Positions 1 through 64,000 of a stretch of DNA of 64,000 bases are shown piece after piece. Each line of letters starts with the position of its first letter. Position 1 is the stretch's first letter. A program made the position numbers and the translations under genes. The notes below the pieces were generated by a model. It saw nothing but the letters and a program-made list of their open reading frames with translations, was not told the origin of the DNA and did not search any database. The DNA is from an uncultured Eubacteriales bacterium (GTDB taxonomy: Bacteria > Actinomycetota > Coriobacteriia > Anaerosomatales > JAUVQN01), in contig CAYOSP010000004.1 in assembly GCA_964406675.1 (NCBI GenBank), positions 45,426 to 109,425 on the forward strand. The letters are read 5' to 3'.

Positions 1-1493
1 TGCTCTTGGCGGTGGTGCGGCTGCCGTCCGGCGGCCCGGGGTTGTCCATGCTGGACGTCGGGCAGGGAGACGCCGTGATCGTGAGGGACGGCGCGAGTGC
101 GATGCTCGTGGACTGCGGCGCCGATGAGCGGGTCCTCCGGTCGGCGCTCGCCCGGGCGGGAGTGCGGCAACTCGACGCGGTGGTGCTCACGCACGCACAT
201 GCCGACCACACCGGTGGGCTGGAGGGACTGATCGGCGGTCCGTGGGTGGGATGGGTCGGCGTGCCCATCGTCGACGCGGAGGGCTTCGGGGTCGAGAAGG
301 CGCTCAGCGCGGCGATCACGCCTCGAGGTGGCGTGGGGTGGCGTCTCCTGGGATCGGGCGACGAATGGCGGCTCGGTGACATCCACGTCAGGGTGCTGTG
401 GCCCATCCCGGACGCGCGGATCGAGGACACCAACGACACGAGTGTGGTACTGCTCCTCTCGGTCAGCGGGCGGAAGGCGCTGCTCACCGGGGATCTGGAA
501 CCGGAGGGCTTCCGTGGCATCGACGAGGCCACGCCGCTCGCAGGAGTGGACGTCCTGAAGGTGCCGCATCACGGCAGCGAGAACGGTGTGCCGCCGTGGG
601 CGGTCGAGCGCCTCACTCCCCCCGTCTCGCTCGTGAGCGTGGGCGAGGGGAACCACTTCGGGCATCCGTCGCCGGAGGTCATGGACATGCTGGCCGCACA
701 CGGTGACGTGTGGAGGACGGACCTTCACGGGGACGTGACCGTGGGCCTGGGCAAGCGCCTGACGGTGTCGCCGACCGTGTCCCCGGCCGTGTCCTCGTCG
801 TATGCGACAATCGGTCTCGCGTCCGCCGTCCTCGGAGGAACCCGTGGCAGTGAAGGAACTCAAGGATCTCAAGCCCGTGTACCTCATCTTCGGGGAGGAG
901 GACGTGTTGCTGGAGCGCGCGGTGAAGCGGCTCACCGACCGGATGCGCGCCCACGGCGACACGGACTTCGACCTGGACGTGCTCGAGGCCCCCCGTGCGG
1001 ATGCGGAACAGGTGCTCGCGTCCGCCAACATGCTGCCGGTGCTGTCCGACAAGCGGATCGTCGTGCTGCGCGACGCCGACCGGCTCGGCAAGGACGATGC
1101 GGCAGCGATAGCGGACTACTGCGCGTCGCCCTCAAAGAGCACCGCGCTCGTGCTCGTGGCCGAGAAGCTCGACAAGCGGTCACGGCTCTTCAAAGCGGTC
1201 GACGCGCTCGGCGGCGTCTACGAGTTCAAACCCCTCAAGCGGAGCGAGTATCCGCGCGAGGTGTCCGACATGTTCTCCGACCGGGGCAAGGCGGCGGACC
1301 GTGCGGCCGCGCAGGCGCTCGTCGACGCGGTGGGCCGGGATCTCCGGAGGCTCGAGTCCGAGGTCGAGAAGATCTCCCTGCACGCGGGCGACACGCGGCG
1401 CGTGACGGTGGAGGACGTCCGCGAGGTCGTGAGCGAGACGGTGCCCACGAGCATCTTCGATCTGCTCGACGCGCTCGGCGAGAGGGACTGTGA
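1..1493 (+). CDS. comEC: ComEC/Rec2-family competence protein, C-terminal metallo-beta-lactamase domain (5' end outside window)
   Basis: The frame runs in from the left edge. Motifs seen: MLDVGQGDAVIV, THAHADHTGG (HxHxDH), LKVPHHGS, GEGNHFGHPSPEV. Recognisable similarity stops near nt 770, but the frame has no stop until 1493 and so overlaps holA. The true 3' end is uncertain. Confidence 0.6.
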   Translation, partial: LLAVVRLPSGGPGLSMLDVGQGDAVIVRDGASAMLVDCGADERVLRSALARAGVRQLDAVVLTHAHADHTGGLEGLIGGPWVGWVGVPIVDAEGFGVEKALSAAITPRGGVGWRLLGSGDEWRLGDIHVRVLWPIPDARIEDTNDTSVVLLLSVSGRKALLTGDLEPEGFRGIDEATPLAGVDVLKVPHHGSENGVPPWAVERLTPPVSLVSVGEGNHFGHPSPEVMDMLAAHGDVWRTDLHGDVTVGLGKRLTVSPTVSPAVSSSYATIGLASAVLGGTRGSEGTQGSQARVPHLRGGGRVAGARGEAAHRPDARPRRHGLRPGRARGPPCGCGTGARVRQHAAGAVRQADRRAARRRPARQGRCGSDSGLLRVALKEHRARARGREARQAVTALQSGRRARRRLRVQTPQAERVSARGVRHVLRPGQGGGPCGRAGARRRGGPGSPEARVRGREDLPARGRHAARDGGGRPRGRERDGAHEHLRSARRARREGL

Positions 1494-1818
1494 CGAGTCG
1501 CTCCATCTGCTCGCGAGGCTGCTCTCCGAAGGCGAGAGCCTGCACGGGGTGCACGCGATGGCCGTCCGCCACGTGCGCTCGCTGCTGGGCGCGTCCGCCC
1601 TGGAGCGACGCGGGACGCCGAAGCGGGAGATGATGTCGGCGCTCGGGCGCCCCGAGTGGCTGGTGAGGAAGCTGGTGCAGCAGTCGCGCGGGTTCAGCGA
1701 GGACGAGCTGGTGGCGGCGCTGATCGGGGCCGCCGGACTCGAGGCGAGGATGAAGACGAGCCGGGGAGAGCCCCGGCTCGAGTTCGAACGATGGGTGGTC
1801 GATCTCTGCGGGCGCTAG
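844..1818 (+). CDS. holA: DNA polymerase III subunit delta
   Basis: Track ORF 802..1818. Delta-like N-terminus LKPVYLIFGEEDVLLERA and delta-like length. GGAGGA at 834-839 lies 4 nt before GTG 844; ATG 802 is an alternative start. Confidence 0.8.
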   Translation: MAVKELKDLKPVYLIFGEEDVLLERAVKRLTDRMRAHGDTDFDLDVLEAPRADAEQVLASANMLPVLSDKRIVVLRDADRLGKDDAAAIADYCASPSKSTALVLVAEKLDKRSRLFKAVDALGGVYEFKPLKRSEYPREVSDMFSDRGKAADRAAAQALVDAVGRDLRRLESEVEKISLHAGDTRRVTVEDVREVVSETVPTSIFDLLDALGERDCDESLHLLARLLSEGESLHGVHAMAVRHVRSLLGASALERRGTPKREMMSALGRPEWLVRKLVQQSRGFSEDELVAALIGAAGLEARMKTSRGEPRLEFERWVVDLCGR

Positions 1819-1871
1819 CCCTGCGGGCGCTTGCGCCGCCCGCGGTCTTGCGAGCGTCAGCGCCGCGTGCG

Positions 1872-2138
1872 TCAGCCCTCGACGCCGTTGACCATCCGGG
1901 CGAGCTTCGACTTGTGGTTCGCGGCCCGGTTCGACGGTACGACGCGCTTCGTCGCGGCCTTGTCGTAGAGGCGCGCGGCTTCCTCGTACGCCTGCTGCGC
2001 GGCCTGCCTGTCTCCCGACTCGACGGCCGTGGACACCTTCTGTTCCGCGGTCTTGAGTCGGGTGCGTACGCGCCTGTTGCGCGCGCGAGCGGCCTCGTTC
2101 GTCTTGATACGCTTCTTCTGGCTCTTGATGTTCGCCAA
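1872..2138 (-). CDS. rpsT: 30S ribosomal protein S20
   Basis: Sequence (M)ANIKSQKKRIKTNEAARARNRRVRTRLKT. TTG start at 2138 is preceded by GGAGGT. The 116-aa track ORF is an upstream extension of this 88-aa protein. Confidence 0.9.
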   Translation of the reverse strand: MANIKSQKKRIKTNEAARARNRRVRTRLKTAEQKVSTAVESGDRQAAQQAYEEAARLYDKAATKRVVPSNRAANHKSKLARMVNGVEG

Positions 2139-2320
2139 CGTGTGTGACCTCCTATGATGCGTCAGCCCGCACGATGGTGCGGCGAGCTTCGAGAGTCTAG
2201 CACACACCCTGATACCTGGCAAAAGCGTCCGTGCCGCCCCGGTATGGAGCGTGATATGCTACCGCGGCACGGAAGCCCCCCCATGTCGACGGCGCTCCTC
2301 GACCCAGGAACGGAGTTCAG

Positions 2321-4123
2321 GTGACCGAACCGGCGAGGATCAGGAACTTCTCGATCATCGCGCATATCGATCACGGCAAGTCGACGCTGGCCGACCGCAT
2401 CCTCCAGCTCACGCACACCATCTCGGAGCGTGACATGAAGGAGCAGGTGCTCGACTCGATGGACCTCGAGCGCGAGCGCGGGATCACCATCAAGGCCCAA
2501 GCGGTGCGTGTGCTCTACGATGCCGAGGACGACGAGACGTACACGCTGAACCTCATCGACACGCCCGGCCACGTCGACTTCGCCTACGAGGTCTCCCGCT
2601 CGCTGGCCGCCTGCGAGGGCGTGCTGCTGCTGGTGGATGCCGGCCAGGGTGTGCAGGCACAGACCGTGGCCAACGCGCTGCTCGCCATGAACGCGGGCTT
2701 GGAGATCATCCCGGTCATCAACAAGGTGGACCTCCCGGCCGCCGATCCGGAACGCATCCGTCACGAGATCGAGGAGGCGCTCGCGGTGCCGGCCGAGGAC
2801 GCCATGCTCACGTCGGGGAAGACCGGCGAGGGCATCGTCGAGACGCTCGAGGCCATCGTGAGGCGCATCCCGCCGCCACGCGGCGACGCCGACGGTCCGC
2901 TGAAGGCGCTGATCTTCGATTCGTTCTTCGACCAGTATCGTGGCGTCATCGCCTTCATCCGCGTGGTCGACGGGTCGGTGGGATCCGGCGACGAGGTGCG
3001 CATGATGGCGACCGGCGCGAAGACGGAGGTGGAGGAGGTCGGGGTGCTGCGCCCGGCGCAGAAGGAGGTCGAGCGTCTCGGGGTCGGCGAGGTCGGCTAC
3101 CTGATCACGGGCCTCAAGGACCCCGCGGGGGTGAAGGTGGGCGACACCGTCACCCTCGCCAAGAACGGGGCCACGGAGGCGTTGCCGGGCTACCGGGACG
3201 TGAAGCCCATGGTGTTCACGGGCCTGTATCCCATCGACGGCGACCAGTATCCGGACCTGCGCGACGCGCTCGACCGGCTCAAACTGAACGACCCGTCGCT
3301 CATCTACGAGCCGGAGAGCTCGCACGCGCTCGGATTCGGGTACCGCTGCGGCTTCCTCGGACTGCTGCACATGGAGATCGTCAAAGAGCGTCTCGAGCGC
3401 GAGTTCGATCTCGAGCTCCTGGCCACCGCCCCGTCGGTGGAGTACCACGTCTACACCACGTCCGGCGAGGAGCTCAGCGTGCACTCGCCCAACGAGCTGC
3501 CCGACCCGACGGACATCGAGCGGATCGAGGAGCCGTACCTGCGTATCACCGTCCTCGTGCCCCCGGACTACGTCGGCGCGATCATGGAGCTCGCGGAGGG
3601 CCGGCGGGCCGATTTCAAGGACATGCAGTATCTCTCGGCGAGCACCGTGGAGCTCCATTACGAGATGCCGCTCTCCGAGATCATCCTCGACTTCTACGAC
3701 CAGCTGAAATCGCGCACGCGCGGATACGCTTCGCTCGACTACGAGTACATCGGCTACCAGCCGTCCGCGCTGGTGAAGCTGGACATCCTGCTGGCCGGCA
3801 ATCCGGTCGACGCGCTGAGTTTCATCGTGCACAAGGACAAGGCGTACGACCGGGGCCGTCACCTCACCGAGAAGCTGCGCGAGATCATCCCACGTCAGAT
3901 GTTCGACGTGCCGATCCAGGCCGCCACGGGGAGTCGCATCATCGCTCGTGAGACGGTGCGCGCCAAGCGGAAGGACGTCCTCGCGAAGTGCTACGGCGGC
4001 GACGTGAGCCGCAAGCGGAAGCTGCTCGAGAAGCAGAAGGAAGGCAAGAAGCGCATGAAGGCCGTGGGCACGGTAGAGGTGCCGCAGGAGGCGTTCATGG
4101 CGATCCTCGAGATCGACGAGTAG
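2321..4123 (+). CDS. lepA: Translation elongation factor 4 (LepA)
   Basis: [23 protein letters not shown]1 motif, [13 protein letters not shown], and the conserved LepA C-terminus ([16 protein letters not shown]). 600 aa. Confidence 0.95.
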
Positions 4124-4162
4124 GGACGGGCGGGCCGCGCACATGGACGGGCGGGGTCGCAC

Positions 4163-5449
4163 ATGACCGCCGGCGGGGGCGAGACGTGCGAGCGCGTGCG
4201 TCATCTCTACGTGCACGTGCCCTTCTGCGTGTCCAAGTGCGACTACTGCGACTTCCATTCGGGCCCGCTTCCTCACGGCGCCGGGGGAGGCGCCGCGGGC
4301 GGTGGAAGGGGCGCCGCGGGCGGTGGAGGGGGCGCCGCGGGGCCGGCGGACAGAGCGCTCCTCGAACGCTATGTGCAGCGGGTGCTCGAGAAGGCCGCGG
4401 AATGGGCGAGCGAGCGGGGCGTGCTCGGTCCGCTGGCGACGCTCTATGTCGGCGGCGGCACGCCGACGGTCCTGGGCGACCTGCTCGCCGAGCTCGTCGA
4501 GGATCTGCTCGTGGAGTGCGGGATGCTCGAGGATGCCGAGGTCACCGTGGAGGCGAACCCCGGGACCACGGACGCGGCGCTCCTGGGACGCCTCGTCCGA
4601 GCGGGAGTGGGACGCGTGAGTCTCGGGGTGCAGTCCTTCGATCCGGCGGTGCTTCGCACCCTCGGACGATCGCACGACGCCGCGGAGGCGGAGGCGGCTC
4701 TCGGTGCGGTGGTCTCGAGCGGGCTTCGCGTGTCGGTCGATCTCATGTGCGGGGTGCCCGGGCAGACGCGGGGCGGCTTCGTCGCCGACGTGGAGCGGCT
4801 CGCCGTCTCGGGGGTGGAGCACGTCTCGGTATACGCGCTCTCCCTCGAGCCGGGCACGAGGATGGCCGAGCGGGTCGAGGCCGGGGAACTGGAGTTGCCG
4901 GACGAGGACGAGGCGGCCTGGATGATGGGAGCGGCGCAGTCGATCCTCTCGGCTCACGGGCTGGAGCGCTATGAGGTGGCGAGCTACGCCCGGTCCGGCC
5001 GGCGTTCCGTCCACAACACCGCGTACTGGACGGGGTCGCCCTACCTGGGCATCGGACCCTCGGCGGCGAGCATGGTGCCTGGGTCGCCGGCAGAAGACCT
5101 CGCGCTTCCGCCGGCGAGCGGGGTTCCGGCGGAGGGTGGGGTCGGGGTCCGCCGGGTACGCTTCACGTACGCTCCCGGAGACCGCTGGTGGACGTCGAGT
5201 CCGCCGAGTGAGATCGATCTGCTCGGAGCCCGTGAGGCCGACGTCGAGGACGTGATGCTTCGCATGCGCCTGGTGGACGGGGTCGACGCCCGTGAGGTCG
5301 ATCGCCTCGACCTCACTGAGACCTTCGAGCGCCTGGCGGGCACGGGGCTCGTGGTGGCGGAGGGAGGCCGTCGGCGATGCAGCGAGCGGGGCTGGCTGCT
5401 GGGCAACGAGGTGTTCGGAGCGGTATGGGAAGCGGCGAAGGAGGCGTGA
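4163..5449 (+). CDS. hemW: Radical SAM heme chaperone HemW / oxygen-independent coproporphyrinogen-III oxidase-like protein
   Basis: YVHVPFCVSKCDYCDF (CxxxCxxC radical SAM motif) and a HemN-like core and C-terminal domain. A Gly/Ala-rich insertion encoded by 21-nt tandem repeats sits directly after the cluster motif. Confidence 0.85.
   Translation: MTAGGGETCERVRHLYVHVPFCVSKCDYCDFHSGPLPHGAGGGAAGGGRGAAGGGGGAAGPADRALLERYVQRVLEKAAEWASERGVLGPLATLYVGGGTPTVLGDLLAELVEDLLVECGMLEDAEVTVEANPGTTDAALLGRLVRAGVGRVSLGVQSFDPAVLRTLGRSHDAAEAEAALGAVVSSGLRVSVDLMCGVPGQTRGGFVADVERLAVSGVEHVSVYALSLEPGTRMAERVEAGELELPDEDEAAWMMGAAQSILSAHGLERYEVASYARSGRRSVHNTAYWTGSPYLGIGPSAASMVPGSPAEDLALPPASGVPAEGGVGVRRVRFTYAPGDRWWTSSPPSEIDLLGAREADVEDVMLRMRLVDGVDAREVDRLDLTETFERLAGTGLVVAEGGRRRCSERGWLLGNEVFGAVWEAAKEA
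4277..4349 (+). repeat. In-frame imperfect 21-nt tandem repeat (about 3.5 units) inside hemW
   Basis: ggcgccgcgggcggtggaagg (4289-4309) and ggcgccgcgggcggtggaggg (4310-4330), with partial units on both sides. Encodes GAGGGAAGGGRGAAGGGGGAAG. Confidence 0.8.
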
Positions 5450-5501
5450 CGGCGCGCGGGTGCGTCGTTGACGCCGGCCGTCGGCGCTACATACCATCGG
5501 T

Positions 5502-5528
5502 CTGGCACTCGGCTCGCAAGAGTGCCAA
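5502..5528 (+). promoter_or_regulatory. CIRCE-like HrcA operator
   Basis: CTGGCACTC-N9-GAGTGCCAA compared with the CIRCE consensus TTAGCACTC-N9-GAGTGCTAA. It ends 16 nt upstream of the hrcA ATG and directly before the AGGAGGGG RBS. Confidence 0.75.
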
Positions 5529-5543
5529 CCCAGGAGGGGACGC

Positions 5544-6560
5544 ATGCTGAGCCAACGACGCAAGCGCATACTGGAGACGCTCGTGGAGGAGTACGTCCAC
5601 AGCGCCCAGCCGGTAGGCTCGAAGGCACTCGTGGAGCGCTACGACCTGCAGTGCAGCGCGGCGACGGTCCGTAACGAGCTCGCCGCACTCGAGGAGACCG
5701 GCTACCTGCACCAGCCCCACACCTCGGCCGGACGGGTGCCGACGGACGCCGGGTACCGGGCGTTCGTGGACGAGCTCGAGGAGCGCACCACCCCGAGCGT
5801 GGGCGAGGTCGAGTCCGTCGCCAAGGCGCTTCGTGGACTCGACAGCGAGTTGGAGGACCTGCTCAAGGGCGCGACGGCGCTCCTGTCGCGGCTCACCAAC
5901 CAGGTGGCGGTGGTGCTCGCCCCGACGCTGCGCCGCAGCCGGGTGATGCGGATCGACCTCGTGTCCCTCTCGCCCGACCGCGTCCTGGTGGTGCTGATCA
6001 CCGACGACGGTCAGGTGGGCAAGCGAGCGATCGGTCTCGACTCTTCGATGGATGCGGACGAGGTCCGCGGGAGCGAACAGCTCCTGAACCGCATGCTCGA
6101 GGGACGTCTCGCGGAGGAGCTGCGGGAACTGCGTCTGGACTTCGCCGCCCACACCGATCGCGCGGCCGGGCTCATCAAGATCATGGACGCGCTGCTCGCC
6201 TCTCTCGAGGGCCACGACGAGGAGGCCGTCTTCCACGACGGCGCTCAAGCGCTCCTCGGCGAGCCGGAGTTCGCCGAGCCGACGATGGTGCGCGGGCTGG
6301 TCGGCATGCTCGAAGACGGTATGCTGCTCGTCCGGGCGTTCTCCGAGGTGCTCGACGTGCGGGACGTGCTCGTGCGGATCGGGAGGGAGAACACGGTCGC
6401 GGGGCTCGACCACATGACCGTGATCGCCTCGACGTACGGGCAGCGCGGCGGCGAGGGTTTCGTCGGGCTGCTCGGACCGACGAGGATGGACTACACGCGG
6501 GCGATCGGGAGCGTCCGCGCGGTCGCGGGGCGGCTGTCCGACACGCTCGACCCACGATGA
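5544..6560 (+). CDS. hrcA: Heat-inducible transcription repressor HrcA
   Basis: N-terminal winged-helix MLSQRRKRILETLVEEYVHSAQPVGSKALVERY, typical of HrcA. 338 aa, with a CIRCE element upstream. Confidence 0.9.
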   Translation: MLSQRRKRILETLVEEYVHSAQPVGSKALVERYDLQCSAATVRNELAALEETGYLHQPHTSAGRVPTDAGYRAFVDELEERTTPSVGEVESVAKALRGLDSELEDLLKGATALLSRLTNQVAVVLAPTLRRSRVMRIDLVSLSPDRVLVVLITDDGQVGKRAIGLDSSMDADEVRGSEQLLNRMLEGRLAEELRELRLDFAAHTDRAAGLIKIMDALLASLEGHDEEAVFHDGAQALLGEPEFAEPTMVRGLVGMLEDGMLLVRAFSEVLDVRDVLVRIGRENTVAGLDHMTVIASTYGQRGGEGFVGLLGPTRMDYTRAIGSVRAVAGRLSDTLDPR

Positions 6561-6579
6561 GGACGGAGGACCGCTAACG

Positions 6580-7734
6580 GTGTCATCCAGCATCAAGGAC
6601 TACTACGCCATCCTCGGCGTCGAGAAGGGCTGCAGTCAGGAGCAGGTCAAGCGCGCGTTCCGCAAGAAGGCGCGGGAGTGCCATCCGGACGTGAACTCCG
6701 ATCACGACAGTGAGGAGCGTTTCAAGAAGGTCAACGAGGCCTACGAGGTGCTCTCCGACCCGCGCAAGCGCGAGGTGTACGACCGGTTCGGCACCGCGGA
6801 TCCGCGCGCGGGAGGGTTCGGCGGAGGAGGTTTCGGCGGGGGCGGCTTCGAAGGTGTGCCCTTCGAGGACATCTTCGGCATGGGGATGGACGACGTGTTC
6901 TCCATGTTCTTCGGCGGTGTCGCGGGTGGGGGAGGAAGGCGCGGGACGGCGCGGTCCGAGGGCCGGGACATGACGACCCAGGTGACCGTGACCCTCGAAG
7001 AGGTCGCGACCGGGACCACCAAGACGGTCGAGTACACCCGTGACGCGCCGTGCGAGGAGTGCGACGGGCGCGGTACCGTGGACGGTTCGGTGGAGACCTG
7101 TCCCGATTGCGGCGGCGGCGGGCGCGTGCGTCAGGTCCGCAACACCTTCCTCGGCGCGATGCAGACGGTCACCACCTGCGGTCGCTGCGGCGGCGCGGGT
7201 CAGGCGGTCACGGATCCATGCGGCGCGTGCGGCGGTGACGGGCGGACACGCCGCCGGGAGACGGCCGAGGTGGAGGTGCAGGAGGGCGTGCGCGACGGCG
7301 CCACCGTGCGCGTGCCCGGCAAGGGCGAGGCGGGCCTCCGAGGCGCGGGCGCCGGTGACCTGGTGGTCGGCGTGCGTGTCGCCCCTCACGAGTACCTGTT
7401 CCGTGACAAGGACGATCTCCACGTGCAGGTGCGGGTCTCCGCGTTGACCGCGATGCTCGGCGGGACCCTGGAGGTCGAGGGTCTCTATGAGGGGACCGAG
7501 GCTCTGCAGGTGCCCGCGGGCACACAGCACGGAGACACCGTGCGGATCAAGAAGCGAGGCCTGCCCCGCACCGGTCGCGGCGGACACGGCGATCTCATCG
7601 TGCACCTCGCCGTGGAGACACCCGAGAGGCTCTCGCGCAAGGAGAAGAAGCTGCTCGAGGAGCTGCGGGACTCGGTCGGCGAGGAGCGGGTCGTGGAGCG
7701 TGACCCCGTACGGCGGTGGCTGGGAGACCGATGA
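6580..7734 (+). CDS. dnaJ: Molecular chaperone DnaJ
   Basis: J domain DYYAILGV...HPDVN, a G/F-rich linker, and four CxxCxGxG zinc motifs (CEECDGRG, CPDCGGGG, CGRCGGAG, CGACGGDG). Confidence 0.95.
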   Translation: MSSSIKDYYAILGVEKGCSQEQVKRAFRKKARECHPDVNSDHDSEERFKKVNEAYEVLSDPRKREVYDRFGTADPRAGGFGGGGFGGGGFEGVPFEDIFGMGMDDVFSMFFGGVAGGGGRRGTARSEGRDMTTQVTVTLEEVATGTTKTVEYTRDAPCEECDGRGTVDGSVETCPDCGGGGRVRQVRNTFLGAMQTVTTCGRCGGAGQAVTDPCGACGGDGRTRRRETAEVEVQEGVRDGATVRVPGKGEAGLRGAGAGDLVVGVRVAPHEYLFRDKDDLHVQVRVSALTAMLGGTLEVEGLYEGTEALQVPAGTQHGDTVRIKKRGLPRTGRGGHGDLIVHLAVETPERLSRKEKKLLEELRDSVGEERVVERDPVRRWLGDR

Positions 7735-8486
7735 GCCTGCCGCGCGCCTTCCTCGCCGGAGAGCCGGACGGCGGGGTCCTGCCGCTCTCCACATCCGACC
7801 GGCACCACTTCAGGGACGTCCTCAGGCTCGGAGCCGGCGACGCCGTCGTCGTGGTGGACCCGAGCGGCGTGGAGTACCGCGTGCGCATCGGTTCGTTCGT
7901 CGAGCACGGGGTGGTGGCAGATCGCATGGAGACCGCTCCCACCCCCGCCGAGGAGGGCCATCCCGTCCCGGAGGTCTGGCTCGTCCAGGGACTGGCGAAG
8001 GGCTCGAGGCTCGACGACGTGGTGCGCGCGGCCACCGAGATCGGAGTGACGGGCGTCGCGCCGTTCACGAGCGAGCGCACGGTGGTGCGCCTCGACGGAC
8101 CGAAGGCGTCCCGCCGCGCGGAGCGGTGGCGGCGCATCGCGACGGAGGCGTCGAAGCAGTCGCGCCGAAACGCGCCGCTCCGCGTCCTGGAGCCCATGCC
8201 GCTGGCCGAGGCGGTCACCGCGAGCGGCGCGGAGGGGCTGGTCGTGCTCTGGGAGGAGCACGAGGGACGCGGCCTCGGGGAGGCGGTGGACGCCGTGGGT
8301 CGCCCCCTGGCGGTGGCGGTCGGGCCGGAGGGCGGCCTCTCCTCGGACGAGGTCCGGATGCTGGAGGGGATGGGCGGCGTGACCTGCGGGCTCGGCAGGA
8401 CCATCTTGCGGACCGAGACCGCCGGCCCGATCGCGGCGGCCCTCGCGCTCTACGAGCTCGGCGGCTTGGGAGGCTCGGCCCCGTGA
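7731..8486 (+). CDS. rsmE: 16S rRNA (uracil1498-N3)-methyltransferase RsmE
   Basis: RsmE-like PUA and SPOUT regions (HHFRDVLRLGAGDAVVVVD, VAVGPEGGLSSDEV, LGRTILRTETA). ATG 7731 forms an ATGA overlap with the dnaJ stop; GTG 7716 is an alternative start. Confidence 0.85.
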   Translation: MSLPRAFLAGEPDGGVLPLSTSDRHHFRDVLRLGAGDAVVVVDPSGVEYRVRIGSFVEHGVVADRMETAPTPAEEGHPVPEVWLVQGLAKGSRLDDVVRAATEIGVTGVAPFTSERTVVRLDGPKASRRAERWRRIATEASKQSRRNAPLRVLEPMPLAEAVTASGAEGLVVLWEEHEGRGLGEAVDAVGRPLAVAVGPEGGLSSDEVRMLEGMGGVTCGLGRTILRTETAGPIAAALALYELGGLGGSAP

Positions 8487-9817
8487 GTCGGCCGGTGAGG
8501 GCGAGGGACGAGCGCGGCAGCGTGCGGATCGACACGCTCGGATGCAAGGTGAACCGGGTGGAGAGCGAATCGATCGCCGCGGCGTTGTGGGAGGCCGGGG
8601 TGCGGGTGGCGCTGGACCGCACGGGCGGCGGCGAAGACACCGCCGTGTCCGTGGTGAACACCTGCTGCGTCACGGCCGAGGCCGAGCGCAAATCGCGCAA
8701 GGCGATCCGGCGCGCCCTGTCGGCGACCTCCGGGCCGGTCCTCGTGACGGGGTGCCTGGTCGCCGTCCGTCCGGACGCCGTAGCCGCGATCGACCGGCGT
8801 GTGGTGGTGGAGCCGGGCAAGGACCTGATCGCGGGAGCGGTCGCCGCGGGCGTGGACGAGGAGGACACGGTGGCCACCTCGGACAGGGACCGGCGACGCT
8901 CCCCGATGCGCGCAGCGGCGTATCCGCCGGCGCGCGGGCGCGTGGGCGACGGCTTCAGGACCCGCGTGGGGCTCAAGGTGCAGGACGGTTGTGACGCGCG
9001 CTGCGCGTACTGTGTGGTCCCGGACGCGAGGGGCCCCGCTCGCTCCGTGCCGCTCGCTGAGATCGAGGCGGACCTGTACGACCTCGCCCGCAGCGGCGTG
9101 CCGGAGGTGGTGCTCACCGGGATCGACATCGGTCGGTTCGAGGACGGCGGCCGCGGACTGGAGGCGCTCATCGAGGCGGCGGACCGAAGCGGCATCCCCC
9201 GGGTGCGGCTCTCCAGCATCGAGCCGCCGGACGTCACCGACGAGCTTCTCGAGGCTCTCGCCGCGGCGCGGACGATATGTCCGCACCTGCACCTCCCGGT
9301 GCAGTCCGGTTCGGACGCGGTGCTCGCGCGCATGGGCCGACGCTACGACACGGCGCACTTCGCGGCGCTGGCGGAGAGCGTGCGCGACGCGCTGCCGGGG
9401 GTGGCGCTCACCACCGACGTCATGGCCGGCTTCCCGGGGGAGACCGAAGAGGAGGCCGAGGAGACCCTGCGCTTCGCGGAGCGGGTGGGGTTCGATCGTC
9501 TCCACGTGTTCAGGTATTCGCGTCGTCCGGGGACCCCGGCCGCGGACATGTCGGAGCAGGTCGGGAAGCGCGAGGCCGAAGCGCGGGCGAGGCGGCTGCG
9601 CGGACTCGACGGGCGGCTCCGGGCCGCGCACAGGGAGAGGCGTCTGGGTGGTCGCGCGGAGGTGCTCGTCGAGCGCGTGGAGGCGGACGGAGGAGCGTCC
9701 GGGACGACCGAGGACTATCTCGCCGCGGTGGTGAGCTACTCGGGCGTGTCGGAGGGGGATGTGCTGGAGGTGTCTTTGAAGGGTATCGACGAATCGGGCA
9801 GGATGCTCGCAGGATGA
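8483..9817 (+). CDS. mtaB: MiaB-like tRNA methylthiotransferase (MtaB type)
   Basis: VRIDTLGCKVNRVESE...VVNTCCVT (UPF0004 domain), QDGCDARCAYCVVP radical SAM motif, and a C-terminal TRAM-like region. GTG 8483 forms a GTGA overlap with the rsmE stop. The 776-aa track ORF is an off-frame upstream extension. Confidence 0.8.
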   Translation: MSRPVRARDERGSVRIDTLGCKVNRVESESIAAALWEAGVRVALDRTGGGEDTAVSVVNTCCVTAEAERKSRKAIRRALSATSGPVLVTGCLVAVRPDAVAAIDRRVVVEPGKDLIAGAVAAGVDEEDTVATSDRDRRRSPMRAAAYPPARGRVGDGFRTRVGLKVQDGCDARCAYCVVPDARGPARSVPLAEIEADLYDLARSGVPEVVLTGIDIGRFEDGGRGLEALIEAADRSGIPRVRLSSIEPPDVTDELLEALAAARTICPHLHLPVQSGSDAVLARMGRRYDTAHFAALAESVRDALPGVALTTDVMAGFPGETEEEAEETLRFAERVGFDRLHVFRYSRRPGTPAADMSEQVGKREAEARARRLRGLDGRLRAAHRERRLGGRAEVLVERVEADGGASGTTEDYLAAVVSYSGVSEGDVLEVSLKGIDESGRMLAG

Positions 9818-9886
9818 TAGACTTGCAGGTGAAGCCGGGTGTGTCAGCGATCCCGGCATGTCGGATGGAATGAGGGCACTCAGCTC

Positions 9887-10933
9887 TTGGAAACCACACG
9901 GATACGGCTGGTCGTCCCGCCCGAACAGGAGATGGTCGCGCTGCTCGGACAGGGCGACCATCTGCTGAAGATCGTCGAGGAGCAATTCGAGTCCGATATC
10001 AGGGTGCGCGGCAACGAGATCACCATCACGGGCGAATCGTCAGAGTCGCAGGCGGTCTCCGCGCTGTTCAGCGAACTCCTGAGCCTTCTCTCCGCCGGCG
10101 AGACGCTGACCCCGGACAGCATCGACCGCGCGATCGACATGCTCAGGCACGACGAATGCACGCCCTCGAGCGTGTTCGGGGACGTCCTGCTCTCTCACCG
10201 GGGCAAGACGATCCGTCCGAAGACCGCGGGGCAGAAACGCTACGTCGACTCGATACGCCGCAACACGGTGACCTTCGGGATCGGGCCCGCGGGCACCGGC
10301 AAGACGTACCTCGCGATGGCCATGGCCGTCGACGCGCTCGTGCGTAAGGACGTCGGCCGTGTCATCCTCACCCGTCCCGCGGTGGAGGCGGGGGAGAAAC
10401 TCGGCTTCCTCCCGGGCGACCTCCACGAGAAGGTCGACCCGTATCTGCGCCCGCTGTACGATGCGCTCTTCGACATGATCGACATCGACAAGGCGAGCGA
10501 CCTGCTCGATCGGGGGACCATCGAGGTGGCGCCCATCGCGTTCATGCGGGGCCGGACCCTCAACGACTCGTTCGTCATCCTCGATGAGGCGCAGAACACG
10601 AGTCCCGAGCAGATGAAGATGTTCTTGACCCGGCTGGGATTCGGCTCGAAGGTGGTCATCACGGGGGACGTGACCCAGATCGATCTGCCGAAAGGCCACT
10701 CAGGGCTCAAGCAGGTGCGCGACGTCCTCGGAGGAGTGAAGGACGTCGAGTTCGTGGAGCTCGGATCGCGCGACGTCGTGCGCCACCGGCTCGTGCAGGA
10801 CATCGTGAGCGCGTACAGCCGCTACGAGGAAGCGCGTCACGAGGCCGAAGCCCGTCGGGAGGAGGACGCGGAGCGCCTCGCCCGGTCCCGGGCGCCGGAC
10901 CCTTCGGAGGACCATGGTCTCACCGAACGATAG
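9887..10933 (+). CDS. phoH: PhoH-family ATPase
   Basis: FGIGPAGTGKTYLAMA Walker A, RPAVEAGEKLGFLPGDL, FVILDEAQN. TTG 9887 (GAGGG lies 10 nt upstream) gives an N-terminus like Bacillus PhoH; GTG 9839 is an alternative start. Confidence 0.85.
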   Translation: METTRIRLVVPPEQEMVALLGQGDHLLKIVEEQFESDIRVRGNEITITGESSESQAVSALFSELLSLLSAGETLTPDSIDRAIDMLRHDECTPSSVFGDVLLSHRGKTIRPKTAGQKRYVDSIRRNTVTFGIGPAGTGKTYLAMAMAVDALVRKDVGRVILTRPAVEAGEKLGFLPGDLHEKVDPYLRPLYDALFDMIDIDKASDLLDRGTIEVAPIAFMRGRTLNDSFVILDEAQNTSPEQMKMFLTRLGFGSKVVITGDVTQIDLPKGHSGLKQVRDVLGGVKDVEFVELGSRDVVRHRLVQDIVSAYSRYEEARHEAEARREEDAERLARSRAPDPSEDHGLTER

Positions 10934-13169
10934 GAATCAGCTGAAGCAGCCGGCGACGGGTTCGAAGAAGCCGGCGGCGGACAAGGACGCGGCGGGGAAG
11001 GCGGTCCGGTGGACCTCCCCGCTCGCGAAGCGCGCGTACATCGGACTCGCCATGATCCTCGTGTTCGCGGTGGCGCTCACGTTCGACCCGGCGCCGGCCC
11101 GCCTCACCGAGGGCGAGCCCGCGCCGCGTACCTATCGGGCGCCGCGGGACATCCAGTACGTCGACGAGGAAGCCACCCAGGAGGCGCGTCAGGCGGCCAG
11201 GGAGGCCGTCTCGCCGATCTACACGCAGGACCTGAGGGCGGCCGCCGAGGCCCGCGCCGACGTCGACGAGTTCTTCAGCAGCGTCATCGAGGTGCGCGAC
11301 GAGATCAGCGAGGAGACCACGCTGACGCCCTCCGAGGTGCGCGAGCGGGCGTTGCAGCGCCTTGAAGCCGACTTCGGGGACACGCTGTCCGAGGACACGT
11401 TGCGCACGGCGGTGGAGGCATCGGACGAGGCGCTGCAGACGGTCAACGTCCAGACGCGTGAGCTGCTCACGCTCCTGATGACCGGCAGCGTGACCGAGGA
11501 GGACCTCGAGTCGACACGGGAGCGGCTCGCGACGAACGCAGACCTGCTCGACCTCCCCACGTACCAGCGCCGGTTGGTCAGTCGGGTCGGTCAGGCCTAC
11601 CTGCGTCCCACCCTCACCCTGGACGAGGAGGCCACCGAGCTCGCCAGGGTGGAGACTGCCGACGAGGTGGACGACGTCGTCGTCTCGCGGCAGGCCGGGG
11701 AGAACATCGTGCAGGGCGGGCAGATCGTGACGGAGGAACACGCCGAGCTGCTGCAGGTGCTCGGCGTGTTCGACACGAGCACGGATTGGCCGGCGGTGCT
11801 CGCCAGCGTCGCCCTGTTCGCGGTCCTGGTGTTGGGCGCGGGTCTCTACCTGGCGTTCTATGAGGAACCCGCATGGATGCGGTTCAGGGACCTGGTCATG
11901 ATCGCGACGCTCATAGGCATCACGGTGCTCACCACGAGACTCGTGGTCCTGCTGATGCGCGACGTGTCCCCCTACCTGCTGCCGTTGCCGGCGATGGTGA
12001 TGCTCGCCACGCTGCTCCTGAACCCTCGTATCGGGTTGCTGGTGGCGGTCACCGCGACGATCACCACGTCGCTGCTCGGGCTCTCGGGCGGGACGTTCAT
12101 CGTGGCGGCGCTGCTCGTCGACCTGATCGCGATCGTCGCCGTGTCCCGGATCCGAGAGCGCGCGCACCTGTTCTACGCCGGCGGCGTGGTGACCCTCGCG
12201 GCGGGCGTCGTGGCGTTCGGCGCGGGCCTCGCTTCCACGAGCAACCTGGCCGATGCGCTCGTCACCGGCGGCTACGGCCTCATCGGAGGGCTGGTGGCCG
12301 CCATCCTCACGTACGGGCTGCTGCCCTTCTTCGAGACCGTCTTCCGCATCACCACGGACGTGCGGCTGCTGGAGTTGGCGAAGCCCACGCATCCACTGCT
12401 GAAGCGCCTCATGTTCAACGCGCCGGGCTCGTACAACCACTCGATACTCACCGGGAACCTCGCCGAGGCCGCGGCCGAGGAGATCGGGGCGAACGCGCTG
12501 CTCGCACGTGTGGGCGCCTACTACCACGACGTGGGCAAGGTGAAGCGGCCGATGTTCTTCGTGGAGAACCAGCCGAGGGGAGAGAACCCGCACGACAACG
12601 CCTCCCCGACGCTTTCCAAGCTCGTCATCACGGCGCACGTCAAGGACGGCGTCGAGCTCGCCAAGGAGCATAAGCTCCCGCCCGAGGTCGTGCGCATCAT
12701 CGCACAGCATCACGGGACGTCGGTCGTGCGCTACTTCTTCCACAAGGCGTCGGAGGGCGGCGCCGACGTCCCCGAGGACGAGTTCCGCTACGGCGGCGAG
12801 CCGCCCGAGAGCGCGGAGGCCGCGCTCGTGATGCTCGCCGACGCGGCCGAGGCGGCGGTGCGGTCGATCCCGAAGCCGACCGTCCAGCGCATCGAGCAGA
12901 CCGTGCGCCGCGTGGTCCGCGACAAGCTCGAGGACGGTCAGCTCGACCGGTGCGCGTTGACCCTCGCCGACCTGCGCGTGGTGACGAGCACGTACGTCCA
13001 GATGCTTACCGGCGTCTATCACAGCCGCATCGAGTATCCGGACCTCCCCGAGCAGAGCAAGCCGACGCGGAAGAGCGTCGGGAAGAGCGCCGGGAGGGCC
13101 TCGACGGACGCCCGGTCGGCCGCGCGCGCCTTGAAGACCGGAGCAGGCACCGAACCCGAGGAGTCATGA
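10914..13169 (+). CDS. 7TM-HD (HDIG) membrane phosphohydrolase, YqfF/PgpH-like
   Basis: Long extracellular-type N-terminal region, about 7 TM helices, then an HD domain (YNHSILTGNLAE, GAYYHDVGK, IIAQHHG). It sits in the conserved phoH-yqfF-ybeY context. Confidence 0.75.
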   Translation: MVSPNDRNQLKQPATGSKKPAADKDAAGKAVRWTSPLAKRAYIGLAMILVFAVALTFDPAPARLTEGEPAPRTYRAPRDIQYVDEEATQEARQAAREAVSPIYTQDLRAAAEARADVDEFFSSVIEVRDEISEETTLTPSEVRERALQRLEADFGDTLSEDTLRTAVEASDEALQTVNVQTRELLTLLMTGSVTEEDLESTRERLATNADLLDLPTYQRRLVSRVGQAYLRPTLTLDEEATELARVETADEVDDVVVSRQAGENIVQGGQIVTEEHAELLQVLGVFDTSTDWPAVLASVALFAVLVLGAGLYLAFYEEPAWMRFRDLVMIATLIGITVLTTRLVVLLMRDVSPYLLPLPAMVMLATLLLNPRIGLLVAVTATITTSLLGLSGGTFIVAALLVDLIAIVAVSRIRERAHLFYAGGVVTLAAGVVAFGAGLASTSNLADALVTGGYGLIGGLVAAILTYGLLPFFETVFRITTDVRLLELAKPTHPLLKRLMFNAPGSYNHSILTGNLAEAAAEEIGANALLARVGAYYHDVGKVKRPMFFVENQPRGENPHDNASPTLSKLVITAHVKDGVELAKEHKLPPEVVRIIAQHHGTSVVRYFFHKASEGGADVPEDEFRYGGEPPESAEAALVMLADAAEAAVRSIPKPTVQRIEQTVRRVVRDKLEDGQLDRCALTLADLRVVTSTYVQMLTGVYHSRIEYPDLPEQSKPTRKSVGKSAGRASTDARSAARALKTGAGTEPEES

Positions 13170-13170
13170 C

Positions 13171-13617
13171 ATGCGCGTGAGCGTCACATCACATCGCGAC
13201 CCCGAGCCGCTGGACCCTGCGGCGTTCCAGCGCGTAGCCGAGTTCGTGCTCGGCCGCGAGGACGTGGTGGATCAGGCGGAGCTGTCGATCGCGCTGGTGG
13301 ACGAGGAGGAGATCGGTCACCTGAACGCCAAGTACCGCGGGGAGGAGCACCCGACGGACGTGCTCTCGTTCGGGTGCGACGACCCCTGCCCCGCGGACAG
13401 CGACGAGCCGATCACGCTCGGCGACGTGGTGATCGCTCCCACGGTGGCGGAGCACAGGGCCCGGGACCGCGGGGCGCGGGTGGAGGACGAACTGGACCTG
13501 CTCGTGGTGCACGGGATACTGCACATCCTCGGCTACGAACACGAGACCGAGGAGTCCGCGAAGGCGATGCAGGACAGGGAGCGGGCGATACTGGACGCCT
13601 ACGAGGACTTCAGGTAG
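13171..13617 (+). CDS. ybeY: rRNA maturation endoribonuclease YbeY
   Basis: HGILHILGYEHE zinc-binding motif, 148 aa, in the conserved position. Confidence 0.9.
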   Translation: MRVSVTSHRDPEPLDPAAFQRVAEFVLGREDVVDQAELSIALVDEEEIGHLNAKYRGEEHPTDVLSFGCDDPCPADSDEPITLGDVVIAPTVAEHRARDRGARVEDELDLLVVHGILHILGYEHETEESAKAMQDRERAILDAYEDFR

Positions 13618-13624
13618 GCGGCGG

Positions 13625-14326
13625 ATGAGAAGCCGTTCGGTCCTGTTCAGCTTCGAATACGCCATACAGGGCGTGGTCTACGCCCTGCGCACCCAGCGCA
13701 ACATGCGGCTCCACGTCCTCGCCGCGGTCGCGGTGATGGTGCTCGCCCTCTTCATCCGCATCGGCGCCCTCGAGCTCATGATGCTCTCCTTCGCCGTGGC
13801 GTTCGTCCTCTTCGCGGAGTTGGTGAACACGGCGCTCGAGGCGGCGGTGGACGTCGCGACCGAGCAGTATGAGCCGCTCGCCAAGGTGGCCAAGGACGTC
13901 TCGGCCGGTGCGGTACTGGTGGCCGCGCTGAATGCGCTCGTGGTGGGATATCTCGTGTTCTTCACCCGGCTCACCGCGGCGGTCGACACCGTCCTCGGTC
14001 AGGTGCGGTCCGCCCCGGTGCATCTCACGGTGATCGCCTTCGGGCTCGTGCTGGTCGCGGTGATCGTCACCAAGGCCCTCAACCGGGAGGACTCCTTCCT
14101 CAGCGGCGGATGGCCGTCCGGTCACACCGCGCTCGCGTTCGCCGCGGCGACGGCGGCCGGATACGTCACCGAGTCCGCGAAGGCGACCCTGTTCGCGCTC
14201 TTCCTCGCGTTGCTCGTCGCGCAGAGCCGCGTCGAGGGCGAGTTCCACACCATCCCGCAGGCCCTGCTCGGCGCGCTGTTGGGCATACTCGTCACGACCG
14301 CGGTCTTCCAGCTGGTGCGGGTATGA
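13625..14326 (+). CDS. dgkA: DgkA-type lipid kinase fused to a PAP2-like phosphatase half
   Basis: Residues 1-115 are prokaryotic DAG/undecaprenol kinase-like (FEYAIQG, ELVNTALEAAVD, KDVSAGAVL). Residues 125-233 carry PAP2 motifs PSGH (164-167) and SRVEGEFH (201-208). Confidence 0.75.
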   Translation: MRSRSVLFSFEYAIQGVVYALRTQRNMRLHVLAAVAVMVLALFIRIGALELMMLSFAVAFVLFAELVNTALEAAVDVATEQYEPLAKVAKDVSAGAVLVAALNALVVGYLVFFTRLTAAVDTVLGQVRSAPVHLTVIAFGLVLVAVIVTKALNREDSFLSGGWPSGHTALAFAAATAAGYVTESAKATLFALFLALLVAQSRVEGEFHTIPQALLGALLGILVTTAVFQLVRV

Positions 14327-14372
14327 CGCACCATGGAGGACGTCCGCGATCAGGGAGGAGTGTGCGCCCCGC

Positions 14373-15665
14373 GTGAGTCTCCTACCGAGTGTGGTGTTCG
14401 CGTTGATCGCCCTCACGTCGCTGGTCGCCGTCGGCGTGATCGGCGCCGCTCAGGCGTCCGTCCTGCTCATGGGGCGCGGCCGTGTGCGCAGGCTCGCGGA
14501 GGTGGAGCGGCGCGGCGCGCGGGATCTCGGGCTCATGCTCGATCGACCCGGGCGCCTGCTGGCGAGTGCGGCCCTCGCGAAGGGGATCGCCTACGCCGCC
14601 GTCTCCGCGTCGCTCACGTGGGCGCTCGTCGCGACCTACGACGACCTGCCGACCTGGGTAGCCGCGCTCGTCGCCGTCTCGGTCGCGGTGGTGGTGCTGT
14701 TCACCTTCGGCGAGGCGCTCCCGCGCACCGTCGCGCTGCAGAACCCCGAACGGGTGGCGCTCGCGTCGGCGCGTGGCGCTCGACGCATCACCGAGACCCT
14801 GCATCCCGTGGCGGTCCTGCTGAGCGCGCTGTGGCGGTGGGGGATGGCGCTCGCCGGAGGCAAGCGCGGCCCCGCCGCCCCGTGGGTGACGGAGGACGAG
14901 TACGACGGTCTGTTCGGGATGGAGCGGCCCGACCCCGAGGCGGAGCGCCAGCAAGAGGCGCTGATCGAGGCGGTCGAGCACTTCGCCGAGCGGATCGTGC
15001 GCGAGGTGATGGTGCCGAGGACGGACATGGTGTGCCTCGAGGACGACGTGACCGTCGGGGAGGCGCTCGACGTGATCGAGGAGGCGGGTTACTCGCGACT
15101 CCCGGTCTTCCACGAGACGCTGGACGACATCCGCGGCGTGCTGTATGCGAAAGACCTCCTGCTGGAGACGGGCCGCGGCTGCGATCCGTCGCTGCGCATC
15201 TCGGGCATGTATCGCCCGGCGTACTTCGTGCCCGAGACCAAGCCGGTGCGCGAGCTGCTCGTCGAGATGCGTCGGACCTCGCATATCGCGATGGTCGCCG
15301 ACGAGTACGGCGGCACCGCGGGGCTGGTCACCATCGAGGACCTGCTGGAGGAGATCGTCGGGGAGATCTTCGACGAGTACGACCTCCAGGTCCCGATGTG
15401 GGTCGATCTGGGCGAGGGGCGCTATCGGGTGGACGCGCGCCTGTCGGTGGCCGACCTCAACGAGGCCTTCGCGCTCGACGTCGAGCGCGAGGCGGACAGT
15501 GTGGGCGGTCTGTTCATCGAGGAGGTCGGTCACATCCCCGTCGTGGGTGAGGAATGCACGGTGGACGGGCTGCACCTCAAGGTGGAGGATGCTGACGGAC
15601 AGCGCATACGCCGGCTCGTCGTGGAGCCGCAGCGGAGAGCGACGGATGAGGAGGAAGAGGGATGA
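14373..15665 (+). CDS. CNNM/DUF21-CBS-CorC_HlyC family protein (TlyC/CorC-like)
   Basis: N-terminal 4-TM DUF21, a CBS pair ([12 protein letters not shown]..., YSRLPVF), and a C-terminal CorC/HlyC domain. Confidence 0.8.
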
Positions 15666-16093
15666 CGGAGATAACGCAGTCCGATCTCGCACTGCTCGCG
15701 TTCGCCAGGCAGGCGAAGGAGCGGGCCTACGCTCCGTATTCCGACTTCCGTGTGGGCGCGGCGGTCTACGCGGGCGGCGAGATATTCCAGGGCGTGAACG
15801 TGGAGAACGCCGCGTACGGGGCCACGCTGTGCGCGGAGCGCGGCGCCGTGATGGCGGCGGTGCAGGCGGGCTTCAGGGACATTGACGCGGTGGCCGTCGT
15901 CGGGGACGCCGACGCGCCCGTCGCGCCGTGCGGGACGTGCCGACAGGTGCTGGCCGAGTTCAACCCGGAGATGCGGGTCATCATGGGCGGCAGCACGGAC
16001 GCGGTCGAGGTGTCCACGCTGGAGGAGCTGCTGCCGCGCGCGTTCACGCGCGGCTATCTCGACCAGGCCGGGGACCGGGCAGAGACCGAGTGA
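15662..16093 (+). CDS. cdd: Cytidine deaminase
   Basis: CAERGAV and PCGTCRQVLAEF zinc-ligand motifs, 143 aa. ATGA overlap with the upstream gene. Confidence 0.9.
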   Translation: MTEITQSDLALLAFARQAKERAYAPYSDFRVGAAVYAGGEIFQGVNVENAAYGATLCAERGAVMAAVQAGFRDIDAVAVVGDADAPVAPCGTCRQVLAEFNPEMRVIMGGSTDAVEVSTLEELLPRAFTRGYLDQAGDRAETE

Positions 16094-17070
16094 GCCCCGG
16101 TCCTCTGGGCGGCGGCCCACTCGGCGGCGGGCTCTCGGACGGTGTGCCGTGCGGTGGGTCCCTCGACGGCGTCGAGCGGGTCCGTTCCGGTTTCGTGTCG
16201 CTCACGGGTCGTCCGAACTCCGGGAAGTCCACGCTGGCCAACGCGCTGGTCGGCAGCAAGGTGGCGATCGTCTCGGACAAGCCGCAGACGACCCGGCATC
16301 GACTGCGGGCGGTGATCGACCGGGACGACGCCCAACTCGTGCTGGTGGACACGCCGGGCCTGCACAAGCCGGTGGACGCGCTCGGCGAGGAGCTCAACCG
16401 TTCCGCGCTCATGGGGCTCGGGGACGTGGACGTGGCGGCGCTGCTGGTGGACGCGGCCGCACCGATCGGCTCCGGTGACCGCTGGGTCGCCACGCACGTC
16501 CGCGAGGCGGGCGCACCGAGCGTGGCGATCCTCACCAAGACCGATCTCGTCGAGGAGGATGCGCTCTCACGTCAGCGGGGCGCGGTGTCGGGTCTCGGGG
16601 ACTTCGCCGCCGTCTTCGAGGTCTCGGCCACGGAGGGCGTCGGGCTCGAGGAGCTGGTGGACGGCCTCTCCGCGATGCTCCCGGAGGGACCCCGCTACTT
16701 CCCCCGGGACATGACCACCGATCAGCCGGTGGAGGTCATGATCGCCGAGTTCATCCGCGAGAAGGTGCTCCTGCACACGCGCGAGGAGGTGCCGCACGCC
16801 GTCGGGGTCGCGCTGGAGGACATGCGCTACGAGAAGAAGCCCGACATCCAGTTCCTGGAGGCGGTGGTGTATGTGGAGCGCGAGTCCCAGAAGGGCATCA
16901 TCATCGGTAAGGGCGGCTCGATGATCGAACGCATCGGCACCGAGGCGCGCGCGGACCTCGAGCGCCTGCTGGGCGGTCGGGTGCACCTGGACCTGCGGGT
17001 CAAGGTGCGCAAGGACTGGAGGAAGGACGCCTCGCAGATCCGCCGGTTCGGCTACGGGGAAGGACTGTGA
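16090..17070 (+). CDS. era: GTPase Era
   Basis: GRPNSGKSTLANAL, DTPG, TKTD and a KH domain. GTG 16090 forms a GTGA overlap with the cdd stop. The track ORF start at 15928 lies inside cdd. Confidence 0.9.
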   Translation: MSPGPLGGGPLGGGLSDGVPCGGSLDGVERVRSGFVSLTGRPNSGKSTLANALVGSKVAIVSDKPQTTRHRLRAVIDRDDAQLVLVDTPGLHKPVDALGEELNRSALMGLGDVDVAALLVDAAAPIGSGDRWVATHVREAGAPSVAILTKTDLVEEDALSRQRGAVSGLGDFAAVFEVSATEGVGLEELVDGLSAMLPEGPRYFPRDMTTDQPVEVMIAEFIREKVLLHTREEVPHAVGVALEDMRYEKKPDIQFLEAVVYVERESQKGIIIGKGGSMIERIGTEARADLERLLGGRVHLDLRVKVRKDWRKDASQIRRFGYGEGL

Positions 17071-17759
17071 TCCGCATGGACCGCAAGGAGCTCGCGTCGA
17101 GGATCGACCAGACGCTGCTGAAGCCGACCGTGGGCTTCCACGAGGCCGCCACCTGGATGCACGAGCAGCGCGACGAGGGCTTCGCCACGCTGTGCGTGGC
17201 GCCGTTCCTCGTTTCGCTGGCCGCTGGGGAGCTCACCGACACGACGACCAGGGTCTGCTCGGTCGCCGGGTTCCCGTTCGGGTACTCGGACCCGAGGACC
17301 AAGGCGGTCGAGGCACGACGCCTCGTGCAGGCCGGAGCGCACGAGGTGGACATGGTGATGCAGATCGCGGCGTTCCTCGAGGGCGAGACGGACTTCGTGT
17401 ACGAGGACATCGAAGGCGTGGCGGCGGCGGTCGACGCAGCGAGCAACGGCACCGGGGTCGTCAAGGTCATCCTGGAGACCGGCTACCTCACCGGAGAGCA
17501 GGTCGCGGAGGCCTGCGGGGTCGCGGAGCGGGCGGGCGCGCACTTCGTGAAGACGTCCACCGGCTTCGGGCCGCGCGGGGCCTCCGTCGAGGACGTGTCC
17601 ATCATGCGGGAGTCACTCTCCGAGGCGGTGAGGATCAAGGCCGCGGGCGGTATCCGCGACCTCTCGACGGCCGTGGCGATGCTGGAGGCCGGGGCCGACC
17701 GACTCGGCTCGTCGTCGGGCCGCGAGATCCTGGAGGCGTTCGAAGCCGGGCGGATGTGA
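17067..17759 (+). CDS. deoC: Deoxyribose-phosphate aldolase
   Basis: IDQTLLKP, LCV, and VKVILETGYL...VKTSTGF...IKAAGGIR (Schiff-base lysine context). GTGA overlap with the era stop; ATG 17076 is an alternative start. Confidence 0.9.
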   Translation: MIRMDRKELASRIDQTLLKPTVGFHEAATWMHEQRDEGFATLCVAPFLVSLAAGELTDTTTRVCSVAGFPFGYSDPRTKAVEARRLVQAGAHEVDMVMQIAAFLEGETDFVYEDIEGVAAAVDAASNGTGVVKVILETGYLTGEQVAEACGVAERAGAHFVKTSTGFGPRGASVEDVSIMRESLSEAVRIKAAGGIRDLSTAVAMLEAGADRLGSSSGREILEAFEAGRM

Positions 17760-17768
17760 CGCGGCCGC

Positions 17769-18539
17769 ATGCCCTCGTACCATCTCCGCGCGGTCGTCCT
17801 GCGCAAGCACAAGCTCGGGGAGGCCGACCTCATCCTCACGCTCCTCGCCGAGGATGGGCGCCAGGTACGCGCCGTGGCCAAGGGCGTGCGGAAGACCAAG
17901 TCGCGGTTCGGGGCGCGGGTGGAGCCGCTCTCCGTCGTGTCCGCTCTCATGCACACGGGCCGTTCCCTGGACGTGGTGGTCGAGGCCGAGCCGCTCTCGC
18001 CGCACGCGCGGCTGCGGGGGGACTTCGACCGCTACGCCGCCGCGTCGGTGGTCGCCGACGTGCTGCAGAAGGTGACCTCGGAGGGCGACGAGCAGCCGGT
18101 CCTGTTCGAACTGACCGTCAAGACGCTCGACGTGCTGGAGACGGTCCCGCCGACGGCGCTGCCGGCCCTGCTCACCGCCTTCCTCGTCAAGGTGAGCGGG
18201 ATGATCGGCCTGATGCCGTCGCTGCGCCGCTGTGCGGTGTGCGCCTGCGAGGCGTCGGCCGGGATGGTCTTCTCACCCGAGGCGGGCGGCGTGGTGTGTC
18301 CCGCGTGCGGGGGGCTCGAAGGGGGCGTGGCGGTGGGGTGTGAGGCCCGCGAGGCGCTGGAGGCGCTGCTGCGCGCGAGGCTGGACGAGGTAGAGGACCT
18401 AGGGCTCGATCCACGAGCGGTGGAGCAGGCCGGCTCGTTGATGCGGTCGTTCGTCCGCCATCACGTGCACGCCCGCCTGCGCTCCCTCGAGGTGCTGGCT
18501 TCGCTGGAGGCGGTGGGGCAGTGGCCGGCGCCGGAGTGA
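17769..18539 (+). CDS. recO: DNA repair protein RecO
   Basis: N-terminal OB-fold region (AVVLRKHKLGEADLILTLL) and a C-terminal CxxC...CxxC zinc motif (CAVCACE...CPACGG). Confidence 0.85.
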   Translation: MPSYHLRAVVLRKHKLGEADLILTLLAEDGRQVRAVAKGVRKTKSRFGARVEPLSVVSALMHTGRSLDVVVEAEPLSPHARLRGDFDRYAAASVVADVLQKVTSEGDEQPVLFELTVKTLDVLETVPPTALPALLTAFLVKVSGMIGLMPSLRRCAVCACEASAGMVFSPEAGGVVCPACGGLEGGVAVGCEAREALEALLRARLDEVEDLGLDPRAVEQAGSLMRSFVRHHVHARLRSLEVLASLEAVGQWPAPE

Positions 18540-18674
18540 GACCGCCGTCTGCTGCCGAGCGAACTCGCCGGACGCCCGGCGAGTGAGCCCGCCCTGTCGC
18601 GTCCACGGCGCGTCGACCCCGTCCTGCCGCGAGCATGTCGCGTTGACCCCGCTCACCCGGCTCGGATAGCATCG

Positions 18675-19628
18675 GTGACCATGCAGACACTCACATTCCA
18701 GGAGATCATCCTCAGGCTCTCGCGGTTCTGGGCCGAGTACGGCTGCGTGCTCGTGCAGCCGTACGACGTGGAGGTCGGCGCGGGCACCTTCCACCCGGCC
18801 ACGACGCTGCGTTCACTCGGCCCGGAGACGTGGAACACCGCTTACGTGCAGCCGTCCAGGCGGCCCACCGACGGGCGCTACGGGGAGAACCCCAACCGGC
18901 TGCAGCACTACTACCAGTACCAGGTGATCCTGAAGCCGAGCCCCGACGACATCCAGGACGTCTACCTCGACAGCCTGCGCGCGATGGGTATCCGGCCCGA
19001 GGAGCACGACGTCCGGTTCGTCGAGGACGATTGGGAGAGCCCGACCCTCGGCGCGTGGGGGCTGGGGTGGGAGGTCTGGCTCGACGGCATGGAGGTCACC
19101 CAGTTCACCTACTTCCAGCAGGTGGGCGGCTTCGAGTGTCGGCCCGTGCCCGGCGAGATCACGTACGGGCTGGAGCGTCTCGCGATGTACATCCAGGGCG
19201 TCGACAGCGTGTTCGACATCACCTGGGTGGACGGTGTGAGCTACGGGGACGTGTTCCACCAGAACGAGGTGGAGTTCTCCCGGTACAACTTCGAGGTCGC
19301 CGACGCGTCGATGCTCTTCTACCTGTTCGACACGTTCGAGAAGGAGTGCGTCTCGGCGCTCGACTCCGGGCTCGTCCTGCCCGCCTACGACTACGTGCTC
19401 AAGTGTTCGCACGTGTTCAACCTGCTCGACGCGCGCGGAGCGATCGCGGTCACCGAGCGCACCGGCTTCATCGGACGGGTCCGCGATCTGGCGCGCGCGT
19501 GTGCCGAGGGCTACCTGCGCTCGAAGGGCCACCTGCCGCCGCTCGAGGACGATGCGGAGAACGCGGCCCAGGGCGCGCCGGAGACCGCGGCCCAGGGCGC
19601 CGACGCCGAGGAGGGGGAGACCTCGTGA
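18675..19628 (+). CDS. glyQ: Glycine--tRNA ligase alpha subunit
   Basis: [25 protein letters not shown] is highly conserved in GlyQ. ATG 18681 aligns better with GlyQ N-termini than GTG 18675, and no SD sequence precedes either. Confidence 0.95.
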
Positions 19629-21700
19629 GCCGCGATCTGCTGTTCGAGATCGGCACCGAGGAGATCCCTTCGGCGCACCTATACCACGCGATCGCGCATC
19701 TGGAGCGGGTCGTCCCCGAAGCGCTCTCCGAAGCGCGCCTGTCCTACGAGGCCGTCCGCGTGCTCGCGTCTCCGCGACGGCTCGCAGTGCTGGTCGACGG
19801 TCTCTCGAAGAGCCAACCCGACGTGGAGCACGAGCTGCGCGGCCCGTCCGTCGCGCATGCCTTCGACGAGGAGGACGGGCCCACCAAGGCCGCCGAGGGA
19901 TTCGCTCGCTCGAAGGGTGTGGCGGTCGAGGAGCTCGAGCGCAGGGAGGCCGACGGCGGCGAGTACGTGTTCGCCGTGGTCCACGAGGCGGGCAAGCCGG
20001 CCGTCCAGGTCCTGCCCGACCTGCTCGCCGGACTCGCCGGCGGGATCGACTGGCCGAAGTCGATGCGCTGGGGCGCGGGGGACTCTCGTTTCTCGCGTCC
20101 GGTCCGCTGGCTGGTCGCGCTCTTCGGCGACGAGGTGGTGCCGGTGCGCTTCGCGGGACTCGACGCCGACCGGGTGACACGGGGGCACCGATTCCTCTCG
20201 GAGGGCGAGCTCACGTTGTCCTCCGCCGAGCCGTACGCGGAGGCGCTGCGGGACGTGCGGGTGGTCGTGGACCAGAGCGAGCGCGCCGCCTTGATCCGCG
20301 AGGGCATCGAGCGGGTCGCCCGCGAGCACGGCGTGGAAGCGGTCGTCGACCAGAAGGTACTCGCCGAGGTGATCGACCTGGTCGAGTGGCCCACGGTCGC
20401 GCTCGGCTCGTTCGACGAGGAGTTCCTGGAGGTGCCCCGTGAGGTACTCGAGACGGCGATGGGATCGCATCAGCGCTACTTCCCGGTGCAACGGGAAGGC
20501 GGCTCGCTGAGGGCGTCCTTCATCGTCGTGCACAACGGCGCGCCGGAGTTGACGGACACCATCGTGGCCGGGCACGAACGCGTACTGCGCGCACGCCTGG
20601 CCGACGCCGCGTTCTTCTTCACCGAGGACACCTCGCGAGGACTGGAGACGTACGTGCCCGAACTCGACGCGATCGTGTTCCAGGAGCGACTCGGCACGGT
20701 CGGCGCGCGGGTCGGCCGGGTGGAAGCGCTCACGCGTGCGCTGGCCGAGCAGGTGGCCGTTCCGCCGGACGAGGCGGCGTGGGCCGCGCGGGCCGCGCAT
20801 CTCGCGAAGGCCGACCTGGTGACCGACATGGTCGTCGAGTTCCCGACCCTGCAAGGGGTGATGGGCCGGCACTACGCGCTCGCGAGCGGGGAAGCGTCCG
20901 AGGTCGCTCAGGTGATCGAGGAACACTACCTGCCGAGGCACGCGGGGGACGAGTTGCCCGAGACGCTCGCCGGCGCGCTCGTCTCGGTGGCGGACAAGCT
21001 GGACACCATCGTAGGCATCTTCGCCATCGACATGGCGCCCACCGGTTCGGCGGATCCGTACGCCCTGCGCCGCAGCGCGCTCGGCATCCTGCGGATCATC
21101 ATCGAGCGCGAGATACGCGTCGGCCTGGACGAGGCCATCGCGGCGGCGCTCGACGGCTTCGAGGACGTGGTCCCCGGACTCGATCGCCAGGAGACCGGGC
21201 GCCGGATCAAGGAGTTCGTCCTCGGTCGCATGGAGACGGTGCTGAAGGACCGCGGGCACGCGTACGACACCATCGCGGCCGTGCTGCCCGCCGCAGGCGA
21301 CGATCCCGCCGACGCGGTGGCGCGCGCCGACGCGCTCACCGCGGCGCGCGGGGAGGCGGTGATCGCGGATCTGTCGGTCGCGTACGAGCGGGCGAAGAAC
21401 CTCGCCGACCCGGCGCTGGGCGCGGAGGTCGATCCGGGCGCGATGGAGCAGGACGAGGAACGAGCCCTTCTCGAGGCCCTCGAGGATGCCGAGTCCCGTG
21501 TGGACGCGGCCATGACGGACGGGGACTACGTCGCCGCGCTCGGGGTTCTGGCCGAGATGCGCGGCCCGGTGGACTCCTTCTTCGACGAGGTGCTCGTGAT
21601 GGCGGACGACGAGCGTCTCCGCGAGAACCGGTTGCGCCTCCTCAACCGTTTCGTCGAGCTGTGCTCGCGCTTCGCCGACTTCGGCCGGCTCACGGTCTAG
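19625..21700 (+). CDS. glyS: Glycine--tRNA ligase beta subunit
   Basis: (M)[16 protein letters not shown]-terminus, 691 aa. GTGA overlap with the glyQ stop. The 956-aa track ORF is an off-frame extension through glyQ. Confidence 0.9.
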
Positions 21701-21708
21701 GTACCGGC

Positions 21709-22542
21709 GTGGGGGAGGACCGCGTGGAGTCGAGTCCCGAGGTGACCGAGTCCACCGTGAGGGTGTACGTGGTCTCGGACTCCCTGGGCGAGACCGCCGA
21801 GCAGGTCGCGCGAGCCGCGCTCACGCAGTTCGCCGAGGGTGACTTCCGTGTCGTGCGCGTTCCGCGCATCGTGTCCGTCGAGCAACTCTCCACATGGCTC
21901 GCCACCACGTGCAGACAGCCGTGCGTGGTCTTCTATACGCTCGCGGAGCCCGATACGCGCGAGGTCATGGACCGGGCGGTGGAGCGCGGCGTACGGGCGG
22001 TCGACGTGATGGGTGAGGGGGTGAGCGCGCTCGCGCTCGCGTCCGGCGCGGAACCGGTGTGGCGCAGCGGCGGCACCATGCGCCCCGGGCGGGGCTCCCT
22101 ACAGTGGTTCGAGGCCCTGGAGTTCGCCTTCCGGCACGACGACGGCAAGCATCCCGAGGAACTCGACCGGGCCGACATCGTGCTGATCGGCGCCTCGAGG
22201 ACGTCCAAGACGCCGCTGTCGATGTACCTGGCCTTCCGCGGCCACGCGGTGGCGAACGTGCCGCTGGTCGCGGACGTGCAGACGCCGCCCGAACTGTTCG
22301 ATCTGGACCCGTCGAAGGTCTTCGGACTCACCACCGAGGCGGACCTGCTCGTGCGCATCCGCGCGAAGCGGGCGGCGGAGATGGGCCGCTTCTCGGGGTC
22401 GTACGCGAGCATGCACGGGGTGTCGCGCGATCTCGATACCGCGCGCCGCGTCATGCGCCGTATCGGGTGTCGGGTCGTGTGGACGGGGGACCGCGCGATC
22501 GAGGAGGCCGCGGCCGAGATCACCCGCTACCTGGAGGCGTGA
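21709..22542 (+). CDS. Pyruvate, phosphate dikinase regulatory protein (PDRP, DUF299 kinase/pyrophosphorylase)
   Basis: VYVVSDSLGETAE N-terminus and a GASRTSKTPLSMYLA P-loop, about 277 aa, directly upstream of ppdK. The GTG 21709 start is approximate. Confidence 0.85.
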   Translation: MGEDRVESSPEVTESTVRVYVVSDSLGETAEQVARAALTQFAEGDFRVVRVPRIVSVEQLSTWLATTCRQPCVVFYTLAEPDTREVMDRAVERGVRAVDVMGEGVSALALASGAEPVWRSGGTMRPGRGSLQWFEALEFAFRHDDGKHPEELDRADIVLIGASRTSKTPLSMYLAFRGHAVANVPLVADVQTPPELFDLDPSKVFGLTTEADLLVRIRAKRAAEMGRFSGSYASMHGVSRDLDTARRVMRRIGCRVVWTGDRAIEEAAAEITRYLEA

Positions 22543-22659
22543 GGGAGGCGCCCGCCGGCCCGCCTATCCCGACTCCGGGTACGTTACCATTGGGGACGCG
22601 AACGACGAGGTATCGAGCAGGTGTCCACGAGGGACCGACCAGTCACCGATGAGGGACCG

Positions 22660-25371
<2,712 letters not shown>

Positions 25372-25405
25372 CCACGAGACGAGTCGTGAGACGCGGGGGC
25401 GCACG

Positions 25406-26452
25406 GTGACCCGCATACGCACCCGAGAGGACGCGGAGCGCGAGGAGCGGCAGCGGCTGTCTCCTCGCGCCGCGTTCGCCGACGAGAGCCGAGGACGCGA
25501 TCGACCCCTCGAGCAGGATCCGCTGCGCACCGTCTTCCAGCGCGACCGCGACCGCGTCATCCACTGCAAGGCGTTCCGTCGCCTGTCGCACAAGACGCAG
25601 GTATTCCTCGCGCCCGAGGGCGACCACTACCGCACGCGTCTCACCCACACGCTGGAGGTCGCGCAGATATCGCGGTCGGTGGCGCGCTCCCTGCGGCTCA
25701 ACGAGGACCTCACCGAGGCGATCGCGCTCGCCCACGACCTCGGGCACACGCCGTTCGGTCACATCGGCGAGGACGCGCTCACGGCCGAGCTCGAGCGTCT
25801 GGAGGCAGACGGCCGCGGGGCCGAGGACGTGTCGGCGCCGTTCGAGCACAACGTGCAGTCGCTCAGGGTGGTGGAGTCGCTGGAGTACGAGGGCAAGGGC
25901 CTCGACCTCACCTGGGAGGTGCGCGACGGCATCGCGCGACACACCGGGGACGAGCGGCCGCGCACGCTCGAGGGGCAGATCGTGGCGATCGCGGACCGCA
26001 TCGCGTACGTGAACCACGACATCGACGACGCGATCCGCGGCGGCGTGCTCCGAGAGGACCAGCTTCCCGCCGAGGCCACCGACGTCCTCGGGACGAATCA
26101 CGGCGCGCGCATCACCGCGATGGTGGAGAGCCTGGTGGACACGTCGCTCGACGCCGACGTCATCCGGATGAGCGATGAGGTGTGGGACGCGATGATGACG
26201 CTTCGCAGGTACCTGTTCGAGAACGTGTACCTCCACTCGGACGCGAAGTCGGAGGATCCCAAGGCGTTGCACCTCGTACGGGAGTTGTTCCGCCACTTCG
26301 TCGAGCACCCGGATCAGCTTCCCGAGCCGGACCCGCCGAGAGCCGGGGATTCGGTGCCCCGGCAGGTGGTCGACTACATCGCGGGCATGACGGACCGGTT
26401 CGCGATCCGGACCTACCGTCGTTTCTTCGTTCCCGAAGCGTGGGTGCAGTGA
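25406..26452 (+). CDS. dGTPase-like HD-domain triphosphohydrolase
   Basis: [44 protein letters not shown], and [10 protein letters not shown] at the C-terminus. Confidence 0.8.
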
Positions 26453-26473
26453 GCGGCCGACGCTCCCGCCTTG

Positions 26474-26502
26474 TTGCCCCGGTGTAGGCGCTCGGATATC
26501 AT
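26474..26502 (+). promoter_or_regulatory. Candidate sigma-70-type promoter of hppA
   Basis: TTGCCC (26474-26479), a 17-nt spacer, then TATCAT (26497-26502), about 36 nt upstream of the hppA ATG. Confidence 0.3.
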
Positions 26503-26537
26503 GCCGACGAACCGCACGCCCCCAGAAGGGAGCATCG

Positions 26538-28625
26538 ATGGCTGACCTCATGCAGTACGTCGCATGGCTCGCGCCGATCGCCGCCGTGATAGGTATCGTG
26601 GTGGCGTTCGTGTTGGCGCGCTGGGTCCTCGCGCAGGATCCCGGCACCGAGCGCATGCAGGAGATCTCGAAGGCCATCCAGGAGGGAGCGGCGGCCTTCC
26701 TGACTCGCGAGTACAGGGTGTTGGCCTTCTTCGTCGCCGGACTGTTCGTGGTGCTGGGTCTGGCCATCGGCTGGATGACCGGCGTCGCGTTCCTCACGGG
26801 CGCCCTGCTCTCCGGCACCGCCGGCTTCATCGGGATGTACGTCGCCACCAGGGCGAACGCCCGCACCGCGCACGCCGCCAAGAGCGGCGTGGCCAAGGCG
26901 CTCACCGTGGCGTTCCGCTCCGGTCTCACCATGGGCCTCACCGTGGCCTCCCTGGGCCTCGGCGGCCTGGGTCTCTGGGCGCTGTTCCTGATCGTCACCG
27001 GCGACGGCCCGCGTCCGGACATCGTGAACGGCTTCGCGCTCGGAGCCTCGTCGATCGCGCTGTTCGCGCGCGTGGGCGGCGGCATCTACACGAAGGCCGC
27101 CGACGTGGGCGCCGACCTGGTCGGGAAGGTCGAAGCGGGCATCCCGGAGGACGACCCGCGCAACCCGGCCGTGATCGCCGACAACGTGGGCGACAACGTG
27201 GGCGACGTGGCCGGCATGGGCGCCGACCTCTTCGAGAGCTATGTGGGCTCGATCCTCGCTCCGATCGTGCTCGCGGTGGCGCTGTGGGTCAGCGCCGACA
27301 CGAGCGTCGACTTCCTGTTCGGCGTCTCGGCGCCGCTCGTCATCGCCGCGGGCGGCATCATCGCCTCGGTGGTGGGGCTGTTCTTCGTGAGGGCGAAGGA
27401 GGGCGCGAACCTGCACTCGGCGCTCAACGCGGGCACCTACGTGGCGGCCGTCCTCGAGCTCGTCGTGATGGGTCTCATCTTCCGGCACTGGAGCACGCAG
27501 ACCGACGTGGCGGCGCTCTGGTACTTCGGCGCGGTGACGGCGGGTCTGATCGCCGGCATCGCCATCGGGAAGATCACCGAGTACTACACCTCGGATCACT
27601 ACAAGCCGGTGCGCAGGATCGCCGACGCGTCCGAGACGGGGACCGCGACCAACATCATCGCAGGTCTCGAGACCGGCATGCTCTCCACGCTGCTGCCGAT
27701 CCTGGTGGTGGGCGTGGCGATCCTCATCGCCTACTTCACCGGTTACCAGGCGCTGGACGATCCCACGAGCGGCATCTACGGCATCTCGCTCGCCGCGCTC
27801 GGCATGCTCTCGATCACCGCGATCACGGTCGGGGTCGACGCATACGGCCCGGTGGCCGACAACGCCGGCGGTATCGCCGAGATGGGCGAGATGGGCGCGG
27901 ATATCCGCGAGATCACCGACGGGCTCGACTCGGTGGGCAACACCACCGCCGCCATCGCCAAGGGCTTCGCCATCGGATCGGCCGCGCTCACCGCGCTCGC
28001 GCTGTTCAGCGCGTTCCGCACGCAGCTGCAGGCGGAGCTCGACGGCGTGACGCTCGCGCTCGACGAGCCGATCGTGCTCGTCGGGCTGTTCATCGGCGCG
28101 ATGCTCCCGTTCCTCTTCGGCGCACTCACCATGGGCGCCGTGGGTCGGGCGGCGTTCGCGATGATCGAGGAGGTCCGCCGCCAGTTCAAGGAGATCCCGG
28201 GCATCATGGAGGGCACCGGCAAGCCGGACTACGCCGCCTGTGTCGACATCTCGACGAAGGGCGCGCTCAAGGAGATGGTGGTGCCGGGCCTCATCGCGGT
28301 GCTCGTGCCGCTCGGCGTGGGTCTCATCGACGTGAACATGCTCGGCGGCCTGCTCGCGGGCGCGCTGGTGTCCGGCTTCCTGATGGCGATCATGATGGCC
28401 AACGCCGGCGGTGCGTGGGACAACGCCAAGAAGTACATCGAGCGCGGCGCGCACGGCGGGAAGGGCTCGGACGCGCACAAGGCCGCCGTGGTCGGCGACA
28501 CCGTGGGCGACCCGTTCAAGGACACCTCCGGCCCGTCGATGAACATCCTCATCAAGCTGATGACCATCGTGAGCCTGGTGTTCGTGCCGCTCTTCATCGA
28601 GCTCGGGGGCGGGTTCTTCCACTAG
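26538..28625 (+). CDS. hppA: Membrane-integral ion-pumping pyrophosphatase (GNTTAA = K+-dependent-type signature)
   Basis: [28 protein letters not shown], and about 16 TM helices. [12 protein letters not shown] has Ala where K+-independent enzymes have Lys. H+ versus Na+ specificity cannot be called from the sequence. Confidence 0.95.
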
Positions 28626-28773
28626 GAGACCGTCCGGCCGGCCGAAGAGCCGTCGCGGCGCGTTGGGCGTCGGTGGCGTCGGGTAACATGCATATGAACG
28701 GCGACGGGCCCGGCCGTGAGGTCGGGCCCGTGTCGTCGCCGAGCGAGTCGGACGCCCGAGAGAGGAGGTCGCG

Positions 28774-30660
28774 TTGGGCCGCATCCCCGAAGAGGACATC
28801 GAGAAGGTGCGCGACGCGACCGACGTCGTCCAGGTCGTCGGCGAGACGGTGATGCTCAAGCAGAAGGGGCGCCTGTGGTGGGGGCTGTGCCCGTTCCACA
28901 ACGAGAAGACCCCCTCGTTCAAGGTCGACCCGTCCACCGGTCTGTGGCACTGCTTCGGCTGCGGCGAGGGCGGGGACGTGTTCGGGTTCCTGATGAAGCG
29001 CGAGTCCCTCGAGTTCCCGGATGCCGTGCGCGAGCTGGCGGACGTGGCCAACATCGAGCTGCACGAGACCGGCGGAGCCGTCCCCAAGAGCGAGCGCGAC
29101 CGGCTCGTCGAGGTGTGCGAGGCCGCGGTCGCGTTCTACCACGGCGTCCTGACCACCTCTCGCGACCCTCGAGCCCAGGAGGCCCGCACGTATCTGGCGG
29201 AGCGCGGGTTCGGTATCGACGTGGCGAAGCGGTTCGAACTCGGTTTCGCTCCGGACGCACGTGCCGCGCTCACCCAGACGCTCACCAAGCGAGGCTTCAC
29301 CCGCAAGGAGCTCCTCGACGCGAACCTCTCCCTCGAGACGGACGGCGGTCGGCTCAAGGACCGCTTCTTCGGGAGGGTGATGTTCCCGATCCGCGATCTG
29401 CGCGGTCGAGCGGTGGCCTTCGGCGGCCGTGTGGTGGGGGAGGGAGAACCCAAGTACCTGAACTCGAACGAGACCGCGGTGTTCCACAAATCGTCGACGC
29501 TCTACGCGCTCGACCGGGCGAAGAACCCGATCGTGACCGAGGGGACCGCGGTGGTGGTGGAGGGCTACACGGACGTGATCGCGATGTACGAGGCCGGACT
29601 GCGGCACGCTGTCGCCACGCTCGGCACGGCGCTCACCGCCCAGCACGTGAAGACGCTGAGCCGCTTCGCCGACAAGGTGGTGTACCTGTTCGATGGGGAT
29701 GAGGCCGGCCGTCGGGCGGCGGCCCGGGCGGCCGAGTTCCTGGAGTGGCAGGCCACACCGGAGAAGCGGGTGGGTAGGGTGGAGCTGCTCGTCGCGGTGG
29801 TGCCCGAGGGCATGGATCCCGCGGACTACGTGGCCCGGAAGGGCGCTGACGACATGCACGCGGTGATCGAGGAGGCCGAGCCGCTGCTCCGCTTCGTGCT
29901 GGACAGGCGGCTCAACGCGCACGACCTCGCCACGCCGGAAGGCCGGTCGCGCGCGCTCGCCGACGCCGCGGGTGTCCTCGCCGGTCTGAAGGGGTCGTTG
30001 CTCGGACACGACTACGCCATCTTCGTGGCCGACCGCCTGGGGGTGGAGTACGAGACGGTCCAGGGCGAGATGATGCGCGCCCGCCCGGACGTCTCGCTCG
30101 AGGACAGCCCGGAGGAGGGTACCGGGTCAGGCGAGGGGGGCGCGGACGCGGTCACCGATCCGGAGCGGCGGACGGAGGTGGAGGCGCTGCGCCTGGTAGC
30201 GACCTGCGCCGGGGTGCGTGATGAGGCACGCGTATTGCTTGACGAGGGACTCGTCCGTAGCCCGGAGATCCGCGAGGCGATCCGCGTGGTACTCGAGGCG
30301 GGGGGCGCCGAGGGCGGCGCGCTCTACGAACGGCTGCGGGTATCGCACCCGGAGGCGGCCAAACTGGTGTCCGGATTCCTGGTGGAGGAAGAGGGGATCG
30401 GGACCGATGAATGTCTTGCGGCGTTGCGGGGAATAGATGATAGGCTCCAGGAATTCGGCCTCAGACGTCAAATAACGAGGTTGAGGGCGCGGCTGGAGGA
30501 GATGGACCCCGAGGAGGACCGCGCCGACTACGACGCATTGTTCCGCGAGATCGCCCTGCTCCAGCGGCAGATGAAGGCCGGCGGTCTCGTGCGGCCCGCA
30601 AGCGACGACCCGGAGGACCGGTATCAGCGTGACACAGAAGGCGAAGAAGAAGACGGATAA
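28774..30660 (+). CDS. dnaG: DNA primase
   Basis: Zinc ribbon [13 protein letters not shown]...[11 protein letters not shown], and a TOPRIM domain [10 protein letters not shown]...[12 protein letters not shown] start after GAGGAGG. Confidence 0.95.
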
Positions 30661-32032
30661 GAAAGCCCCCGAGTTGGAGCTCTCGGCGGTGAAGAGACTG
30701 ACCAAGCTGGGTTCGCAGCAGGGTCGACTCACTGGCGATGAGATCGAGGACGCGCTCGGGGATATCGAGTTGAACGACGATCAGGTCGACCGCATCTACT
30801 CACACTTCGCCGACAAGGGCATCGACATAGTCGAGGAGGACACCGACGTCAGCGAGGAAGAGGTCGACCGGATCCTCGAGGACGAGAAGAAGGCCGCGCG
30901 CGAGAAGGACGACGGCGACGGCGACGGCGGCGGTGGCGGGTCGGAGAAGCGCTCGAAGTCCGGATCGAGATCCGGGTCGAAGAAGTCGTCGAAGTCGGAC
31001 GCCGAGAGCGGCGATGGCGGCAAGGACGCCCAGAAGGATGCCGAGAAGGACGCCAAGTCCAAGAGCGCCGCGAAGAAGCGCAAGAAGGCCGCAAGCCCCT
31101 CGCTGCAGCCGCTCACCAGCGATCCCGTGCGGATGTACCTGAAGGAGATCGGGAAGGTCCCCCTCCTGACCGCACGCCAGGAGGTCGACCTCGCGATGAA
31201 GATCGAGGCCGGCACGGAGGCGAGTCAGAAGCTCGATGAGGCGCGCGAGGCCGGCGTCGAGCTGAACCGCGCCGAGGAGCGTCGTCTGGAGCGCATCGAG
31301 GCGACGGGTCTCATGGCCAAGCGCCAGCTGGTCGAGGCGAACCTGCGCCTGGTGGTCTCGATCGCCAAGCGCTACGTGGGTCGCGGCATGCTGTTCCTGG
31401 ACCTCATCCAAGAGGGCAACCTCGGCCTCATCCGGGCCGTAGAGAAGTTCGACTACACGAAGGGTTACAAGTTCTCCACCTACGCCACGTGGTGGATCCG
31501 CCAGGCCATCACGCGCGCTATCGCTGACCAGGCTCGGACCATCCGCATCCCCGTGCACATGGTCGAGACGATCAACAAGCTCATCCGCATCCAGCGTCAG
31601 CTCCTCCAGGACCTCGGCCGCGAGCCCGCACCCGAGGAGATCGGCGAGCAGATGGACATGACCGCCGAGCGCGTGCGCGAGATCCTGAAGATCTCCCAGG
31701 AGCCGGTCTCCCTCGAGACGCCCATCGGCGAGGAAGAGGACAGCCAGCTCGGTGACTTCATCGAGGACGGCGAGGCGGTCGTCCCGCCGGAGGCCGCGTC
31801 GTTCTCGATGCTCCAGGAGCAGCTCTCGTCCGTGCTCGACGCGCTCTCGGAGCGCGAGCGTCGCGTCATCGAGCTCCGCTTCGGCCTGCTCGACGGCCAT
31901 CCCCGCACGCTCGAGGAGGTCGGCCGGGAGTTCGGAGTGACGCGGGAGCGCATCAGGCAGATCGAGTCGAAGACGCTCTCCAAGCTGCGACACCCCACGC
32001 GTTCGAGCAGGCTCAAGGACTACCTGGAGTAG
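30629..32032 (+). CDS. rpoD: Primary (group 1) RNA polymerase sigma factor
   Basis: Lys/Asp-rich N-terminal region, [37 protein letters not shown] (regions 2.x-3), and [20 protein letters not shown] (4.2). GTG 30629 overlaps dnaG by 32 nt; TTG 30674 or GTG 30689 are alternative starts. Confidence 0.9.
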
Positions 32033-32071
32033 CCGTCGGCATCCGCTGGATGGCCGTTCACGCCTCGGTGA

Positions 32072-33514
32072 TCACGCCTCGGTGAACTCGAAGGCTCCCG
32101 TGTCGAAGAGCTCGGAGCAGATGTCCACGATGTCCGCGTCGTAGAGCGTGCCGGCGCCCGTCCGCACCTCGTGCAGGGCCGCGTCGAGGCCCAGGGACGG
32201 CCGGTACGGCCGGTGCGAGGACATCGCCTCCACCACGTCGGCGACCGCGAGGATACGGGCCTCCAGGAGGATACTCTCCGCTTTCAGGCCGCCGGGGTAG
32301 CCTGAACCGTCGAGCCGCTCGTGATGCTGGACGATGATGTCCGCGAGGGGTGTGTCGGACTCGATACGACTCACGATGGACTCGCTGACGGTCGGGTGCT
32401 CCTTGATGAAGTCGTACTCGGCCGTGGTGAGCTGACCGGGCTTGTTGAGTATCTCCGCGGGTACCGAGAGCTTACCCACGTCATGGATGAGGGCCGCCGT
32501 GCGTATACCGGAGATCTGCTGCTCGTCGTGCCCGAGTTCGAGGCTGATGCGTTCGGCGAGCTCGGCGACCCGTTTCTCGTGCCCGGCGGTGTAGGGGTCG
32601 CGTATCTGCGTGATGTACACGACGGCTTCGATGGTGCTGTCGTAGGCGCGACGGACCTTCTCGAGGGACTCGCGGAGGTCGCGCTCCGCCTGATGCTGCG
32701 GCGTGACGTCCTGGAAGACCGCCATGAGTCCCGGCGAGTGGGCCTGCCGATCAGCGATCGAGGCGACGGAGACCTGCAGGTCCACGGTTCGCCCCGAGCG
32801 GCCCTCCATCCGTGTCTCGAACTGTGTCGAGGTACCGTTCCCGCGCAGTTCCTCGGCGATCCGGTCGAGGGAGAGCACGTCCTCTTCGAAGGGAATCGAT
32901 CCACCGAGCACCTGGTCGCGCTCCCAGCCGAACAGGCGCTCGGCGGCGGGGTTCCAGATGGTGACATGGCTGCTGTCGTCCAGTGCGACGATGGCGAGCG
33001 GCGAATCCTCGATCAGCGGGTGGAGCCTGGCGTTGACCTCCTCGAGCTCGGTGACCTTCTGCTCGAGCTTGTTGATGAGGCGCTGGTTGTGACGCTCGAG
33101 GATCTCGACGCCCTTCAGGCGCGGCTCCGGCGACGTGTGATCGGATGGGCCGCGGACGAGGCGGGCGGCGGTCTCGAGAAGGACCTGGGGCTCCTGTGGC
33201 TTGACGAGGAACTCGTCCGCGCCGATGGAGGTCGCGAACTGCTTGTCGAGGGGTTCGGTGTAGTTGGCCGAGTAGAAGAGGAACGGCGTGTCGCGCAGCT
33301 TGGGATCGCGGCGGATCTCCAGACAGAGGCGGTAGCCGTCCATGCGGGGCATGAGGATATCCGAGATGATCAGGTCGAAGTCGGCGCTCTTCGCGGCCTC
33401 CAGGGCCTCCTGACCGTCGGCGGCTATGTCCACCCGATATCCGGCGGCGGAGAAGAGGGTCTCCAGGAGGGTGCGGTTCGCCACGTCGTCGTCTGTGATG
33501 AGTACGTGTGCCAT
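32072..33514 (-). CDS. Response regulator with REC-PAS-HD-GYP architecture (predicted c-di-GMP phosphodiesterase)
   Basis: MAHVLITDDD...DLIISDILMPRMDG (REC), a coiled-coil plus PAS region (SPLAIVALDD...WNPAAERLFGW), then HDVGK and HHERLDGSGYPGG. Only the last 480 codons of the 1057-aa track ORF are a gene. Confidence 0.85.
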   Translation of the reverse strand: MAHVLITDDDVANRTLLETLFSAAGYRVDIAADGQEALEAAKSADFDLIISDILMPRMDGYRLCLEIRRDPKLRDTPFLFYSANYTEPLDKQFATSIGADEFLVKPQEPQVLLETAARLVRGPSDHTSPEPRLKGVEILERHNQRLINKLEQKVTELEEVNARLHPLIEDSPLAIVALDDSSHVTIWNPAAERLFGWERDQVLGGSIPFEEDVLSLDRIAEELRGNGTSTQFETRMEGRSGRTVDLQVSVASIADRQAHSPGLMAVFQDVTPQHQAERDLRESLEKVRRAYDSTIEAVVYITQIRDPYTAGHEKRVAELAERISLELGHDEQQISGIRTAALIHDVGKLSVPAEILNKPGQLTTAEYDFIKEHPTVSESIVSRIESDTPLADIIVQHHERLDGSGYPGGLKAESILLEARILAVADVVEAMSSHRPYRPSLGLDAALHEVRTGAGTLYDADIVDICSELFDTGAFEFTEA

Positions 33515-33657
33515 AGCAATGGTATTCCCTTTATCTGGTAGTCGAACCATCATTCCGGCGCCTGGGCGCCGGCGGTACGGGAATACACCCCCGCGCATAG
33601 GTAACATCGGATCGGAGGCACGCTTCCCTGAGGGAAAGCACTCCGGCGGACGAAGAA

Positions 33658-33687
33658 GACCCCCGCGCCTTGGGAGGCGCGGGGGTC
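33658..33687 (-). terminator. Hairpin terminator downstream of tRNA-Asn
   Basis: Perfect 13-bp stem GACCCCCGCGCCT / AGGCGCGGGGGTC with a 4-nt loop. On the minus strand it is followed by TCTTCTTCG. Confidence 0.6.
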
Positions 33688-33697
33688 TCGGATGCGA

Positions 33698-33772
33698 TGG
33701 CTCCCCGGGCTGGATTCGAACCAGCAACCCTCCGGTTAACAGCCGGATGCTCTGCCGTTGAGCTACCGAGGA
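33698..33772 (-). tRNA. tRNA-Asn (anticodon GTT)
   Basis: Hand-folded cloverleaf: acceptor TCCTCGG/CCGGGGA, D stem GCTC/GAGC, anticodon stem TCCGG/CCGGA with loop CTGTTAA, T arm GCTGG-TTCGAAT-CCAGC. CCA is encoded. 75 nt. Confidence 0.95.
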
Positions 33773-33919
33773 ACGGAGGCTCGGCGGATGGGGCCACGTG
33801 ACGGCCGCATGCGCCCGAGCAGTATACGAGACGGTCGAGCGCGTCCGCAACCGGTGCTGCACGAAGCGTGCCGATACGGTCGGCAGGGGGTCGCCGGGCT
33901 GGTGTACACTCTCGTCGGC

Positions 33920-33994
33920 GGGCCCGTGGCGCAACGGCAGCGCAGGGGACTCATAATCCCTGGGTTGCAGGTTCGAATCCTGCCGGGCCCACCA
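33920..33994 (+). tRNA. tRNA with CAT anticodon (elongator Met or lysidine-modified Ile2)
   Basis: Acceptor GGGCCCG/CGGGCCC, D stem GCGC/GCGC, anticodon arm GGGGA-CTCATAA-TCCCT, T arm GCAGG-TTCGAAT-CCTGC. CCA is encoded. The G1:C72 pair argues against an initiator. Confidence 0.9.
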
Positions 33995-34007
33995 AGACGA
34001 CCACGGT

Positions 34008-34037
34008 GGCCGCCCCGAACGGGGCGGCCTTGCCTTT
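34008..34037 (+). terminator. Rho-independent terminator after tRNA-CAT
   Basis: GGCCGCCCC-gaac-GGGGCGGCC (9-bp stem) followed by TTGCCTTT. Confidence 0.6.
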
Positions 34038-34054
34038 GCTAGACTCTGCCTGCC

Positions 34055-35164
34055 ATGAAACGGAGTCGGACAGAGCGCCGCGAGGCGCGCCGGGCGCGCA
34101 GCCGCCTCATCTACGCCACCGCGATCGTGGGCCTCGTGGCGATCGCGGCGGGTATCACGATCGTGGCGTGGCCGTCGGGTGACGGTGTCGCGGTGTCGAA
34201 CACGGTCCCCGACGCGGGGGACTCCGACGCCACCACCACCGCGGGAACGATCGGGGCCACGGAGTCCGTCGACGTCTCGACGACCGCCGCTCAGGCCCAC
34301 GCGACCCCGGTCGAGGTCCCGGACGTCTCGGGGATGCTCCTCGACGAGGCCGAGATGATCCTGCGCTACGCCGGTCTCACCGTCGAGACGGCTCCGGGGG
34401 CGCCCGGTGCCGACATCGATCCGGATGCCGAGACTTCCCTGCGCGTGGTCGCCTGCGACCCGGTCGCCGGAGCGCTCGTGGAGAGCGGTTCCACGGTGAC
34501 GCTCAGCGTGGAAGCGGTCGAGTCCACCTTCAGGTCGCCGCACCACATCGTGTGCATCGACCCCGGCCATCAGGCGAGATCGAACCCGGATCGGGAGCCG
34601 ATCGGTCCGGGCGCCACCGAGACCAAGGAGCGGGTGCGAGGCGGGACCACGGGCGTGTCCACGCGCATCCCCGAGTACGAGACCGTGCTCGAGATATCCC
34701 TGCTGCTGAAGGCCGAGCTCGAGGAGCGGGGCGTCGAGGTCGTCATGACGAGGGAGTCGAACGACGTCGACATCTCCAACGCCGAGCGCGCCCAGGTCGC
34801 CAACCAGGCGGGAGCGGACCTGTTCGTGAGGGTCCACGCGGACGGTGCGGTGGACGAGGACACCCATGGCGTCTCTGTGCTGTATCCTTCCGGCAACTCG
34901 TGGGTGGCGCCCATCGAGGAGCCGAGTCTCGAGGCCGCCGACGCCGTCCGGGGAGCGCTCGTCGCGGCGACCGGCGCGGCGGACGGCGGGCTCGCGCCGC
35001 GCAGCGACATCACCGGCTTCAACTGGGCGAAGGTGCCGGCGATCCTGGTGGAGTGCGGCTTCCTCACCAACCCGATCGAGGACAAGCTGCTCAACAGCGA
35101 GGACTACCAGCAGAAGGTCGCGGCGGGGATAGCCGAAGGGATCATGGCGTTCCTGGCCGAGTGA
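34055..35164 (+). CDS. N-acetylmuramoyl-L-alanine amidase (Amidase_3) with N-terminal TM anchor and PASTA-like domain
   Basis: Basic N-terminus plus a TM helix. PASTA-like VPDVSGMLLDEAEMILRYAGLTV...GSTVTLSV. Amidase_3 core IDPGHQ...EYETVLEISLLLKAELE...ADLFVRVHADG...ILVECGFLTN. Confidence 0.8.
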   Translation: MKRSRTERREARRARSRLIYATAIVGLVAIAAGITIVAWPSGDGVAVSNTVPDAGDSDATTTAGTIGATESVDVSTTAAQAHATPVEVPDVSGMLLDEAEMILRYAGLTVETAPGAPGADIDPDAETSLRVVACDPVAGALVESGSTVTLSVEAVESTFRSPHHIVCIDPGHQARSNPDREPIGPGATETKERVRGGTTGVSTRIPEYETVLEISLLLKAELEERGVEVVMTRESNDVDISNAERAQVANQAGADLFVRVHADGAVDEDTHGVSVLYPSGNSWVAPIEEPSLEAADAVRGALVAATGAADGGLAPRSDITGFNWAKVPAILVECGFLTNPIEDKLLNSEDYQQKVAAGIAEGIMAFLAE

Positions 35165-35256
35165 GCGCTGCGACGAAGGGTCATCACGAGGTTCATCAGG
35201 AGGGGTGTGACATGCGGGTTTCTCGTGCCGGGGTAGTTCAGGCATACTGACGCGAT

Positions 35257-36717
35257 ATGACCGACTATCCGAGACTCAACGCCGTGATCCTCGCGGGGGG
35301 CACCGGCCAGCGCTTCTGGCCGCTCTCGCGCGAGCTCAGGCCCAAGCAGCTGCTGAGCATCTTCCACACGGATTCGCTCATCGTGGAGACCATCAAGCGC
35401 GTGGGACCCTTCGTGGAGGACCCGGCGGCGGACGTCACCATCGTGTGCGGGATGAACCTGTACGAGGCGCTGCGCGATCACCTGCTCGCGCAGGACGACG
35501 CCTCGATGCGCGAGGTCCGGTTCCTCATCGAGCCGGAGGCGCGCAACACGGCTCCCGCGATCGCGTTGGCCGCGGCGAGTCTCGCGCTCGAAGACCCCGA
35601 GGCCGTCATGGCCGTGCTCCCGTCCGACCACGTGATCGAGTCCGACGGGGAATGGCGTGACGTCATCACCGCCGCCGCCGCACTCGCGGCGGATGACCGC
35701 CTCGTGACGATCGGCATCACGCCCGACCGGCCGGAGACCGGATACGGCTATATCCGCTCCGGGGAACCGCTTCCCGCCTACGACGTCGGCGTCGCGCGCC
35801 CGCGCGTGGCCGACGCGTTCGTGGAGAAGCCGGATGCGGACACCGCTCGCCGCTACCTCGAGGACGGCGGCTACCTGTGGAACGCGGGCATCTTCGTCAT
35901 GAAGGCCGCCACCCTGCTCGCCGAGCTCGAAGCGGTGGGCGAGGACGGTGCCACCATCGCCGATGTCGCCCGCGGGGTGGCGGGCATGTCCGGTGAGGAG
36001 TGGCGATCGGGGCGGGCCGCGGAGGTATTCGGGCAGGCGCCGAGGCTCCCGATCGATATCGCCGTGATGGAGCGTTCGGACAAGGTGGTCGTCATCCCCG
36101 CGGACCTCGGATGGAGCGACGTCGGCTCCCTCTTGGCGCTGGAGGACGCCGCGCAGCCGGACGAGCGGGGCAACGTGGTGTCGGGGCGGGCGCTGACCGT
36201 CGACTGCGACGACAGCGTGGTGTGGGCCCCCGATCGCCTGGTCGCCACGCTGGGGCTGTCCGACATGCTGGTCGTCGACACCGAGGACGCGACCCTCGTG
36301 GCGCCGAAGGACCGGGCGCAGGACGTGCGCGGCGTGGTGGAGGCGCTCAAGGCCCGCGGCGACGCCGAGGTGGCGGAACCGAGGACCGCGCGACGCCCGT
36401 GGGGGAGCTGGACGAACCTCCTGGAGGGTGACGGATTCAAGATCAAGCGCATCGAGGTCGTGCCCGGGCGCCGTCTGAGCCTGCAGCGCCATCAGCACCG
36501 AAGCGAGCACTGGGTGGTCGTGACCGGGACCGCGCACGTCACGCGAGACGGCGATACGGTGGACGTCGGCGTGAACGAGTCCACCTTCATCCCGGTGGGC
36601 ATGACCCATCGCCTCGAGAACGAGGGCGAGGAGCGGCTCGTGATCATCGAGGTGCAGGTCGGCGACTACGTCGGCGAGGACGACATCGAGCGGCTCGACG
36701 ACGACTGGGAGCGATAA
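35257..36717 (+). CDS. manC: Mannose-1-phosphate guanylyltransferase / mannose-6-phosphate isomerase (bifunctional type)
   Basis: AVILAGGTGQRFWPLSR nucleotidyltransferase N-terminus and a C-terminal cupin (RPWGSW...SLQRHQHRSEHWVVV...HRLEN). Confidence 0.85.
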   Translation: MTDYPRLNAVILAGGTGQRFWPLSRELRPKQLLSIFHTDSLIVETIKRVGPFVEDPAADVTIVCGMNLYEALRDHLLAQDDASMREVRFLIEPEARNTAPAIALAAASLALEDPEAVMAVLPSDHVIESDGEWRDVITAAAALAADDRLVTIGITPDRPETGYGYIRSGEPLPAYDVGVARPRVADAFVEKPDADTARRYLEDGGYLWNAGIFVMKAATLLAELEAVGEDGATIADVARGVAGMSGEEWRSGRAAEVFGQAPRLPIDIAVMERSDKVVVIPADLGWSDVGSLLALEDAAQPDERGNVVSGRALTVDCDDSVVWAPDRLVATLGLSDMLVVDTEDATLVAPKDRAQDVRGVVEALKARGDAEVAEPRTARRPWGSWTNLLEGDGFKIKRIEVVPGRRLSLQRHQHRSEHWVVVTGTAHVTRDGDTVDVGVNESTFIPVGMTHRLENEGEERLVIIEVQVGDYVGEDDIERLDDDWER

Positions 36718-36759
36718 CCGGTGAGACAGGCGCCGAACGGTCCGCGGACGAGTGGGACG

Positions 36760-37737
36760 ATGCGCGTCCTCGTCACCGGTGGCGCCGGCTACATCGGTTC
36801 GGTGAGCGCGAAGCTCCTGCTCGACGAGGGGCACGACGTGCTCGTGGCGGACACGCTGGAACGGGGCTTCCGCGAGGCCGTCGATCCGCGCGCCCGGCTC
36901 GTGGTGTGCGACGTGGGGGACCGCGCGTCGATGGCCGAGCTCCTCCGCGGGTGTGACGGCGTTCTCCACTGCGCGGGCTATATCGAGGTGGCGGAGTCCC
37001 AGCGCGAGCCGCTCAAGTATTTCAAGAACAACGTGGGGCACGCGGAGATCCTGCTCGAGGCCATGGACGAGGCCGGCGTGGAGCACCTCGTGTTCTCTTC
37101 CACCGCGGCGGTCTACGGCGAGCCGGAGAGCACGCCGATCACCGAGGACGCGCCGTGTCGCCCCATCAACAACTACGGTACCTCCAAGCTGCACTTCGAG
37201 GAGATCATCGAGGCAGCGGAGCGCGTGAGCGATCTCACCGCGGTGCGGCTGCGCTACTTCAACGTGGTCGGCGCGAGCGAGGACGGCGCGGTCGGGGAGT
37301 CGCACCGGCCGGAGACGCACATGATCCCGCGCATCCTGGACGCGCTGCATCGCGGCGCCGCGGAGTTCGAGGTGTTCGGCGACGACTACCCCACCCAGGA
37401 CGGAACGTGCGTGCGCGACTACATCCACGTGGTCGATCTCGCTCACGCCCATCTGCTCGCGCTCGAGCGACTCGTCGGGGGAGGGGAGGGCGGCGTGTTC
37501 AATCTCGGCAACGGGCGCGGCTACTCGAACCTCGAGGTGGTTCGCGCCTGCGCCGAGGTCACGGGGCGTGAGGTCGAGATACGGATCGGTCCTCGTCGCG
37601 AAGGCGATCCCGCGGTGCTGATCGCCTCGAACGAGAGGGCCAAGGCCGAACTGGGTTGGACGCCGGAGCGAAGCGATCTGCGCACGATGATCGGCGATGC
37701 CTGGGCCTTCAAGCGCAGGTATCCGGAAGGCTACTGA
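36760..37737 (+). CDS. galE: UDP-glucose 4-epimerase
   Basis: MRVLVTGGAGYIGS Rossmann N-terminus, YGTSK catalytic motif, DGTCVRDYIHVVDLA. ATG 36760 is preferred over the track start 36721. Confidence 0.85.
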   Translation: MRVLVTGGAGYIGSVSAKLLLDEGHDVLVADTLERGFREAVDPRARLVVCDVGDRASMAELLRGCDGVLHCAGYIEVAESQREPLKYFKNNVGHAEILLEAMDEAGVEHLVFSSTAAVYGEPESTPITEDAPCRPINNYGTSKLHFEEIIEAAERVSDLTAVRLRYFNVVGASEDGAVGESHRPETHMIPRILDALHRGAAEFEVFGDDYPTQDGTCVRDYIHVVDLAHAHLLALERLVGGGEGGVFNLGNGRGYSNLEVVRACAEVTGREVEIRIGPRREGDPAVLIASNERAKAELGWTPERSDLRTMIGDAWAFKRRYPEGY

Positions 37738-37765
37738 GCCGGCGCTTCGACCGCGCGGCGGGCGC

Positions 37766-37793
37766 TTCACTCCTCTGGGCGGAGTGCTACAAT
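37766..37793 (+). promoter_or_regulatory. Candidate promoter of tRNA-Val
   Basis: TTCACT (37766-37771), a 16-nt spacer, then TACAAT (37788-37793), 22 nt upstream of the mature tRNA 5' end. Confidence 0.3.
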
Positions 37794-37815
37794 GGGCGAC
37801 GCTCTTCGGAGCGAC

Positions 37816-37890
37816 GGGCGATTAACTCAGTGGGAGAGTGCTACCTTCACACGGTAGAAGTCACTGGTTCGAATCCAGTATCGCCCACCA
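37816..37890 (+). tRNA. tRNA-Val (anticodon CAC)
   Basis: Acceptor GGGCGAT/ATCGCCC, D stem ACTC/GAGT, anticodon arm CTACC-TTCACAC-GGTAG, T arm ACTGG-TTCGAAT-CCAGT. CCA is encoded. 75 nt. Confidence 0.95.
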
Positions 37891-37900
37891 GCGAACCTCG

Positions 37901-37930
37901 AGGCCCCGGCATCCGTGTCGGGGCCTTTCT
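37901..37930 (+). terminator. Rho-independent terminator after tRNA-Val
   Basis: AGGCCCCG-gcatccgtgt-CGGGGCCT followed by TTCT. Confidence 0.55.
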
Positions 37931-38004
37931 CGTGTGCGATATCCTGATATGCAGACTGCAGAAGTGGGGTTAGGCGAACACGCCGATGGGCATCCTGCTT
38001 GCAG

Positions 38005-38020
38005 CGTGTCACGTGACGCG
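38005..38020 (+). promoter_or_regulatory. Palindrome upstream of higB (candidate HigA operator)
   Basis: CGTGTCACGTGACGCG is 14/16 symmetric with a perfect GTCACGTGAC core (38008-38017). It ends 13 nt before the higB ATG. Confidence 0.3.
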
Positions 38021-38033
38021 TTATCGTCGTTAC

Positions 38034-38315
38034 ATGATCAAGACGTTCGCTGACAAGCGCACCCAGGAGATCTACGCCACCGGCAAAGCCAAGCGCTTCG
38101 CCCCAGAGCTCGCGAAGCGCGCTCGCCGCCGGTTGGAGTACGTGGACTACGCGTCGCGCATCGAGGACCTTCACGAGCCGCGCAGTAACCGGCTTCACGC
38201 CCTCGGCGGAAACCGCAAAGGTCAGTTCTCCATCTCCATAAACGACCAGTGGCGCATCTGCTTCCGGTTCGAAGACGGGGACGCATACGACGTTGAGATC
38301 TGCGACTACCACTGA
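38034..38315 (+). CDS. higB: HigB-type (RelE/ParE superfamily) toxin, 'plasmid maintenance system killer' family
   Basis: MIKTFADKRTQEIY...RLHALGGNRKGQFSISINDQWRICFRF is typical of HigB. The toxin-first order with a downstream HTH antitoxin fits. ATG 38034 lies within the longer track ORF. Confidence 0.8.
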   Translation: MIKTFADKRTQEIYATGKAKRFAPELAKRARRRLEYVDYASRIEDLHEPRSNRLHALGGNRKGQFSISINDQWRICFRFEDGDAYDVEICDYH

Positions 38316-38329
38316 GAGAAGGTGTGACC

Positions 38330-38644
38330 ATGGCAATCCCCAACACCGGCGGGCGCACCGTCCGTCCGACGCATCCGGGCGAGATGCTGCGTGAGGACTT
38401 CATGCCCGACTACGATCTGACCGTCGCCAGCATGGCAGAAGCCCTCGGCGTCTCGCGTCAGACAGTCAACGAGCTTCTGCGCGAGCGTCGTGCTCTGAGC
38501 CCTGAGATGGCGCTTAGGTTGTCCCAGCTCTTTGGCAATTCCCCGGAGTTCTGGCTCAACGCACAGCGTGCTGTCGACCTGTGGGACGCGAAGCAGGAAC
38601 TCAAGCGCAAGGGCACTCACATCAAGCCGTTGAGTGTCGCCTAA
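38330..38644 (+). CDS. higA: HigA-type antitoxin (XRE-family HTH)
   Basis: HPGEMLREDFM...TVASMAEALGVSRQTVNELLRERRALSPEMALRLSQLFGNSPEFWLNAQ. Confidence 0.85.
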   Translation: MAIPNTGGRTVRPTHPGEMLREDFMPDYDLTVASMAEALGVSRQTVNELLRERRALSPEMALRLSQLFGNSPEFWLNAQRAVDLWDAKQELKRKGTHIKPLSVA

Positions 38645-38777
38645 CCCGCGTGTCAACACAGACAGCGCGGCCCCGCAACGGTATCCTCGGCAGTCAGGGA
38701 TGCGCGGCCGCGCTGCTGGTTACGCGCAAACACGGTGGGAATAGCCGCGTGACCGGGTACGGGTTGCAGACGTCGGG

Positions 38778-38812
38778 CCTGACGTATAGTTTGGCTGAAG
38801 TTGTACGTCAGG
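38778..38812 (+). promoter_or_regulatory. Inverted repeat flanking a TATAGT -10-like box upstream of the vapB-like gene
   Basis: CCTGACGTA (38778-38786) and TACGTCAGG (38804-38812) are perfect 9-bp arms. TATAGT lies at 38785-38790. The right arm overlaps the AGGAGG RBS. Confidence 0.35.
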
Positions 38813-38821
38813 AGGTCACGC

Positions 38822-39058
38822 ATGAAGACCAAACTCACCCTGCGGCTCGATGAGAAGCTCATCGCGAGCGCCAAACGTCACTCGGCGGAATCCGGCAAGT
38901 CGGTCTCTCAGCTGGTCGCGGACTACGTCGCCCTCATCGATGCTCAGGATCGCGACATCGAGATCACGCCACGAGTGCGTTCCCTTCGGGGTGTCCTCGC
39001 CGGTTCCGGCCTCGATGAGAGCGACTACCGGCGTCATCTCGAGAAGAAGCATCTGTGA
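38822..39058 (+). CDS. VapB-like antitoxin (small RHH-type protein)
   Basis: MKTKLTLRLDEKLIASAKRHSAESGKSVSQLVADYV resembles ribbon-helix-helix antitoxins. 78 aa. Its stop overlaps the PIN-gene start (GTGA). Confidence 0.6.
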   Translation: MKTKLTLRLDEKLIASAKRHSAESGKSVSQLVADYVALIDAQDRDIEITPRVRSLRGVLAGSGLDESDYRRHLEKKHL

Positions 39059-39477
39059 AGGTGCTCTTCGACACCGACGTGGTCCTCGATCACCTCTTAG
39101 GGCGCGAACCCTTCGTCGACGCCGCGGAGCAGCTTCTCAGCCTTGCAGACTCCGGAAGGATCGATGGGGTCGTCTGCTCGACGACGGCGACGACCATCCA
39201 CTCCCTGGCGTCCAAGGCCGTCGGCTCGTCGGCGGCCATGGAGTACCTGCGCAAGCTGCTCGCGATCTTCGACGTGGCCTGTGTCGACCGAGACGTGCTG
39301 CAAGTCGCTCTGGACGCGGGCTTCTCGGACTTCGAGGATGCCGTGTTGCATGAGGCGGCCTGCAGGGTCGGCGCGGTGGCGATCGTGACCCGCGACGGCA
39401 AGGACTTCGCGAGATCGACGCTGCCGGTGCTCGATCCCATCGAGTTGCTCGCGGCCGTGTACTCAGGTTCGGAGTAG
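39055..39477 (+). CDS. vapC: PIN-domain toxin (VapC family)
   Basis: (M)KVLFDTDVVLD (first acidic residue), EDAVLHEAA, IVTRDGKDF. 140 aa, coupled to the upstream antitoxin. Confidence 0.8.
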   Translation: MKVLFDTDVVLDHLLGREPFVDAAEQLLSLADSGRIDGVVCSTTATTIHSLASKAVGSSAAMEYLRKLLAIFDVACVDRDVLQVALDAGFSDFEDAVLHEAACRVGAVAIVTRDGKDFARSTLPVLDPIELLAAVYSGSE

Positions 39478-39542
39478 CGGGCGGCGGGAAGGGCGCTCGG
39501 GGAGAAGACCGTGGGCTGTACGGAGCCCGGACGCGGGGCCGC

Positions 39543-41012
39543 CTAGCTCCGGTACGCCAACCGGCCCTCGATCACCGACTCCAGGTTCGTGCTGGTGCGA
39601 AGACCCTCTTCGAGAACCTGCTGCACCGAGGTCGCCACCACCGTCTGCTTGCCCGACGCCTGGAGCACGTCCGCCGGGATCGCGAGGTACGGCTCGCACT
39701 GGCTCGCGTGATAGCCCTGCAGGCAGATGCTGTACTCGCGCGCCGGGTCCACCTGCTCGCCGCCTATCTCGAGCGACACGAGCTCGTCGGCCGTCGTGTC
39801 GAAGACGGCGGCCACGCCGCGGTTGACCTGATAGCACTCGCCCTCGCCGTCGCGGTTCTCGTTACGCATGATGTGCGCGAACGTACCTCGCAGGACCTCC
39901 CCCGAGACGTGGTAGCGCGTCAGTTCGTCGTCGTAGGGGAAGCACGACAGGAAATCGCCGAGCGTCACCGCGGGACCGAGCTCCTCCACCCGCACGGAGC
40001 CCGCGCCCAGCAGCATGACGTCACACTCGGCGGCGTCGGCCAGGATGTCGGCGAGCGCGTTGCCCAGAGTGGTCTCCTCTTCGCGAAGCGGATGCGTGAG
40101 CCTGCGTGCGAAGCGCGTCAGCAACGCGCCGTACTTGTCGTCCACGACCGACTTGTAGCCGTCGATGAACTCGACCAACCGTTCGTCGGGTTCCGCCACG
40201 CCCGGTTCGATCGGCACGAGTCGCCAGGTCCACTCGACGATGGAGTTCGTGTCGTCGTCCACCACGATGTCGAAGCGGCCGATCTGGTCCGTACCCACGC
40301 CGGCCTGCGCGATGAGCACGCCGTTCTCCAGTGCGGGCTGCTCCAGGATCGTGTGTGAGTGCCCGCCGATGATCATGTCCACGCCCCACAGGGGATCGAG
40401 CATGCGGGCCAGCTCCACGTCGGACTCGAACCCGATGTGCGTGAGCAGGATGGTGAGGTCGATATCCTTCTTCCGGTAGGCGTTGGTGATGCGCCCGACC
40501 GTAGCGCTCGCTTCCTCGAGATCGACGAAGCTGCCGATCAGACTGTCCTGCGACAGCGAGTCCATCACCTTCTCGGTGACGATCCCGGTGAAGAGTATCT
40601 CGAAGCCGGCCTTCTCCAACGTCACGTACGGCCGCATGAGGCGACGCTGGTTCTTGCGGATGAAGAGGTTCGCGTTGACCAAGGGGAAGTCGGCCATCTT
40701 CTCGAGGAACAGCAGGTGTGGCAGGCCGTAGTCGAGTTCGTGGTTGCCGAGCGATACCACGTCGGGCGAGAGGTAGTTCATGATCTCGATCGTCGAGATC
40801 CCTTTGAACTCCGAGTCGATCAGCGAGCCTTGCAGCATGTCGCCCGCGATCACGTAGATCACGTGCTCTTCCTCCTCGCGGACCCGGTTGACGTAACCGG
40901 ACAGCAAAGAGAGCCCGCCGATCAGTTCGGACCTGCCTTCCGCGACCTCCGCGAAGAAGTCACCGTGCATGTCGTTGCTGTGCAGGATCGTGAACGTGCG
41001 CGTCGCCGTCAT
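39543..41012 (-). CDS. Bifunctional metallophosphatase / 5'-nucleotidase family protein (no signal peptide)
   Basis: ILHSNDMHGDF, AGDMLQGS, LGNHELD, IIGGHSH, and a C-terminal 5'-nucleotidase substrate-binding domain. The protein begins directly at the catalytic core. GGGAGG RBS. Confidence 0.8.
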   Translation of the reverse strand: MTATRTFTILHSNDMHGDFFAEVAEGRSELIGGLSLLSGYVNRVREEEEHVIYVIAGDMLQGSLIDSEFKGISTIEIMNYLSPDVVSLGNHELDYGLPHLLFLEKMADFPLVNANLFIRKNQRRLMRPYVTLEKAGFEILFTGIVTEKVMDSLSQDSLIGSFVDLEEASATVGRITNAYRKKDIDLTILLTHIGFESDVELARMLDPLWGVDMIIGGHSHTILEQPALENGVLIAQAGVGTDQIGRFDIVVDDDTNSIVEWTWRLVPIEPGVAEPDERLVEFIDGYKSVVDDKYGALLTRFARRLTHPLREEETTLGNALADILADAAECDVMLLGAGSVRVEELGPAVTLGDFLSCFPYDDELTRYHVSGEVLRGTFAHIMRNENRDGEGECYQVNRGVAAVFDTTADELVSLEIGGEQVDPAREYSICLQGYHASQCEPYLAIPADVLQASGKQTVVATSVQQVLEEGLRTSTNLESVIEGRLAYRS

Positions 41013-41077
41013 CGGACCTCCCTTCCGCTACCTTCACATCTTAGCCCGACCGAGCACCTGTCGGATGCCGGTTGGCG

Positions 41078-42772
41078 CTAGACGGGAGGCGTCTCGCGCG
41101 ATCCTTCGATTCGGTTGCCGGCGTTCTGCCACGACCCTCCTCGCTGAGAGGCTGCGGAGACACTGTTGCGCCCCGCATCCTTCGCAGCGTATAGGGCGGC
41201 ATCAGCGGCCGCGATGCCCGCGTCGGCACTGTCCCCGCAGGCCGGCAGCGACGACACACCGATCGACACCGTTACGGAACACACACTATCGTTCCACTCG
41301 ACGCTGCTCGCTTCGATCGTGGATCGCAGATCGTCGGCGCGCGAATGGGCATCGTCCGTATCGGCGTTGACCATCACCACGAGGAACTCGTCGCCTCCAT
41401 AGCGGCAGACGATGTCGGCGACACGCGCGCCCGCGAGCAGTACGCCGCTCACCATCTTGAGAGCGGCATCACCTGCCGCGTGCGAGTATTCGTCGTTGAT
41501 TCTCTTGAAGTCGTCGATGTCCAAGAGGAGAAAGGCCAACGATACGTCCTCGCGTCGGGACCGCGCTATCTCCCGGGGCACGCTCTCGTCCAAGAAGCGA
41601 CGGTTGTACAGGCCAGTGAGCGGGTCTCTGACCGCCTCTTCCCGAAGTCGTTCGTTGAGTATCTCGATCTGTTCGTGGCTATTCGCGAGTTCGCGATTCG
41701 CAGCCTGCAGCAGTTCGGTGTTGCGGCGCTCCTTGGTGACGTCGTGAAGCGTGACCAGGTGTGCGGGCCGTTGCGGCGGGCCCGAGTCGAGCGCGGTAAC
41801 CCGGTAGTCGATGTAGCGGCAGTCATCTTGACATCCGATGGGCATGGCGGCCTGCCCCGCCTTGTCGGCATCGCCAAGAGTACTCTTGCGTAGCGAGGAC
41901 ACGGCACCCGCTACACCGCCCAGAACCCTTTGGGCAGACTCCCCGACGGGGATGCCCCGGGGCATTCGCAGTATCTTGAGAGCGGCGGGATTCGCATCGG
42001 CGACACGGTCGTCATGGTCGAGGACGACGACCCCATCGTACATCTGCTCGACGACTGCGTGCCGTGCCAACGGAAGGATGTCGAGGAGTTCGCCGCGCGA
42101 CAGGCTGAAGGACCACAGGGTACCCGTCACCAGAAATGCGAGGGGAGCCAGGTCAAGACCGTTCAGGGGTATCAGCCGCGACTCTGTGACTATGCTGGCT
42201 ACGAACGGCACGCCCGCGCCCACAAGGAGCAACGCGGGCTGAGCGCGCCGGGTTGCGGGCGAGCGCCGGTACACGCGGATGATCAGAGCCATGCCGAGTA
42301 TTAGCATTGCGTACGTATACGCGATGAACACCCAGTACAGCGGGCCAGGGATCGAGGAGTAGTGCGTGCGTGCGCCGATCTCGTGCGCGACGAAGGCCGC
42401 GTGGTAGAGACCGCCGGGATTCAGCCACTGGATATTGGCTAGAGCCAACGGTGGGATAGCGATCAGCGCGGTGCGCGCCGGCGTTCGCCATCGACTGATT
42501 CCCGCGACGTCGAGCGCCAGAGTGAGGAATCCAACCGGCACCATCCATACCCCCAGAGCCATGGACCTGATCCAGAACACCTGCTGGGTCATGGTGTGCG
42601 CCGACCACATCGCGGCGGACGCTCCGCACCAGATGAACACGCCGAGCGTGGTCAACGCGAGCGGCCGCGCGCCGCGAGTGGATCTGTGACGCCACGCAAG
42701 AACGGTCAATACGAAGGCGATGACCGCGGCGATAACGAACAGCACCACGTAGATATGCTGCAGCTCGACCAC
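41078..42772 (-). CDS. Membrane sensor diguanylate cyclase (N-terminal 7TM - PAS - GGDEF)
   Basis: About 7 TM helices of the 7TM sensor type, a PAS region (VVEQMYDGVVVLD...), a coiled coil, then DPLTGLYNRR and RYGGDEFLVV. Confidence 0.85.
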   Translation of the reverse strand: MVELQHIYVVLFVIAAVIAFVLTVLAWRHRSTRGARPLALTTLGVFIWCGASAAMWSAHTMTQQVFWIRSMALGVWMVPVGFLTLALDVAGISRWRTPARTALIAIPPLALANIQWLNPGGLYHAAFVAHEIGARTHYSSIPGPLYWVFIAYTYAMLILGMALIIRVYRRSPATRRAQPALLLVGAGVPFVASIVTESRLIPLNGLDLAPLAFLVTGTLWSFSLSRGELLDILPLARHAVVEQMYDGVVVLDHDDRVADANPAALKILRMPRGIPVGESAQRVLGGVAGAVSSLRKSTLGDADKAGQAAMPIGCQDDCRYIDYRVTALDSGPPQRPAHLVTLHDVTKERRNTELLQAANRELANSHEQIEILNERLREEAVRDPLTGLYNRRFLDESVPREIARSRREDVSLAFLLLDIDDFKRINDEYSHAAGDAALKMVSGVLLAGARVADIVCRYGGDEFLVVMVNADTDDAHSRADDLRSTIEASSVEWNDSVCSVTVSIGVSSLPACGDSADAGIAAADAALYAAKDAGRNSVSAASQRGGSWQNAGNRIEGSRETPPV

Positions 42773-43041
42773 AAGACACCTCTGAGCCTGAATCGACGGC
42801 CGTCATCTGGATATATATCCCCAATGCTAGTCTCGTCGCGTTCGAGGACGGATCAAGCCGTGAGTGAGGAGGGCTAGGACCCCTGCCGGTGTACGCGGGC
42901 TGGGCGGCCATCGTGGTCGTGGTGTTCCCGCTGGTGTTCGGCTTCGCCTGACGGTGAGAGCGGGTATGGACACCAACGACACCTGCGGTACGGTCGCGTG
43001 CATCGCGGTCGTGTCGTCCGCGTGCGTCGAGAGGAGCCCGC

Positions 43042-44493
43042 ATGCCCGACATCCCGCGCTGCATGAGCACGCAGCATCCCGACAACGCGTCGCTGCCCTT
43101 CTTCGCCCGCTCGGCGGTGCTCGCCGGCGAGGACGAGGTGCGCGAGGCCTACTACGCCTACTCGCATCTCGCCTGCGACGAGCAGATGTGGGACGTCGAG
43201 GGCAAGGAGATCGACACCTACGTCGTCAAGAAGCTCCTCTCGTTCTATCCGGAGTACTTCCGGGAGCACGTACTCGGGGAGGACCTGCGTCTCACCCTGC
43301 GCGTCCCCAACCCGACCGTCGAGACCGCCGAGGCGAAGATCCTCCTCGAGACGCTGGAGAGCGTACCGCGCTCCTATGACACGGCGCGTCTCTTCTACGA
43401 GCGTGAGGTCACGCCGATCTTCGAGGTCATCCTGCCGATGACCACCTCGGCGCGCTGCATCGACCGGATCTACCGTTACTACGCCGATCACATCATCGGC
43501 CGGCAGCACACGCGCTTCTGCGAGGGCGACCTCACCATCGCGGAGTGGATCGGCGAGTTCGGCCCCGAGCGCATCGAGGTGATCCCGCTCGTCGAGGACG
43601 TACCGACCATGCTGCGCACCGCCGACATCGTCGAGGAGTACCTCGCAGACAAGGAGGTGTCCGATCAGCGCGTCTTCCTCGCGCGTTCGGACACGGCGAT
43701 GAACTACGGTCTCGTCTCGGCCGCGCTCGCGAACAAGATCGCGCTGATGCGCCTCGGCGGACTCGCGGAGCGGAGCGGCGTGCGGCTGCACCCCATCCTC
43801 GGCATGGGGTCGGCCCCGTTCCGCGGGGGCCTGACCCCCGAGACCGCCCAGCGGGTGGGCGAGGAGTACCCGAGCGTCGTCACGTTCACCATCCAGTCGG
43901 CCTTCAAGTACGACTACCGCGTCGAGCAGAGCCGCGCCGCCTGCGAACACCTGCGCGCGCGGGAGATCGGTCCACCGGCGCCCATGGACGTGGAGCGCGC
44001 CGAGGCGCTGATCGATCGCTACAGCGCCGCGTATCGACGCCGCGTGGCCGAGCTCGCTCCGCACATCAACCGCATGGCCGCGCACGTGCCTTCGCGCCGC
44101 GCGCGCAAGCTGCACGTGGGACTGTTCGGCTACTCGAGAGAGATGGAGGGCGTCTCGCTACCGAGGGCCATCTCCTTCACCTGCGCGCTCTACTCGCTCG
44201 GGATGCCGCCGGAGCTCATCGCTTTCGACGCCCTCGACGAGGCGGACCGCGAGTTCCTGCGCGATGCCTACCCCTCGTTCGAGTGGAAGGTGCGCACGGC
44301 GCTTCGCCACACCGACATGGAGGGGCCGCTGATGACCGAGGAGCTCGGCCGTGCGCTGCGCGAGGCGGGATACGAGTGGGAGCCGGACGAGGAGCATCTC
44401 GGACTCGTCCGTCGGATGCGAGGCGAGGGCGCCGGGGGACAGATGGAGGATCTGCTGCTGCGTGCCGCGCTCAGACGCCGCTTCCTTGGGTGA
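43042..44493 (+). CDS. Archaeal-type phosphoenolpyruvate carboxylase (atPEPC)
   Basis: N-terminus IPRCMSTQHPDNA, with DEQMWDVEGKEIDTYVVKKLL, and about 480 aa. This matches my memory of the short archaeal PEPC family rather than the roughly 900-aa bacterial Ppc. Confidence 0.75.
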   Translation: MPDIPRCMSTQHPDNASLPFFARSAVLAGEDEVREAYYAYSHLACDEQMWDVEGKEIDTYVVKKLLSFYPEYFREHVLGEDLRLTLRVPNPTVETAEAKILLETLESVPRSYDTARLFYEREVTPIFEVILPMTTSARCIDRIYRYYADHIIGRQHTRFCEGDLTIAEWIGEFGPERIEVIPLVEDVPTMLRTADIVEEYLADKEVSDQRVFLARSDTAMNYGLVSAALANKIALMRLGGLAERSGVRLHPILGMGSAPFRGGLTPETAQRVGEEYPSVVTFTIQSAFKYDYRVEQSRAACEHLRAREIGPPAPMDVERAEALIDRYSAAYRRRVAELAPHINRMAAHVPSRRARKLHVGLFGYSREMEGVSLPRAISFTCALYSLGMPPELIAFDALDEADREFLRDAYPSFEWKVRTALRHTDMEGPLMTEELGRALREAGYEWEPDEEHLGLVRRMRGEGAGGQMEDLLLRAALRRRFLG

Positions 44494-44540
44494 GCGTCGC
44501 GACCGCCGGGTGACCAAGAAGGCGCCGGGCCGCCGGGACG

Positions 44541-44909
44541 TCACGGCGTGATCAGCACGTCGCCCTCGTCGTCGCGGCCGGACGCCGCGTCGGGATCCTG
44601 CGCCGAGGAGCGGTAGCTGGGCGGCACCGATCGCGAGCCGCGTGACCACTCCACCATCCTCGCGTCGCAGGTACGGCACAGGAGGATGTCGCCCATCCCG
44701 ACGATCGAGAGTTGCGTGCCGCGAGCATACTGCGTGAGCGCTTGAGGCCTGCGCACGACGTCGGTACCGCCGCAACTCGCGCACGTCTCGGGCTCGGCGT
44801 CGCGCAGCCAGGAGGCTCCGCAGCTCCCGCACTCGATGCGGATGCCGTCGGGCGTCTCCTTCCCGGAGAGATCCTCGGCCTCACCGCATCGGGGGCAATC
44901 CAGGCGCAT
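44541..44909 (-). CDS. Hypothetical double zinc-ribbon protein
   Basis: Four CxxC pairs (CPRC, CGSC, CASC, CRTC). Third codon positions look strongly G/C-biased. Same strand as the FNT gene and 43 nt downstream of it. Confidence 0.5.
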   Translation of the reverse strand: MRLDCPRCGEAEDLSGKETPDGIRIECGSCGASWLRDAEPETCASCGGTDVVRRPQALTQYARGTQLSIVGMGDILLCRTCDARMVEWSRGSRSVPPSYRSSAQDPDAASGRDDEGDVLITP

Positions 44910-44952
44910 CGCGGTCCACCTCTCGCGTCGAGATCGTCATCGGTCGAGATCG

Positions 44953-45606
44953 TCATCGGCTGCGGGTGCCTGCCACGACCTGCTCGTGGTTCAGGATGGT
45001 GACGAGGAGCACTCCGCCTATCACGTTACCGATGAGCGCGGGGATGAGGAAGCCTCCGAGGTAGTCGCCCCAGCCGAGCGCCCCCCGAGCCACCGCGAAC
45101 AGCACCTCGGCGGAGCCGGCCACCACGTGCGAGAAGTCCCCGAGTCCGATGATGTAGGTGAACAGGAAGATCACCGCGACCTTGGATTCCCTGGCCGCTG
45201 CGGGCAGGAGCCAGACGACCAGGGCGATCAGCCAGCCCGCGAAGACGCCTCCCGTGACGGTGGACCAGAAGCCCGGCTCCGCGGCGCTGAGAGCGATCGC
45301 GAGCAGGGCGTCCTTGACGCCCGGTCCGACGAGGTCCGCGCCGGAGAGGAAGTAGGCGAACAGCCCGGTGCCGATGAGGTTCGCCGCGAGCACGACGACC
45401 CACAGGCGCACGAGGCGCCACGCCTCGCTCCAGCAGCGGTCGTGCAGGAAGGGGAGGACGGTGGTGAGCGTGTTCTCGGTGAAGAGTTGCTGGCGGCCGA
45501 GGATCGCGCCGTGGACCACGGTGGCGCTGATCGCGGTGCGGCGGCTGATCTCGTCGTACTCGGTGGCGGTGTCCTGCTCGACCCGCGGGACGTCTTCTCT
45601 CGCCAT
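44953..45606 (-). CDS. Formate/nitrite transporter (FNT) family channel
   Basis: FAGWLIALVVW, GDFSHVVAGS and IGNVIGGVLLV resemble the FNT signature segments. 217 aa, short for the family. The start overlaps the upstream stop (TGATG). Confidence 0.65.
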   Translation of the reverse strand: MAREDVPRVEQDTATEYDEISRRTAISATVVHGAILGRQQLFTENTLTTVLPFLHDRCWSEAWRLVRLWVVVLAANLIGTGLFAYFLSGADLVGPGVKDALLAIALSAAEPGFWSTVTGGVFAGWLIALVVWLLPAAARESKVAVIFLFTYIIGLGDFSHVVAGSAEVLFAVARGALGWGDYLGGFLIPALIGNVIGGVLLVTILNHEQVVAGTRSR

Positions 45607-46976
45607 CAGCCCGCGGTCCAGCTGGAGGCCGCCCAGCCGAGCACCTCGTTGAACGCCGGGTGGACCCCGCGGGTCTCGGCGATCCGACTCACATGCGTGC
45701 GGCCGTGCACCGCGAGCGCGAGCGGGAACGAGAGGTCGGTCGCGGATTCACCGGCCACCTGCGCGCCGATCACCGTGCCGTCGGGCTCGGTGAGGATCTT
45801 CACCATCCCCTTGCGCCGGTCGGCGATGATCGCGGCGCCGAGGTGGTCGAACCCCATGGAGGCCACCCGGTAGTCGGCACCCTCCCGGCGCAGCGCCTGT
45901 TCCGTCTTGCCGACCACGGCGAGCTGCGGGACGGTGAAGCACGTCGAGGGGAGGTGATCGTAGCGCGCCTCCGGCTCGGGGCCGCCCAGGAGGTGTCGGC
46001 CGATCTGCCGGCCGTCCTGCCCCGCCACCGGGGTGAACATGGGAGGCCCCTTGGCGTCTCCGCCGAACCACACGCGCGGGTTGGTCGACCGGAGGGGAGG
46101 CCCGAAGATCGTCCTGCCTCGTTCGTCGACCTCGATGCCGGCGGCGTCGAGGTCCAGCGCGTCGACCTGCGGCACCCGCCCGATGGCGACCAGCACGCGT
46201 TCGGAGACGATCGAATCGACCTCCTCGCCGTCAGCGTCCACCACCTGCGTGGTGATCGCGCCGCGCTGACCGGAGAACGCCCCGGCGCTCACGCCGCCGC
46301 GCAATTCCACGCCGAGCTCGCCCAGCGCGCGTTCGGCGAACGAGGAGATGTCCTCGTCGAAGACCCTGTGCACGAGCCTGTCGCCGTGCATGAGGACCGT
46401 GACGTCGGTGCCGAACGAGGCGAATATGCCCGCGAACTCCGCGGCGATGAATCCGCCGCCGACGATGACGAGGGAGGAGGGCAGTTCGGGGTAGGAGAGG
46501 GCGTCGCGACTGTAGTCGGCGAGATCGGCGCCGGGCACGTCGAGGAGCCGAGGCTTGGAGCCGGTGGAGACGAGCGCCGTGTCGAACCGGACGCGCCGGT
46601 CCCCGATCAGGACGACGTCCTCGTCGACGAATCGCGCGGGTTCCTTCACCAGCTCGATCCCCGCGGATCGCGCGATCTCGTCCTGGTCGCCCGCGTAGGA
46701 CTCCTGCGCGTGCCACTTCCAGGCGAGGACGCCGGGCCAGTCCAGCCCGGGCTCGCCTGTGAGCACGCCGAACTGCTCGGCCTCCGACGCTTCGCGGTAC
46801 GTGCGCGCGGCATGGTACAGGGACTTCTTCGGCATGCATCCCCACCACAGGCACGTCCCGCCGGTCCGGGCCTCCTCCGCCGAGACCACATGCACGCCGG
46901 CCCGAGCGAGCATGCGTCCGCACGAGTTGCCGGCGCTGCCCGCGCCGAGTACCACGTGTGTCCTGTCTTCCGGCAT
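45606..46976 (-). CDS. Class I pyridine nucleotide-disulfide oxidoreductase (glutathione/mycothione/lipoamide reductase family)
   Basis: VVLGAGSAGNS FAD fold, redox disulfide GGTCLWWGCMPKK, second fold VIVGGGFIAAEFA, and a C-terminal HPAFNE His-Glu dyad. Confidence 0.8.
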   Translation of the reverse strand: MPEDRTHVVLGAGSAGNSCGRMLARAGVHVVSAEEARTGGTCLWWGCMPKKSLYHAARTYREASEAEQFGVLTGEPGLDWPGVLAWKWHAQESYAGDQDEIARSAGIELVKEPARFVDEDVVLIGDRRVRFDTALVSTGSKPRLLDVPGADLADYSRDALSYPELPSSLVIVGGGFIAAEFAGIFASFGTDVTVLMHGDRLVHRVFDEDISSFAERALGELGVELRGGVSAGAFSGQRGAITTQVVDADGEEVDSIVSERVLVAIGRVPQVDALDLDAAGIEVDERGRTIFGPPLRSTNPRVWFGGDAKGPPMFTPVAGQDGRQIGRHLLGGPEPEARYDHLPSTCFTVPQLAVVGKTEQALRREGADYRVASMGFDHLGAAIIADRRKGMVKILTEPDGTVIGAQVAGESATDLSFPLALAVHGRTHVSRIAETRGVHPAFNEVLGWAASSWTAG

Positions 46977-47068
46977 GATTCCCTCCAGGGATCGCGTTGC
47001 TGGTTCTCTCTACCCGGGTTGTATTCCCGGGGTGCCGCTTCCAGAATCGACCATGTAGCATCCAACCC

Positions 47069-47087
47069 TTGTAACAGCTGTTTACAA
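47069..47087 (+). promoter_or_regulatory. Inverted repeat 1 in the nuo / reductase divergent intergenic region
   Basis: TTGTAAC-AGCT-GTTTACAA, a near-palindrome with one extra T. Confidence 0.3.
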
Positions 47088-47184
47088 ACGCGGCCCGCTT
47101 CTGATAAGAAGACCGTAGCCCGAGGGTCACAGGGGTAGGGGAGCAGCACCGAAGCACCGATGATCCTGTGATCCGTTCGTGCGC

Positions 47185-47214
47185 GATGGCTTGTAACGAT
47201 TGTTACGAGCCATC
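47185..47214 (+). promoter_or_regulatory. 30-nt inverted repeat 2 just upstream of the nuoA RBS
   Basis: GATGGCTTGTAAC-GATT-GTTACGAGCCATC, with 13-nt arms that match 12/13. It shares the TTGTAAC/GTTAC(A/G)A half-site with repeat 1 and ends 14 nt before GGGAGG (47228-47233). Confidence 0.35.
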
Positions 47215-47238
47215 ATGCTGCCGGTACGGGAGGTGTGC

Positions 47239-47607
47239 ATGGAGGGCGCTTCCGGACAGAGCGTGCTCTTCGTGTTGGGACTGGCCACTTCGGCGGTCGC
47301 GTTCATACTCTTCGTGTTCCTCGTCAACGCGGTGCTCTCTCCGCGCAAGCCGACGGAGGAGAAGGGCCTGCCGTACGAGTGCGGCATGGACCAGGCGGGT
47401 CGGCCCTGGAACGCGGTCAACGTGCGCTTCTACCCGGTCGCCGTGCTGTTCGTACTCTTCGACGCGGAGGCCGCGCTGCTGTTCGCGGTGGCCGGCGGAT
47501 TGAGGGGCTCGTGGGTCGCGCTCGGAGAGGTCGCGGTCTTCACCGGCTTCCTCGCGTTCGGACTCTTCTACGCATGGCGCAAGGGGGCGCTCGCGTGGCG
47601 ATCGTAG
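47239..47607 (+). CDS. nuoA: NADH-quinone oxidoreductase subunit A
   Basis: Three TM helices and the KGLPYECGMD motif. ATG 47239 lies 5 nt after GGGAGG; the track start 47200 is an extension. Confidence 0.9.
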   Translation: MEGASGQSVLFVLGLATSAVAFILFVFLVNAVLSPRKPTEEKGLPYECGMDQAGRPWNAVNVRFYPVAVLFVLFDAEAALLFAVAGGLRGSWVALGEVAVFTGFLAFGLFYAWRKGALAWRS

Positions 47608-48200
47608 ACCGCATCGCAGACGGGCTGGACGGCGCGCCGGGCGGTGGCCTCATCCTCACCTCGCTCGACTCGCTGATGGACTGGGCGAGGGGCCGGTCGC
47701 TGTGGGCGCACCCGATGGGGACGGCCTGCTGCGCGATGGAACTCATCGCCGCCTCGTTCTCGAAGTTCGACTTCGACCGCCACGGTACGTTCCCGAGGCC
47801 CGATCCCCGGCACGTGGACGTGATGATCATCGCGGGCACGATCACCCGCAAGATGCAGCCGGCGATCAAGCGCCTGTACGAGCAGCTGCCCGAGCCGAAG
47901 TGGGTCATCGCGATGGGCAACTGCGCCGTCTCCGGCGGCATCTTCTTCTACGATTCGTACTCGGTGGTGCGCGGCGCCGACACGTTCCTCCCGGTCGACG
48001 TCTACATCTCCGGATGCCCGCCGCGCCCCGAGTCCCTCCAGGACGCCGTCATCCAGCTGCGCGAGCGCATCGGGACGGAGTCGATCGTCGAAGGCGCCGA
48101 GCGTGAGCGCGAACTCCTGCTCCCGCGCACGCCGGACGAGGCTCGCACCGCCCGCGGCCGCGACGAAGGCGGGCCCGTGGAGGACGGTGACGGCTCGTGA
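47595..48200 (+). CDS. nuoB: NADH-quinone oxidoreductase subunit B
   Basis: [20 protein letters not shown] and SGCPPRPE (N2 cluster ligands). GTG 47595 overlaps nuoA by 13 nt. There is an acidic/basic C-terminal tail of about 40 aa. Confidence 0.9.
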
Positions 48201-48658
48201 ACGTCCAGGAGCTGCGCGACCACCTATGCGAGCGCTATCCCGACCTGTGCCCGCTGTTCTCGATCGAGTTCGGGGACGGGGTGCTCCAGGTGACCTGCGA
48301 TCGCCTGCACTCCGCCGCCGAGGACCTCAAGGCGCTCGGTTTCGATCGCATGGGCATGATGACGGCCGTGGACCGCGAGGAGCACTTCGAGATCGTCTAC
48401 CGTCTGCAGTCACGAGCCATGCAGGCCGGCATGCTCCTGAAGTGCGAGGTCTCGCGCGAGAATCCGCGGACGCGCTCGCTCGTCGACCTCTGGCCCTCGG
48501 CCGATTGGCCCGAGCGCGAGGTCTACGACCTGTTCGGCATCGTCTTCGAGGGCCATCCAGACCTTCGCAGGATCCTGCTCCCCGACGATTTCGAGGGGCA
48601 TCCGCTGCGCAAGGACTTCGAGGACGAGTGGACGATACACCGGCCCGACTACATCTAG
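48197..48658 (+). CDS. nuoC: NADH-quinone oxidoreductase subunit C
   Basis: 30-kDa-subunit family: [47 protein letters not shown] overlap with nuoB. Confidence 0.9.
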
Positions 48659-48669
48659 AGAGGAGGGAC

Positions 48670-49803
48670 ATGGCGTTCGAGCAGGCTGAAGCGTGCGGTG
48701 TCGATCCGGACGGCGACGAACTGATCGTCAACGTCGGTCCCTCGCACCCCTCGACACACGGCGTCTGCCGCGTGGTGGTCCGTCTCGACGGCGAGACCAT
48801 CACGAAGGCCGAGCCGGTCATCGGGTATCTCCACCGCGGCATCGAGAAGATGGCGGAGAACCGCACCTACCTGCAGGTCGTGCCGCTCACCGACAGGCTC
48901 GACTACGTCGGTTCCATGTACGCGAACTGGGCGTATTGCCGCGCGGTCGAGCGGCTCGCCGGCATCCGCGTTCCCGAGCGCGCGGAATACCTGCGCGTGA
49001 TCACATGCGAGCTGCAGCGCATCGCGAGTCACATGATGGCGATCGGCTCCAACGGCGCGGACACCGGGGCGACGACGATGTTCGTCTGGGCGTTCGACCT
49101 GCGCGAGCGCGTCGTCGAGCTGTTCGAGTCGCTCTGCGGCGCGAGGCTCACCTACAACTACGTCCGCCCCGGGGGCGTCGCGTTCGATTCCCCCGCGGGC
49201 TGGGAGGACGACGTCCGGGAGTTCCTGAAGGGCGCCCCGAAGGCGCTCGACGAGATGGACCGCCTCTTCTTCGGCAACGTGATCGCCCGCGGACGCATGA
49301 AGGGCGTGGGCGTGCTCAGTTCCGAGGACGCGGTGGCGCACGCGGCGTCCGGACCCGTCGCGCGCGGCTCGGGAGTGAACTGGGACCTGCGCAAGCACGA
49401 CACGTACTCGGTGTACCCGCGCTTCGATTTCGATGTGCCCATCGGCACCAACGGCGACGCGTTCGACCGGGCGAGGGTGCGCATGCTGGAGTGCTACCAG
49501 AGCGTGCGCATCATCGAGCAGGCGCTCGAGCAGATGGAGCCGGGCGATGTCGCCACCGAGGGCCTGCCGCGTCTGCTCCGGCCGGGCGTGGGTGACGCCT
49601 ACGACCACATCGAGTCCGCGCGCGGCTCCCTCGGCGTCTATCTCGTGAGCGACGGCGGCGTGCGCCCCTACCGGATGAAGGTCCGCTCGCCCGCGTTCCA
49701 GAACCTCTCGCTGCTGTCGCGGCTCGCCGTCGGGCACACGATGTCCGACCTGGTCGTCATCCTCGGCAGCCTCGACCCCGTGTTCGGGGAGGTCGACAGA
49801 TGA
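48670..49803 (+). CDS. nuoD: NADH-quinone oxidoreductase subunit D
   Basis: NVGPSHPSTHGV, GYLHRGIEK, and a C-terminal SLDPVFGEVDR. No NiFe-type CxxC motifs. ATG 48670 follows AGGAGGG. Confidence 0.9.
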   Translation: MAFEQAEACGVDPDGDELIVNVGPSHPSTHGVCRVVVRLDGETITKAEPVIGYLHRGIEKMAENRTYLQVVPLTDRLDYVGSMYANWAYCRAVERLAGIRVPERAEYLRVITCELQRIASHMMAIGSNGADTGATTMFVWAFDLRERVVELFESLCGARLTYNYVRPGGVAFDSPAGWEDDVREFLKGAPKALDEMDRLFFGNVIARGRMKGVGVLSSEDAVAHAASGPVARGSGVNWDLRKHDTYSVYPRFDFDVPIGTNGDAFDRARVRMLECYQSVRIIEQALEQMEPGDVATEGLPRLLRPGVGDAYDHIESARGSLGVYLVSDGGVRPYRMKVRSPAFQNLSLLSRLAVGHTMSDLVVILGSLDPVFGEVDR

Positions 49804-50753
49804 GCGGCTTCCTCGGCGGGGTGGTGTGGGGGCTCGGCGGCGGCATCGCCATCGCGATCGCCGCGCTGTTCGGCGTGTGGCTCGAGCGCAAGGTCTCCGC
49901 GCGGATACAGATGCGGCTGGGCCCGCTCGAGACCGGTCCCGCCGGACTGCTGCAGACGTTCGCCGACACCCTCAAGCTCCTGCTCAAAGAGGACGTCACC
50001 CCTGCGGGCGCCGAGGTGGGGATGTTCCGCGCCGCGCCGCTCATCGTCTTCGCGCCGATCGCGATGTCCCTGGCCGTCATCCCGTTCGCCGCGGGTTGGG
50101 CCCCGCTTGACACGACGGTGGGAGTGCTCTTCTTCATCGCGGTACCCTCGGTCAGCGTCATCGGCATCCTGGTGGCCGGGTGGTCCTCGCGGAACACCTA
50201 CGCGACGCTCGGCGGGCTCCGTGCCGCCGCACAGATGGTCTCCTACGAGGTCCCGCGCACGCTCTCGATACTGTCGGTCGTCGTCCTGGCCGGCTCCCTG
50301 AGGCCGCTCGACGTGGTCGACGCGTGGGAGTGGTGGTGGATCCCGGCGCTCTTCATCGGGTTCGTGGTCTACCTCATCTCCTCCGCCGCCGAGCTCAATC
50401 GCGGCCCCTTCGACCTTCCCGAGGCGGAATCGGAGCTGGTGGCGGGGTACTTCGCCGACTACTCCGGCATCCGCTGGGCGATCTTCATGATGTCCGAATA
50501 CGGCGGGCTGCTCGCGGCGTCGCTCTTCGGTGCTGCGGTCTTCCTCGGCGGCCATCACGGGCTGCCGGGAGTGTGGGGCGGCCTGCTGCTCGTCGCGCTC
50601 GCGGTGCTGCTCGTCGTGGTCTTCATGTGGGCGAAATGGACGTTCCCGCGCATGCGCCCCGATCAGCTCATGTCGCTCGCGTGGAAGGTGCTCACCCCGA
50701 TGGCCCTCGTCCAATTGGCGATCGTGGGGGTGATCGTCCCATGGCTGGGATAG
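49800..50753 (+). CDS. nuoH: NADH-quinone oxidoreductase subunit H
   Basis: WLERKVSARIQMRLGP, ELNRGPFDLPEAESELVAGY, 8 TM helices. ATGA overlap with nuoD. Confidence 0.95.
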   Translation: MSGFLGGVVWGLGGGIAIAIAALFGVWLERKVSARIQMRLGPLETGPAGLLQTFADTLKLLLKEDVTPAGAEVGMFRAAPLIVFAPIAMSLAVIPFAAGWAPLDTTVGVLFFIAVPSVSVIGILVAGWSSRNTYATLGGLRAAAQMVSYEVPRTLSILSVVVLAGSLRPLDVVDAWEWWWIPALFIGFVVYLISSAAELNRGPFDLPEAESELVAGYFADYSGIRWAIFMMSEYGGLLAASLFGAAVFLGGHHGLPGVWGGLLLVALAVLLVVVFMWAKWTFPRMRPDQLMSLAWKVLTPMALVQLAIVGVIVPWLG

Positions 50754-52879
50754 ATCCCCGCAGCGTGCGCCCGGAGGCGCCGAAGGTCTTCGCCTCGGAC
50801 GACAAGCCGAACGGGCTCCGCGGATTCCTTCGCGGCTGGAAGTCCCTCGTCGTGGGGCTCGGCCTCACGAGCCGCAGGGCGCTGACGAAGCCGAAGACAC
50901 TGCGGTACCCGCACGAGAAGGTGACGCTCTCGCCGAGATGGAGGGGCGCGCTGCGCCTGCGGGGAGTCCTGGGCCGCGACGAGATCCCGATCCTGCGCGG
51001 CGATTCCACCGAGTACAACGCGCTCATCCAGGACCTCTACGAACGCGAGCGGCTCGCGCCCTGCGTCGGCAACTGCCCGGCCAACGTGGACGCCCGCGGC
51101 CAGAATTACTACGTGGCCGAAGGGGATCCCGTCTCCGCCTACGAACTGGTCCGCGAGCGCAACATCATGCCCGGGGTGCTCGGCCGGATCTGTCACCACC
51201 CCTGCGAGACCGCCTGCAGGCGCAACTTCTACGACGAGCCGCTCGCGGTACGGCCCATCCACCGTCAGATCGCCGAGGAGTTCGCCAAGGTGCGCGAGGA
51301 GCGGGTGAAGCCCTTCGAGCGCACCCGCCAGGAGCGGATCGTGGTCATCGGTTCCGGTCCGTCGGGGCTCACCGCGGCGTGGGACCTCCTCAAGCAGGGC
51401 TACGAGGTGGTCATGTACGAGAAGGAGGACAAGCCGGGCGGGGCGCTCTACACGGGAGTGCCGTCCTACCGCCTTCCCCGAGAGGTGCTCCACGATGAGA
51501 TCGACGACCTGGTGCGCGCCGGGCTGGACCTGCGGACCGGCGTCGAGGTCGGCAAGGACGTACGACTCGCCGACCTCATGGACGAGTACGACGCGGTGCT
51601 CGTGGCCGCCGGACTCGCGGTGAGCCGCATCCTCCCCATCCCGAACCACGACGCCGAGGGCGTCCGGGGCGCGCTCGAGTTCCTCAAGGAGGCGAACTTC
51701 CATCACGAGACCGGCGTGCGCGGCAAGCGCGTGCTCGTCATCGGCGGAGGGAACGTGGCGGTGGACGTCGCCCGGTGTGCGCTCAGGACGGGCGCGACCG
51801 ACGTGAGCCTCGCGTGTCTCGAAAGTGACGAAGAGATGCCGTGCCATCCCTGGGAGATCGAGGAGGCGGTCGAGGAGGGCGTCACCGCCATGTGCGGCAA
51901 CGGTCCCGAGGAGGTGCTCGTCGAGGACGGCAAGGTCGTCGGCATGCGGCTGAGGGAATGCCTGTCCGTCTTCGACGCGCAGGGCCGGTTCTCGCCGGAG
52001 ATGGGCGAGAACACCACGGACCTCCCGTGCGACGTGGTCGTGTTCGCCGTCGGCCAGGGCTCCCGGCTGGAGGACGTGGTCGAGGGCACGGACGTCGAGC
52101 TCGACGAGCGCGGCAACATGGTCGTGGACGGCAAGCTGTTCACGAGCACGAACCCGCGGGTCTTCGCCTGCGGCGAGGTCGTCACCGGTCCCGGCAGCTG
52201 TATCGCGTCGATCGCCACCGGGCACGAGGCCGCCACGTCGATCCACCGCTATCTGAGCGGGCAGAGCCTCAAGAAGGAGCGCGTCGAACGTCCGGTGCCG
52301 ATCTATGCGAAGTACGCCAAGGCCGACGTGCGCGACGTCGAGCCCTCCCGGCGGAGGGTGAGGATGCCGTTCGCGCGTCCGGAGGAACGGGCGACCGACT
52401 TCCGTCCTGTGGAGCTGGGCCTCACGTATCAGGAAGCGGTGGCCGAGGCCTCGCGATGCCTGCGCTGTCAGTCCGAGGTGTGCGTCGGGTGCACGTTCTG
52501 CGCGCGGACCTGCCCCGACTACGCGATCCAGGTGGAACGCGTCGACGATCCCGGCGAGCGCTGCCTCACGCGCTATGACCTCGATCTCACGAAGTGCTGC
52601 TACTGCGGTCTGTGTGCCGAGCAGTGCCCCACCAACGCGCTCGCGCACACCGGGCAGTACGAGCTGACCTTCTACCACCGGGACCTCATGATCTTCGACA
52701 AGAGCGAGATGCTCAGGGATGCCGGCGACACCCGTGCGACCGGGGCCGAGGGCCGGGAGGCGGCATGCTTCCCGCCCGGCGGCATGCGCCATCGGGGCCC
52801 GGGCGATCTCGAGGGCGGGACGGCGCTCGGCGAGCCTCCGGAGGCCATCAGGCCCAGGAAGGGGGGCGGCCGTGGCTGA
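50741..52879 (+). CDS. nuoI: NuoI carrying an inserted GltD/NfnB-like FAD/NAD(P)H oxidoreductase module
   Basis: A single 712-codon frame. Residues 1-78 are a NuoI N-terminus (KPKTLRYPHEKVTLSPRWRGALRL). CVGNCP and GRICHHPCETAC are Fe-S cysteine motifs. IVVIGSGPSGLTAAWDL..YEKEDKPGG and VLVIGGGNVAVDVARCA are dinucleotide folds. Residues 581-592 (CVGCTFCARTCP) and 619-630 (CCYCGLCAEQCP) precede the NuoI tail QYELTFYHRDLMIFDK. ATG 50741 overlaps nuoH by 13 nt. Confidence 0.85.
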   Translation: MAGIDPRSVRPEAPKVFASDDKPNGLRGFLRGWKSLVVGLGLTSRRALTKPKTLRYPHEKVTLSPRWRGALRLRGVLGRDEIPILRGDSTEYNALIQDLYERERLAPCVGNCPANVDARGQNYYVAEGDPVSAYELVRERNIMPGVLGRICHHPCETACRRNFYDEPLAVRPIHRQIAEEFAKVREERVKPFERTRQERIVVIGSGPSGLTAAWDLLKQGYEVVMYEKEDKPGGALYTGVPSYRLPREVLHDEIDDLVRAGLDLRTGVEVGKDVRLADLMDEYDAVLVAAGLAVSRILPIPNHDAEGVRGALEFLKEANFHHETGVRGKRVLVIGGGNVAVDVARCALRTGATDVSLACLESDEEMPCHPWEIEEAVEEGVTAMCGNGPEEVLVEDGKVVGMRLRECLSVFDAQGRFSPEMGENTTDLPCDVVVFAVGQGSRLEDVVEGTDVELDERGNMVVDGKLFTSTNPRVFACGEVVTGPGSCIASIATGHEAATSIHRYLSGQSLKKERVERPVPIYAKYAKADVRDVEPSRRRVRMPFARPEERATDFRPVELGLTYQEAVAEASRCLRCQSEVCVGCTFCARTCPDYAIQVERVDDPGERCLTRYDLDLTKCCYCGLCAEQCPTNALAHTGQYELTFYHRDLMIFDKSEMLRDAGDTRATGAEGREAACFPPGGMRHRGPGDLEGGTALGEPPEAIRPRKGGGRG

Positions 52880-53366
52880 GTGGGTGTTCTGGGGACTCTC
52901 CGCGCTCGTGGTGATCGGCGCGCTCGTGGTGATACTGTGCCGCGATATCATGCGGATGGTACTCGCCCTCGCCACGTTCCTGTTGTCGACCGCCGGGTTC
53001 TTCCTCTTCTACGGCATGGCGTTCCTCGCGGCCGCGCAGGTCTTCGTGTACGTGGGCGGCGTGCTCGTGCTCGTGCTCTTCGCCGTGATGGTGGTGCGTC
53101 GCACGGAGGCCGGACGGCCGCTCCTCGAGAGCCGGCACGACCTGAGCGCCGCGGTCATCTCGGTGGGACTCTTCGCGCTCCTCGTCCGCATGCTCGGGCC
53201 GAGCGCTCCCGAGGTGTCGGAGGTGTCGATCCCGGAGACCTCTCTCGCCGAACTCACAGAGATCCTGCTGGGCCCGATGCTGCCGCACCTGGAACTCATC
53301 GGCGTGCTGCTGCTCATCGCGCTCGTGGCCGCCGTCGCCGTCATCGGGAGGGAGGAGCGCTCGTGA
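52872..53366 (+). CDS. nuoJ: NADH-quinone oxidoreductase subunit J
   Basis: (M)AEWVFWGLSALVVIGALVVI...AAAQVFVYVGGVLVLVLF, 5 TM helices. GTG 52872 overlaps the nuoI end. Confidence 0.85.
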   Translation: MAEWVFWGLSALVVIGALVVILCRDIMRMVLALATFLLSTAGFFLFYGMAFLAAAQVFVYVGGVLVLVLFAVMVVRRTEAGRPLLESRHDLSAAVISVGLFALLVRMLGPSAPEVSEVSIPETSLAELTEILLGPMLPHLELIGVLLLIALVAAVAVIGREERS

Positions 53367-53665
53367 ACGTCGTCTACGTGACCGCCGCCCTCTTCTGCAT
53401 CGGCCTCTACGGCGTGCTCACCCGACGCGAGCTCATCGCCGTACTCGCGAGCCTCGAGCTCATGATGGGAGCGGCGAACATCCAGCTGGTCGCATACGCC
53501 GCGTCTTCCGGCGAGGGCGCCCTGCACGCGGCCGGTCAGGGCCTCGGGCTCGTGGTCCTCGCGCTGGCCGCGGCGGAAGCCGCCGTGGGGTTGGCGATAT
53601 TGGTGACGATGTCCCGTCGCTGGAAGCTCGCCCGTGTCGAGGAGCTCACGGAGGTGCAGGGCTAG
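53363..53665 (+). CDS. nuoK: NADH-quinone oxidoreductase subunit K
   Basis: 100 aa, 3 TM helices, LASLELMMGAANI...AAAEAAVGLAI. GTGA overlap with nuoJ. Confidence 0.9.
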   Translation: MNVVYVTAALFCIGLYGVLTRRELIAVLASLELMMGAANIQLVAYAASSGEGALHAAGQGLGLVVLALAAAEAAVGLAILVTMSRRWKLARVEELTEVQG

Positions 53666-55528
53666 ATGGACTGGCTGGTGGAGCACGCCTATCTCGCTCC
53701 GGCGGTCCCGTTCGCCTTGAGCGCGGTCCTGTTCCTGCTCGGCAGGTTCCTCGGCCGCGCGTCCGCATGGCTCGCGATGCTCGGTCCCGTCTGGGTGCTG
53801 CTGACCGGCGCGGGCGCGCTGGCCGCGGTCTGGAGCGCCGGGCACGGCGGCATGCTCGCGCCGCCGTGGGTCGGACACCGGGCGGCGAGCGGCTCGGTCA
53901 CGTGGATGTCGCTGGGGGGCGTGGACATCGGGATGGGCTTCTCGGTGGACGGACTCTCGGCGATCATGCTCGCGGTGGTCGGTCTCGTGTCGCTCATGGT
54001 GATGCTGTTCTCGGTCGGGTACATGGCCGCCGACGAGGACTACGTGCGCTACTTCGAGACGCTCTCGCTCTTCACCGCGTCGATGACCGGTCTGGTCATA
54101 GCCGACGGTCTCATCGGCCTGTTCCTCGCCTGGGAACTCGTGGGCGTGTGCTCCTACCTGCTGATCGGGTTCTGGTACGAGAAGCCCTCCGCGTCCGCGG
54201 CGGCCATCAAGGCGTTCATGGTGACCCGTGTGGGCGACGTCGGGTTCCTGCTGGGACTCGCGTACCTGTGGAGCCAGGCCGGCGCGCTCTCGCTCGAGGG
54301 CGTCATGGCCTGGGTGCCGAGCGCGGGCGGCGCGGCCGTGGTCACCGCGGCGCTGCTCCTCTTCGCGGGCGCGGCGGGCAAGTCCGCGCAGTTCCCGCTG
54401 CACATCTGGCTCCCGGACGCCATGGAAGGCCCCACGCCGGTCTCCGCGCTCATCCACGCCGCGACCATGGTCGCGGCGGGCGTCTTCCTGGTGGGCCGCA
54501 CGTGGCCGCTGTTCGAGGCCGCCGAGGCGGCCCGCACGGTGATGCTCGCGTGCGCGATCGTCACCGCGCTCGGGGCCGCGACGGTCGCGGTCGCCCAGCG
54601 CGACATCAAGAAGGTGCTCGCGTACTCGACCATCAGCCAGCTCGGCTTCATGTTCGCGGCGCTCGCGGTGGGAGCGTGGCGGATAGCGGTCTTCCACCTC
54701 GTGACGCACGCGGCGTTCAAGGCGCTGCTCTTCCTGGCTTCGGGCAGCGTGATCCACGGCGCCGAGACCCAGGACATGCGCGAGATGGGCGGGCTCGCGA
54801 GGAAGATGCCGGTCACGGCGGCCACCTGGGTCGTCGGCGCGGCGGCGCTCGCCGGCATCCCGCCGCTCGCGGGCTTCTTCTCCAAGGACGAGGTCGTCCA
54901 CGCGGTGACCGCCTCCTCGCCGCTCGTGGGCGTCCTGCTCCTGCTCGCGTCCCTGCTCACCGCCTTCTACATCACGCGCGCCACCCTGCTCACGTTCACC
55001 GGGGATTACCGGGGGACGCATCATCCGCACGAGTCCGGACCGTCCATGCTCGTCCCGCTCGCGGTGCTCGCCGTCGCGAGCGCGGTCCTCGGCTTCTTCG
55101 GACACTCGATCGCGGAGGCGCTGGGCGGGGAGGCCGAAGCGCTCGACGCCGTGACCGCCGCGGTGTCCGTCGCGGTGGCCCTGACCGGCGTCGCGGCGGC
55201 CTGGCTGCTCTACCGACCGCAGGGTGCGGGCGACGAGGCGGTCGAGCTCAGGCTGGGGCGCGGCTGGAGCGTGCTTGCGGAGGCCTACGGATTCGACGCG
55301 GCGGTGACGCGGGGCTCGGTGGGGATCCTGCGGGGACTCGCCGGGGTGGCCTACGCGGTCGTCGACCGACTCGTGTTCGACGGCGTGGCCGAGGGCGCGG
55401 CCGGTCTGTCGCGGTCCTTCGGGCGCGGCGTCTCGCGCGTGCAGAACGGCGACGTGCACTGGTACGGCGCGCTCGCCGGTGCGGGCGTCATCGTCATGAT
55501 CGCCGTCACGATACTCGCGGGGAGGTGA
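53666..55528 (+). CDS. nuoL: NADH-quinone oxidoreductase subunit L
   Basis: Antiporter-like subunit: WELVGVCSYLLIGFW, GKSAQFPLHIWLPDAMEGPTPVSALIHAATMV, with a C-terminal lateral helix and TM region. 620 aa. Confidence 0.95.
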   Translation: MDWLVEHAYLAPAVPFALSAVLFLLGRFLGRASAWLAMLGPVWVLLTGAGALAAVWSAGHGGMLAPPWVGHRAASGSVTWMSLGGVDIGMGFSVDGLSAIMLAVVGLVSLMVMLFSVGYMAADEDYVRYFETLSLFTASMTGLVIADGLIGLFLAWELVGVCSYLLIGFWYEKPSASAAAIKAFMVTRVGDVGFLLGLAYLWSQAGALSLEGVMAWVPSAGGAAVVTAALLLFAGAAGKSAQFPLHIWLPDAMEGPTPVSALIHAATMVAAGVFLVGRTWPLFEAAEAARTVMLACAIVTALGAATVAVAQRDIKKVLAYSTISQLGFMFAALAVGAWRIAVFHLVTHAAFKALLFLASGSVIHGAETQDMREMGGLARKMPVTAATWVVGAAALAGIPPLAGFFSKDEVVHAVTASSPLVGVLLLLASLLTAFYITRATLLTFTGDYRGTHHPHESGPSMLVPLAVLAVASAVLGFFGHSIAEALGGEAEALDAVTAAVSVAVALTGVAAAWLLYRPQGAGDEAVELRLGRGWSVLAEAYGFDAAVTRGSVGILRGLAGVAYAVVDRLVFDGVAEGAAGLSRSFGRGVSRVQNGDVHWYGALAGAGVIVMIAVTILAGR

Positions 55529-55532
55529 GCCG

Positions 55533-56981
55533 GTGCTGTTGAGCCTGCTGATAGCGCTGCCGCTGGCCGGTCTTCTGGCGACCGTCCTCGTCGGCAGGGT
55601 CCGGCCCACCGCCGCGCGGTGGACGGCCTTGCTCGCCGCACTCGGCGAGGTGGCCCTGTGCGTCGCGGCAGCGGACGCCTGGTACGCAGGGCAACCCGCG
55701 CCGTTGGTGGAGTCCTTCGCGGCCGACGTGCGGTTCACGTTCTGGTCGCTCTCACTCGACGGGCTGTCGCTGCCGCTCGTGGGACTGACCGTGGTGCTCA
55801 CCGTCGTCGCGGTGCTCGCCTCGTGGCGCGTGGAACACAACCCGGGCGCGCACCACGCGCTCCTGCTCGGCCTGCAGGCCGCGACGGTGGCGGTGTTCCT
55901 CGCCGAGGACCTGGTGCTCTTCTACGTCGCGTGGGAGGCCGTGCTCATCCCGATGTTCTTCCTGATCGGGAAGTGGGGTCACGAACGGCGCAGGCACGCC
56001 GCCATGAAGTTCTTCCTGTACACGTTCGCTGGAAGCGCGCTCATGCTCGTGGGCATCCTGCTCGTGCTGTCCCACACCGGGCAGTCCGGCATCACCGCCG
56101 CCGTCCAGACGGGACTGCCGCCCGGCGCCGGCGGCCTGATCTTCTGGCTGATCGCCGCGGGCCTCCTGGTGAAGGTGCCCGTCGTGCCGCTGCACACATG
56201 GCTCCCGGACGCCCACGTCGAGGCCCCGACGGCCGGCTCCATCATGCTCGCGGGCGTGCTCCTCAAGATGGGCGGCTACGGCCTCATCCGGCTCGCCGCG
56301 CCCCTCGCGCCGCAGGCCTTCCAGGACGCCGCCCCGGTGCTCGCCGCGCTCGGCATGGTGGGCATCGCGTACGGCGCGCTCGTCGCCATGGCGCAGACCG
56401 ATCTGAAGCGCCTGGTCGCGTACGGTTCCGTGGCGCACATGGGATTCGTGGTGCTCGCCGTCTCGGTGGCCACGCCCGCGGCGTTCTCCGCCGCGATGCT
56501 CGCGATGGTGAGCCACGGCTTCATCTCCGCACTCCTGTTCCTGCTCGTCGGAGCGCTGTACGAACGCACCCACACGCGGAGGATCGCCCGCTTCGGGGGT
56601 CTCATGCGGACGATGCCCACATGGGGCGTGGCGTTCTCGTTCGGAGCGCTCGCGAGCCTCGGCCTTCCCGGTCTATCCGGCTTCCCCGGCGAGCTGGTCA
56701 CCATGCTCGAGGCCTACGGCGCGTGGGGCTGGTGGATCGTGGTGCCCGGGGTGGGCCTCGCGGTGTCCGCGGCGTATCACCTGTGGGCGGTGAGGCGTGT
56801 GAACCATGGTCCGGTCGTCGAGGAGTGGGCCGGCCTCACGGACCTCGGGCTCGATGAGCGCCTCGCGGTCCTGCCGCTGGTGGCGGGGATCGTCGCCGTC
56901 GGCGTGTGGCCCGCGATCGTGACGACGGTGAGCGATCCCGTGATGCGGAGCCTCGCCTTCCTGGCGGGAGGGGGCGCCTGA
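55533..56981 (+). CDS. nuoM: NADH-quinone oxidoreductase subunit M
   Basis: Antiporter-like subunit: WEAVLIPMFFLIGKWG, KVPVVPLHTWLPDAHVEAPTAGSIMLAGVLLKMGGYG. Confidence 0.95.
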   Translation: MLLSLLIALPLAGLLATVLVGRVRPTAARWTALLAALGEVALCVAAADAWYAGQPAPLVESFAADVRFTFWSLSLDGLSLPLVGLTVVLTVVAVLASWRVEHNPGAHHALLLGLQAATVAVFLAEDLVLFYVAWEAVLIPMFFLIGKWGHERRRHAAMKFFLYTFAGSALMLVGILLVLSHTGQSGITAAVQTGLPPGAGGLIFWLIAAGLLVKVPVVPLHTWLPDAHVEAPTAGSIMLAGVLLKMGGYGLIRLAAPLAPQAFQDAAPVLAALGMVGIAYGALVAMAQTDLKRLVAYGSVAHMGFVVLAVSVATPAAFSAAMLAMVSHGFISALLFLLVGALYERTHTRRIARFGGLMRTMPTWGVAFSFGALASLGLPGLSGFPGELVTMLEAYGAWGWWIVVPGVGLAVSAAYHLWAVRRVNHGPVVEEWAGLTDLGLDERLAVLPLVAGIVAVGVWPAIVTTVSDPVMRSLAFLAGGGA

Positions 56982-58444
56982 TGACCGCCACCGTCCAGAC
57001 CTGGGGTCTCCTGCAATCCGCCGCGCCGGTCTTCGTGGGGGTCGGTGTCGCGCTCGTCGTGCTGGTGCTCGACGCCCTGCATCTGCGCAAAGCGGCCGTG
57101 GGTATCGCGATCGTGGGCCTGTTCGCGGCAGCCGGGGTGTGCCTGTGGTCCGGTCTGAACGTGGACTCGGCGGTCGTGGAGGACGTGGCGGTGTTCGGCG
57201 GCGCCGTGTCCGGCCTGGCCGCGTTCACGTACCTGCTCGGCGCGCTCGCGCTCCTCGGTTCGGCGGAGTGGCTGGTCGCCTCCGAGAGCGGTGGGGTGGC
57301 GGGCGGGCTCGTCGCGTTCGGCGGCGCGGCCTCCGCGCTCCTGATGGGCTCGTCGGACCTGGCCGTGACCGTCATCGCGCTCGAGGTGCTCGCACTCACC
57401 GGGTACGCGCTGGTAGCGACGGGGGGGACCGCGCGGGCCTACGAGGCCTCCATGAAGTACTTCGTGCAGGGGGCCGTCGTGGCCGGGGTGATGCTGTACG
57501 GTCTGGCGATCGGCTTCGGCGCGGTGGGCTCGTCGCTCGCGTACCGTGATCTCGCCGCCCCGTTCCAGGCCACGGTGGTCTCGCAGCCGGCGACGATCTT
57601 CATCCTGTTCATGCTCGCGGCGTTCGCGTTCAAGCTCGGCGCCGCGCCCTTCCATTCGTGGGCTCCCGACGCGTATGAGACCGCACCCTCGGGCATCGCC
57701 GCGGCCGTCGCCTCCGGACCGAAGGTCGCCGTGCTCACGGGCGCGGGCATCCTGTTCGCGGGGGTCGCGGGGGCGGTGGACCGGTCGACCGGGGAATGGG
57801 CGCCCGTGTGGCTCTGGGCGGCCGTGGTGGTCGCCATGCTCTCGATCGTCGTCGGGAACTTCGGCGGTCTGCGACAGCTGCGCTACCAGCGGATGCTCGC
57901 GTACTCGGGGATCGCGCAGGTCGGGTACGCCGTGGCGGGATTCGTCGCGCTGGGAAGCCGCTTCGCGGAGATGATCCTGTTCGGTCTCACCTACACGTTC
58001 GCGGTGGTGGCCGGGTTCCTCGTGGTCGACGCGGTGCGTGAGTCACAGCCGGACTGGAACGGCAACACCCCGGCGCTGGCCGGCTTGGGCGTCCGCCGAC
58101 CGTTCCTGGCCGCCGCGATCTCGGTGGTCATGCTCTCACTCACCGGCATACCGCTCACCGTGGGGTTCTGGGGAAAGTTCTTCCTGTTGAACGGGATCGC
58201 CTCCTCGGGCTGGGAATGGCTCGCCGTCGCGGTGATCGTGGGCTCGGTGGTCTCGTTCGGGTACTACGGCGGCGTCATCAGGTCCATGTACCTAGAAGAG
58301 CCCGCAGCGCCCGTGGCCATGACGACGCGGCGTCCGGGAGCCGCGACCTGGACCGTGCTGCTGATCGCTCTCGCCATCCTGGCCGGGGGCGTCCTTCCGC
58401 TGTTCACGGGCCCTGAGTGGCTCTTCGCGATCTTCAGTCTGTGA
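56981..58444 (+). CDS. nuoN: NADH-quinone oxidoreductase subunit N
   Basis: Antiporter-like subunit: FKLGAAPFHSWAPDAYETAPSGIAA. ATG 56981 shares its A with the nuoM TGA. Confidence 0.9.
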   Translation: MTATVQTWGLLQSAAPVFVGVGVALVVLVLDALHLRKAAVGIAIVGLFAAAGVCLWSGLNVDSAVVEDVAVFGGAVSGLAAFTYLLGALALLGSAEWLVASESGGVAGGLVAFGGAASALLMGSSDLAVTVIALEVLALTGYALVATGGTARAYEASMKYFVQGAVVAGVMLYGLAIGFGAVGSSLAYRDLAAPFQATVVSQPATIFILFMLAAFAFKLGAAPFHSWAPDAYETAPSGIAAAVASGPKVAVLTGAGILFAGVAGAVDRSTGEWAPVWLWAAVVVAMLSIVVGNFGGLRQLRYQRMLAYSGIAQVGYAVAGFVALGSRFAEMILFGLTYTFAVVAGFLVVDAVRESQPDWNGNTPALAGLGVRRPFLAAAISVVMLSLTGIPLTVGFWGKFFLLNGIASSGWEWLAVAVIVGSVVSFGYYGGVIRSMYLEEPAAPVAMTTRRPGAATWTVLLIALAILAGGVLPLFTGPEWLFAIFSL

Positions 58445-58519
58445 CGGGCAGAAGGTCCGGTCCGCGTGACGTGTAGTATCGGTATCGGAGCGTTGCCCAG
58501 CGGCAACCCCCTTACCCCT

Positions 58520-58560
58520 GAGCCTCAAGGTGCCGGCCTTGGGGCTCCCCCCTCTTTGTG
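58520..58560 (+). terminator. Candidate terminator of the nuo operon
   Basis: GAGCCTCAAGG-tgccgg-CCTTGGGGCTC (11-bp stem with one G:U pair), then a CCCCTC-tttgt-GAGGGG hairpin with a CTCTTTGTG stretch. There is no clean U-tract. Confidence 0.35.
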
Positions 58561-58690
58561 AGGGGTCTCGGGCGACCTCCGGGGCTCTCTGCCGGCTTCT
58601 CGTGGGGGCTTCGGATGTTCTGTGCGGTGCGTCACGCGTGTCGGACGGATGTCGGTCAAGCGGGGCGCGCGGTGCGCCGATATCAGTCCC

Positions 58691-58954
58691 ATGATCATCT
58701 CAGAGGAACAAGTCGCCATGGTGCTCGCCTGTAAGCGCGAGGATATCCCCATCTTCGCCGAGGACCGCGAAGCGGTGCGGTGCACGGTGTCCGACGAGTG
58801 CTTGGCCCGGGCACGCGCGTCCCTGGACCTCGCTCCGGACGTGCGGGCGGACCGGGTGCTCGAAGCGCGGCGTCATCTGAACGGCCACCGCCCGAACGCT
58901 CGCGCGGTGGTGGACAAGATGCTCGGGAGGATGCTCTCCGACTCGCTGCGCTGA
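58691..58954 (+). CDS. Hypothetical small protein with FlgM-like (anti-sigma-28-type) C-terminus
   Basis: APDVRADRVLEARRHLNGHRPNARAVVDKMLGRML resembles the FlgM C-terminal helix pattern. The start is uncertain (58622, 58649 or 58691). Confidence 0.35.
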   Translation: MIISEEQVAMVLACKREDIPIFAEDREAVRCTVSDECLARARASLDLAPDVRADRVLEARRHLNGHRPNARAVVDKMLGRMLSDSLR

Positions 58955-59035
58955 GCCTCGCCGCCGTGTGGCCCGCACGCGCATCCTCGTGGATAATGGG
59001 CGCGTCCCGTCAATGCGAGGAAAGGACGCGTCGGC

Positions 59036-59317
59036 ATGCCGAAGGGCACGCGCTCACTACTCCTGATCGTGATGGACCTCCTGTGGGTCGTCGCCGTCCT
59101 CGACGTGATCCGTCTGGTGGTCGCGTTCTTCGGCCGTCTGGCCTCCAGCGGGATCGGGGCGGGGTTCCTCGACCTATCCGTCTACCTCGTCGTCCCGTTC
59201 GGATCGAGTGACCCCGCCACGCCGTACGGAGGGGTCTTCGAACTCGACACCGCGGCGACCGTGGTGCTCCTCCTCCTAGTGGAATGGATAGTGAGCATCG
59301 TTCGTCGGAGAAGTTGA
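59036..59317 (+). CDS. Hypothetical small membrane protein (2-3 TM)
   Basis: Hydrophobic segments LLLIVMDLLWVVAVLDVIRLVVAFF and TVVLLLLVEWIVSIV. 93 aa, just upstream of the ATPase gene. Confidence 0.4.
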   Translation: MPKGTRSLLLIVMDLLWVVAVLDVIRLVVAFFGRLASSGIGAGFLDLSVYLVVPFGSSDPATPYGGVFELDTAATVVLLLLVEWIVSIVRRRS

Positions 59318-59341
59318 GATGGGGCCGGTGGGAGACCTGCT

Positions 59342-61021
59342 ATGACCTACACACGTGAACGGCTGGGCGAGATCCTCCTCGAAGAGGGCGTGATCGACGA
59401 GGAGGTCCTTCAGCGGGCCCTCGAGAAGCAGCGTGAACTGGGCGGTAAGCTCGGGCAGATCCTGGTGAGCGAGGCCGCCTTGAGCGAGGACGAGCTCGCG
59501 GGCACGCTCGCGCGTCAGAAGGGCCTGGAGCACGTGAGCCTGTACGGCCGCACCATCGACCGGGAGGCGACCGCGCTGGTGCCCGTGCGCTTCGCTCGCA
59601 TGCAGCAGGTCGTCCCGCTCGGGTTCGACGGCAAGCGGCTGGTGCTCGCGATGGCGGATCCGCTCGACATCGAGGCGATGGACGAGGTCCGTCTGATGAC
59701 CGGACTCGAGATCGAGCCGGTGGTCGCCGCGGCCTCGGAGATATCCGAGGCGATCGAGCGCTACATGGTCTCGACCGACGCCTTCACCGAGATACGGGAG
59801 ATCACGGAGGAGGAGACGCGGGCCGCCGAGAGTGCCGACGAGTCGATCATCCTCGATGAGGAGGACGTCCCGGTGGTCCGCCTCGTGAACCAGATCGTGC
59901 GCGAGGCGGTGCTCGACCGGGCGAGCGACATCCACATCGAGCCGCAGGAGGACGACGTCCGCGTCCGCTACCGGGTCGACGGCGTGCTCAAGGAGGTCAC
60001 CACGCTGCCGGTCAAGGTGCGGGCGGGCGTCACCAGCCGCGTCAAGATCATGGCCGACCTGGACATCGCCGAGCGGCGCCTGCCCCAGGACGGGCGAGCG
60101 ACCGTGTCGGTCGACGACGAGCGTATCGACCTGCGGGTGGCGACCCTGCCCACGCAGTACGGCGAGACCATCACGATCCGACTGCTGCGCCAGGACGTGT
60201 CGCTGCACACCCTGGAGGACCTGGGTATGGCGGCCGACGACCTGGAGAGCATCCGGGTCCTGCTGCAGAAGCCCTACGGAGCGCTCCTCGCGGCGGGCCC
60301 CACCGGCTCCGGCAAGACGACCACGCTCTACGCGGCGATGAACAGGCTCAACGAGCCGAGCCGGAAGATCATCACGGTCGAGGACCCGATCGAATACCGC
60401 CTGCCGGGCGTGACCCAGATCGCCGTGCGCCCGACGATAGGCCTTACCTTCGCGGCGGGCCTGCGCACCATCCTGCGCGCCGACCCTGACGTGGTGATGG
60501 TGGGGGAGATGCGGGATCCGGAGACCGCCGAGATCGGTATCCGCTCCGCGCTCACCGGTCACATCGTGTTCTCGTCGATCCACACGAACGACGCCCCGTC
60601 CGCCCTCACCCGTCTCATCGACATGAACGTCCCGCCGTTCATCACCAGTTCCGCGCTCCTGGGGGTCATCGCGCAGCGCCTCGCCCGCAGATTGTGCGAC
60701 CACTGCAAGAAGGAGACGGCCTACGAGCGTGGGTTCTTGACGGGCGCCGGCTACTCGGAGGACGAGGCGGGAGAGGTCACGCTCTTCCAGCCGGAGGGAT
60801 GCCCGAAGTGCGGCGGCACCGGGTTCCGCGGCAGGGTGGGCCTGTTCGAGGTCATGGTCATGGACGAGGCGCTCGGTCGCCTGTTCATGCAGGAAGCGGC
60901 ATCCGAGGAACTGCGCCGGACCGCGATCGAGAACGGCATGCGCACCCTGCGCATGGACGGGTTGGCCAAGGCCGCCGAGGGCGTCACCAGCATCGAGGAA
61001 GTGCTGCGCGTATCGGCCTGA
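59342..61021 (+). CDS. GspE/PilB/MshE-family secretion or pilus-assembly ATPase with MshEN-type N-terminal domain
   Basis: N-terminal RLGEILLEEGVIDEEVLQRALEKQ repeat. Walker A GPTGSGKTTT, Walker B-region DPDVVMVGEMRD, and the tetracysteine CDHC...CPKCGGTG. Confidence 0.85.
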   Translation: MTYTRERLGEILLEEGVIDEEVLQRALEKQRELGGKLGQILVSEAALSEDELAGTLARQKGLEHVSLYGRTIDREATALVPVRFARMQQVVPLGFDGKRLVLAMADPLDIEAMDEVRLMTGLEIEPVVAAASEISEAIERYMVSTDAFTEIREITEEETRAAESADESIILDEEDVPVVRLVNQIVREAVLDRASDIHIEPQEDDVRVRYRVDGVLKEVTTLPVKVRAGVTSRVKIMADLDIAERRLPQDGRATVSVDDERIDLRVATLPTQYGETITIRLLRQDVSLHTLEDLGMAADDLESIRVLLQKPYGALLAAGPTGSGKTTTLYAAMNRLNEPSRKIITVEDPIEYRLPGVTQIAVRPTIGLTFAAGLRTILRADPDVVMVGEMRDPETAEIGIRSALTGHIVFSSIHTNDAPSALTRLIDMNVPPFITSSALLGVIAQRLARRLCDHCKKETAYERGFLTGAGYSEDEAGEVTLFQPEGCPKCGGTGFRGRVGLFEVMVMDEALGRLFMQEAASEELRRTAIENGMRTLRMDGLAKAAEGVTSIEEVLRVSA

Positions 61022-61034
61022 GAGGAGCCCGCTG

Positions 61035-62234
61035 ATGCCCCGTCGCCCTCGCGCGATCGTCCTCGTGCTCGACAGCGTAGGCGTCGGAGAGCTGCCCGAC
61101 GCCGAGAGCTACGGTGACTCCGGCTCCGACACGCTCGGCCACACCGCCGAGGCGGTGGGCGGACTCGACATGCCGAACCTCCAGGCGATGGGGCTCGGCA
61201 ACATCCTCCACGTGCACGGCGTGCCGCCCGCCGAGCGGCCGCTCGCGTCCTGGGGCAAGTGCCGCGAGCGCTCAGCCGGCAAGGACACCACCACCGGCCA
61301 CTGGGAGATGATGGGTGTCGTGTTGGACGAACCGTTCCCGACGTATCCGGACGGATTCCCGCCCGAGGTGATGAGGGAGTTCGAGCGTCGGACCGGCCTG
61401 GGTTGGCTCGGCAACCGCCCGGCGAGCGGTACTGAGATCATCCAGGAGCTCGGCGACGAGCACGTCGAGACCGGGGATCCGATCGTCTACACCTCGGCGG
61501 ATTCCGTGTTCCAGGTCGCCGCGCACGAGGAGCGCTTCGGACTCGAGCGTCTCTACGAGGTCTGCGAGACGGCACGCGACATCCTCCAGAGGCCCCACGG
61601 GGTGGGCCGAGTCATCGCGCGACCATTCGTGACCAACGACGACCCGCCGCCCGAGTACGTCCGCACCGATCGCCGTCGTGACTTCGCCGTGGAGCCCTTC
61701 GAGGACACCGCGCTGGATCTGCTGCAGCGAGGCGGCGTGGCGGTGCTCGGCGTGGGCAAGATCGGCGACATCTTCGCCTGGCGCTCGATCGACCGCTCTC
61801 CGCACGTGACGGACAACATGGACGGGTTCGACAAGCTGGTGGGGACGGTGGCCTCGGAGGACGAGGGATTCGTGTTCTGCAACCTCGTCGACTTCGACAT
61901 GCTGTGGGGGCACCGCAACGACGTCGAGGGGTACGCGAAGGGACTCGAGGACGTCGATCGCCGGATGCCCGAGTTGCTCGACGCGATGCTCGACGGCGAC
62001 CTGCTCCTCATCACCGCCGACCACGGCTGCGACCCCACCACCGAGAGCACCGACCACAGCCGAGAGTACGTGCCGCTCATCGCCGCAGTGAAGGGGCGGC
62101 CCGGCGGCGTCGATCTGGGCACGCGAGACACGATCGGGGACGTGGGGGAGACCGTGCTCGACTTCTACGGCTTGGGTGACACGTGCCTTCGGGGTACGTC
62201 CTTCCTGGAGGACGTGCGCGGGGGATGGTCGTGA
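61035..62234 (+). CDS. deoB: Phosphopentomutase
   Basis: IVLVLDSVGVGELPDA, GKDTTTGHWEM, ITADHGCDPT. Confidence 0.9.
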   Translation: MPRRPRAIVLVLDSVGVGELPDAESYGDSGSDTLGHTAEAVGGLDMPNLQAMGLGNILHVHGVPPAERPLASWGKCRERSAGKDTTTGHWEMMGVVLDEPFPTYPDGFPPEVMREFERRTGLGWLGNRPASGTEIIQELGDEHVETGDPIVYTSADSVFQVAAHEERFGLERLYEVCETARDILQRPHGVGRVIARPFVTNDDPPPEYVRTDRRRDFAVEPFEDTALDLLQRGGVAVLGVGKIGDIFAWRSIDRSPHVTDNMDGFDKLVGTVASEDEGFVFCNLVDFDMLWGHRNDVEGYAKGLEDVDRRMPELLDAMLDGDLLLITADHGCDPTTESTDHSREYVPLIAAVKGRPGGVDLGTRDTIGDVGETVLDFYGLGDTCLRGTSFLEDVRGGWS

Positions 62235-62250
62235 GGAGGCGTCGACGAGG

Positions 62251-63558
62251 ATGATCGCGGCGACACCGCTCGAGCTGATCGAGAAGAAGCGCGACGGGCG
62301 GACCCACACGCGCTCGGAGCTCAGGCTGCTGGTGGACGCCTTCGTGTCCGGCGAGGTGCCCGACTACCAGATGTCCGCCTGGATGATGGCCGCGTACCTC
62401 AACGGCCTGGACGAGGACGAGACGGTGTGGCTCACCCAGGCGATGGCCGACTCGGGGGAGCGGGTGGACCTGAGCGCGATCCCGGGCGTGAAGGTCGACA
62501 AGCACTCGACCGGCGGCGTGGGCGACACGACCACGCTCGTGCTCGCGCCCCTGGTCGCGTCCTGCGGGGTGCCGGTGGCCAAGATGAGCGGACGGGGGCT
62601 CGGCCACACCGGCGGCACGCTCGACAAGCTCGAGTCCATCCCCGGGATGCGCGTCGAGCTGTCCCGCGAGGAGTTCGTCTCCCAGGTGCGTGAGGTCGGG
62701 TGCGCGGTGGTGGCTCAGAGCGCGGACATCGACCCGGCGGACAGGAAGATGTACGCGCTGCGCGACGTCACCGGAACCGTTCCCTCCGTACCGCTGATCG
62801 TCTCGTCGATCATCTCCAAGAAGGTCGCCGGCGGCGCCGACGCCGTCGTGCTCGACGTGAAGGTGGGCTCGGGCGCGTTCATGAAGGACGTCGAACACGC
62901 CCGGTGCCTCGCGAGCGAGTTGGAGCGGGTGGGCGACGCGCTCGGACGGGAGGTGGACGCGCGCCTGACCGACATGGACCAGCCGCTGGGCATGGCGGTC
63001 GGCAACGCGCTCGAGGTCGTCGAGGCCATCGAGACGCTCTCCGGTGAGGGCCCACCCGCCCTCACGGAGCTGTGCATCCGCTTCGCCGCCCTGATGCTCG
63101 TGCGCGGGGGCGCGGCTCCCGACGAGAGGTCCGCACGCGACCTCGCGGTCCGCGCGATCTCATCAGGGGACGCGCTGCGCGCGTTCGAACGCTGGGTCCA
63201 GGCGCAGGGCGGCGACCCCGCGGTGGCCGAGGACACCGGGCTCCTGCCCCGGGCCCGTGCCGTCCGCGAGGTGCGCGCGAGCCGCTCGGGCTTCGTGTCG
63301 CGGACGCACGCCGACGCGATCGGCTCCGCCGCCGCGGCGCTCGGGGCGGGCAGGGGGCGCAAGGAGGACGCGATCGACCCGGCCGCGGGCGTGGTGCTCG
63401 ACGTGCGCGTGGGAGACGAGGTGTCGGCAGGCGACCGGATCGCGACGCTGTACGCGTCGGATCCTGACCTCCTCGACGAGGCCGAGCACCGGATCGGTCA
63501 CGCGCTGGAGCTGGGCGACACGCCGCCGGCGCCGCGACCGCTGTTCCTGGACGAGTGA
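62251..63558 (+). CDS. pdp: Pyrimidine-nucleoside (thymidine) phosphorylase
   Basis: LIEKKRDG, DKHSTGGVGD, KMSGRGLGHTGGTLDKLE, SIISKK. ATG 62251 lies within the longer track ORF. Confidence 0.9.
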   Translation: MIAATPLELIEKKRDGRTHTRSELRLLVDAFVSGEVPDYQMSAWMMAAYLNGLDEDETVWLTQAMADSGERVDLSAIPGVKVDKHSTGGVGDTTTLVLAPLVASCGVPVAKMSGRGLGHTGGTLDKLESIPGMRVELSREEFVSQVREVGCAVVAQSADIDPADRKMYALRDVTGTVPSVPLIVSSIISKKVAGGADAVVLDVKVGSGAFMKDVEHARCLASELERVGDALGREVDARLTDMDQPLGMAVGNALEVVEAIETLSGEGPPALTELCIRFAALMLVRGGAAPDERSARDLAVRAISSGDALRAFERWVQAQGGDPAVAEDTGLLPRARAVREVRASRSGFVSRTHADAIGSAAAALGAGRGRKEDAIDPAAGVVLDVRVGDEVSAGDRIATLYASDPDLLDEAEHRIGHALELGDTPPAPRPLFLDE

Positions 63559-64000
63559 GCGGCTTGCAGGTAGCCGTCGGCCACGCGAACCCCGATTTCG
63601 ACGCGTACGCGGCCACCGTCGCCGCGACGAAGCTCTTCCCCGGCGCGAAAGGCGTCTACCTCGGCTCGCAGAACCGCAACGTGCGGGAGTTCCACTCGCT
63701 GCATCAGGAGCTCCTCGAGTTCGTGGATCTGAAGGCGCTCGACATCGAGGACGTCGAGCGCGTCATCATGGTCGACACCCGCGAGCCCTCGAGGATCGGG
63801 GAGCTGGGTCCTGTCGCCCAACGCGACGGCGTCGACGTGATCGTCTACGACCATCACCCGCCCTCGGACGACGACATCGAGGGCGCGGACGACCGCTCCC
63901 AGCAGGTGGGCGCCACGACGTCGATCCTCGTCCACGAACTGCGCGACCGCGGCATGGAGCTCTCGCCGCTCGAGGCGACGCTCCTCCTACTGGGCATCCA
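63555..64000 (+). CDS. DHH-family phosphoesterase domain protein, N-terminal part (3' end outside window; not in ORF track)
   Basis: My own translation from GTG 63555 (GTGA overlap with the pdp stop): VSGLQVAVGHANPDFDAYAA...MVDT...VYDHHPP...GATTSIL, which matches DHH motifs I-IV. The frame stays open to the window edge. Confidence 0.6.
   Translation, partial: MSGLQVAVGHANPDFDAYAATVAATKLFPGAKGVYLGSQNRNVREFHSLHQELLEFVDLKALDIEDVERVIMVDTREPSRIGELGPVAQRDGVDVIVYDHHPPSDDDIEGADDRSQQVGATTSILVHELRDRGMELSPLEATLLLLGI

Follow-up and report, generated by a model that had tools for sequence, protein, structure and literature searches.

An eleven-gene complex I operon with an NfnB/GltD-type flavoprotein module inserted into NuoI

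Complex I-type enzymes of 11 subunits that lack NuoEFG have been described by Moparthi and Hagerhall (2011, PMC3144371) and from Desulfitobacterium hafniense (PMC11238625). Their genes follow the order nuoABCDHIJKLMN, their Q- and P-modules are of the complex I type, and their NuoB and NuoD proteins are without NiFe motifs. Their NuoI is a plain ferredoxin-type protein of ~160 to 200 amino acids (aa), and their electron donor is unknown or external. The F420H2 dehydrogenases Fpo/Fqo and cyanobacterial/plastid NDH-1 are precedents for joining an 11-subunit core to an input other than NuoEFG, with a separate FpoF subunit in the former, docking of soluble ferredoxin in the latter, and donors of other kinds. 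Degli Esposti (2015, PMC4758237) described Mbx-like operons, found in Thermotoga and some proteobacteria, in which a gltD-related flavoprotein takes the place of NuoI. As described, these complexes are of the Mrp/Mbx type, carry vestigial NiFe cysteines in their NuoD homologue, and are proposed to reduce NAD(P)+.

Related flavoprotein modules are also found in soluble enzymes. The BfuA subunit of StnABC/NfnABC (PDB 8OH5, 9BOV/9BP5, and 9N5U; PMC11829005) has an NfnL-like domain inserted into an Fe-S wire protein, a NuoG/Fdh-like subunit of a bifurcating enzyme, where it passes NAD(P)H electrons to a chain of clusters. In the NfnABC enzymes of Csac and Sporomusa ovata, this domain oxidizes NADPH at its FAD and transfers the electrons singly into the Fe-S chain (PMC11829005). 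DsrL, an NAD(P)H:acceptor oxidoreductase, likewise joins an NfnB-like body through a linker to a C-terminal 2x[4Fe-4S] ferredoxin domain, although it has soluble DsrAB as its partner and lacks both NuoI flanks and a membrane complex (PMC7596348).

The operon analyzed here has the gene order and core of the 11-subunit enzymes, but its NuoI carries an FAD/NAD(P)H module, so that the input is fused into the complex rather than external, separate, or docked. It resembles the Mbx-like operons in having a GltD-related flavoprotein at the NuoI position of a complex I-related membrane complex, whereas the complex itself is fully Nuo-type with quinone-site residues. The host of its module is likewise a membrane-complex NuoI, in contrast to the soluble host in StnABC/NfnABC.

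Gene organization and the complex I core

The operon spans positions 47239 to 58444 of the window, by which we mean the whole 64-kb stretch of DNA that was analyzed, and comprises nuoA-B-C-D-H-I-J-K-L-M-N, all on the + strand. Each of the 11 genes matched its subunit family in Pfam and/or NCBIfam; the ten nuo proteins scanned with Pfam scored well over the Pfam cutoff, while NuoI and NuoN fell below their NCBIfam subfamily cutoffs. nuoA (47239..47607, 122 aa; Oxidored_q4, 1.6e-28) overlaps nuoB (47595..48200, 201 aa from a GTG start; Oxidored_q6; NCBIfam NuoB, 213 bits, over the cutoff) by 13 nt. nuoB could also start at an in-frame ATG at 47574. GTGA is common to nuoB and nuoC (48197..48658, 153 aa; Complex1_30kDa, 1e-39), and an 11-nt gap holding GAGAGGAGGG precedes nuoD, which encodes the quinone-site subunit (48670..49803, 377 aa; Complex1_49kDa, 1.1e-90; NCBIfam NuoD NF004739, 472 bits, over the cutoff). 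nuoD shares ATGA at 49800-49803 with nuoH (49800..50753, 317 aa; NADHdh, 5e-101; NCBIfam NuoH over the cutoff), which overlaps the nuoI fusion gene (50741..52879) by 13 nt. This gene in turn overlaps nuoJ (52872..53366, 164 aa; Oxidored_q3, 1.9e-25) by 8 nt, and nuoJ has GTGA in common with nuoK (53363..53665, 100 aa; Oxidored_q2). The TAG of nuoK is followed without a gap by the ATG of nuoL (53666..55528, 620 aa; NCBIfam NuoL, 605 bits, over the cutoff), 4 nt separate nuoL from nuoM (55533..56981, 482 aa; Proton_antipo_M), and TGATG joins nuoM to nuoN (56981..58444, 487 aa; NCBIfam NDH_I_N, 240 bits, under the 332.6-bit cutoff). On a public contig of the same sequence, automated gene calling had independently set identical boundaries from nuoA to nuoK.

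Since nuoD and nuoH overlap, there is no space for nuoE/F/G between them, and tblastn searches with E. coli queries detected no match to NuoE, NuoF, or NuoG in the 64-kb window (best E-values, 0.11 to 1.6). An earlier note on this DNA had described this gene order, its junctions, and the lack of nuoE/F/G between nuoD and nuoH, and all three descriptions agree with our reading of the sequence.

The NuoB cysteines (CC in CCAMEL, GNCA, and GCPP) align to E. coli C63/C64/C129/C158, so all four N2 ligands are kept, as the earlier note had proposed. NuoD H30 and Y79 align to E. coli H224 and Y273, which we take to be quinone ligands. NuoD has no CxxC motif, again as noted earlier, and scored 19.2 bits against the NiFe-hydrogenase Pfam family, below the cutoff of 25.8; Fpo-specific NCBIfam models scored far under their cutoffs across the operon. 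Conservation extends to nearly all of the proton-channel residues: E. coli D79 and E81 in NuoA, E36 and E72 in NuoK, the acidic residues checked in NuoH, E144, K229, H334, H338, K342, K399, and D400 in NuoL, E144, K234, K265, H322, H348, and E407 in NuoM, and K217, K247, and K395 in NuoN, where E133 aligns to T130 and a Glu lies five residues off, in IALEVLAL. By these residues, the Q- and P-modules look intact and the core functional, and the earlier suggestion stands that this is a complex I core that reduces quinone and not an Ech/Mbh hydrogenase.

The conserved quinone site also bears on a rival reading, in which ferredoxin (or another donor) feeds the NuoI clusters and electrons leave through the flavoprotein insert, its FAD reducing NAD(P)+; the complex would then be an Rnf-like or Mbx-like ion-pumping ferredoxin:NAD(P)+ oxidoreductase in which quinone is uninvolved. 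NAD(P)+ reduction is the role proposed by Degli Esposti for the GltD-related NuoI replacement of Mbx-like operons (PMC4758237). Moreover, a study of cultured OPB41 relatives guessed at ferredoxin as the donor, and respiratory quinones went undetected in the two Anaerosomatales relatives in culture, whose nuo operons lack NuoEFG (PMC9686372), which may count against a quinone-reducing enzyme. However, the N2 ligands, the NuoD His and Tyr, and NuoH with its checked acidic residues are all conserved; complex I-type coupling is driven at the NuoD/NuoB site, which a flow from ferredoxin through NuoI to FAD would bypass; and the operon shows no sign of a ferredoxin-docking subunit. We therefore regard the ferredoxin-dependent reading as unlikely.

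The flavoprotein insert of NuoI

NuoI is 712 aa long, compared with the usual ~180, owing to an insert of ~475 aa between the conserved N-terminal segment and the first cysteine motif. E. coli NuoI aligned in two blocks ~500 aa apart (residues 3 to 53 at 50816-50980 and 58 to 138 at 52475-52714), which indicates a true internal insertion, and motifs specific to NuoI are kept both before and after the insert. The N-terminal segment (aa 1 to 100; 50741..51040, + strand), with a helix predicted at residues 26 to 48 in the AF2 model, carries the motif T-x2-YP-x-EK...PR(W/F)RG that is common to E. coli NuoI; T53, Y56, P57, R68, and G69 are (near-)invariant in the family, as judged from an alignment of 31 sequences extending down to 35% identity. 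The C-terminal 2x[4Fe-4S] ferredoxin domain (aa 577 to 662; 52469..52726, +) scored 90 bits against NCBIfam TIGR01971 NuoI, under the 113-bit cutoff, and matched TYKY/NuoI in the PDB at 1e-21. All eight of its cysteines (C581/584/587/591 and C619/622/625/629) are invariant, E. coli NuoI included.

The insert itself (aa ~101 to 576; 51041..52468, +) matched Pfam Fer4_20 (aa 106 to 183) and Pyr_redox_2 (aa 199 to 494) and scored 443 bits against NCBIfam PRK12771, below the 516-bit cutoff. It is circularly arranged, with PCxxxCP at its start and RCLRC at its end, and shares the layout PCxxxCP ... flavodomain ... RCLxC with the BfuA domains. Seven insert cysteines, which would serve two [4Fe-4S] clusters, are invariant across the 31 members, as are the glycine motifs for FAD (GSGPSG, aa 204 to 209; 51350..51367, +; G204, G206, P207, and G209) and NAD(P)H (GGGNVAVD, aa 335 to 342; 51743..51766, +; G335, G337, A340, and D342). 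The eighth ligand of the NfnB-type clusters is a non-Cys residue, tentatively His in the window clade and Lys in distant clades. The terminal motif R572-C573-L574-R575-C576 (52454..52468, +) would supply the last two NfnB-type cluster ligands, the invariant C573 and C576, whose counterparts in NfnB are the RCLxC cysteines (Cys39/Cys42 of the distal cluster; PMC7596348). Since this pair lies four residues ahead of NuoI C581, the Fe-S domains of insert and NuoI are contiguous in sequence.

These motifs mark the insert as an NfnB/NfnL (GltD-type) module that has predicted FAD and NAD(P)H sites and two putative [4Fe-4S] clusters. The earlier note had described the operon as having no N-module, and this holds for NuoEFG, which the operon lacks, but not overall, since the insert would be a complete NAD(P)H dehydrogenase module. 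Most likely, then, the operon encodes its own N-module, non-homologous to NuoEFG, with a pyridine nucleotide as the probable donor in place of an "unknown" one. That the NuoI insert might be the site of electron input had already been suggested in the note, and the architecture of the protein agrees with it.

Sequence matches of the insert in the PDB included 9bov_A (5.6e-90), 8oh5_C (6.5e-84), 4ylf_B (TmNfnB; 4e-73), and GltD (4e-45), with 5jca_L also a strong match. The AF2 model of the fusion, built as a single chain and of confident quality (pLDDT 83.9, pTM 0.79), gave 8oh5_C, 9bov_A, and 9n5u_A (StnABC, Csac NfnABC, and T. sibiricus NfnABC) as best Foldseek matches (TMq ~0.6). The BfuA NfnL-like domain is thus the best match in both sequence and fold, and the closest solved structures are NADPH-oxidizing domains.

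The FAD of NfnSL/NfnAB, homologous to that of the insert, is a bifurcating flavin. Given this homology and the strong matches to 4ylf_B and 5jca_L, the complex might itself bifurcate or confurcate, its FAD dividing the two NAD(P)H electrons so that one enters the Fe-S chain to quinone and the other goes to a second acceptor of low potential, for instance ferredoxin. This appears very improbable, however: the polypeptide offers a single exit path from the FAD, neither operon nor flanks encode an NfnS/NfnA-like [2Fe-2S]/FAD partner, and in the nearest structural relatives, the BfuA domains, the FAD is a plain two- to one-electron converter and bifurcation occurs elsewhere (PMC11829005).

C359-L360-E361 (51815..51823, +) occupies the position of the NfnB YRR 2'-phosphate motif and aligns to the YRR of 9bov_A and 8oh5_C. 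NfnB and DsrL-2 owe their use of NADP(H) to YRR, whereas DsrL-1, without it, uses NAD(H), a subtype split that was characterized experimentally (PMC7596348). The StnABC/NfnABC domains carry YRR, as do the distant fusion clades P0125, P0127, P0129, P0157, P0162, and P0164, whereas the window protein and all close relatives have x-L-E. This replacement makes NADH a likelier substrate than NADPH in the window clade, judging from one motif, while the distant members with YRR probably use NADPH.

Distribution and genomic context

The fusion lay among nuo genes in all 19 related loci examined (13 species-level Coriobacteriia/Actinomycetota genomes and six distant 50%-identity clusters, down to 35% identity), and between D/H and J wherever the contig covered both sides; one of the six distant operons was rearranged. 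The hosts were mostly uncultured Coriobacteriia or other Actinomycetota. We found no description of a NuoI-NfnB/GltD fusion in the literature searched.

These loci bear on whether this could be an ordinary NuoEFG-dependent complex I with nuoEFG elsewhere in the genome and the insert as an accessory or alternative entry. Split nuo loci with a distinct nuoEFG operon do occur, some deep-sea Chloroflexi being one example (PMC5736913), and our view of this genome is 64 kb. Nevertheless, the genomes of the two cultured relatives from the sister order contain no NuoEFG (PMC9686372), and no NuoE/F/G-type Pfam family occurred among the called genes of the six distant loci (up to 8 to 10 kb on each side, contig permitting). 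Since the insert joins the chain directly before the first NuoI cysteine motif, a second upstream module would also be redundant. We consider this arrangement rather improbable.

The unusual length of nuoI is the one feature that might suggest a degenerate or non-functional second nuo copy, or an assembly or annotation artifact. The identical 712-aa protein, with the same gene calls, is present in an independent public assembly, however, and proteins of near-full length (635 to 720 aa; 87 to 96% query coverage) make up over 100 clusters at 90% identity. The catalytic residues are intact, and GC3 across the operon (0.81 to 0.95) is like that of other window genes. An artifact is hence scarcely credible, and a degenerate second copy is effectively refuted by the intact catalytic and channel residues together with synteny kept in every related locus checked.

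Outside Nuo, the insert is most closely related to flavoprotein-ferredoxin-FlpD proteins whose genes adjoin a DUF5981 gene and, in one locus, an MTHFR gene as well, within a CODH/ACS cluster. These settings fit a cassette for NAD(P)H input that is portable between systems.

The palindrome TTGTAAC-N4-GTTTACAA (47069..47087, no strand assigned) lies ~170 nt ahead of nuoA and is a candidate operator. It is unique in the window (0.05 expected by chance) and precedes nuoA in all seven related loci for which the sequence before nuoA was read, with a variant form in L005. A second, weaker copy is at 47191-47208. Just after nuoN, two GC-rich hairpins (58520..58565, +; 12-bp and 6-bp stems; minimum free energy z-score of -2.3 against shuffles) may possibly mark the transcript end, although the evidence is weak, since they lack a U-tract and a consensus terminator scan found nothing there.

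Predicted electron path

With a probability of about 0.7, we infer from these sequence features that the product of the operon is a proton-pumping NAD(P)H:quinone oxidoreductase of 11 polypeptides, with the NfnB/NfnL flavoprotein inserted in NuoI, not NuoEFG, as its input. NAD(P)H would reduce the FAD of the insert, which would pass electrons to a proximal [4Fe-4S] cluster (C112, C151, C155, and a non-Cys fourth ligand, possibly H174) and then to a distal one (C108, C159, C573, and C576). From there, electrons would move through the two NuoI clusters to N2 in NuoB and on to quinone at NuoD/NuoH, and quinone reduction would drive the NuoH/A/J/K/L/M/N pump. In lithotrophic relatives, the complex might run in reverse, with menaquinol and the proton motive force reducing NAD(P)+.

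In the window organism, NADH would thus probably feed directly into the proton pump through the NuoI insert. A complex I with such an alternative, NuoI-fused electron-input module would be a new variant of complex I and, if this reading is true, would answer the question of the "unknown electron donor" for NuoEFG-less 11-subunit enzymes.

The eleven-gene operon and its complex I core

Since the window has a G+C content of ~69%, raw ORF lists are crowded. Positions 47239-58444 are tiled by eleven plus-strand ORFs with high GC3, a single cluster that encodes NuoA, B, C, D, H, I, J, K, L, M, and N. The products fall into the Pfam families Oxidored_q4 (NuoA), Oxidored_q6 (NuoB), Complex1_30kDa (NuoC), Complex1_49kDa (NuoD), NADHdh (NuoH), Oxidored_q3 (NuoJ), Oxidored_q2 (NuoK), and Proton_antipo_M (NuoL and NuoM), while NuoN and the NuoI part of the sixth gene product match the NCBIfam NuoN and NuoI models with scores below the model cut-offs. 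The tight coupling described in an earlier note on this sequence was borne out: nuoA/nuoB and nuoH/nuoI each overlap by 13 nt, nuoB/nuoC and nuoJ/nuoK share a GTGA, nuoM/nuoN meet at TGATG, and nuoD and nuoH share the ATGA at 49800-49803, so that nuoE/F/G cannot fit between them. In addition, nuoI and nuoJ overlap by 8 nt, the 11-nt gap between nuoC and nuoD contains a GAGAGGAGGG ribosome-binding site, nuoK and nuoL abut, and nuoL and nuoM are 4 nt apart. The automated call on an independent public contig of identical sequence gave the same gene boundaries for nuoA through nuoK. For nuoB the automated call chose the GTG at 47595, but the frame also has an ATG 21 nt earlier, at 47574; if nuoB starts at this ATG, its overlap with nuoA is 34 nt instead of 13 nt.

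When the E. coli proteins were used in tblastn searches across the 64-kb window, NuoE, NuoF, and NuoG gave no match (best E-values, 0.11 to 1.6), and the same search did recover NuoB, NuoCD, and NuoI. Within these 64 kb, NuoE, NuoF (FMN/NADH site), and NuoG, which a canonical 14-subunit complex I requires, are thus all absent.

To assess the integrity of the core, each subunit was mapped pairwise onto its E. coli counterpart. The ligands of cluster N2 in NuoB are kept as the earlier note had claimed, with C45/C46/C110/C141 aligning with E. coli C63/C64/C129/C158. H30 and Y79 of NuoD align with E. coli H224 and Y273, the ligands of the quinone head group. NuoD also lacks CxxC motifs: its sequence carries RGIEKM and a C-terminal DPVFGEVDR, and its score against the Pfam family NiFeSe_Hases is below the cut-off. 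In the membrane arm (E. coli numbering first), NuoH retains 9 of the 10 charged residues checked, with E228 aligning with D220 and K274 with L267, and NuoJ retains two of three, E80 being replaced by R77. Also kept are NuoA D79 and E81; NuoK E36 and E72; NuoL E144, K229, H334, H338, K342, K399, and D400; NuoM E144, K234, K265, H322, H348, and E407; and NuoN K217, K247, and K395. NuoN E133 is ambiguous, since the local alignment pairs it with a Thr but a Glu lies five residues off in IALEVLAL, consistent with an alignment shift.

The lack of CxxC motifs in NuoD, together with the retained N2 and quinone-site residues, suggests that the operon encodes a complex I-type quinone reductase and pump rather than a hydrogenase, in line with the proposal of the earlier note. 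A group 4 membrane-bound [NiFe] hydrogenase (Ech/Mbh) or Mbx was rejected because NuoD has no NiFe motifs and the membrane subunits are NuoA/H/J/K/L/M/N. An Fpo F420H2 dehydrogenase was likewise rejected, since scores against the NCBIfam models of Fpo subunits fall well short of the cut-offs (e.g., FpoD, 348 versus 600 bits); no FpoF-like gene was found among the window genes scanned. The checked N2 and quinone residues being kept, and nearly all of the channel residues too, we also discarded a degenerate or decaying nuo copy.

A predicted flavoprotein module within NuoI

The product of nuoI (50741-52879, plus strand) is 712 aa long, and E. coli NuoI aligns with the gene in two blocks, residues 3-53 with 50816-50980 and residues 58-138 with 52475-52714. 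Given that these blocks are separated, about 500 aa sit inside NuoI, with the conserved YPxEK...PRxRG segment on one side and the first of the CxxCxxCxxxCP motifs on the other. A multiple alignment that included E. coli NuoI revealed NuoI-specific motifs on both sides of the insert, including the C-terminal CPT..L.HT..YE, and both CxxCxxCxxxCP motifs are present, their eight cysteines being invariant. An identical protein is found in an NCBI assembly (115,826-bp contig) and in the Logan assembly of run SRR7048218; its presence in an independent assembly led us to reject a pseudogene or an assembly artefact.

The insert contains the Pfam domains Fer4_20 (aa 106-183) and Pyr_redox_2 (aa 199-494; 3.7e-30). 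Its top NCBIfam model is PRK12771, "NAD(P)-binding protein" (aa 102-634), at 443 bits, which is below the 516-bit cut-off, followed by models of the NADPH-dependent glutamate synthase small-subunit-like type. The best sequence match in the PDB is the NfnL-like domain of NfnA from Caldicellulosiruptor NfnABC (9bov_A, 5.6e-90), followed by the corresponding domain in chain C of Sporomusa StnABC (8oh5_C, 6.5e-84), Thermococcus sibiricus NfnABC (9n5u_A, 1.4e-77), Thermotoga NfnB (4ylf_B, 4e-73), Pyrococcus NfnI-L, GltD (4e-45), and dihydropyrimidine dehydrogenase (DPD), while aa 577-662 match TYKY/NuoI from many complex I structures (~1e-21). A single-chain AlphaFold2 model of the fusion, built from a 31-sequence family alignment, had a mean pLDDT of 83.9 and a pTM of 0.79; confidence was low for the N-terminal ~67 residues, where a helix is predicted at 26-48, and for the C-terminal tail. 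When this model was compared with the PDB by Foldseek, the same three BfuA-type enzymes led (TMq about 0.6), followed by NfnL, Xfn, NfnB, GltD, and DPD. The earlier note had put forward the NuoI insert as an answer to the question of the electron donor, and the predicted NfnB/GltD-type FAD/NAD(P)H module that we find in NuoI upholds this suggestion.

Relative to NfnB, the insert is circularly arranged, since it begins at PCxxxCP and finishes with the N-terminal segment of NfnB (EER..F..VELG.T..EA..EA.RCL.C). Alignment revealed the same arrangement in the solved domains of BfuA, the subunit of StnABC/NfnABC enzymes that carries the NfnL-like domain. In this arrangement the termini of the insert are neighbours, which is what insertion of one domain into another demands, and the last two cluster ligands of the insert lie four residues before the first NuoI cysteine.

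Across an alignment of 31 sequences with identities down to 35%, the insert cysteines C108, C112, C151, C155, C159, C573, and C576 are invariant, as are G204, G206, P207, and G209 of the FAD site GSGPSG (204-209); G335, G337, A340, and D342 of the NAD(P)H site GGGNVAVD (335-342); and the NuoI cysteines C581, C584, C587, C591, C619, C622, C625, and C629. The Fer4_20 region of the insert is thus predicted to offer ligands for two [4Fe-4S] clusters, comprising seven Cys and a putative non-Cys residue. Thermotoga NfnB uses Cys39, Cys42, Cys47, and Cys100 as ligands of its distal cluster and Cys51, Cys90, Cys96, and Glu117 as those of its proximal cluster (PMC7596348). By motif, RC573LRC576 corresponds to NfnB Cys39/42, PC108xxxC112P to Cys47/51, and C151x3C155x3C159 to Cys90/96/100. 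His174 presumably occupies the position of Glu117, judging from the NfnB sequence rather than from an alignment, and is a candidate for the non-Cys ligand of the proximal cluster. The His174 position is a Lys in four distant 50%-identity clusters of the fusion (P0129, P0157, P0162, and P0164), and a Lys ligand has been described on the first cluster after FAD in Csac NfnA (PMC11829005).

The choice between NADH and NADPH can be approached through a single motif. In NfnB, Y310-R311-R312 (YRR) holds the 2'-phosphate of NADPH, and kinetic data show that DsrL-2, which has YRR, uses NADP(H) only, whereas DsrL-1, which lacks it, uses NAD(H) (PMC7596348). Alignments to 9bov_A and 8oh5_C place C359-L360-E361 (51815-51823) at this position in the fusion, and x-L-E was found in all 20 close homologues inspected, whereas YRR is kept in six distant fusion clusters (P0125, P0127, P0129, P0157, P0162, and P0164). 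The family thus divides into an x-L-E clade, to which the window protein and those close to it belong, and a YRR clade of distant members. Since an Arg of YRR is replaced by Glu in the window's clade, this one motif would predict a preference for NADH there and for NADPH in the YRR clades. The YRR and non-YRR forms would then constitute a natural NADPH/NADH specificity pair within one family.

Gene neighborhoods of the fusion and its relatives

Near-full-length relatives of the fusion populate >100 clusters (90% identity level); they are 635-720 aa long, cover 87-96% of the query, and share 64% or more of its residues. Those with names are annotated either as "FAD-dependent oxidoreductase" or as [quoted passage not shown] and come from Coriobacteriia or Actinomycetota metagenome-assembled genomes. 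A scan of one genome per species yielded 13 loci, 11 labelled Coriobacteriia, Coriobacteriaceae, or Actinomycetota and 1 labelled "uncultured Eubacteriales," and each of the 13 carries the matching nuo neighbors around the fusion up to the contig ends. An exhaustive search of 50%-identity representatives turned up roughly a dozen clusters, with identities as low as 35%, that include the NuoI parts on either side of the insert, and in the six distant clusters looked up (P0162 [GCA_043798715.1], P0129, P0157, P0164, P0124, and the P0126 cluster) the fusion again lies among nuo genes, bringing the count to 19 of 19 related loci. The called genes of these six distant loci, which reach at most 8-10 kb to either side and less where the contig ends sooner, contained no NuoE/F/G-type domain. 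In a second protein search, aimed at the taxonomy of the most distant fusions, the full-length relatives carrying a name were labelled only "Actinomycetota bacterium" or "bacterium." These analyses establish the architecture of the fusion, the conservation of its predicted ligands and motifs, its fold similarity, and its conserved gene context.

Several of these loci depart from the usual layout. In locus L023, the operon is split into nuoB-C-D-I(fusion) and nuoA-H-J, which run divergently on opposite strands, yet the fusion remains among nuo genes. In a distant fusion operon (L021, 11196-17962), the place of L-M-N after nuoK is taken by four Proton_antipo_M genes plus a further ORF of 107 aa. 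The P0157 locus (L020) encodes, directly upstream of nuoA, a 1389-aa protein (132-4301) with Fer2_4, Fer4_20, Pyr_redox_2, and molybdopterin domains, which looks like a BfuA/NfnA-like or formate dehydrogenase-like protein with an NfnL-type insert of its own.

Among relatives of the insert without NuoI flanks, the closest are flavoprotein-ferredoxin-FlpD proteins of ~640 to 700 aa, each adjoining a DUF5981 gene (L018, 8001-11646; L019, 196-2783). In L018, an MTHFR gene comes next, within a CODH/ACS cluster, and these proteins may be NAD(P)H input subunits of methylene-THF reductase. Other such relatives are fused to formate dehydrogenase-like or HdrA-like proteins. This variety of hosts implies that the module acts as a portable cassette that connects NAD(P)H to Fe-S wires.

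The remainder of the window was surveyed by a Pfam scan of 40 further predicted genes, which extended to some 47 kb ahead of nuoA and 5.5 kb past nuoN. These genes are housekeeping only, among them holA, lepA, hrcA, dnaJ, phoH, ybeY, era, recO, glyQ, and dnaG, and the scan found no genes for an NfnA-like partner, FpoF, ferredoxin/flavodoxin, or menaquinone among the 40. Pyruvate phosphate dikinase (22621-25371), a membrane H+-pyrophosphatase (26538-28625), and an archaeal-type PEP carboxylase (PEPcase_2; 43042-44493) occur in the same window, which hints at a pyrophosphate-linked energy economy. Divergent from nuoA on the minus strand are a formate/nitrite transporter-family gene (44953-45606) and a class I pyridine nucleotide-disulfide oxidoreductase gene (45606-46976), whose lipoamide dehydrogenase-like product scores below all NCBIfam cut-offs. 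Since the latter gene is kept upstream of nuoA in only three of the seven related loci that reach there (L003, L008, and L014) and is only generically lipoamide dehydrogenase-like, we did not count it in the system. Between nuoN and a PilB-like ATPase gene (59342-61021) lie two small ORFs, 58622-58954 and 59036-59317, one coding for a soluble protein of 110 aa and the other for a hydrophobic protein of 93 aa, neither of which matched Pfam or NCBIfam. Five Coriobacteriia loci have one or both of them (38-47% identity) past the end of nuoN, but they are not among the genes called beyond nuoN in L016 and L017, the two distant loci that extend that far; a connection with nuo is improbable.

A palindrome, TTGTAAC-N4-GTTTACAA, at 47069-47087 and thus some 170 nt ahead of nuoA, is unique in the window (0.05 expected by chance). 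It recurs almost unchanged ahead of nuoA in the related loci L003, L004, L005, L008, L011, L012, and L014, with a variant form in L005: it reads TTGTAACAGCTGTTTACAA in the window and TTGTAACAATGTTTACAA in six of the loci, at distances of 86-178 nt from nuoA, and a second copy, TTGTAAC-N4-6-GTTAC(A/G)A, was found near -50 in the window (47191-47208) and in three loci. Its geometry resembles that of CRP/FNR or Rex boxes, making the palindrome a candidate operator through which a redox or cAMP regulator may control the operon. A sigma-70 scan found no promoter and a terminator scan nothing beyond chance, with a consensus that is unsuited to high-GC Actinomycetota; two GC-rich hairpins follow nuoN (z = -2.3).

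Predicted electron path and implications

We propose that the fusion forms part of a complex I with an alternative, fused electron-input module. A hydride from NAD(P)H, probably NADH in the window's clade, would pass to FAD, from which single electrons would travel through the two NfnB-type clusters, the two NuoI clusters, and N2 to quinone, with the quinone chemistry driving the antiporter-like subunits. In H2- or formate-oxidising relatives, the physiological direction may be reversed. This path parallels the FAD-A7-A6-A3 path of Csac NfnABC (PMC11829005). We infer the cofactor occupancy, electron-transfer distances, substrate, acceptor, and pumping of the complex from sequence.

The NfnL-type nature of the FAD site raises the question of whether this flavin bifurcates, as it does in NfnSL, such that a pmf-linked membrane complex I would deliver NAD(P)H electrons to both quinone and a low-potential acceptor (ferredoxin), or confurcate them in reverse. 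However, a single exit route from FAD is visible, the nearest structural relatives of the insert are non-bifurcating, and neither the operon nor its flanks encode an NfnA/NfnS-type partner ([2Fe-2S] plus a second FAD), all of which make bifurcation very improbable. The same lack of a partner subunit in the operon and its flanks speaks against a bifurcating NfnAB/NfnSL transhydrogenase.

A linear path from NAD(P)H to quinone must also be weighed against data from two cultured Anaerosomatales (OPB41) strains, Anaerosoma tenue M08DHB (nuo locus MCK8114634-44) and Parvivirga hydrogeniphila Es71-Z0120 (MCL4079286-96), which have nuoNMLKJIHDCBA loci without NuoEFG and for which ferredoxin was suggested as the donor (PMC9686372). 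Respiratory quinones were not detected in these strains, though complex I-like and cytochrome b-linked enzymes are encoded, and that report mentions no flavoprotein insert and counts "10 subunits" for the 11-gene locus MCK8114634-44 (PMC9686372). The failure to detect quinones counts against our proposal and sits oddly with the kept quinone-site residues. Both this observation and the subunit count deserve re-examination in light of the NuoI fusion.

Input modules other than NuoEFG include FpoF and, in NDH-1, ferredoxin docking. Complex I-like enzymes of 11 subunits with an unknown donor are well documented, and the identity of the donor of this NuoEFG-less "11-subunit complex I" has been open since at least 2011 (PMC3144371, PMC11238625). 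In a partial literature search, we found no description of an NfnB/GltD-type module inside NuoI of a bona fide nuoABCDHIJKLMN operon, although one may exist; the closest published case is an Mbx-like remark (PMC4758237).

If the proposed path is correct, the donor answer for the window's clade lies within the operon itself, and the FAD-based NfnB/GltD-type module would be an independent evolutionary replacement of the FMN-based NuoEFG. The result would be a minimal NADH- or NADPH-driven complex I of eleven polypeptides, one flavin, and five Fe-S clusters; canonical complex I has eight or nine such clusters. This minimal composition would be attractive for structural and mechanistic studies. 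Metabolic reconstructions of the widespread Coriobacteriia of the subsurface and of sediments would need correction as well; these list the fusion gene solely under "FAD-dependent oxidoreductase" or "glutamate synthase beta-like" and take the complex to be ferredoxin dependent.

Follow-up and report, generated by a model that had tools for sequence, protein, structure and literature searches.

The nuoI gene of the complex I operon in this 64-kb window (the whole stretch of DNA analysed, 64,000 nucleotides of a Coriobacteriia, Anaerosomatales-like genome) encodes a NuoI subunit into which a flavoprotein cassette of about 500 residues has been inserted; the cassette is, by its homologies, a circularly permuted GltD/NfnB-type module with FAD, NAD(P)H and two [4Fe-4S] sites. 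We estimate the probability at about 0.7 that this cassette is the pyridine-nucleotide interface of a complex I built from 11 subunits (NuoA, B, C, D, H, I*, J, K, L, M and N, with no NuoEFG) working from NAD(P)H to quinone, where it most likely stands in for the absent NADH-oxidising head of three subunits. No description of a NuoI with an inserted permuted cassette was found in the literature searched; the first-pass annotation likewise named no characterised complex I of this architecture.

The gene, which we call nuoI*, lies between nuoH and nuoJ in an operon with the order nuoABCDH-I*-JKLMN (Table 1) and consists of one unbroken frame of 712 codons, as the first-pass annotation had claimed. 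The list of open reading frames starts it at a GTG at 50180, and the extra upstream part overlaps nuoH; on a 7,334-bp contig of an independent Logan assembly, which differs from the window by one base and encodes the identical protein, the start is placed at the ATG at 50741. The same protein (P0001) is also present as an identical copy in an NCBI MAG. GC3 is 0.83-0.93 in all segments of the gene and matches the neighbouring nuo genes; thus, base composition gives no hint of a chimeric join. Pfam detects Fer4_20 at residues 106-183, Pyr_redox_2 at 199-494 and Fer4_7 at 581-633. The source databases name the protein only 'FAD-dependent oxidoreductase'.

Table 1. Genes of the nuo operon and segments of nuoI* in window coordinates.
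Feature	Position	Strand	Remarks
nuoA	47239..47607	+	Oxidored_q4
nuoB	47595..48200	+	NF005012 213 vs cut-off 116
nuoC	48197..48658	+	Complex1_30kDa
nuoD	48670..49803	+	NF004739 471.8 vs cut-off 360
nuoH	49800..50753	+	
nuoI* (NuoI + inserted flavoprotein cassette)	50741..52879	+	single 712-codon gene, stop codon included
NuoI N-terminal segment (residues 1-75)	50741..50965	+	residues 33-75 homologous to NDUFS8 27-69 (i-E 9e-5)
N-side linker (residues 76-105)	50966..51055	+	length variable in family; AF2 helix at 89-101
Cassette Fe-S helical domain (residues 106-190)	51056..51310	+	Fer4_20 profile positions 30-110
Cassette FAD domain + NAD(P)H domain	51311..52270	+	GSGPSG 204-209, E227; GGGNVA 335-340; ACLES 358-362
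C-side linker + relocated GltD/NfnB N-terminal segment (residues 545-576, RPEERATDFRPVELGLTYQEAVAEASRCLRC)	52271..52468	+	ligands C573, C576
NuoI C-terminal 2x[4Fe-4S] ferredoxin domain (residues 577-662)	52469..52726	+	aligns NDUFS8 73-159
Gly/Arg/Pro-rich C-terminal tail (residues 663-712)	52727..52876	+	not conserved; overlaps nuoJ start
nuoJ	52872..53366	+	Oxidored_q3
nuoK	53363..53665	+	
nuoL	53666..55528	+	
nuoM	55533..56981	+	
nuoN	56906..58444	+	start uncertain; ATG about 25 codons downstream likelier

The host protein is recognisable on both sides of the cassette. The two halves match consecutive parts of NDUFS8, and therefore the insert (residues ~76-576) replaces about 3 residues in the loop just ahead of the first CxxCxxCxxxCP motif. 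The N-terminal segment has an amphipathic helix and a TLRYPxEK…PRWRG motif and is kept in distant homologues, whereas the C-terminal tail is unconserved (homologues are ~680 aa long). The ferredoxin domain (C581/584/587/591 and C619/622/625/629) matches NDUFS8, Nqo9 and NuoI chains with E-values of about 1e-21 and carries the NuoI-specific inter-motif loop and tail. In all these features, and in its location between nuoH and nuoJ, the protein resembles NuoI/Nqo9/NDUFS8 (TYKY); the difference is the cassette before the first motif. Because the cassette interrupts NuoI, the intact protein falls below the cut-off of every curated NuoI model scored; with residues 79-576 deleted in silico it reaches 115.9 against TIGR01971 (cut-off 113.05), covering positions 1-121 of 121. 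These alignments bear out an earlier reading of residues 1-78 as a NuoI/Nqo9 N-terminus, of the C-terminal end as both NuoI motifs plus tail, and of the insert as a replacement for the short loop preceding them; the junctions, then placed at ~50975 and ~52470, were found at nt ~50966-52468, which is essentially the same.

The cassette is homologous to NfnB, GltD and the N-terminal part of dihydropyrimidine dehydrogenase (E 4e-73 to 4e-45), to StnC (8oh5_C, E 6.5e-84) and to the NfnABC large subunits of C. saccharolyticus (9bov_A) and T. sibiricus (9n5u_A). Its order is altered: the N-terminal segment of GltD/NfnB (…EASRCLRC) is found at the C-terminal end of the insert, five residues ahead of the first NuoI cysteine. 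A de-permuted construct demonstrates the circular permutation: it aligns to NfnB (4ylf_B) in a single stretch (residues 11-462), with the E-value improving from 4e-73 to 7.8e-80. The first-pass annotation had described a full GltD-like unit between the NuoI halves; the homology holds, but the normal order does not. All the motifs it quoted are present, including the cassette cysteine motifs, but it did not list C573 and C576 (RCLRC) at the C-terminal junction. The helical domain, with C108, C112, C151, C155, E156 and C159, can be aligned to NfnB and StnC, and these six ligands are invariant in 48 homologues (62-77% identity), together with C573, C576, the eight NuoI cysteines and the FAD and NAD glycine motifs. 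These residues are kept even in relatives at 37-51% identity. The AF2 model is confident for the cassette core only: pLDDT is >90 over most of the FAD/NAD(P)H region and <50 at residues 1-22, 49-82 and 575-712.

The architecture recurs at 20 further loci (L001-L017, L020, L021 and L023, each a full-length relative or a contig-truncated copy) with 35-78% identity, always at the nuoI position, and all 20 have the nuoABCDH-I*-JKLMN cluster without a separate nuoI. Its carriers are Coriobacteriia, including an Anaerosomatales-labelled MAG with the same operon, other Actinomycetota and further bacteria. An assembly chimera, a two-gene read-through or a non-functional insertion might be suspected in a MAG-derived contig of high-GC DNA, where long spurious open reading frames occur (for example, an antisense 770-aa ORF at 50663-52975). 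The conservation data refute artefact or decay, to which we give next to no weight: besides the identical protein in an independent assembly, more than 120 clusters at 64-78% identity have equal length and domains, at least 11 more 50%-identity clusters, down to 37% identity, have the same architecture, the flanking nuoH and nuoJ are constant, the cofactor ligands are all invariant and codon-position GC is uniform.

NuoB has the N2 cluster motifs, a 12-letter motif and SGCPP, with the tandem Cys; NuoD clears the NuoD equivalog cut-off, lacks NiFe cysteine motifs and has the His/Tyr quinone-site motifs GPSHPSTHG and DRLDY. None of the ORFs scanned in the window, 64 kb of a larger genome, resembles nuoE, nuoF or nuoG, which agrees with what had been noted for the operon. 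In genomes of cultured Anaerosomatales, nuoEFG were likewise reported to be wholly absent (PMC9686372).

The same permuted cassette is found inside another Fe-S protein in StnC of S. ovata StnABC (8oh5) and in the NfnABC large subunits (chain A of 9bov and 9n5u), where the exit motif EA..RCL.C is also followed directly by host cluster ligands. In StnC (cassette at aa 102-565 of a NuoG-like scaffold), electrons pass from NADPH to FAD, to clusters C7 and C6 and on to the host chain, without bifurcation (PMC10482914). Because StnC and NfnA of NfnABC use the cassette in this way, they provide an experimental precedent for an NAD(P)H-input mechanism. However, the host there is a NuoG/HydA-like protein, which is soluble and works together with a bifurcating module of the HydBC type, whereas here it is the NuoI of a membrane proton pump with no HydBC/NuoEF-like partner. 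NfnB, GltD and DPD share the fold, the cofactors (FAD, NAD(P)H and two low-potential [4Fe-4S] clusters) and the ligation by seven Cys and one Glu/Gln-type residue, but they are separate subunits or domains in linear order, whereas the nuoI* cassette is permuted, inserted and without YRR; the protein scores under the curated cut-offs for gltA and gltD. A gltD-related flavoprotein takes the place of NuoI in the mbx-like operons of Thermotoga and certain proteobacteria (Degli Esposti 2015, PMC4758237); the idea is similar, in that a GltD-type NAD(P)(H) module is coupled to the subunit at the NuoI position of a membrane complex resembling complex I. That case, compared here by description, received only a brief mention: it was called a 'substitution' in Mrp/Mbx-type operons, the acceptor being NAD(P)+. 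The flavoprotein is possibly akin to NCBIfam PRK13984-type proteins. In that profile a NuoI-like ferredoxin (22-116) precedes an unpermuted GltD (198-609), a tandem fusion and not an insertion, and nuoI* scores 330 against its cut-off of 946. The closest non-Nuo relatives of the cassette are cassette-ferredoxin-MvhD(FlpD) proteins (for example P0128 and L019; 42-44% identity), whose genes adjoin MetV/MetF in Wood-Ljungdahl clusters. They share the CLE motif and an EMPxxPWEIEE signature with nuoI*, but they are soluble, methylene-THF reductase-linked and devoid of the NuoI N-terminal segment, and their ferredoxin has neither the NuoI loop nor the NuoI tail, with an MvhD-like domain coming after it.

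The nucleotide used by nuoI* is probably NADH, because the YRR motif that binds the 2'-phosphate of NADPH, present in StnC and the NfnABC large subunits, is replaced by ACLE in this protein and in its relatives from Coriobacteriia, with an invariant Glu361 at the YRR site; this assignment follows the general Rossmann-fold rule, not any characterised CLE-type enzyme. YRR persists in a sister subfamily, which probably uses NADPH.

The electron path that we infer, with its cofactor occupancy, nucleotide, quinone acceptor and direction, would begin with hydride transfer from NAD(P)H to the cassette FAD. From there, single electrons would travel via the proximal and then the distal cassette cluster to the two NuoI clusters, to N2 in NuoB and to quinone at NuoD/NuoH, and quinone reduction would drive proton pumping via NuoH/A/J/K/L/M/N; with a reduced quinone pool, the pathway may run backwards. 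The permutation sets both cassette ends between C576 and C108, ligands of one cassette cluster, which we take to be the distal one by homology with DPD ligation; thus, the point where electrons leave the cassette would also be its anchor to NuoI, with five residues from C576 to the first NuoI ligand, C581. The junction-adjacent cysteines presumably ligate the N2-proximal NuoI cluster and not the N5-facing one, given the usual 2x[4Fe-4S] cross-ligation; the electron entry point into NuoI is uncertain.

The same machine might run in the opposite direction, as a proton-motive-force-driven quinol:NAD(P)+ oxidoreductase with the cassette as its NAD(P)+-reducing exit, and would then supply NAD(P)H for biosynthesis in lithotrophic growth on H2 or formate. 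Both complex I and GltD-type modules can in principle work in either direction, and such reverse flow is plausible, although we regard it as a tentative possibility. It would suit the Anaerosomatales, one MAG of which carries the operon: cultured members are lithoautotrophic on H2 or formate and have a cytochrome-b-linked group 1i uptake hydrogenase without complexes II and III (PMC9686372). On the other hand, nothing in the sequence indicates direction, and the fact that no respiratory quinones were detected in two cultured isolates, both H2/formate-oxidising lithotrophs (PMC9686372), is as awkward for a quinol-oxidising complex as for a quinone-reducing one.

It is unlikely that the complex depends on ferredoxin, with reduced ferredoxin donating to the NuoI clusters and the cassette forming a side branch for Fd:NAD(P)+ oxidoreduction or redox balancing, much as suggested for the gltD-related subunit of Thermotoga mbx-like operons. 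Ferredoxin has also been put forward as the donor of other complexes without NuoEFG, and NDH-1 and Fpo-like complexes do take ferredoxin at their NuoI homologue. For the Nuo complex of Anaerosomatales, ferredoxin was the donor suggested by Khomyakova et al. (PMC9686372), and NAD(P)+ reduction by the gltD-related subunit was proposed for mbx-like complexes (Degli Esposti 2015, PMC4758237). However, the former proposal did not note the insert, the operon shows no evident subunit for docking ferredoxin, NdhS-like or otherwise, and the cassette joins the protein near the NuoI clusters. Moreover, if electrons went from ferredoxin to NAD+ by way of NuoI and the cassette, they would skip N2 and the quinone site, where coupling occurs, and the conserved pumping apparatus would therefore be pointless. 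Still less probable is a bifurcating complex I, in which the cassette FAD would split the electron pair of NAD(P)H between NuoI/N2/quinone and a second acceptor of low potential, for instance ferredoxin. The cassette does share homology with bifurcating NfnB, whose R201 is conserved here as R244; yet StnC, the closest solved relative with the same permutation, has lost bifurcation despite keeping this Arg (PMC10482914). Furthermore, neither the protein nor the operon contains an NfnA-like partner or a second acceptor site near FAD, and the two [4Fe-4S] clusters, which form the low-potential branch in NfnB, lead here to a high-potential acceptor.

The built-in NAD(P)H electron input proposed in the first-pass annotation is thus supported by the StnC/NfnA precedent, with the nucleotide now narrowed to probably NADH. 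Non-canonical inputs are known from Fpo, which uses FpoF (F420H2), from cyanobacterial NDH-1, which uses ferredoxin with NdhS/V/O, and from the flavodoxin-linked Campylobacter Nuo. Like these, the nuoI* complex combines the 11-subunit core with a lineage-specific donor module instead of NuoEFG; whereas they rely on separate subunits or soluble carriers, here a pyridine-nucleotide-dependent donor would be built covalently into NuoI itself.

The first-pass annotation had described nuoI as one uninterrupted frame, and this stands: translation of the 712 codons is stop-free (coordinates are collected in the table), and an independent gene call on a Logan contig of run SRR7048218 (7,334 bp, 1 base different from the window) starts at the same ATG and gives an identical 712-aa protein, here termed NuoI*. 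In the raw ORF list the frame reaches upstream to a GTG at 50180, an extension that falls within nuoH. The window DNA is 69% G+C, and long chance ORFs occur in it; therefore, the length of nuoI* by itself proves nothing, and the evidence for it is homology and conservation. Third-position GC is 0.83-0.93 across all nuoI* segments and 0.89-0.95 in the flanking nuo genes, and nothing suggests a chimeric join; an artefact or a chimera is excluded by the conservation data described below. An antisense ORF spans all of nuoI*. We regard it as a chance product of the high GC content, since it is the plus frame that has homologues and shows the GC3 signal. Elsewhere in the window, tRNA-Asn and tRNA-Met lie within a long high-GC ORF that is a real gene (response regulator-PAS-HD) only in its 3' part, so raw ORFs are unreliable in this DNA. 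NuoI* ends in a Gly/Arg/Pro-rich tail that overlaps the start of nuoJ (GTG at 52872) and is absent or unconserved in homologues (~680 aa); it may be a lineage-specific extension or reflect a shifted stop.

The two ends of NuoI* are the two halves of NuoI. In a search against all PDB sequences, residues 33-75 aligned to NDUFS8 27-69 (i-E 9e-5) and residues 577-662 to NDUFS8 73-159; the latter segment matched NDUFS8, Nqo9, and E. coli NuoI with E values from 1e-21 to 1e-13. The C-terminal part carries two CxxCxxCxxxCP motifs with a long NuoI-type loop between them, plus the NuoI tail, and the N-terminal amphipathic segment with its (T)xxYPxEK…PRFRG motif is kept in 11/11 distant full-length relatives. 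The halves are thus neighboring stretches in a normal NuoI, and the insert takes the place of ~3 loop residues before the first CxxCxxCxxxCP motif. The intact protein reaches no curated NCBIfam cut-off: its best score, to a generic 'NAD(P)-binding protein' model, is 442.9 (cut-off 516), and TIGR01971 (NuoI) gives 90.4 against 113.05. Deletion of residues 79-576 in silico raises the latter to 115.9 bits over profile positions 1-121/121, above the cut-off. The location and content originally assigned to the gene were therefore borne out by the NDUFS8 alignments and by the healed NuoI, and profile searches of the insert placed Fer4_20 and Pyr_redox_2 above their gathering thresholds. Membership in PRK13984 ('putative oxidoreductase') was considered and rejected (score 330 vs 946; different domain order): that profile describes a tandem in which a NuoI-like ferredoxin (22-116) precedes an unpermuted GltD (198-609), whereas NuoI* is an insertion of a permuted one.

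The closest PDB relatives of the inserted cassette are large subunits of electron-bifurcating transhydrogenases, namely 9bov_A (C. saccharolyticus Nfn-ABC, E 5.6e-90), 8oh5_C (S. ovata StnC, E 6.5e-84), and 9n5u_A (T. sibiricus NfnABC, E 1.4e-77). Each aligns unbroken over query residues ~103-630, which match 8oh5_C 101-624 and 9bov_A 99-624 in one continuous alignment each. NfnB (4ylf_B, E 4e-73, query 107-508) and then GltD rank after them, and Foldseek with the AF2 model returned the same order, with StnC/NfnA-type chains on top. The order of parts within the cassette is not the linear one of GltD, where the …EA.RCL.C segment is N-terminal. The Fer4_20 match starts at profile position 30, and the N-terminal piece of GltD/NfnB (…nFeEVelGyt.eeA..EA.RCLqC) is relocated to residues 545-576 (RPEERATDFRPVELGLTYQEAVAEASRCLRC), behind the flavin domains, as it likewise is in StnC, 9bov_A, and 9n5u_A. 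A de-permuted construct (residues 540-577 joined to 106-512) aligned with T. maritima NfnB residues 11-462 in one stretch, and the E value improved to 7.8e-80. These alignments identify the insert as a GltD/NfnB cassette that is circularly permuted in the way seen in StnC and NfnA. The earlier claim that a full GltD-like unit is spliced into NuoI thus held for the module and its motifs, with the refinement that its parts are not in linear order. StnC and NfnA share with NuoI* the insertion of a permuted cassette within an Fe-S host protein; their host, however, is NuoG/HydA-like ([2Fe-2S] N-domain, FdhF-like C-domain) with a HydBC/NuoEF-like bifurcating partner, whereas the host of NuoI* is NuoI.

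The permutation opens the cassette within the first GltD cluster motif (C573-x2-C576 … C108-x3-C112), after the second cysteine and before the third. By homology with dihydropyrimidine dehydrogenase, we take these cysteines to belong to the distal cluster, the electron exit; therefore, both NuoI tethers would leave the cassette at its exit cluster. C576 is five residues ahead of the first NuoI ligand, C581, and the NuoI cysteines next to the junction presumably belong, given ordinary ferredoxin cross-ligation, to the N2-proximal cluster rather than to the one oriented toward NuoG in canonical complex I. In an alignment of 48 homologues (62-77% identity), C108, C112, C151, C155, E156, C159, C573, and C576 are invariant; we take these seven cysteines and one glutamate to be the ligand set of the two NfnB clusters. 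Also invariant are the NuoI cysteines C581/584/587/591 and C619/622/625/629, the FAD motif G204-x-G206 (with G209 nearly so), the second dinucleotide motif G335-G-G-N-V-A340, and R244, the counterpart of NfnB R201. The cassette ligands and glycine motifs align with their NfnB and StnC counterparts, and the cofactor-site residues are kept in relatives down to 37-51% identity. Loss of essential cofactor-binding residues, which would have spoken against a functional module, was thus seen at none of these sites. An AF2 model built from the 48-homologue alignment had a mean pLDDT of 70, with values >90 for most of residues 180-510 and <50 for the NuoI parts.

In NfnB, NfnL, StnC, and both NfnA proteins, a (V/I/L)YRR(T/S) motif lies behind the second Rossmann strand, and its arginines bind the 2'-phosphate of NADPH. 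This motif is not found in the window NuoI*, which has ACLES at 358-362 instead; its clade shows no variation at L360 and E361. A preference for NADH is classically marked by an acidic residue at this position. Because the acidic E361 is present and both arginines are lost, we infer with moderate confidence that the window protein uses NADH; we know of no characterized enzyme of this CLE type. A group of full-length NuoI* proteins (P0125, P0127, P0129, P0157, P0162, and P0164) retains YRR and is presumably NADPH-linked. Most of the 144 representatives retained in our cassette tree (proteins P0121-P0270) are of the CLE type, among them HdrA-like giants of ~1,500 aa, and YRR is the motif of the characterized enzymes; the specificity of the large CLE-type subfamily appears to be uncharacterized.

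The window operon encodes, in canonical order with I*, NuoA (122 aa), B, C, D, H, J, K, L, M, and N. NuoB has the GTACCAME, MGNC, and SGCPP motifs, and we take the tandem cysteines of the first to be the N2 site; NuoD has GPSHPSTHG and DRLDY, presumably the His and Tyr motifs of the quinone site, and no NiFe cysteine motifs. NuoB passes the cut-offs of NF005012 and TIGR01957 and NuoD that of NF004739 (subfamily or equivalog level). By these sequence features, the operon encodes a bona fide complex I core of the 11-subunit type. An Mbh/Ech hydrogenase was rejected on two grounds: NuoD is devoid of NiFe cysteines, and both NuoB and NuoD pass Nuo cut-offs. Consistent with what had been noted for the operon itself, the ORFs scanned in the 64-kb window include no NuoE/F/G-like gene; the remainder of the window consists of housekeeping genes. 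No 2Fe-2S_thioredx/NuoF-like gene was found in the 6-10 kb flanks of five related loci (L015, L016, L020, L021, and L023), and both cultured Anaerosomatales genomes are reported to be entirely without nuoEFG (PMC9686372).

Several neighboring features of the window deserve mention in their own right. The nuoN ORF has an Arg/Asp-rich, non-membrane N-terminus, and its real start is more likely an ATG ~25 codons downstream (MTATVQ…). Just upstream of nuoA, and divergent from it, lies a flavoprotein gene of the dihydrolipoamide-dehydrogenase/disulfide-reductase class, adjoined by a formate/nitrite transporter gene; a similar flavoprotein gene is found upstream of the nuo operon in an Anaerosomatales MAG. 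The window also encodes a second primary ion pump, a pyrophosphatase, with a pyruvate phosphate dikinase gene near it.

Locations of features in the window, in the nuoI product, and at related loci
Feature	Location	Strand	Details
nuoI*	window 50741-52879	+	
Flavoprotein insert of NuoI*	residues ~76-576; nt ~50966-52468		
Fer4_20	NuoI* residues 106-183		Pfam, score 52.1 vs gathering 25.8
Pyr_redox_2	NuoI* residues 199-494		Pfam, score 105.8 vs gathering 26.1
4Fe-4S dicluster domain	NuoI* residues 581-633		Pfam
Gly/Arg/Pro-rich tail of NuoI*	window 52727-52876		last 50 residues, 80% G+C
ORF antisense to nuoI*	window 50663-52975	-	770 aa
nuoH	window 49800-50753		NADHdh, E 5e-101
nuoN ORF	window 56906-58444	+	GTG start overlaps nuoM by 76 nt
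Flavoprotein gene	window 45606-47009	-	Pyr_redox_2 + Pyr_redox_dim
Formate/nitrite transporter	window 44953-45747	-	
Membrane-bound H+-translocating pyrophosphatase	window 26391-28625	+	H_PPase, E 1.7e-271
Pyruvate phosphate dikinase	window 22543-25371		
Long high-GC ORF	window 32072-35275	-	
tRNA-Asn(gtt)	window 33698-33772	-	
tRNA-Met(cat)	window 33920-33994	+	
tRNA-Val(cac)	window 37816-37890	+	
Genes upstream of YRR-type nuo operon	L017:72-4944		
Cassette + ferredoxin + FlpD(MvhD) genes	L018:196-2783		
Cassette + ferredoxin + FlpD(MvhD) genes	L019:8001-11646		
nuoI* operon	L020:13196-21522		
Group-4 [NiFe]-hydrogenase-type cluster	L022:41-15416		
P0147	L022:5489-7363		624 aa
Flavoprotein gene, Anaerosomatales MAG	L023 1059-2408	-	

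In a protein collection clustered at 90% identity, the identical protein is accompanied by at least 119 further clusters at 64-78% identity, all 635-720 aa long and with the same Pfam set. Those that bear a name come from Coriobacteriia or Actinomycetota MAGs and are called either 'FAD-dependent oxidoreductase' or 'NADPH-dependent glutamate synthase beta subunit-like oxidoreductase'. A single-protein scan for close loci found NuoI* in 13 GTDB species representatives, mostly Coriobacteriia/Actinomycetota MAGs. More distant members came from HMMER, run exhaustively over 1.84 billion representatives of 50%-identity clusters; this yielded at least 11 clusters with the full-length arrangement (NuoI-N + cassette + NuoI-C) at 37-64% identity; one is from Ca. 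Subteraquimicrobiales, and one is from an unclassified bacterium, with relatives that include an Actinomycetota MAG. The fusion, for which the first-pass annotation had proposed a database search, is thus spread over Coriobacteriia, other Actinomycetota including Ca. Subteraquimicrobiales, and bacteria of unnamed affiliation. The only confirmed Anaerosomatales carrier is an 'Anaerosomatales bacterium' MAG. The window NuoD is 75-83% identical to the listed homologues from Coriobacteriia/Actinomycetota MAGs (79% for the Anaerosomatales one).

All 20 other loci examined (13 GTDB loci, the Logan contig, five distant loci, and one Anaerosomatales-labelled MAG) have a nuoABCDH-I*-JKLMN cluster and no separate nuoI. 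The fused gene lies between nuoH and nuoJ in the window and at every locus where the contig covers both sides; five short GTDB contigs end on the nuoH side, including one (L013) that is without nuoH entirely. In the nuoI* operon of locus L020, five Proton_antipo_M genes, which supply additional antiporter-like subunits, and a small unannotated ORF replace the usual L, M, and N. At locus L017, directly upstream of a YRR-type nuoABCDH-I*-JKL operon, there are a NuoE-like gene (2Fe-2S_thioredx) and a gene for a 1,389-aa protein with Fer2_4, a GltD cassette, and molybdopterin domains; this StnC/NfnA/formate-dehydrogenase-like protein bears the same cassette.

The nearest relatives of the cassette outside Nuo are cassette-ferredoxin-MvhD proteins, with 42-44% identity, the same CLE motif, and an EMPxxPWEIEE signature; their genes adjoin MetV/MetF in Wood-Ljungdahl clusters. 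At loci L018 and L019, such genes stand beside those for DUF5981 (MetV-like) and MTHFR and belong to a CODH/ACS Wood-Ljungdahl cluster; their cassette proteins are candidate NAD(H) input subunits of methylene-THF reductase. A neighbor-joining cassette tree (without support values) splits NuoI* into a CLE clade, placed beside the cassette-ferredoxin-MvhD proteins, and a separate YRR clade. However, in all NuoI* proteins the C-side junction is the same, with four residues that separate the RCL.C motif from the first NuoI cysteine; a linker motif on the N-side (…DYN…) occurs in some members of both types. The two-clade tree therefore conflicts with the identical junction geometry, which, together with the linker motif, would count against two separate insertions. 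Either one insertion followed by a change of specificity or two insertions may have taken place, and we do not rank these readings.

A cassette of the same kind occurs outside the nuo operons. P0147, encoded at locus L022, has a NuoI/HycF-like N-terminus, a GltD-type cassette (VCLES), and a C-terminal two-cluster ferredoxin domain. Its gene lies in a group-4 [NiFe]-hydrogenase-type cluster in the order NuoK-like, NuoL-like, NuoB-like, fused NuoC + NiFe large subunit, NuoH-like, P0147, HycI, and HypA/B/F/C/D/E, which points to an energy-converting hydrogenase linked to NAD(P)H in the same way.

NuoI and the GltD-like cassette are already known, the latter also in permuted, insertable form (Stn/NfnABC), and so are lineage-specific donor modules on the 11-subunit core. 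In the open-access PMC and bioRxiv literature we found no description of NuoI fused with a GltD-type module, and to that extent the insertion within a genuine nuo operon is both undescribed and uncharacterized. The sole related statement found is a one-sentence remark on mbx-like operons in which a gltD-related flavoprotein takes the place of NuoI (Degli Esposti 2015; PMC4758237), and the passages of a review that deal with GltD-like Fe-S flavoenzymes name no complex I member. The first paper on cultured Anaerosomatales lists nuoNMLKJIHDCBA, records that NuoEFG are absent, and proposes ferredoxin as the donor, with no mention of the flavoprotein insert (PMC9686372).

An experimental precedent for NuoI* is StnC, where the cassette (aa 102-565) sits in a NuoG-like scaffold. 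There, as established by cryo-EM and mutagenesis, NADPH is oxidized at the FAD, and single electrons pass via two clusters (C7 and C6) to the host chain without bifurcation (PMC10482914). For NuoI*, our analysis establishes the gene structure, permutation, homologies, ligand conservation, and synteny, and from these we infer cofactor loading, inter-cluster distances, nucleotide preference, acceptor, and direction. By homology with StnC, NuoI* would take electrons from NADH (NADPH in the YRR subfamily) at the FAD and pass them through the proximal and then the distal cassette cluster to the NuoI clusters, and from there via N2 to quinone at the NuoD/NuoH site, a flow that would power the proton-pumping membrane arm. 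The cassette would stand in for the NuoEFG N-module, as had been proposed in the first-pass annotation. Bifurcation by the cassette is unlikely, since an NfnA-like partner is absent and StnC itself does not bifurcate (PMC10482914). Ferredoxin as the donor, with the cassette as a side exit, is likewise improbable, because such a route would bypass the coupling site.

The acceptor and the direction of electron flow are less certain. The two cultured Anaerosomatales, lithotrophs that oxidize H2/formate and have a cytochrome-b-linked uptake hydrogenase, are on record with respiratory quinones 'not detected' (PMC9686372). As to the in vivo role, reverse electron transport that produces NAD(P)H is a serious alternative. 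The most far-reaching reading, to which we give a probability of roughly 55%, is that the Coriobacteriia/Anaerosomatales-type complex I is an 11-subunit FAD-based NADH:quinone oxidoreductase (or the reverse), in which the whole three-subunit FMN N-module has been replaced by a mobile, permuted GltD-type plug-in in NuoI that comes in NADH (CLE) and NADPH (YRR) versions and is also carried by the NuoI homologue of the L022 group-4 [NiFe]-hydrogenase-type complex. On this reading, the complex I superfamily would have arrived at pyridine-nucleotide coupling by a route independent of NuoEFG.

The permuted cassette seems to serve as a portable device for electron input, and it occurs in Stn/NfnABC, MetVF-linked proteins, formate-dehydrogenase-like proteins, NuoI, and a hydrogenase NuoI homologue. 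For members of the complex I family without NuoEFG, dependence on ferredoxin is routinely assumed. Should NuoI* prove to work as an NAD(P)H module, the metabolism reconstructed for a widespread subsurface actinobacterial lineage will have to be corrected; PGAP-style annotation masks the protein under 'FAD-dependent oxidoreductase'. The cultured relatives Anaerosoma tenue and Parvivirga hydrogeniphila may allow its function to be tested directly. Where the canonical N-module needs three subunits, FMN, and six to seven clusters, NuoI* would represent a second, far smaller solution, one domain with FAD and two clusters, and would bear on complex I evolution and on minimal or engineered versions of the enzyme. 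The CLE and YRR subfamilies would then constitute a natural experiment in coupling NADH versus NADPH to a proton pump.
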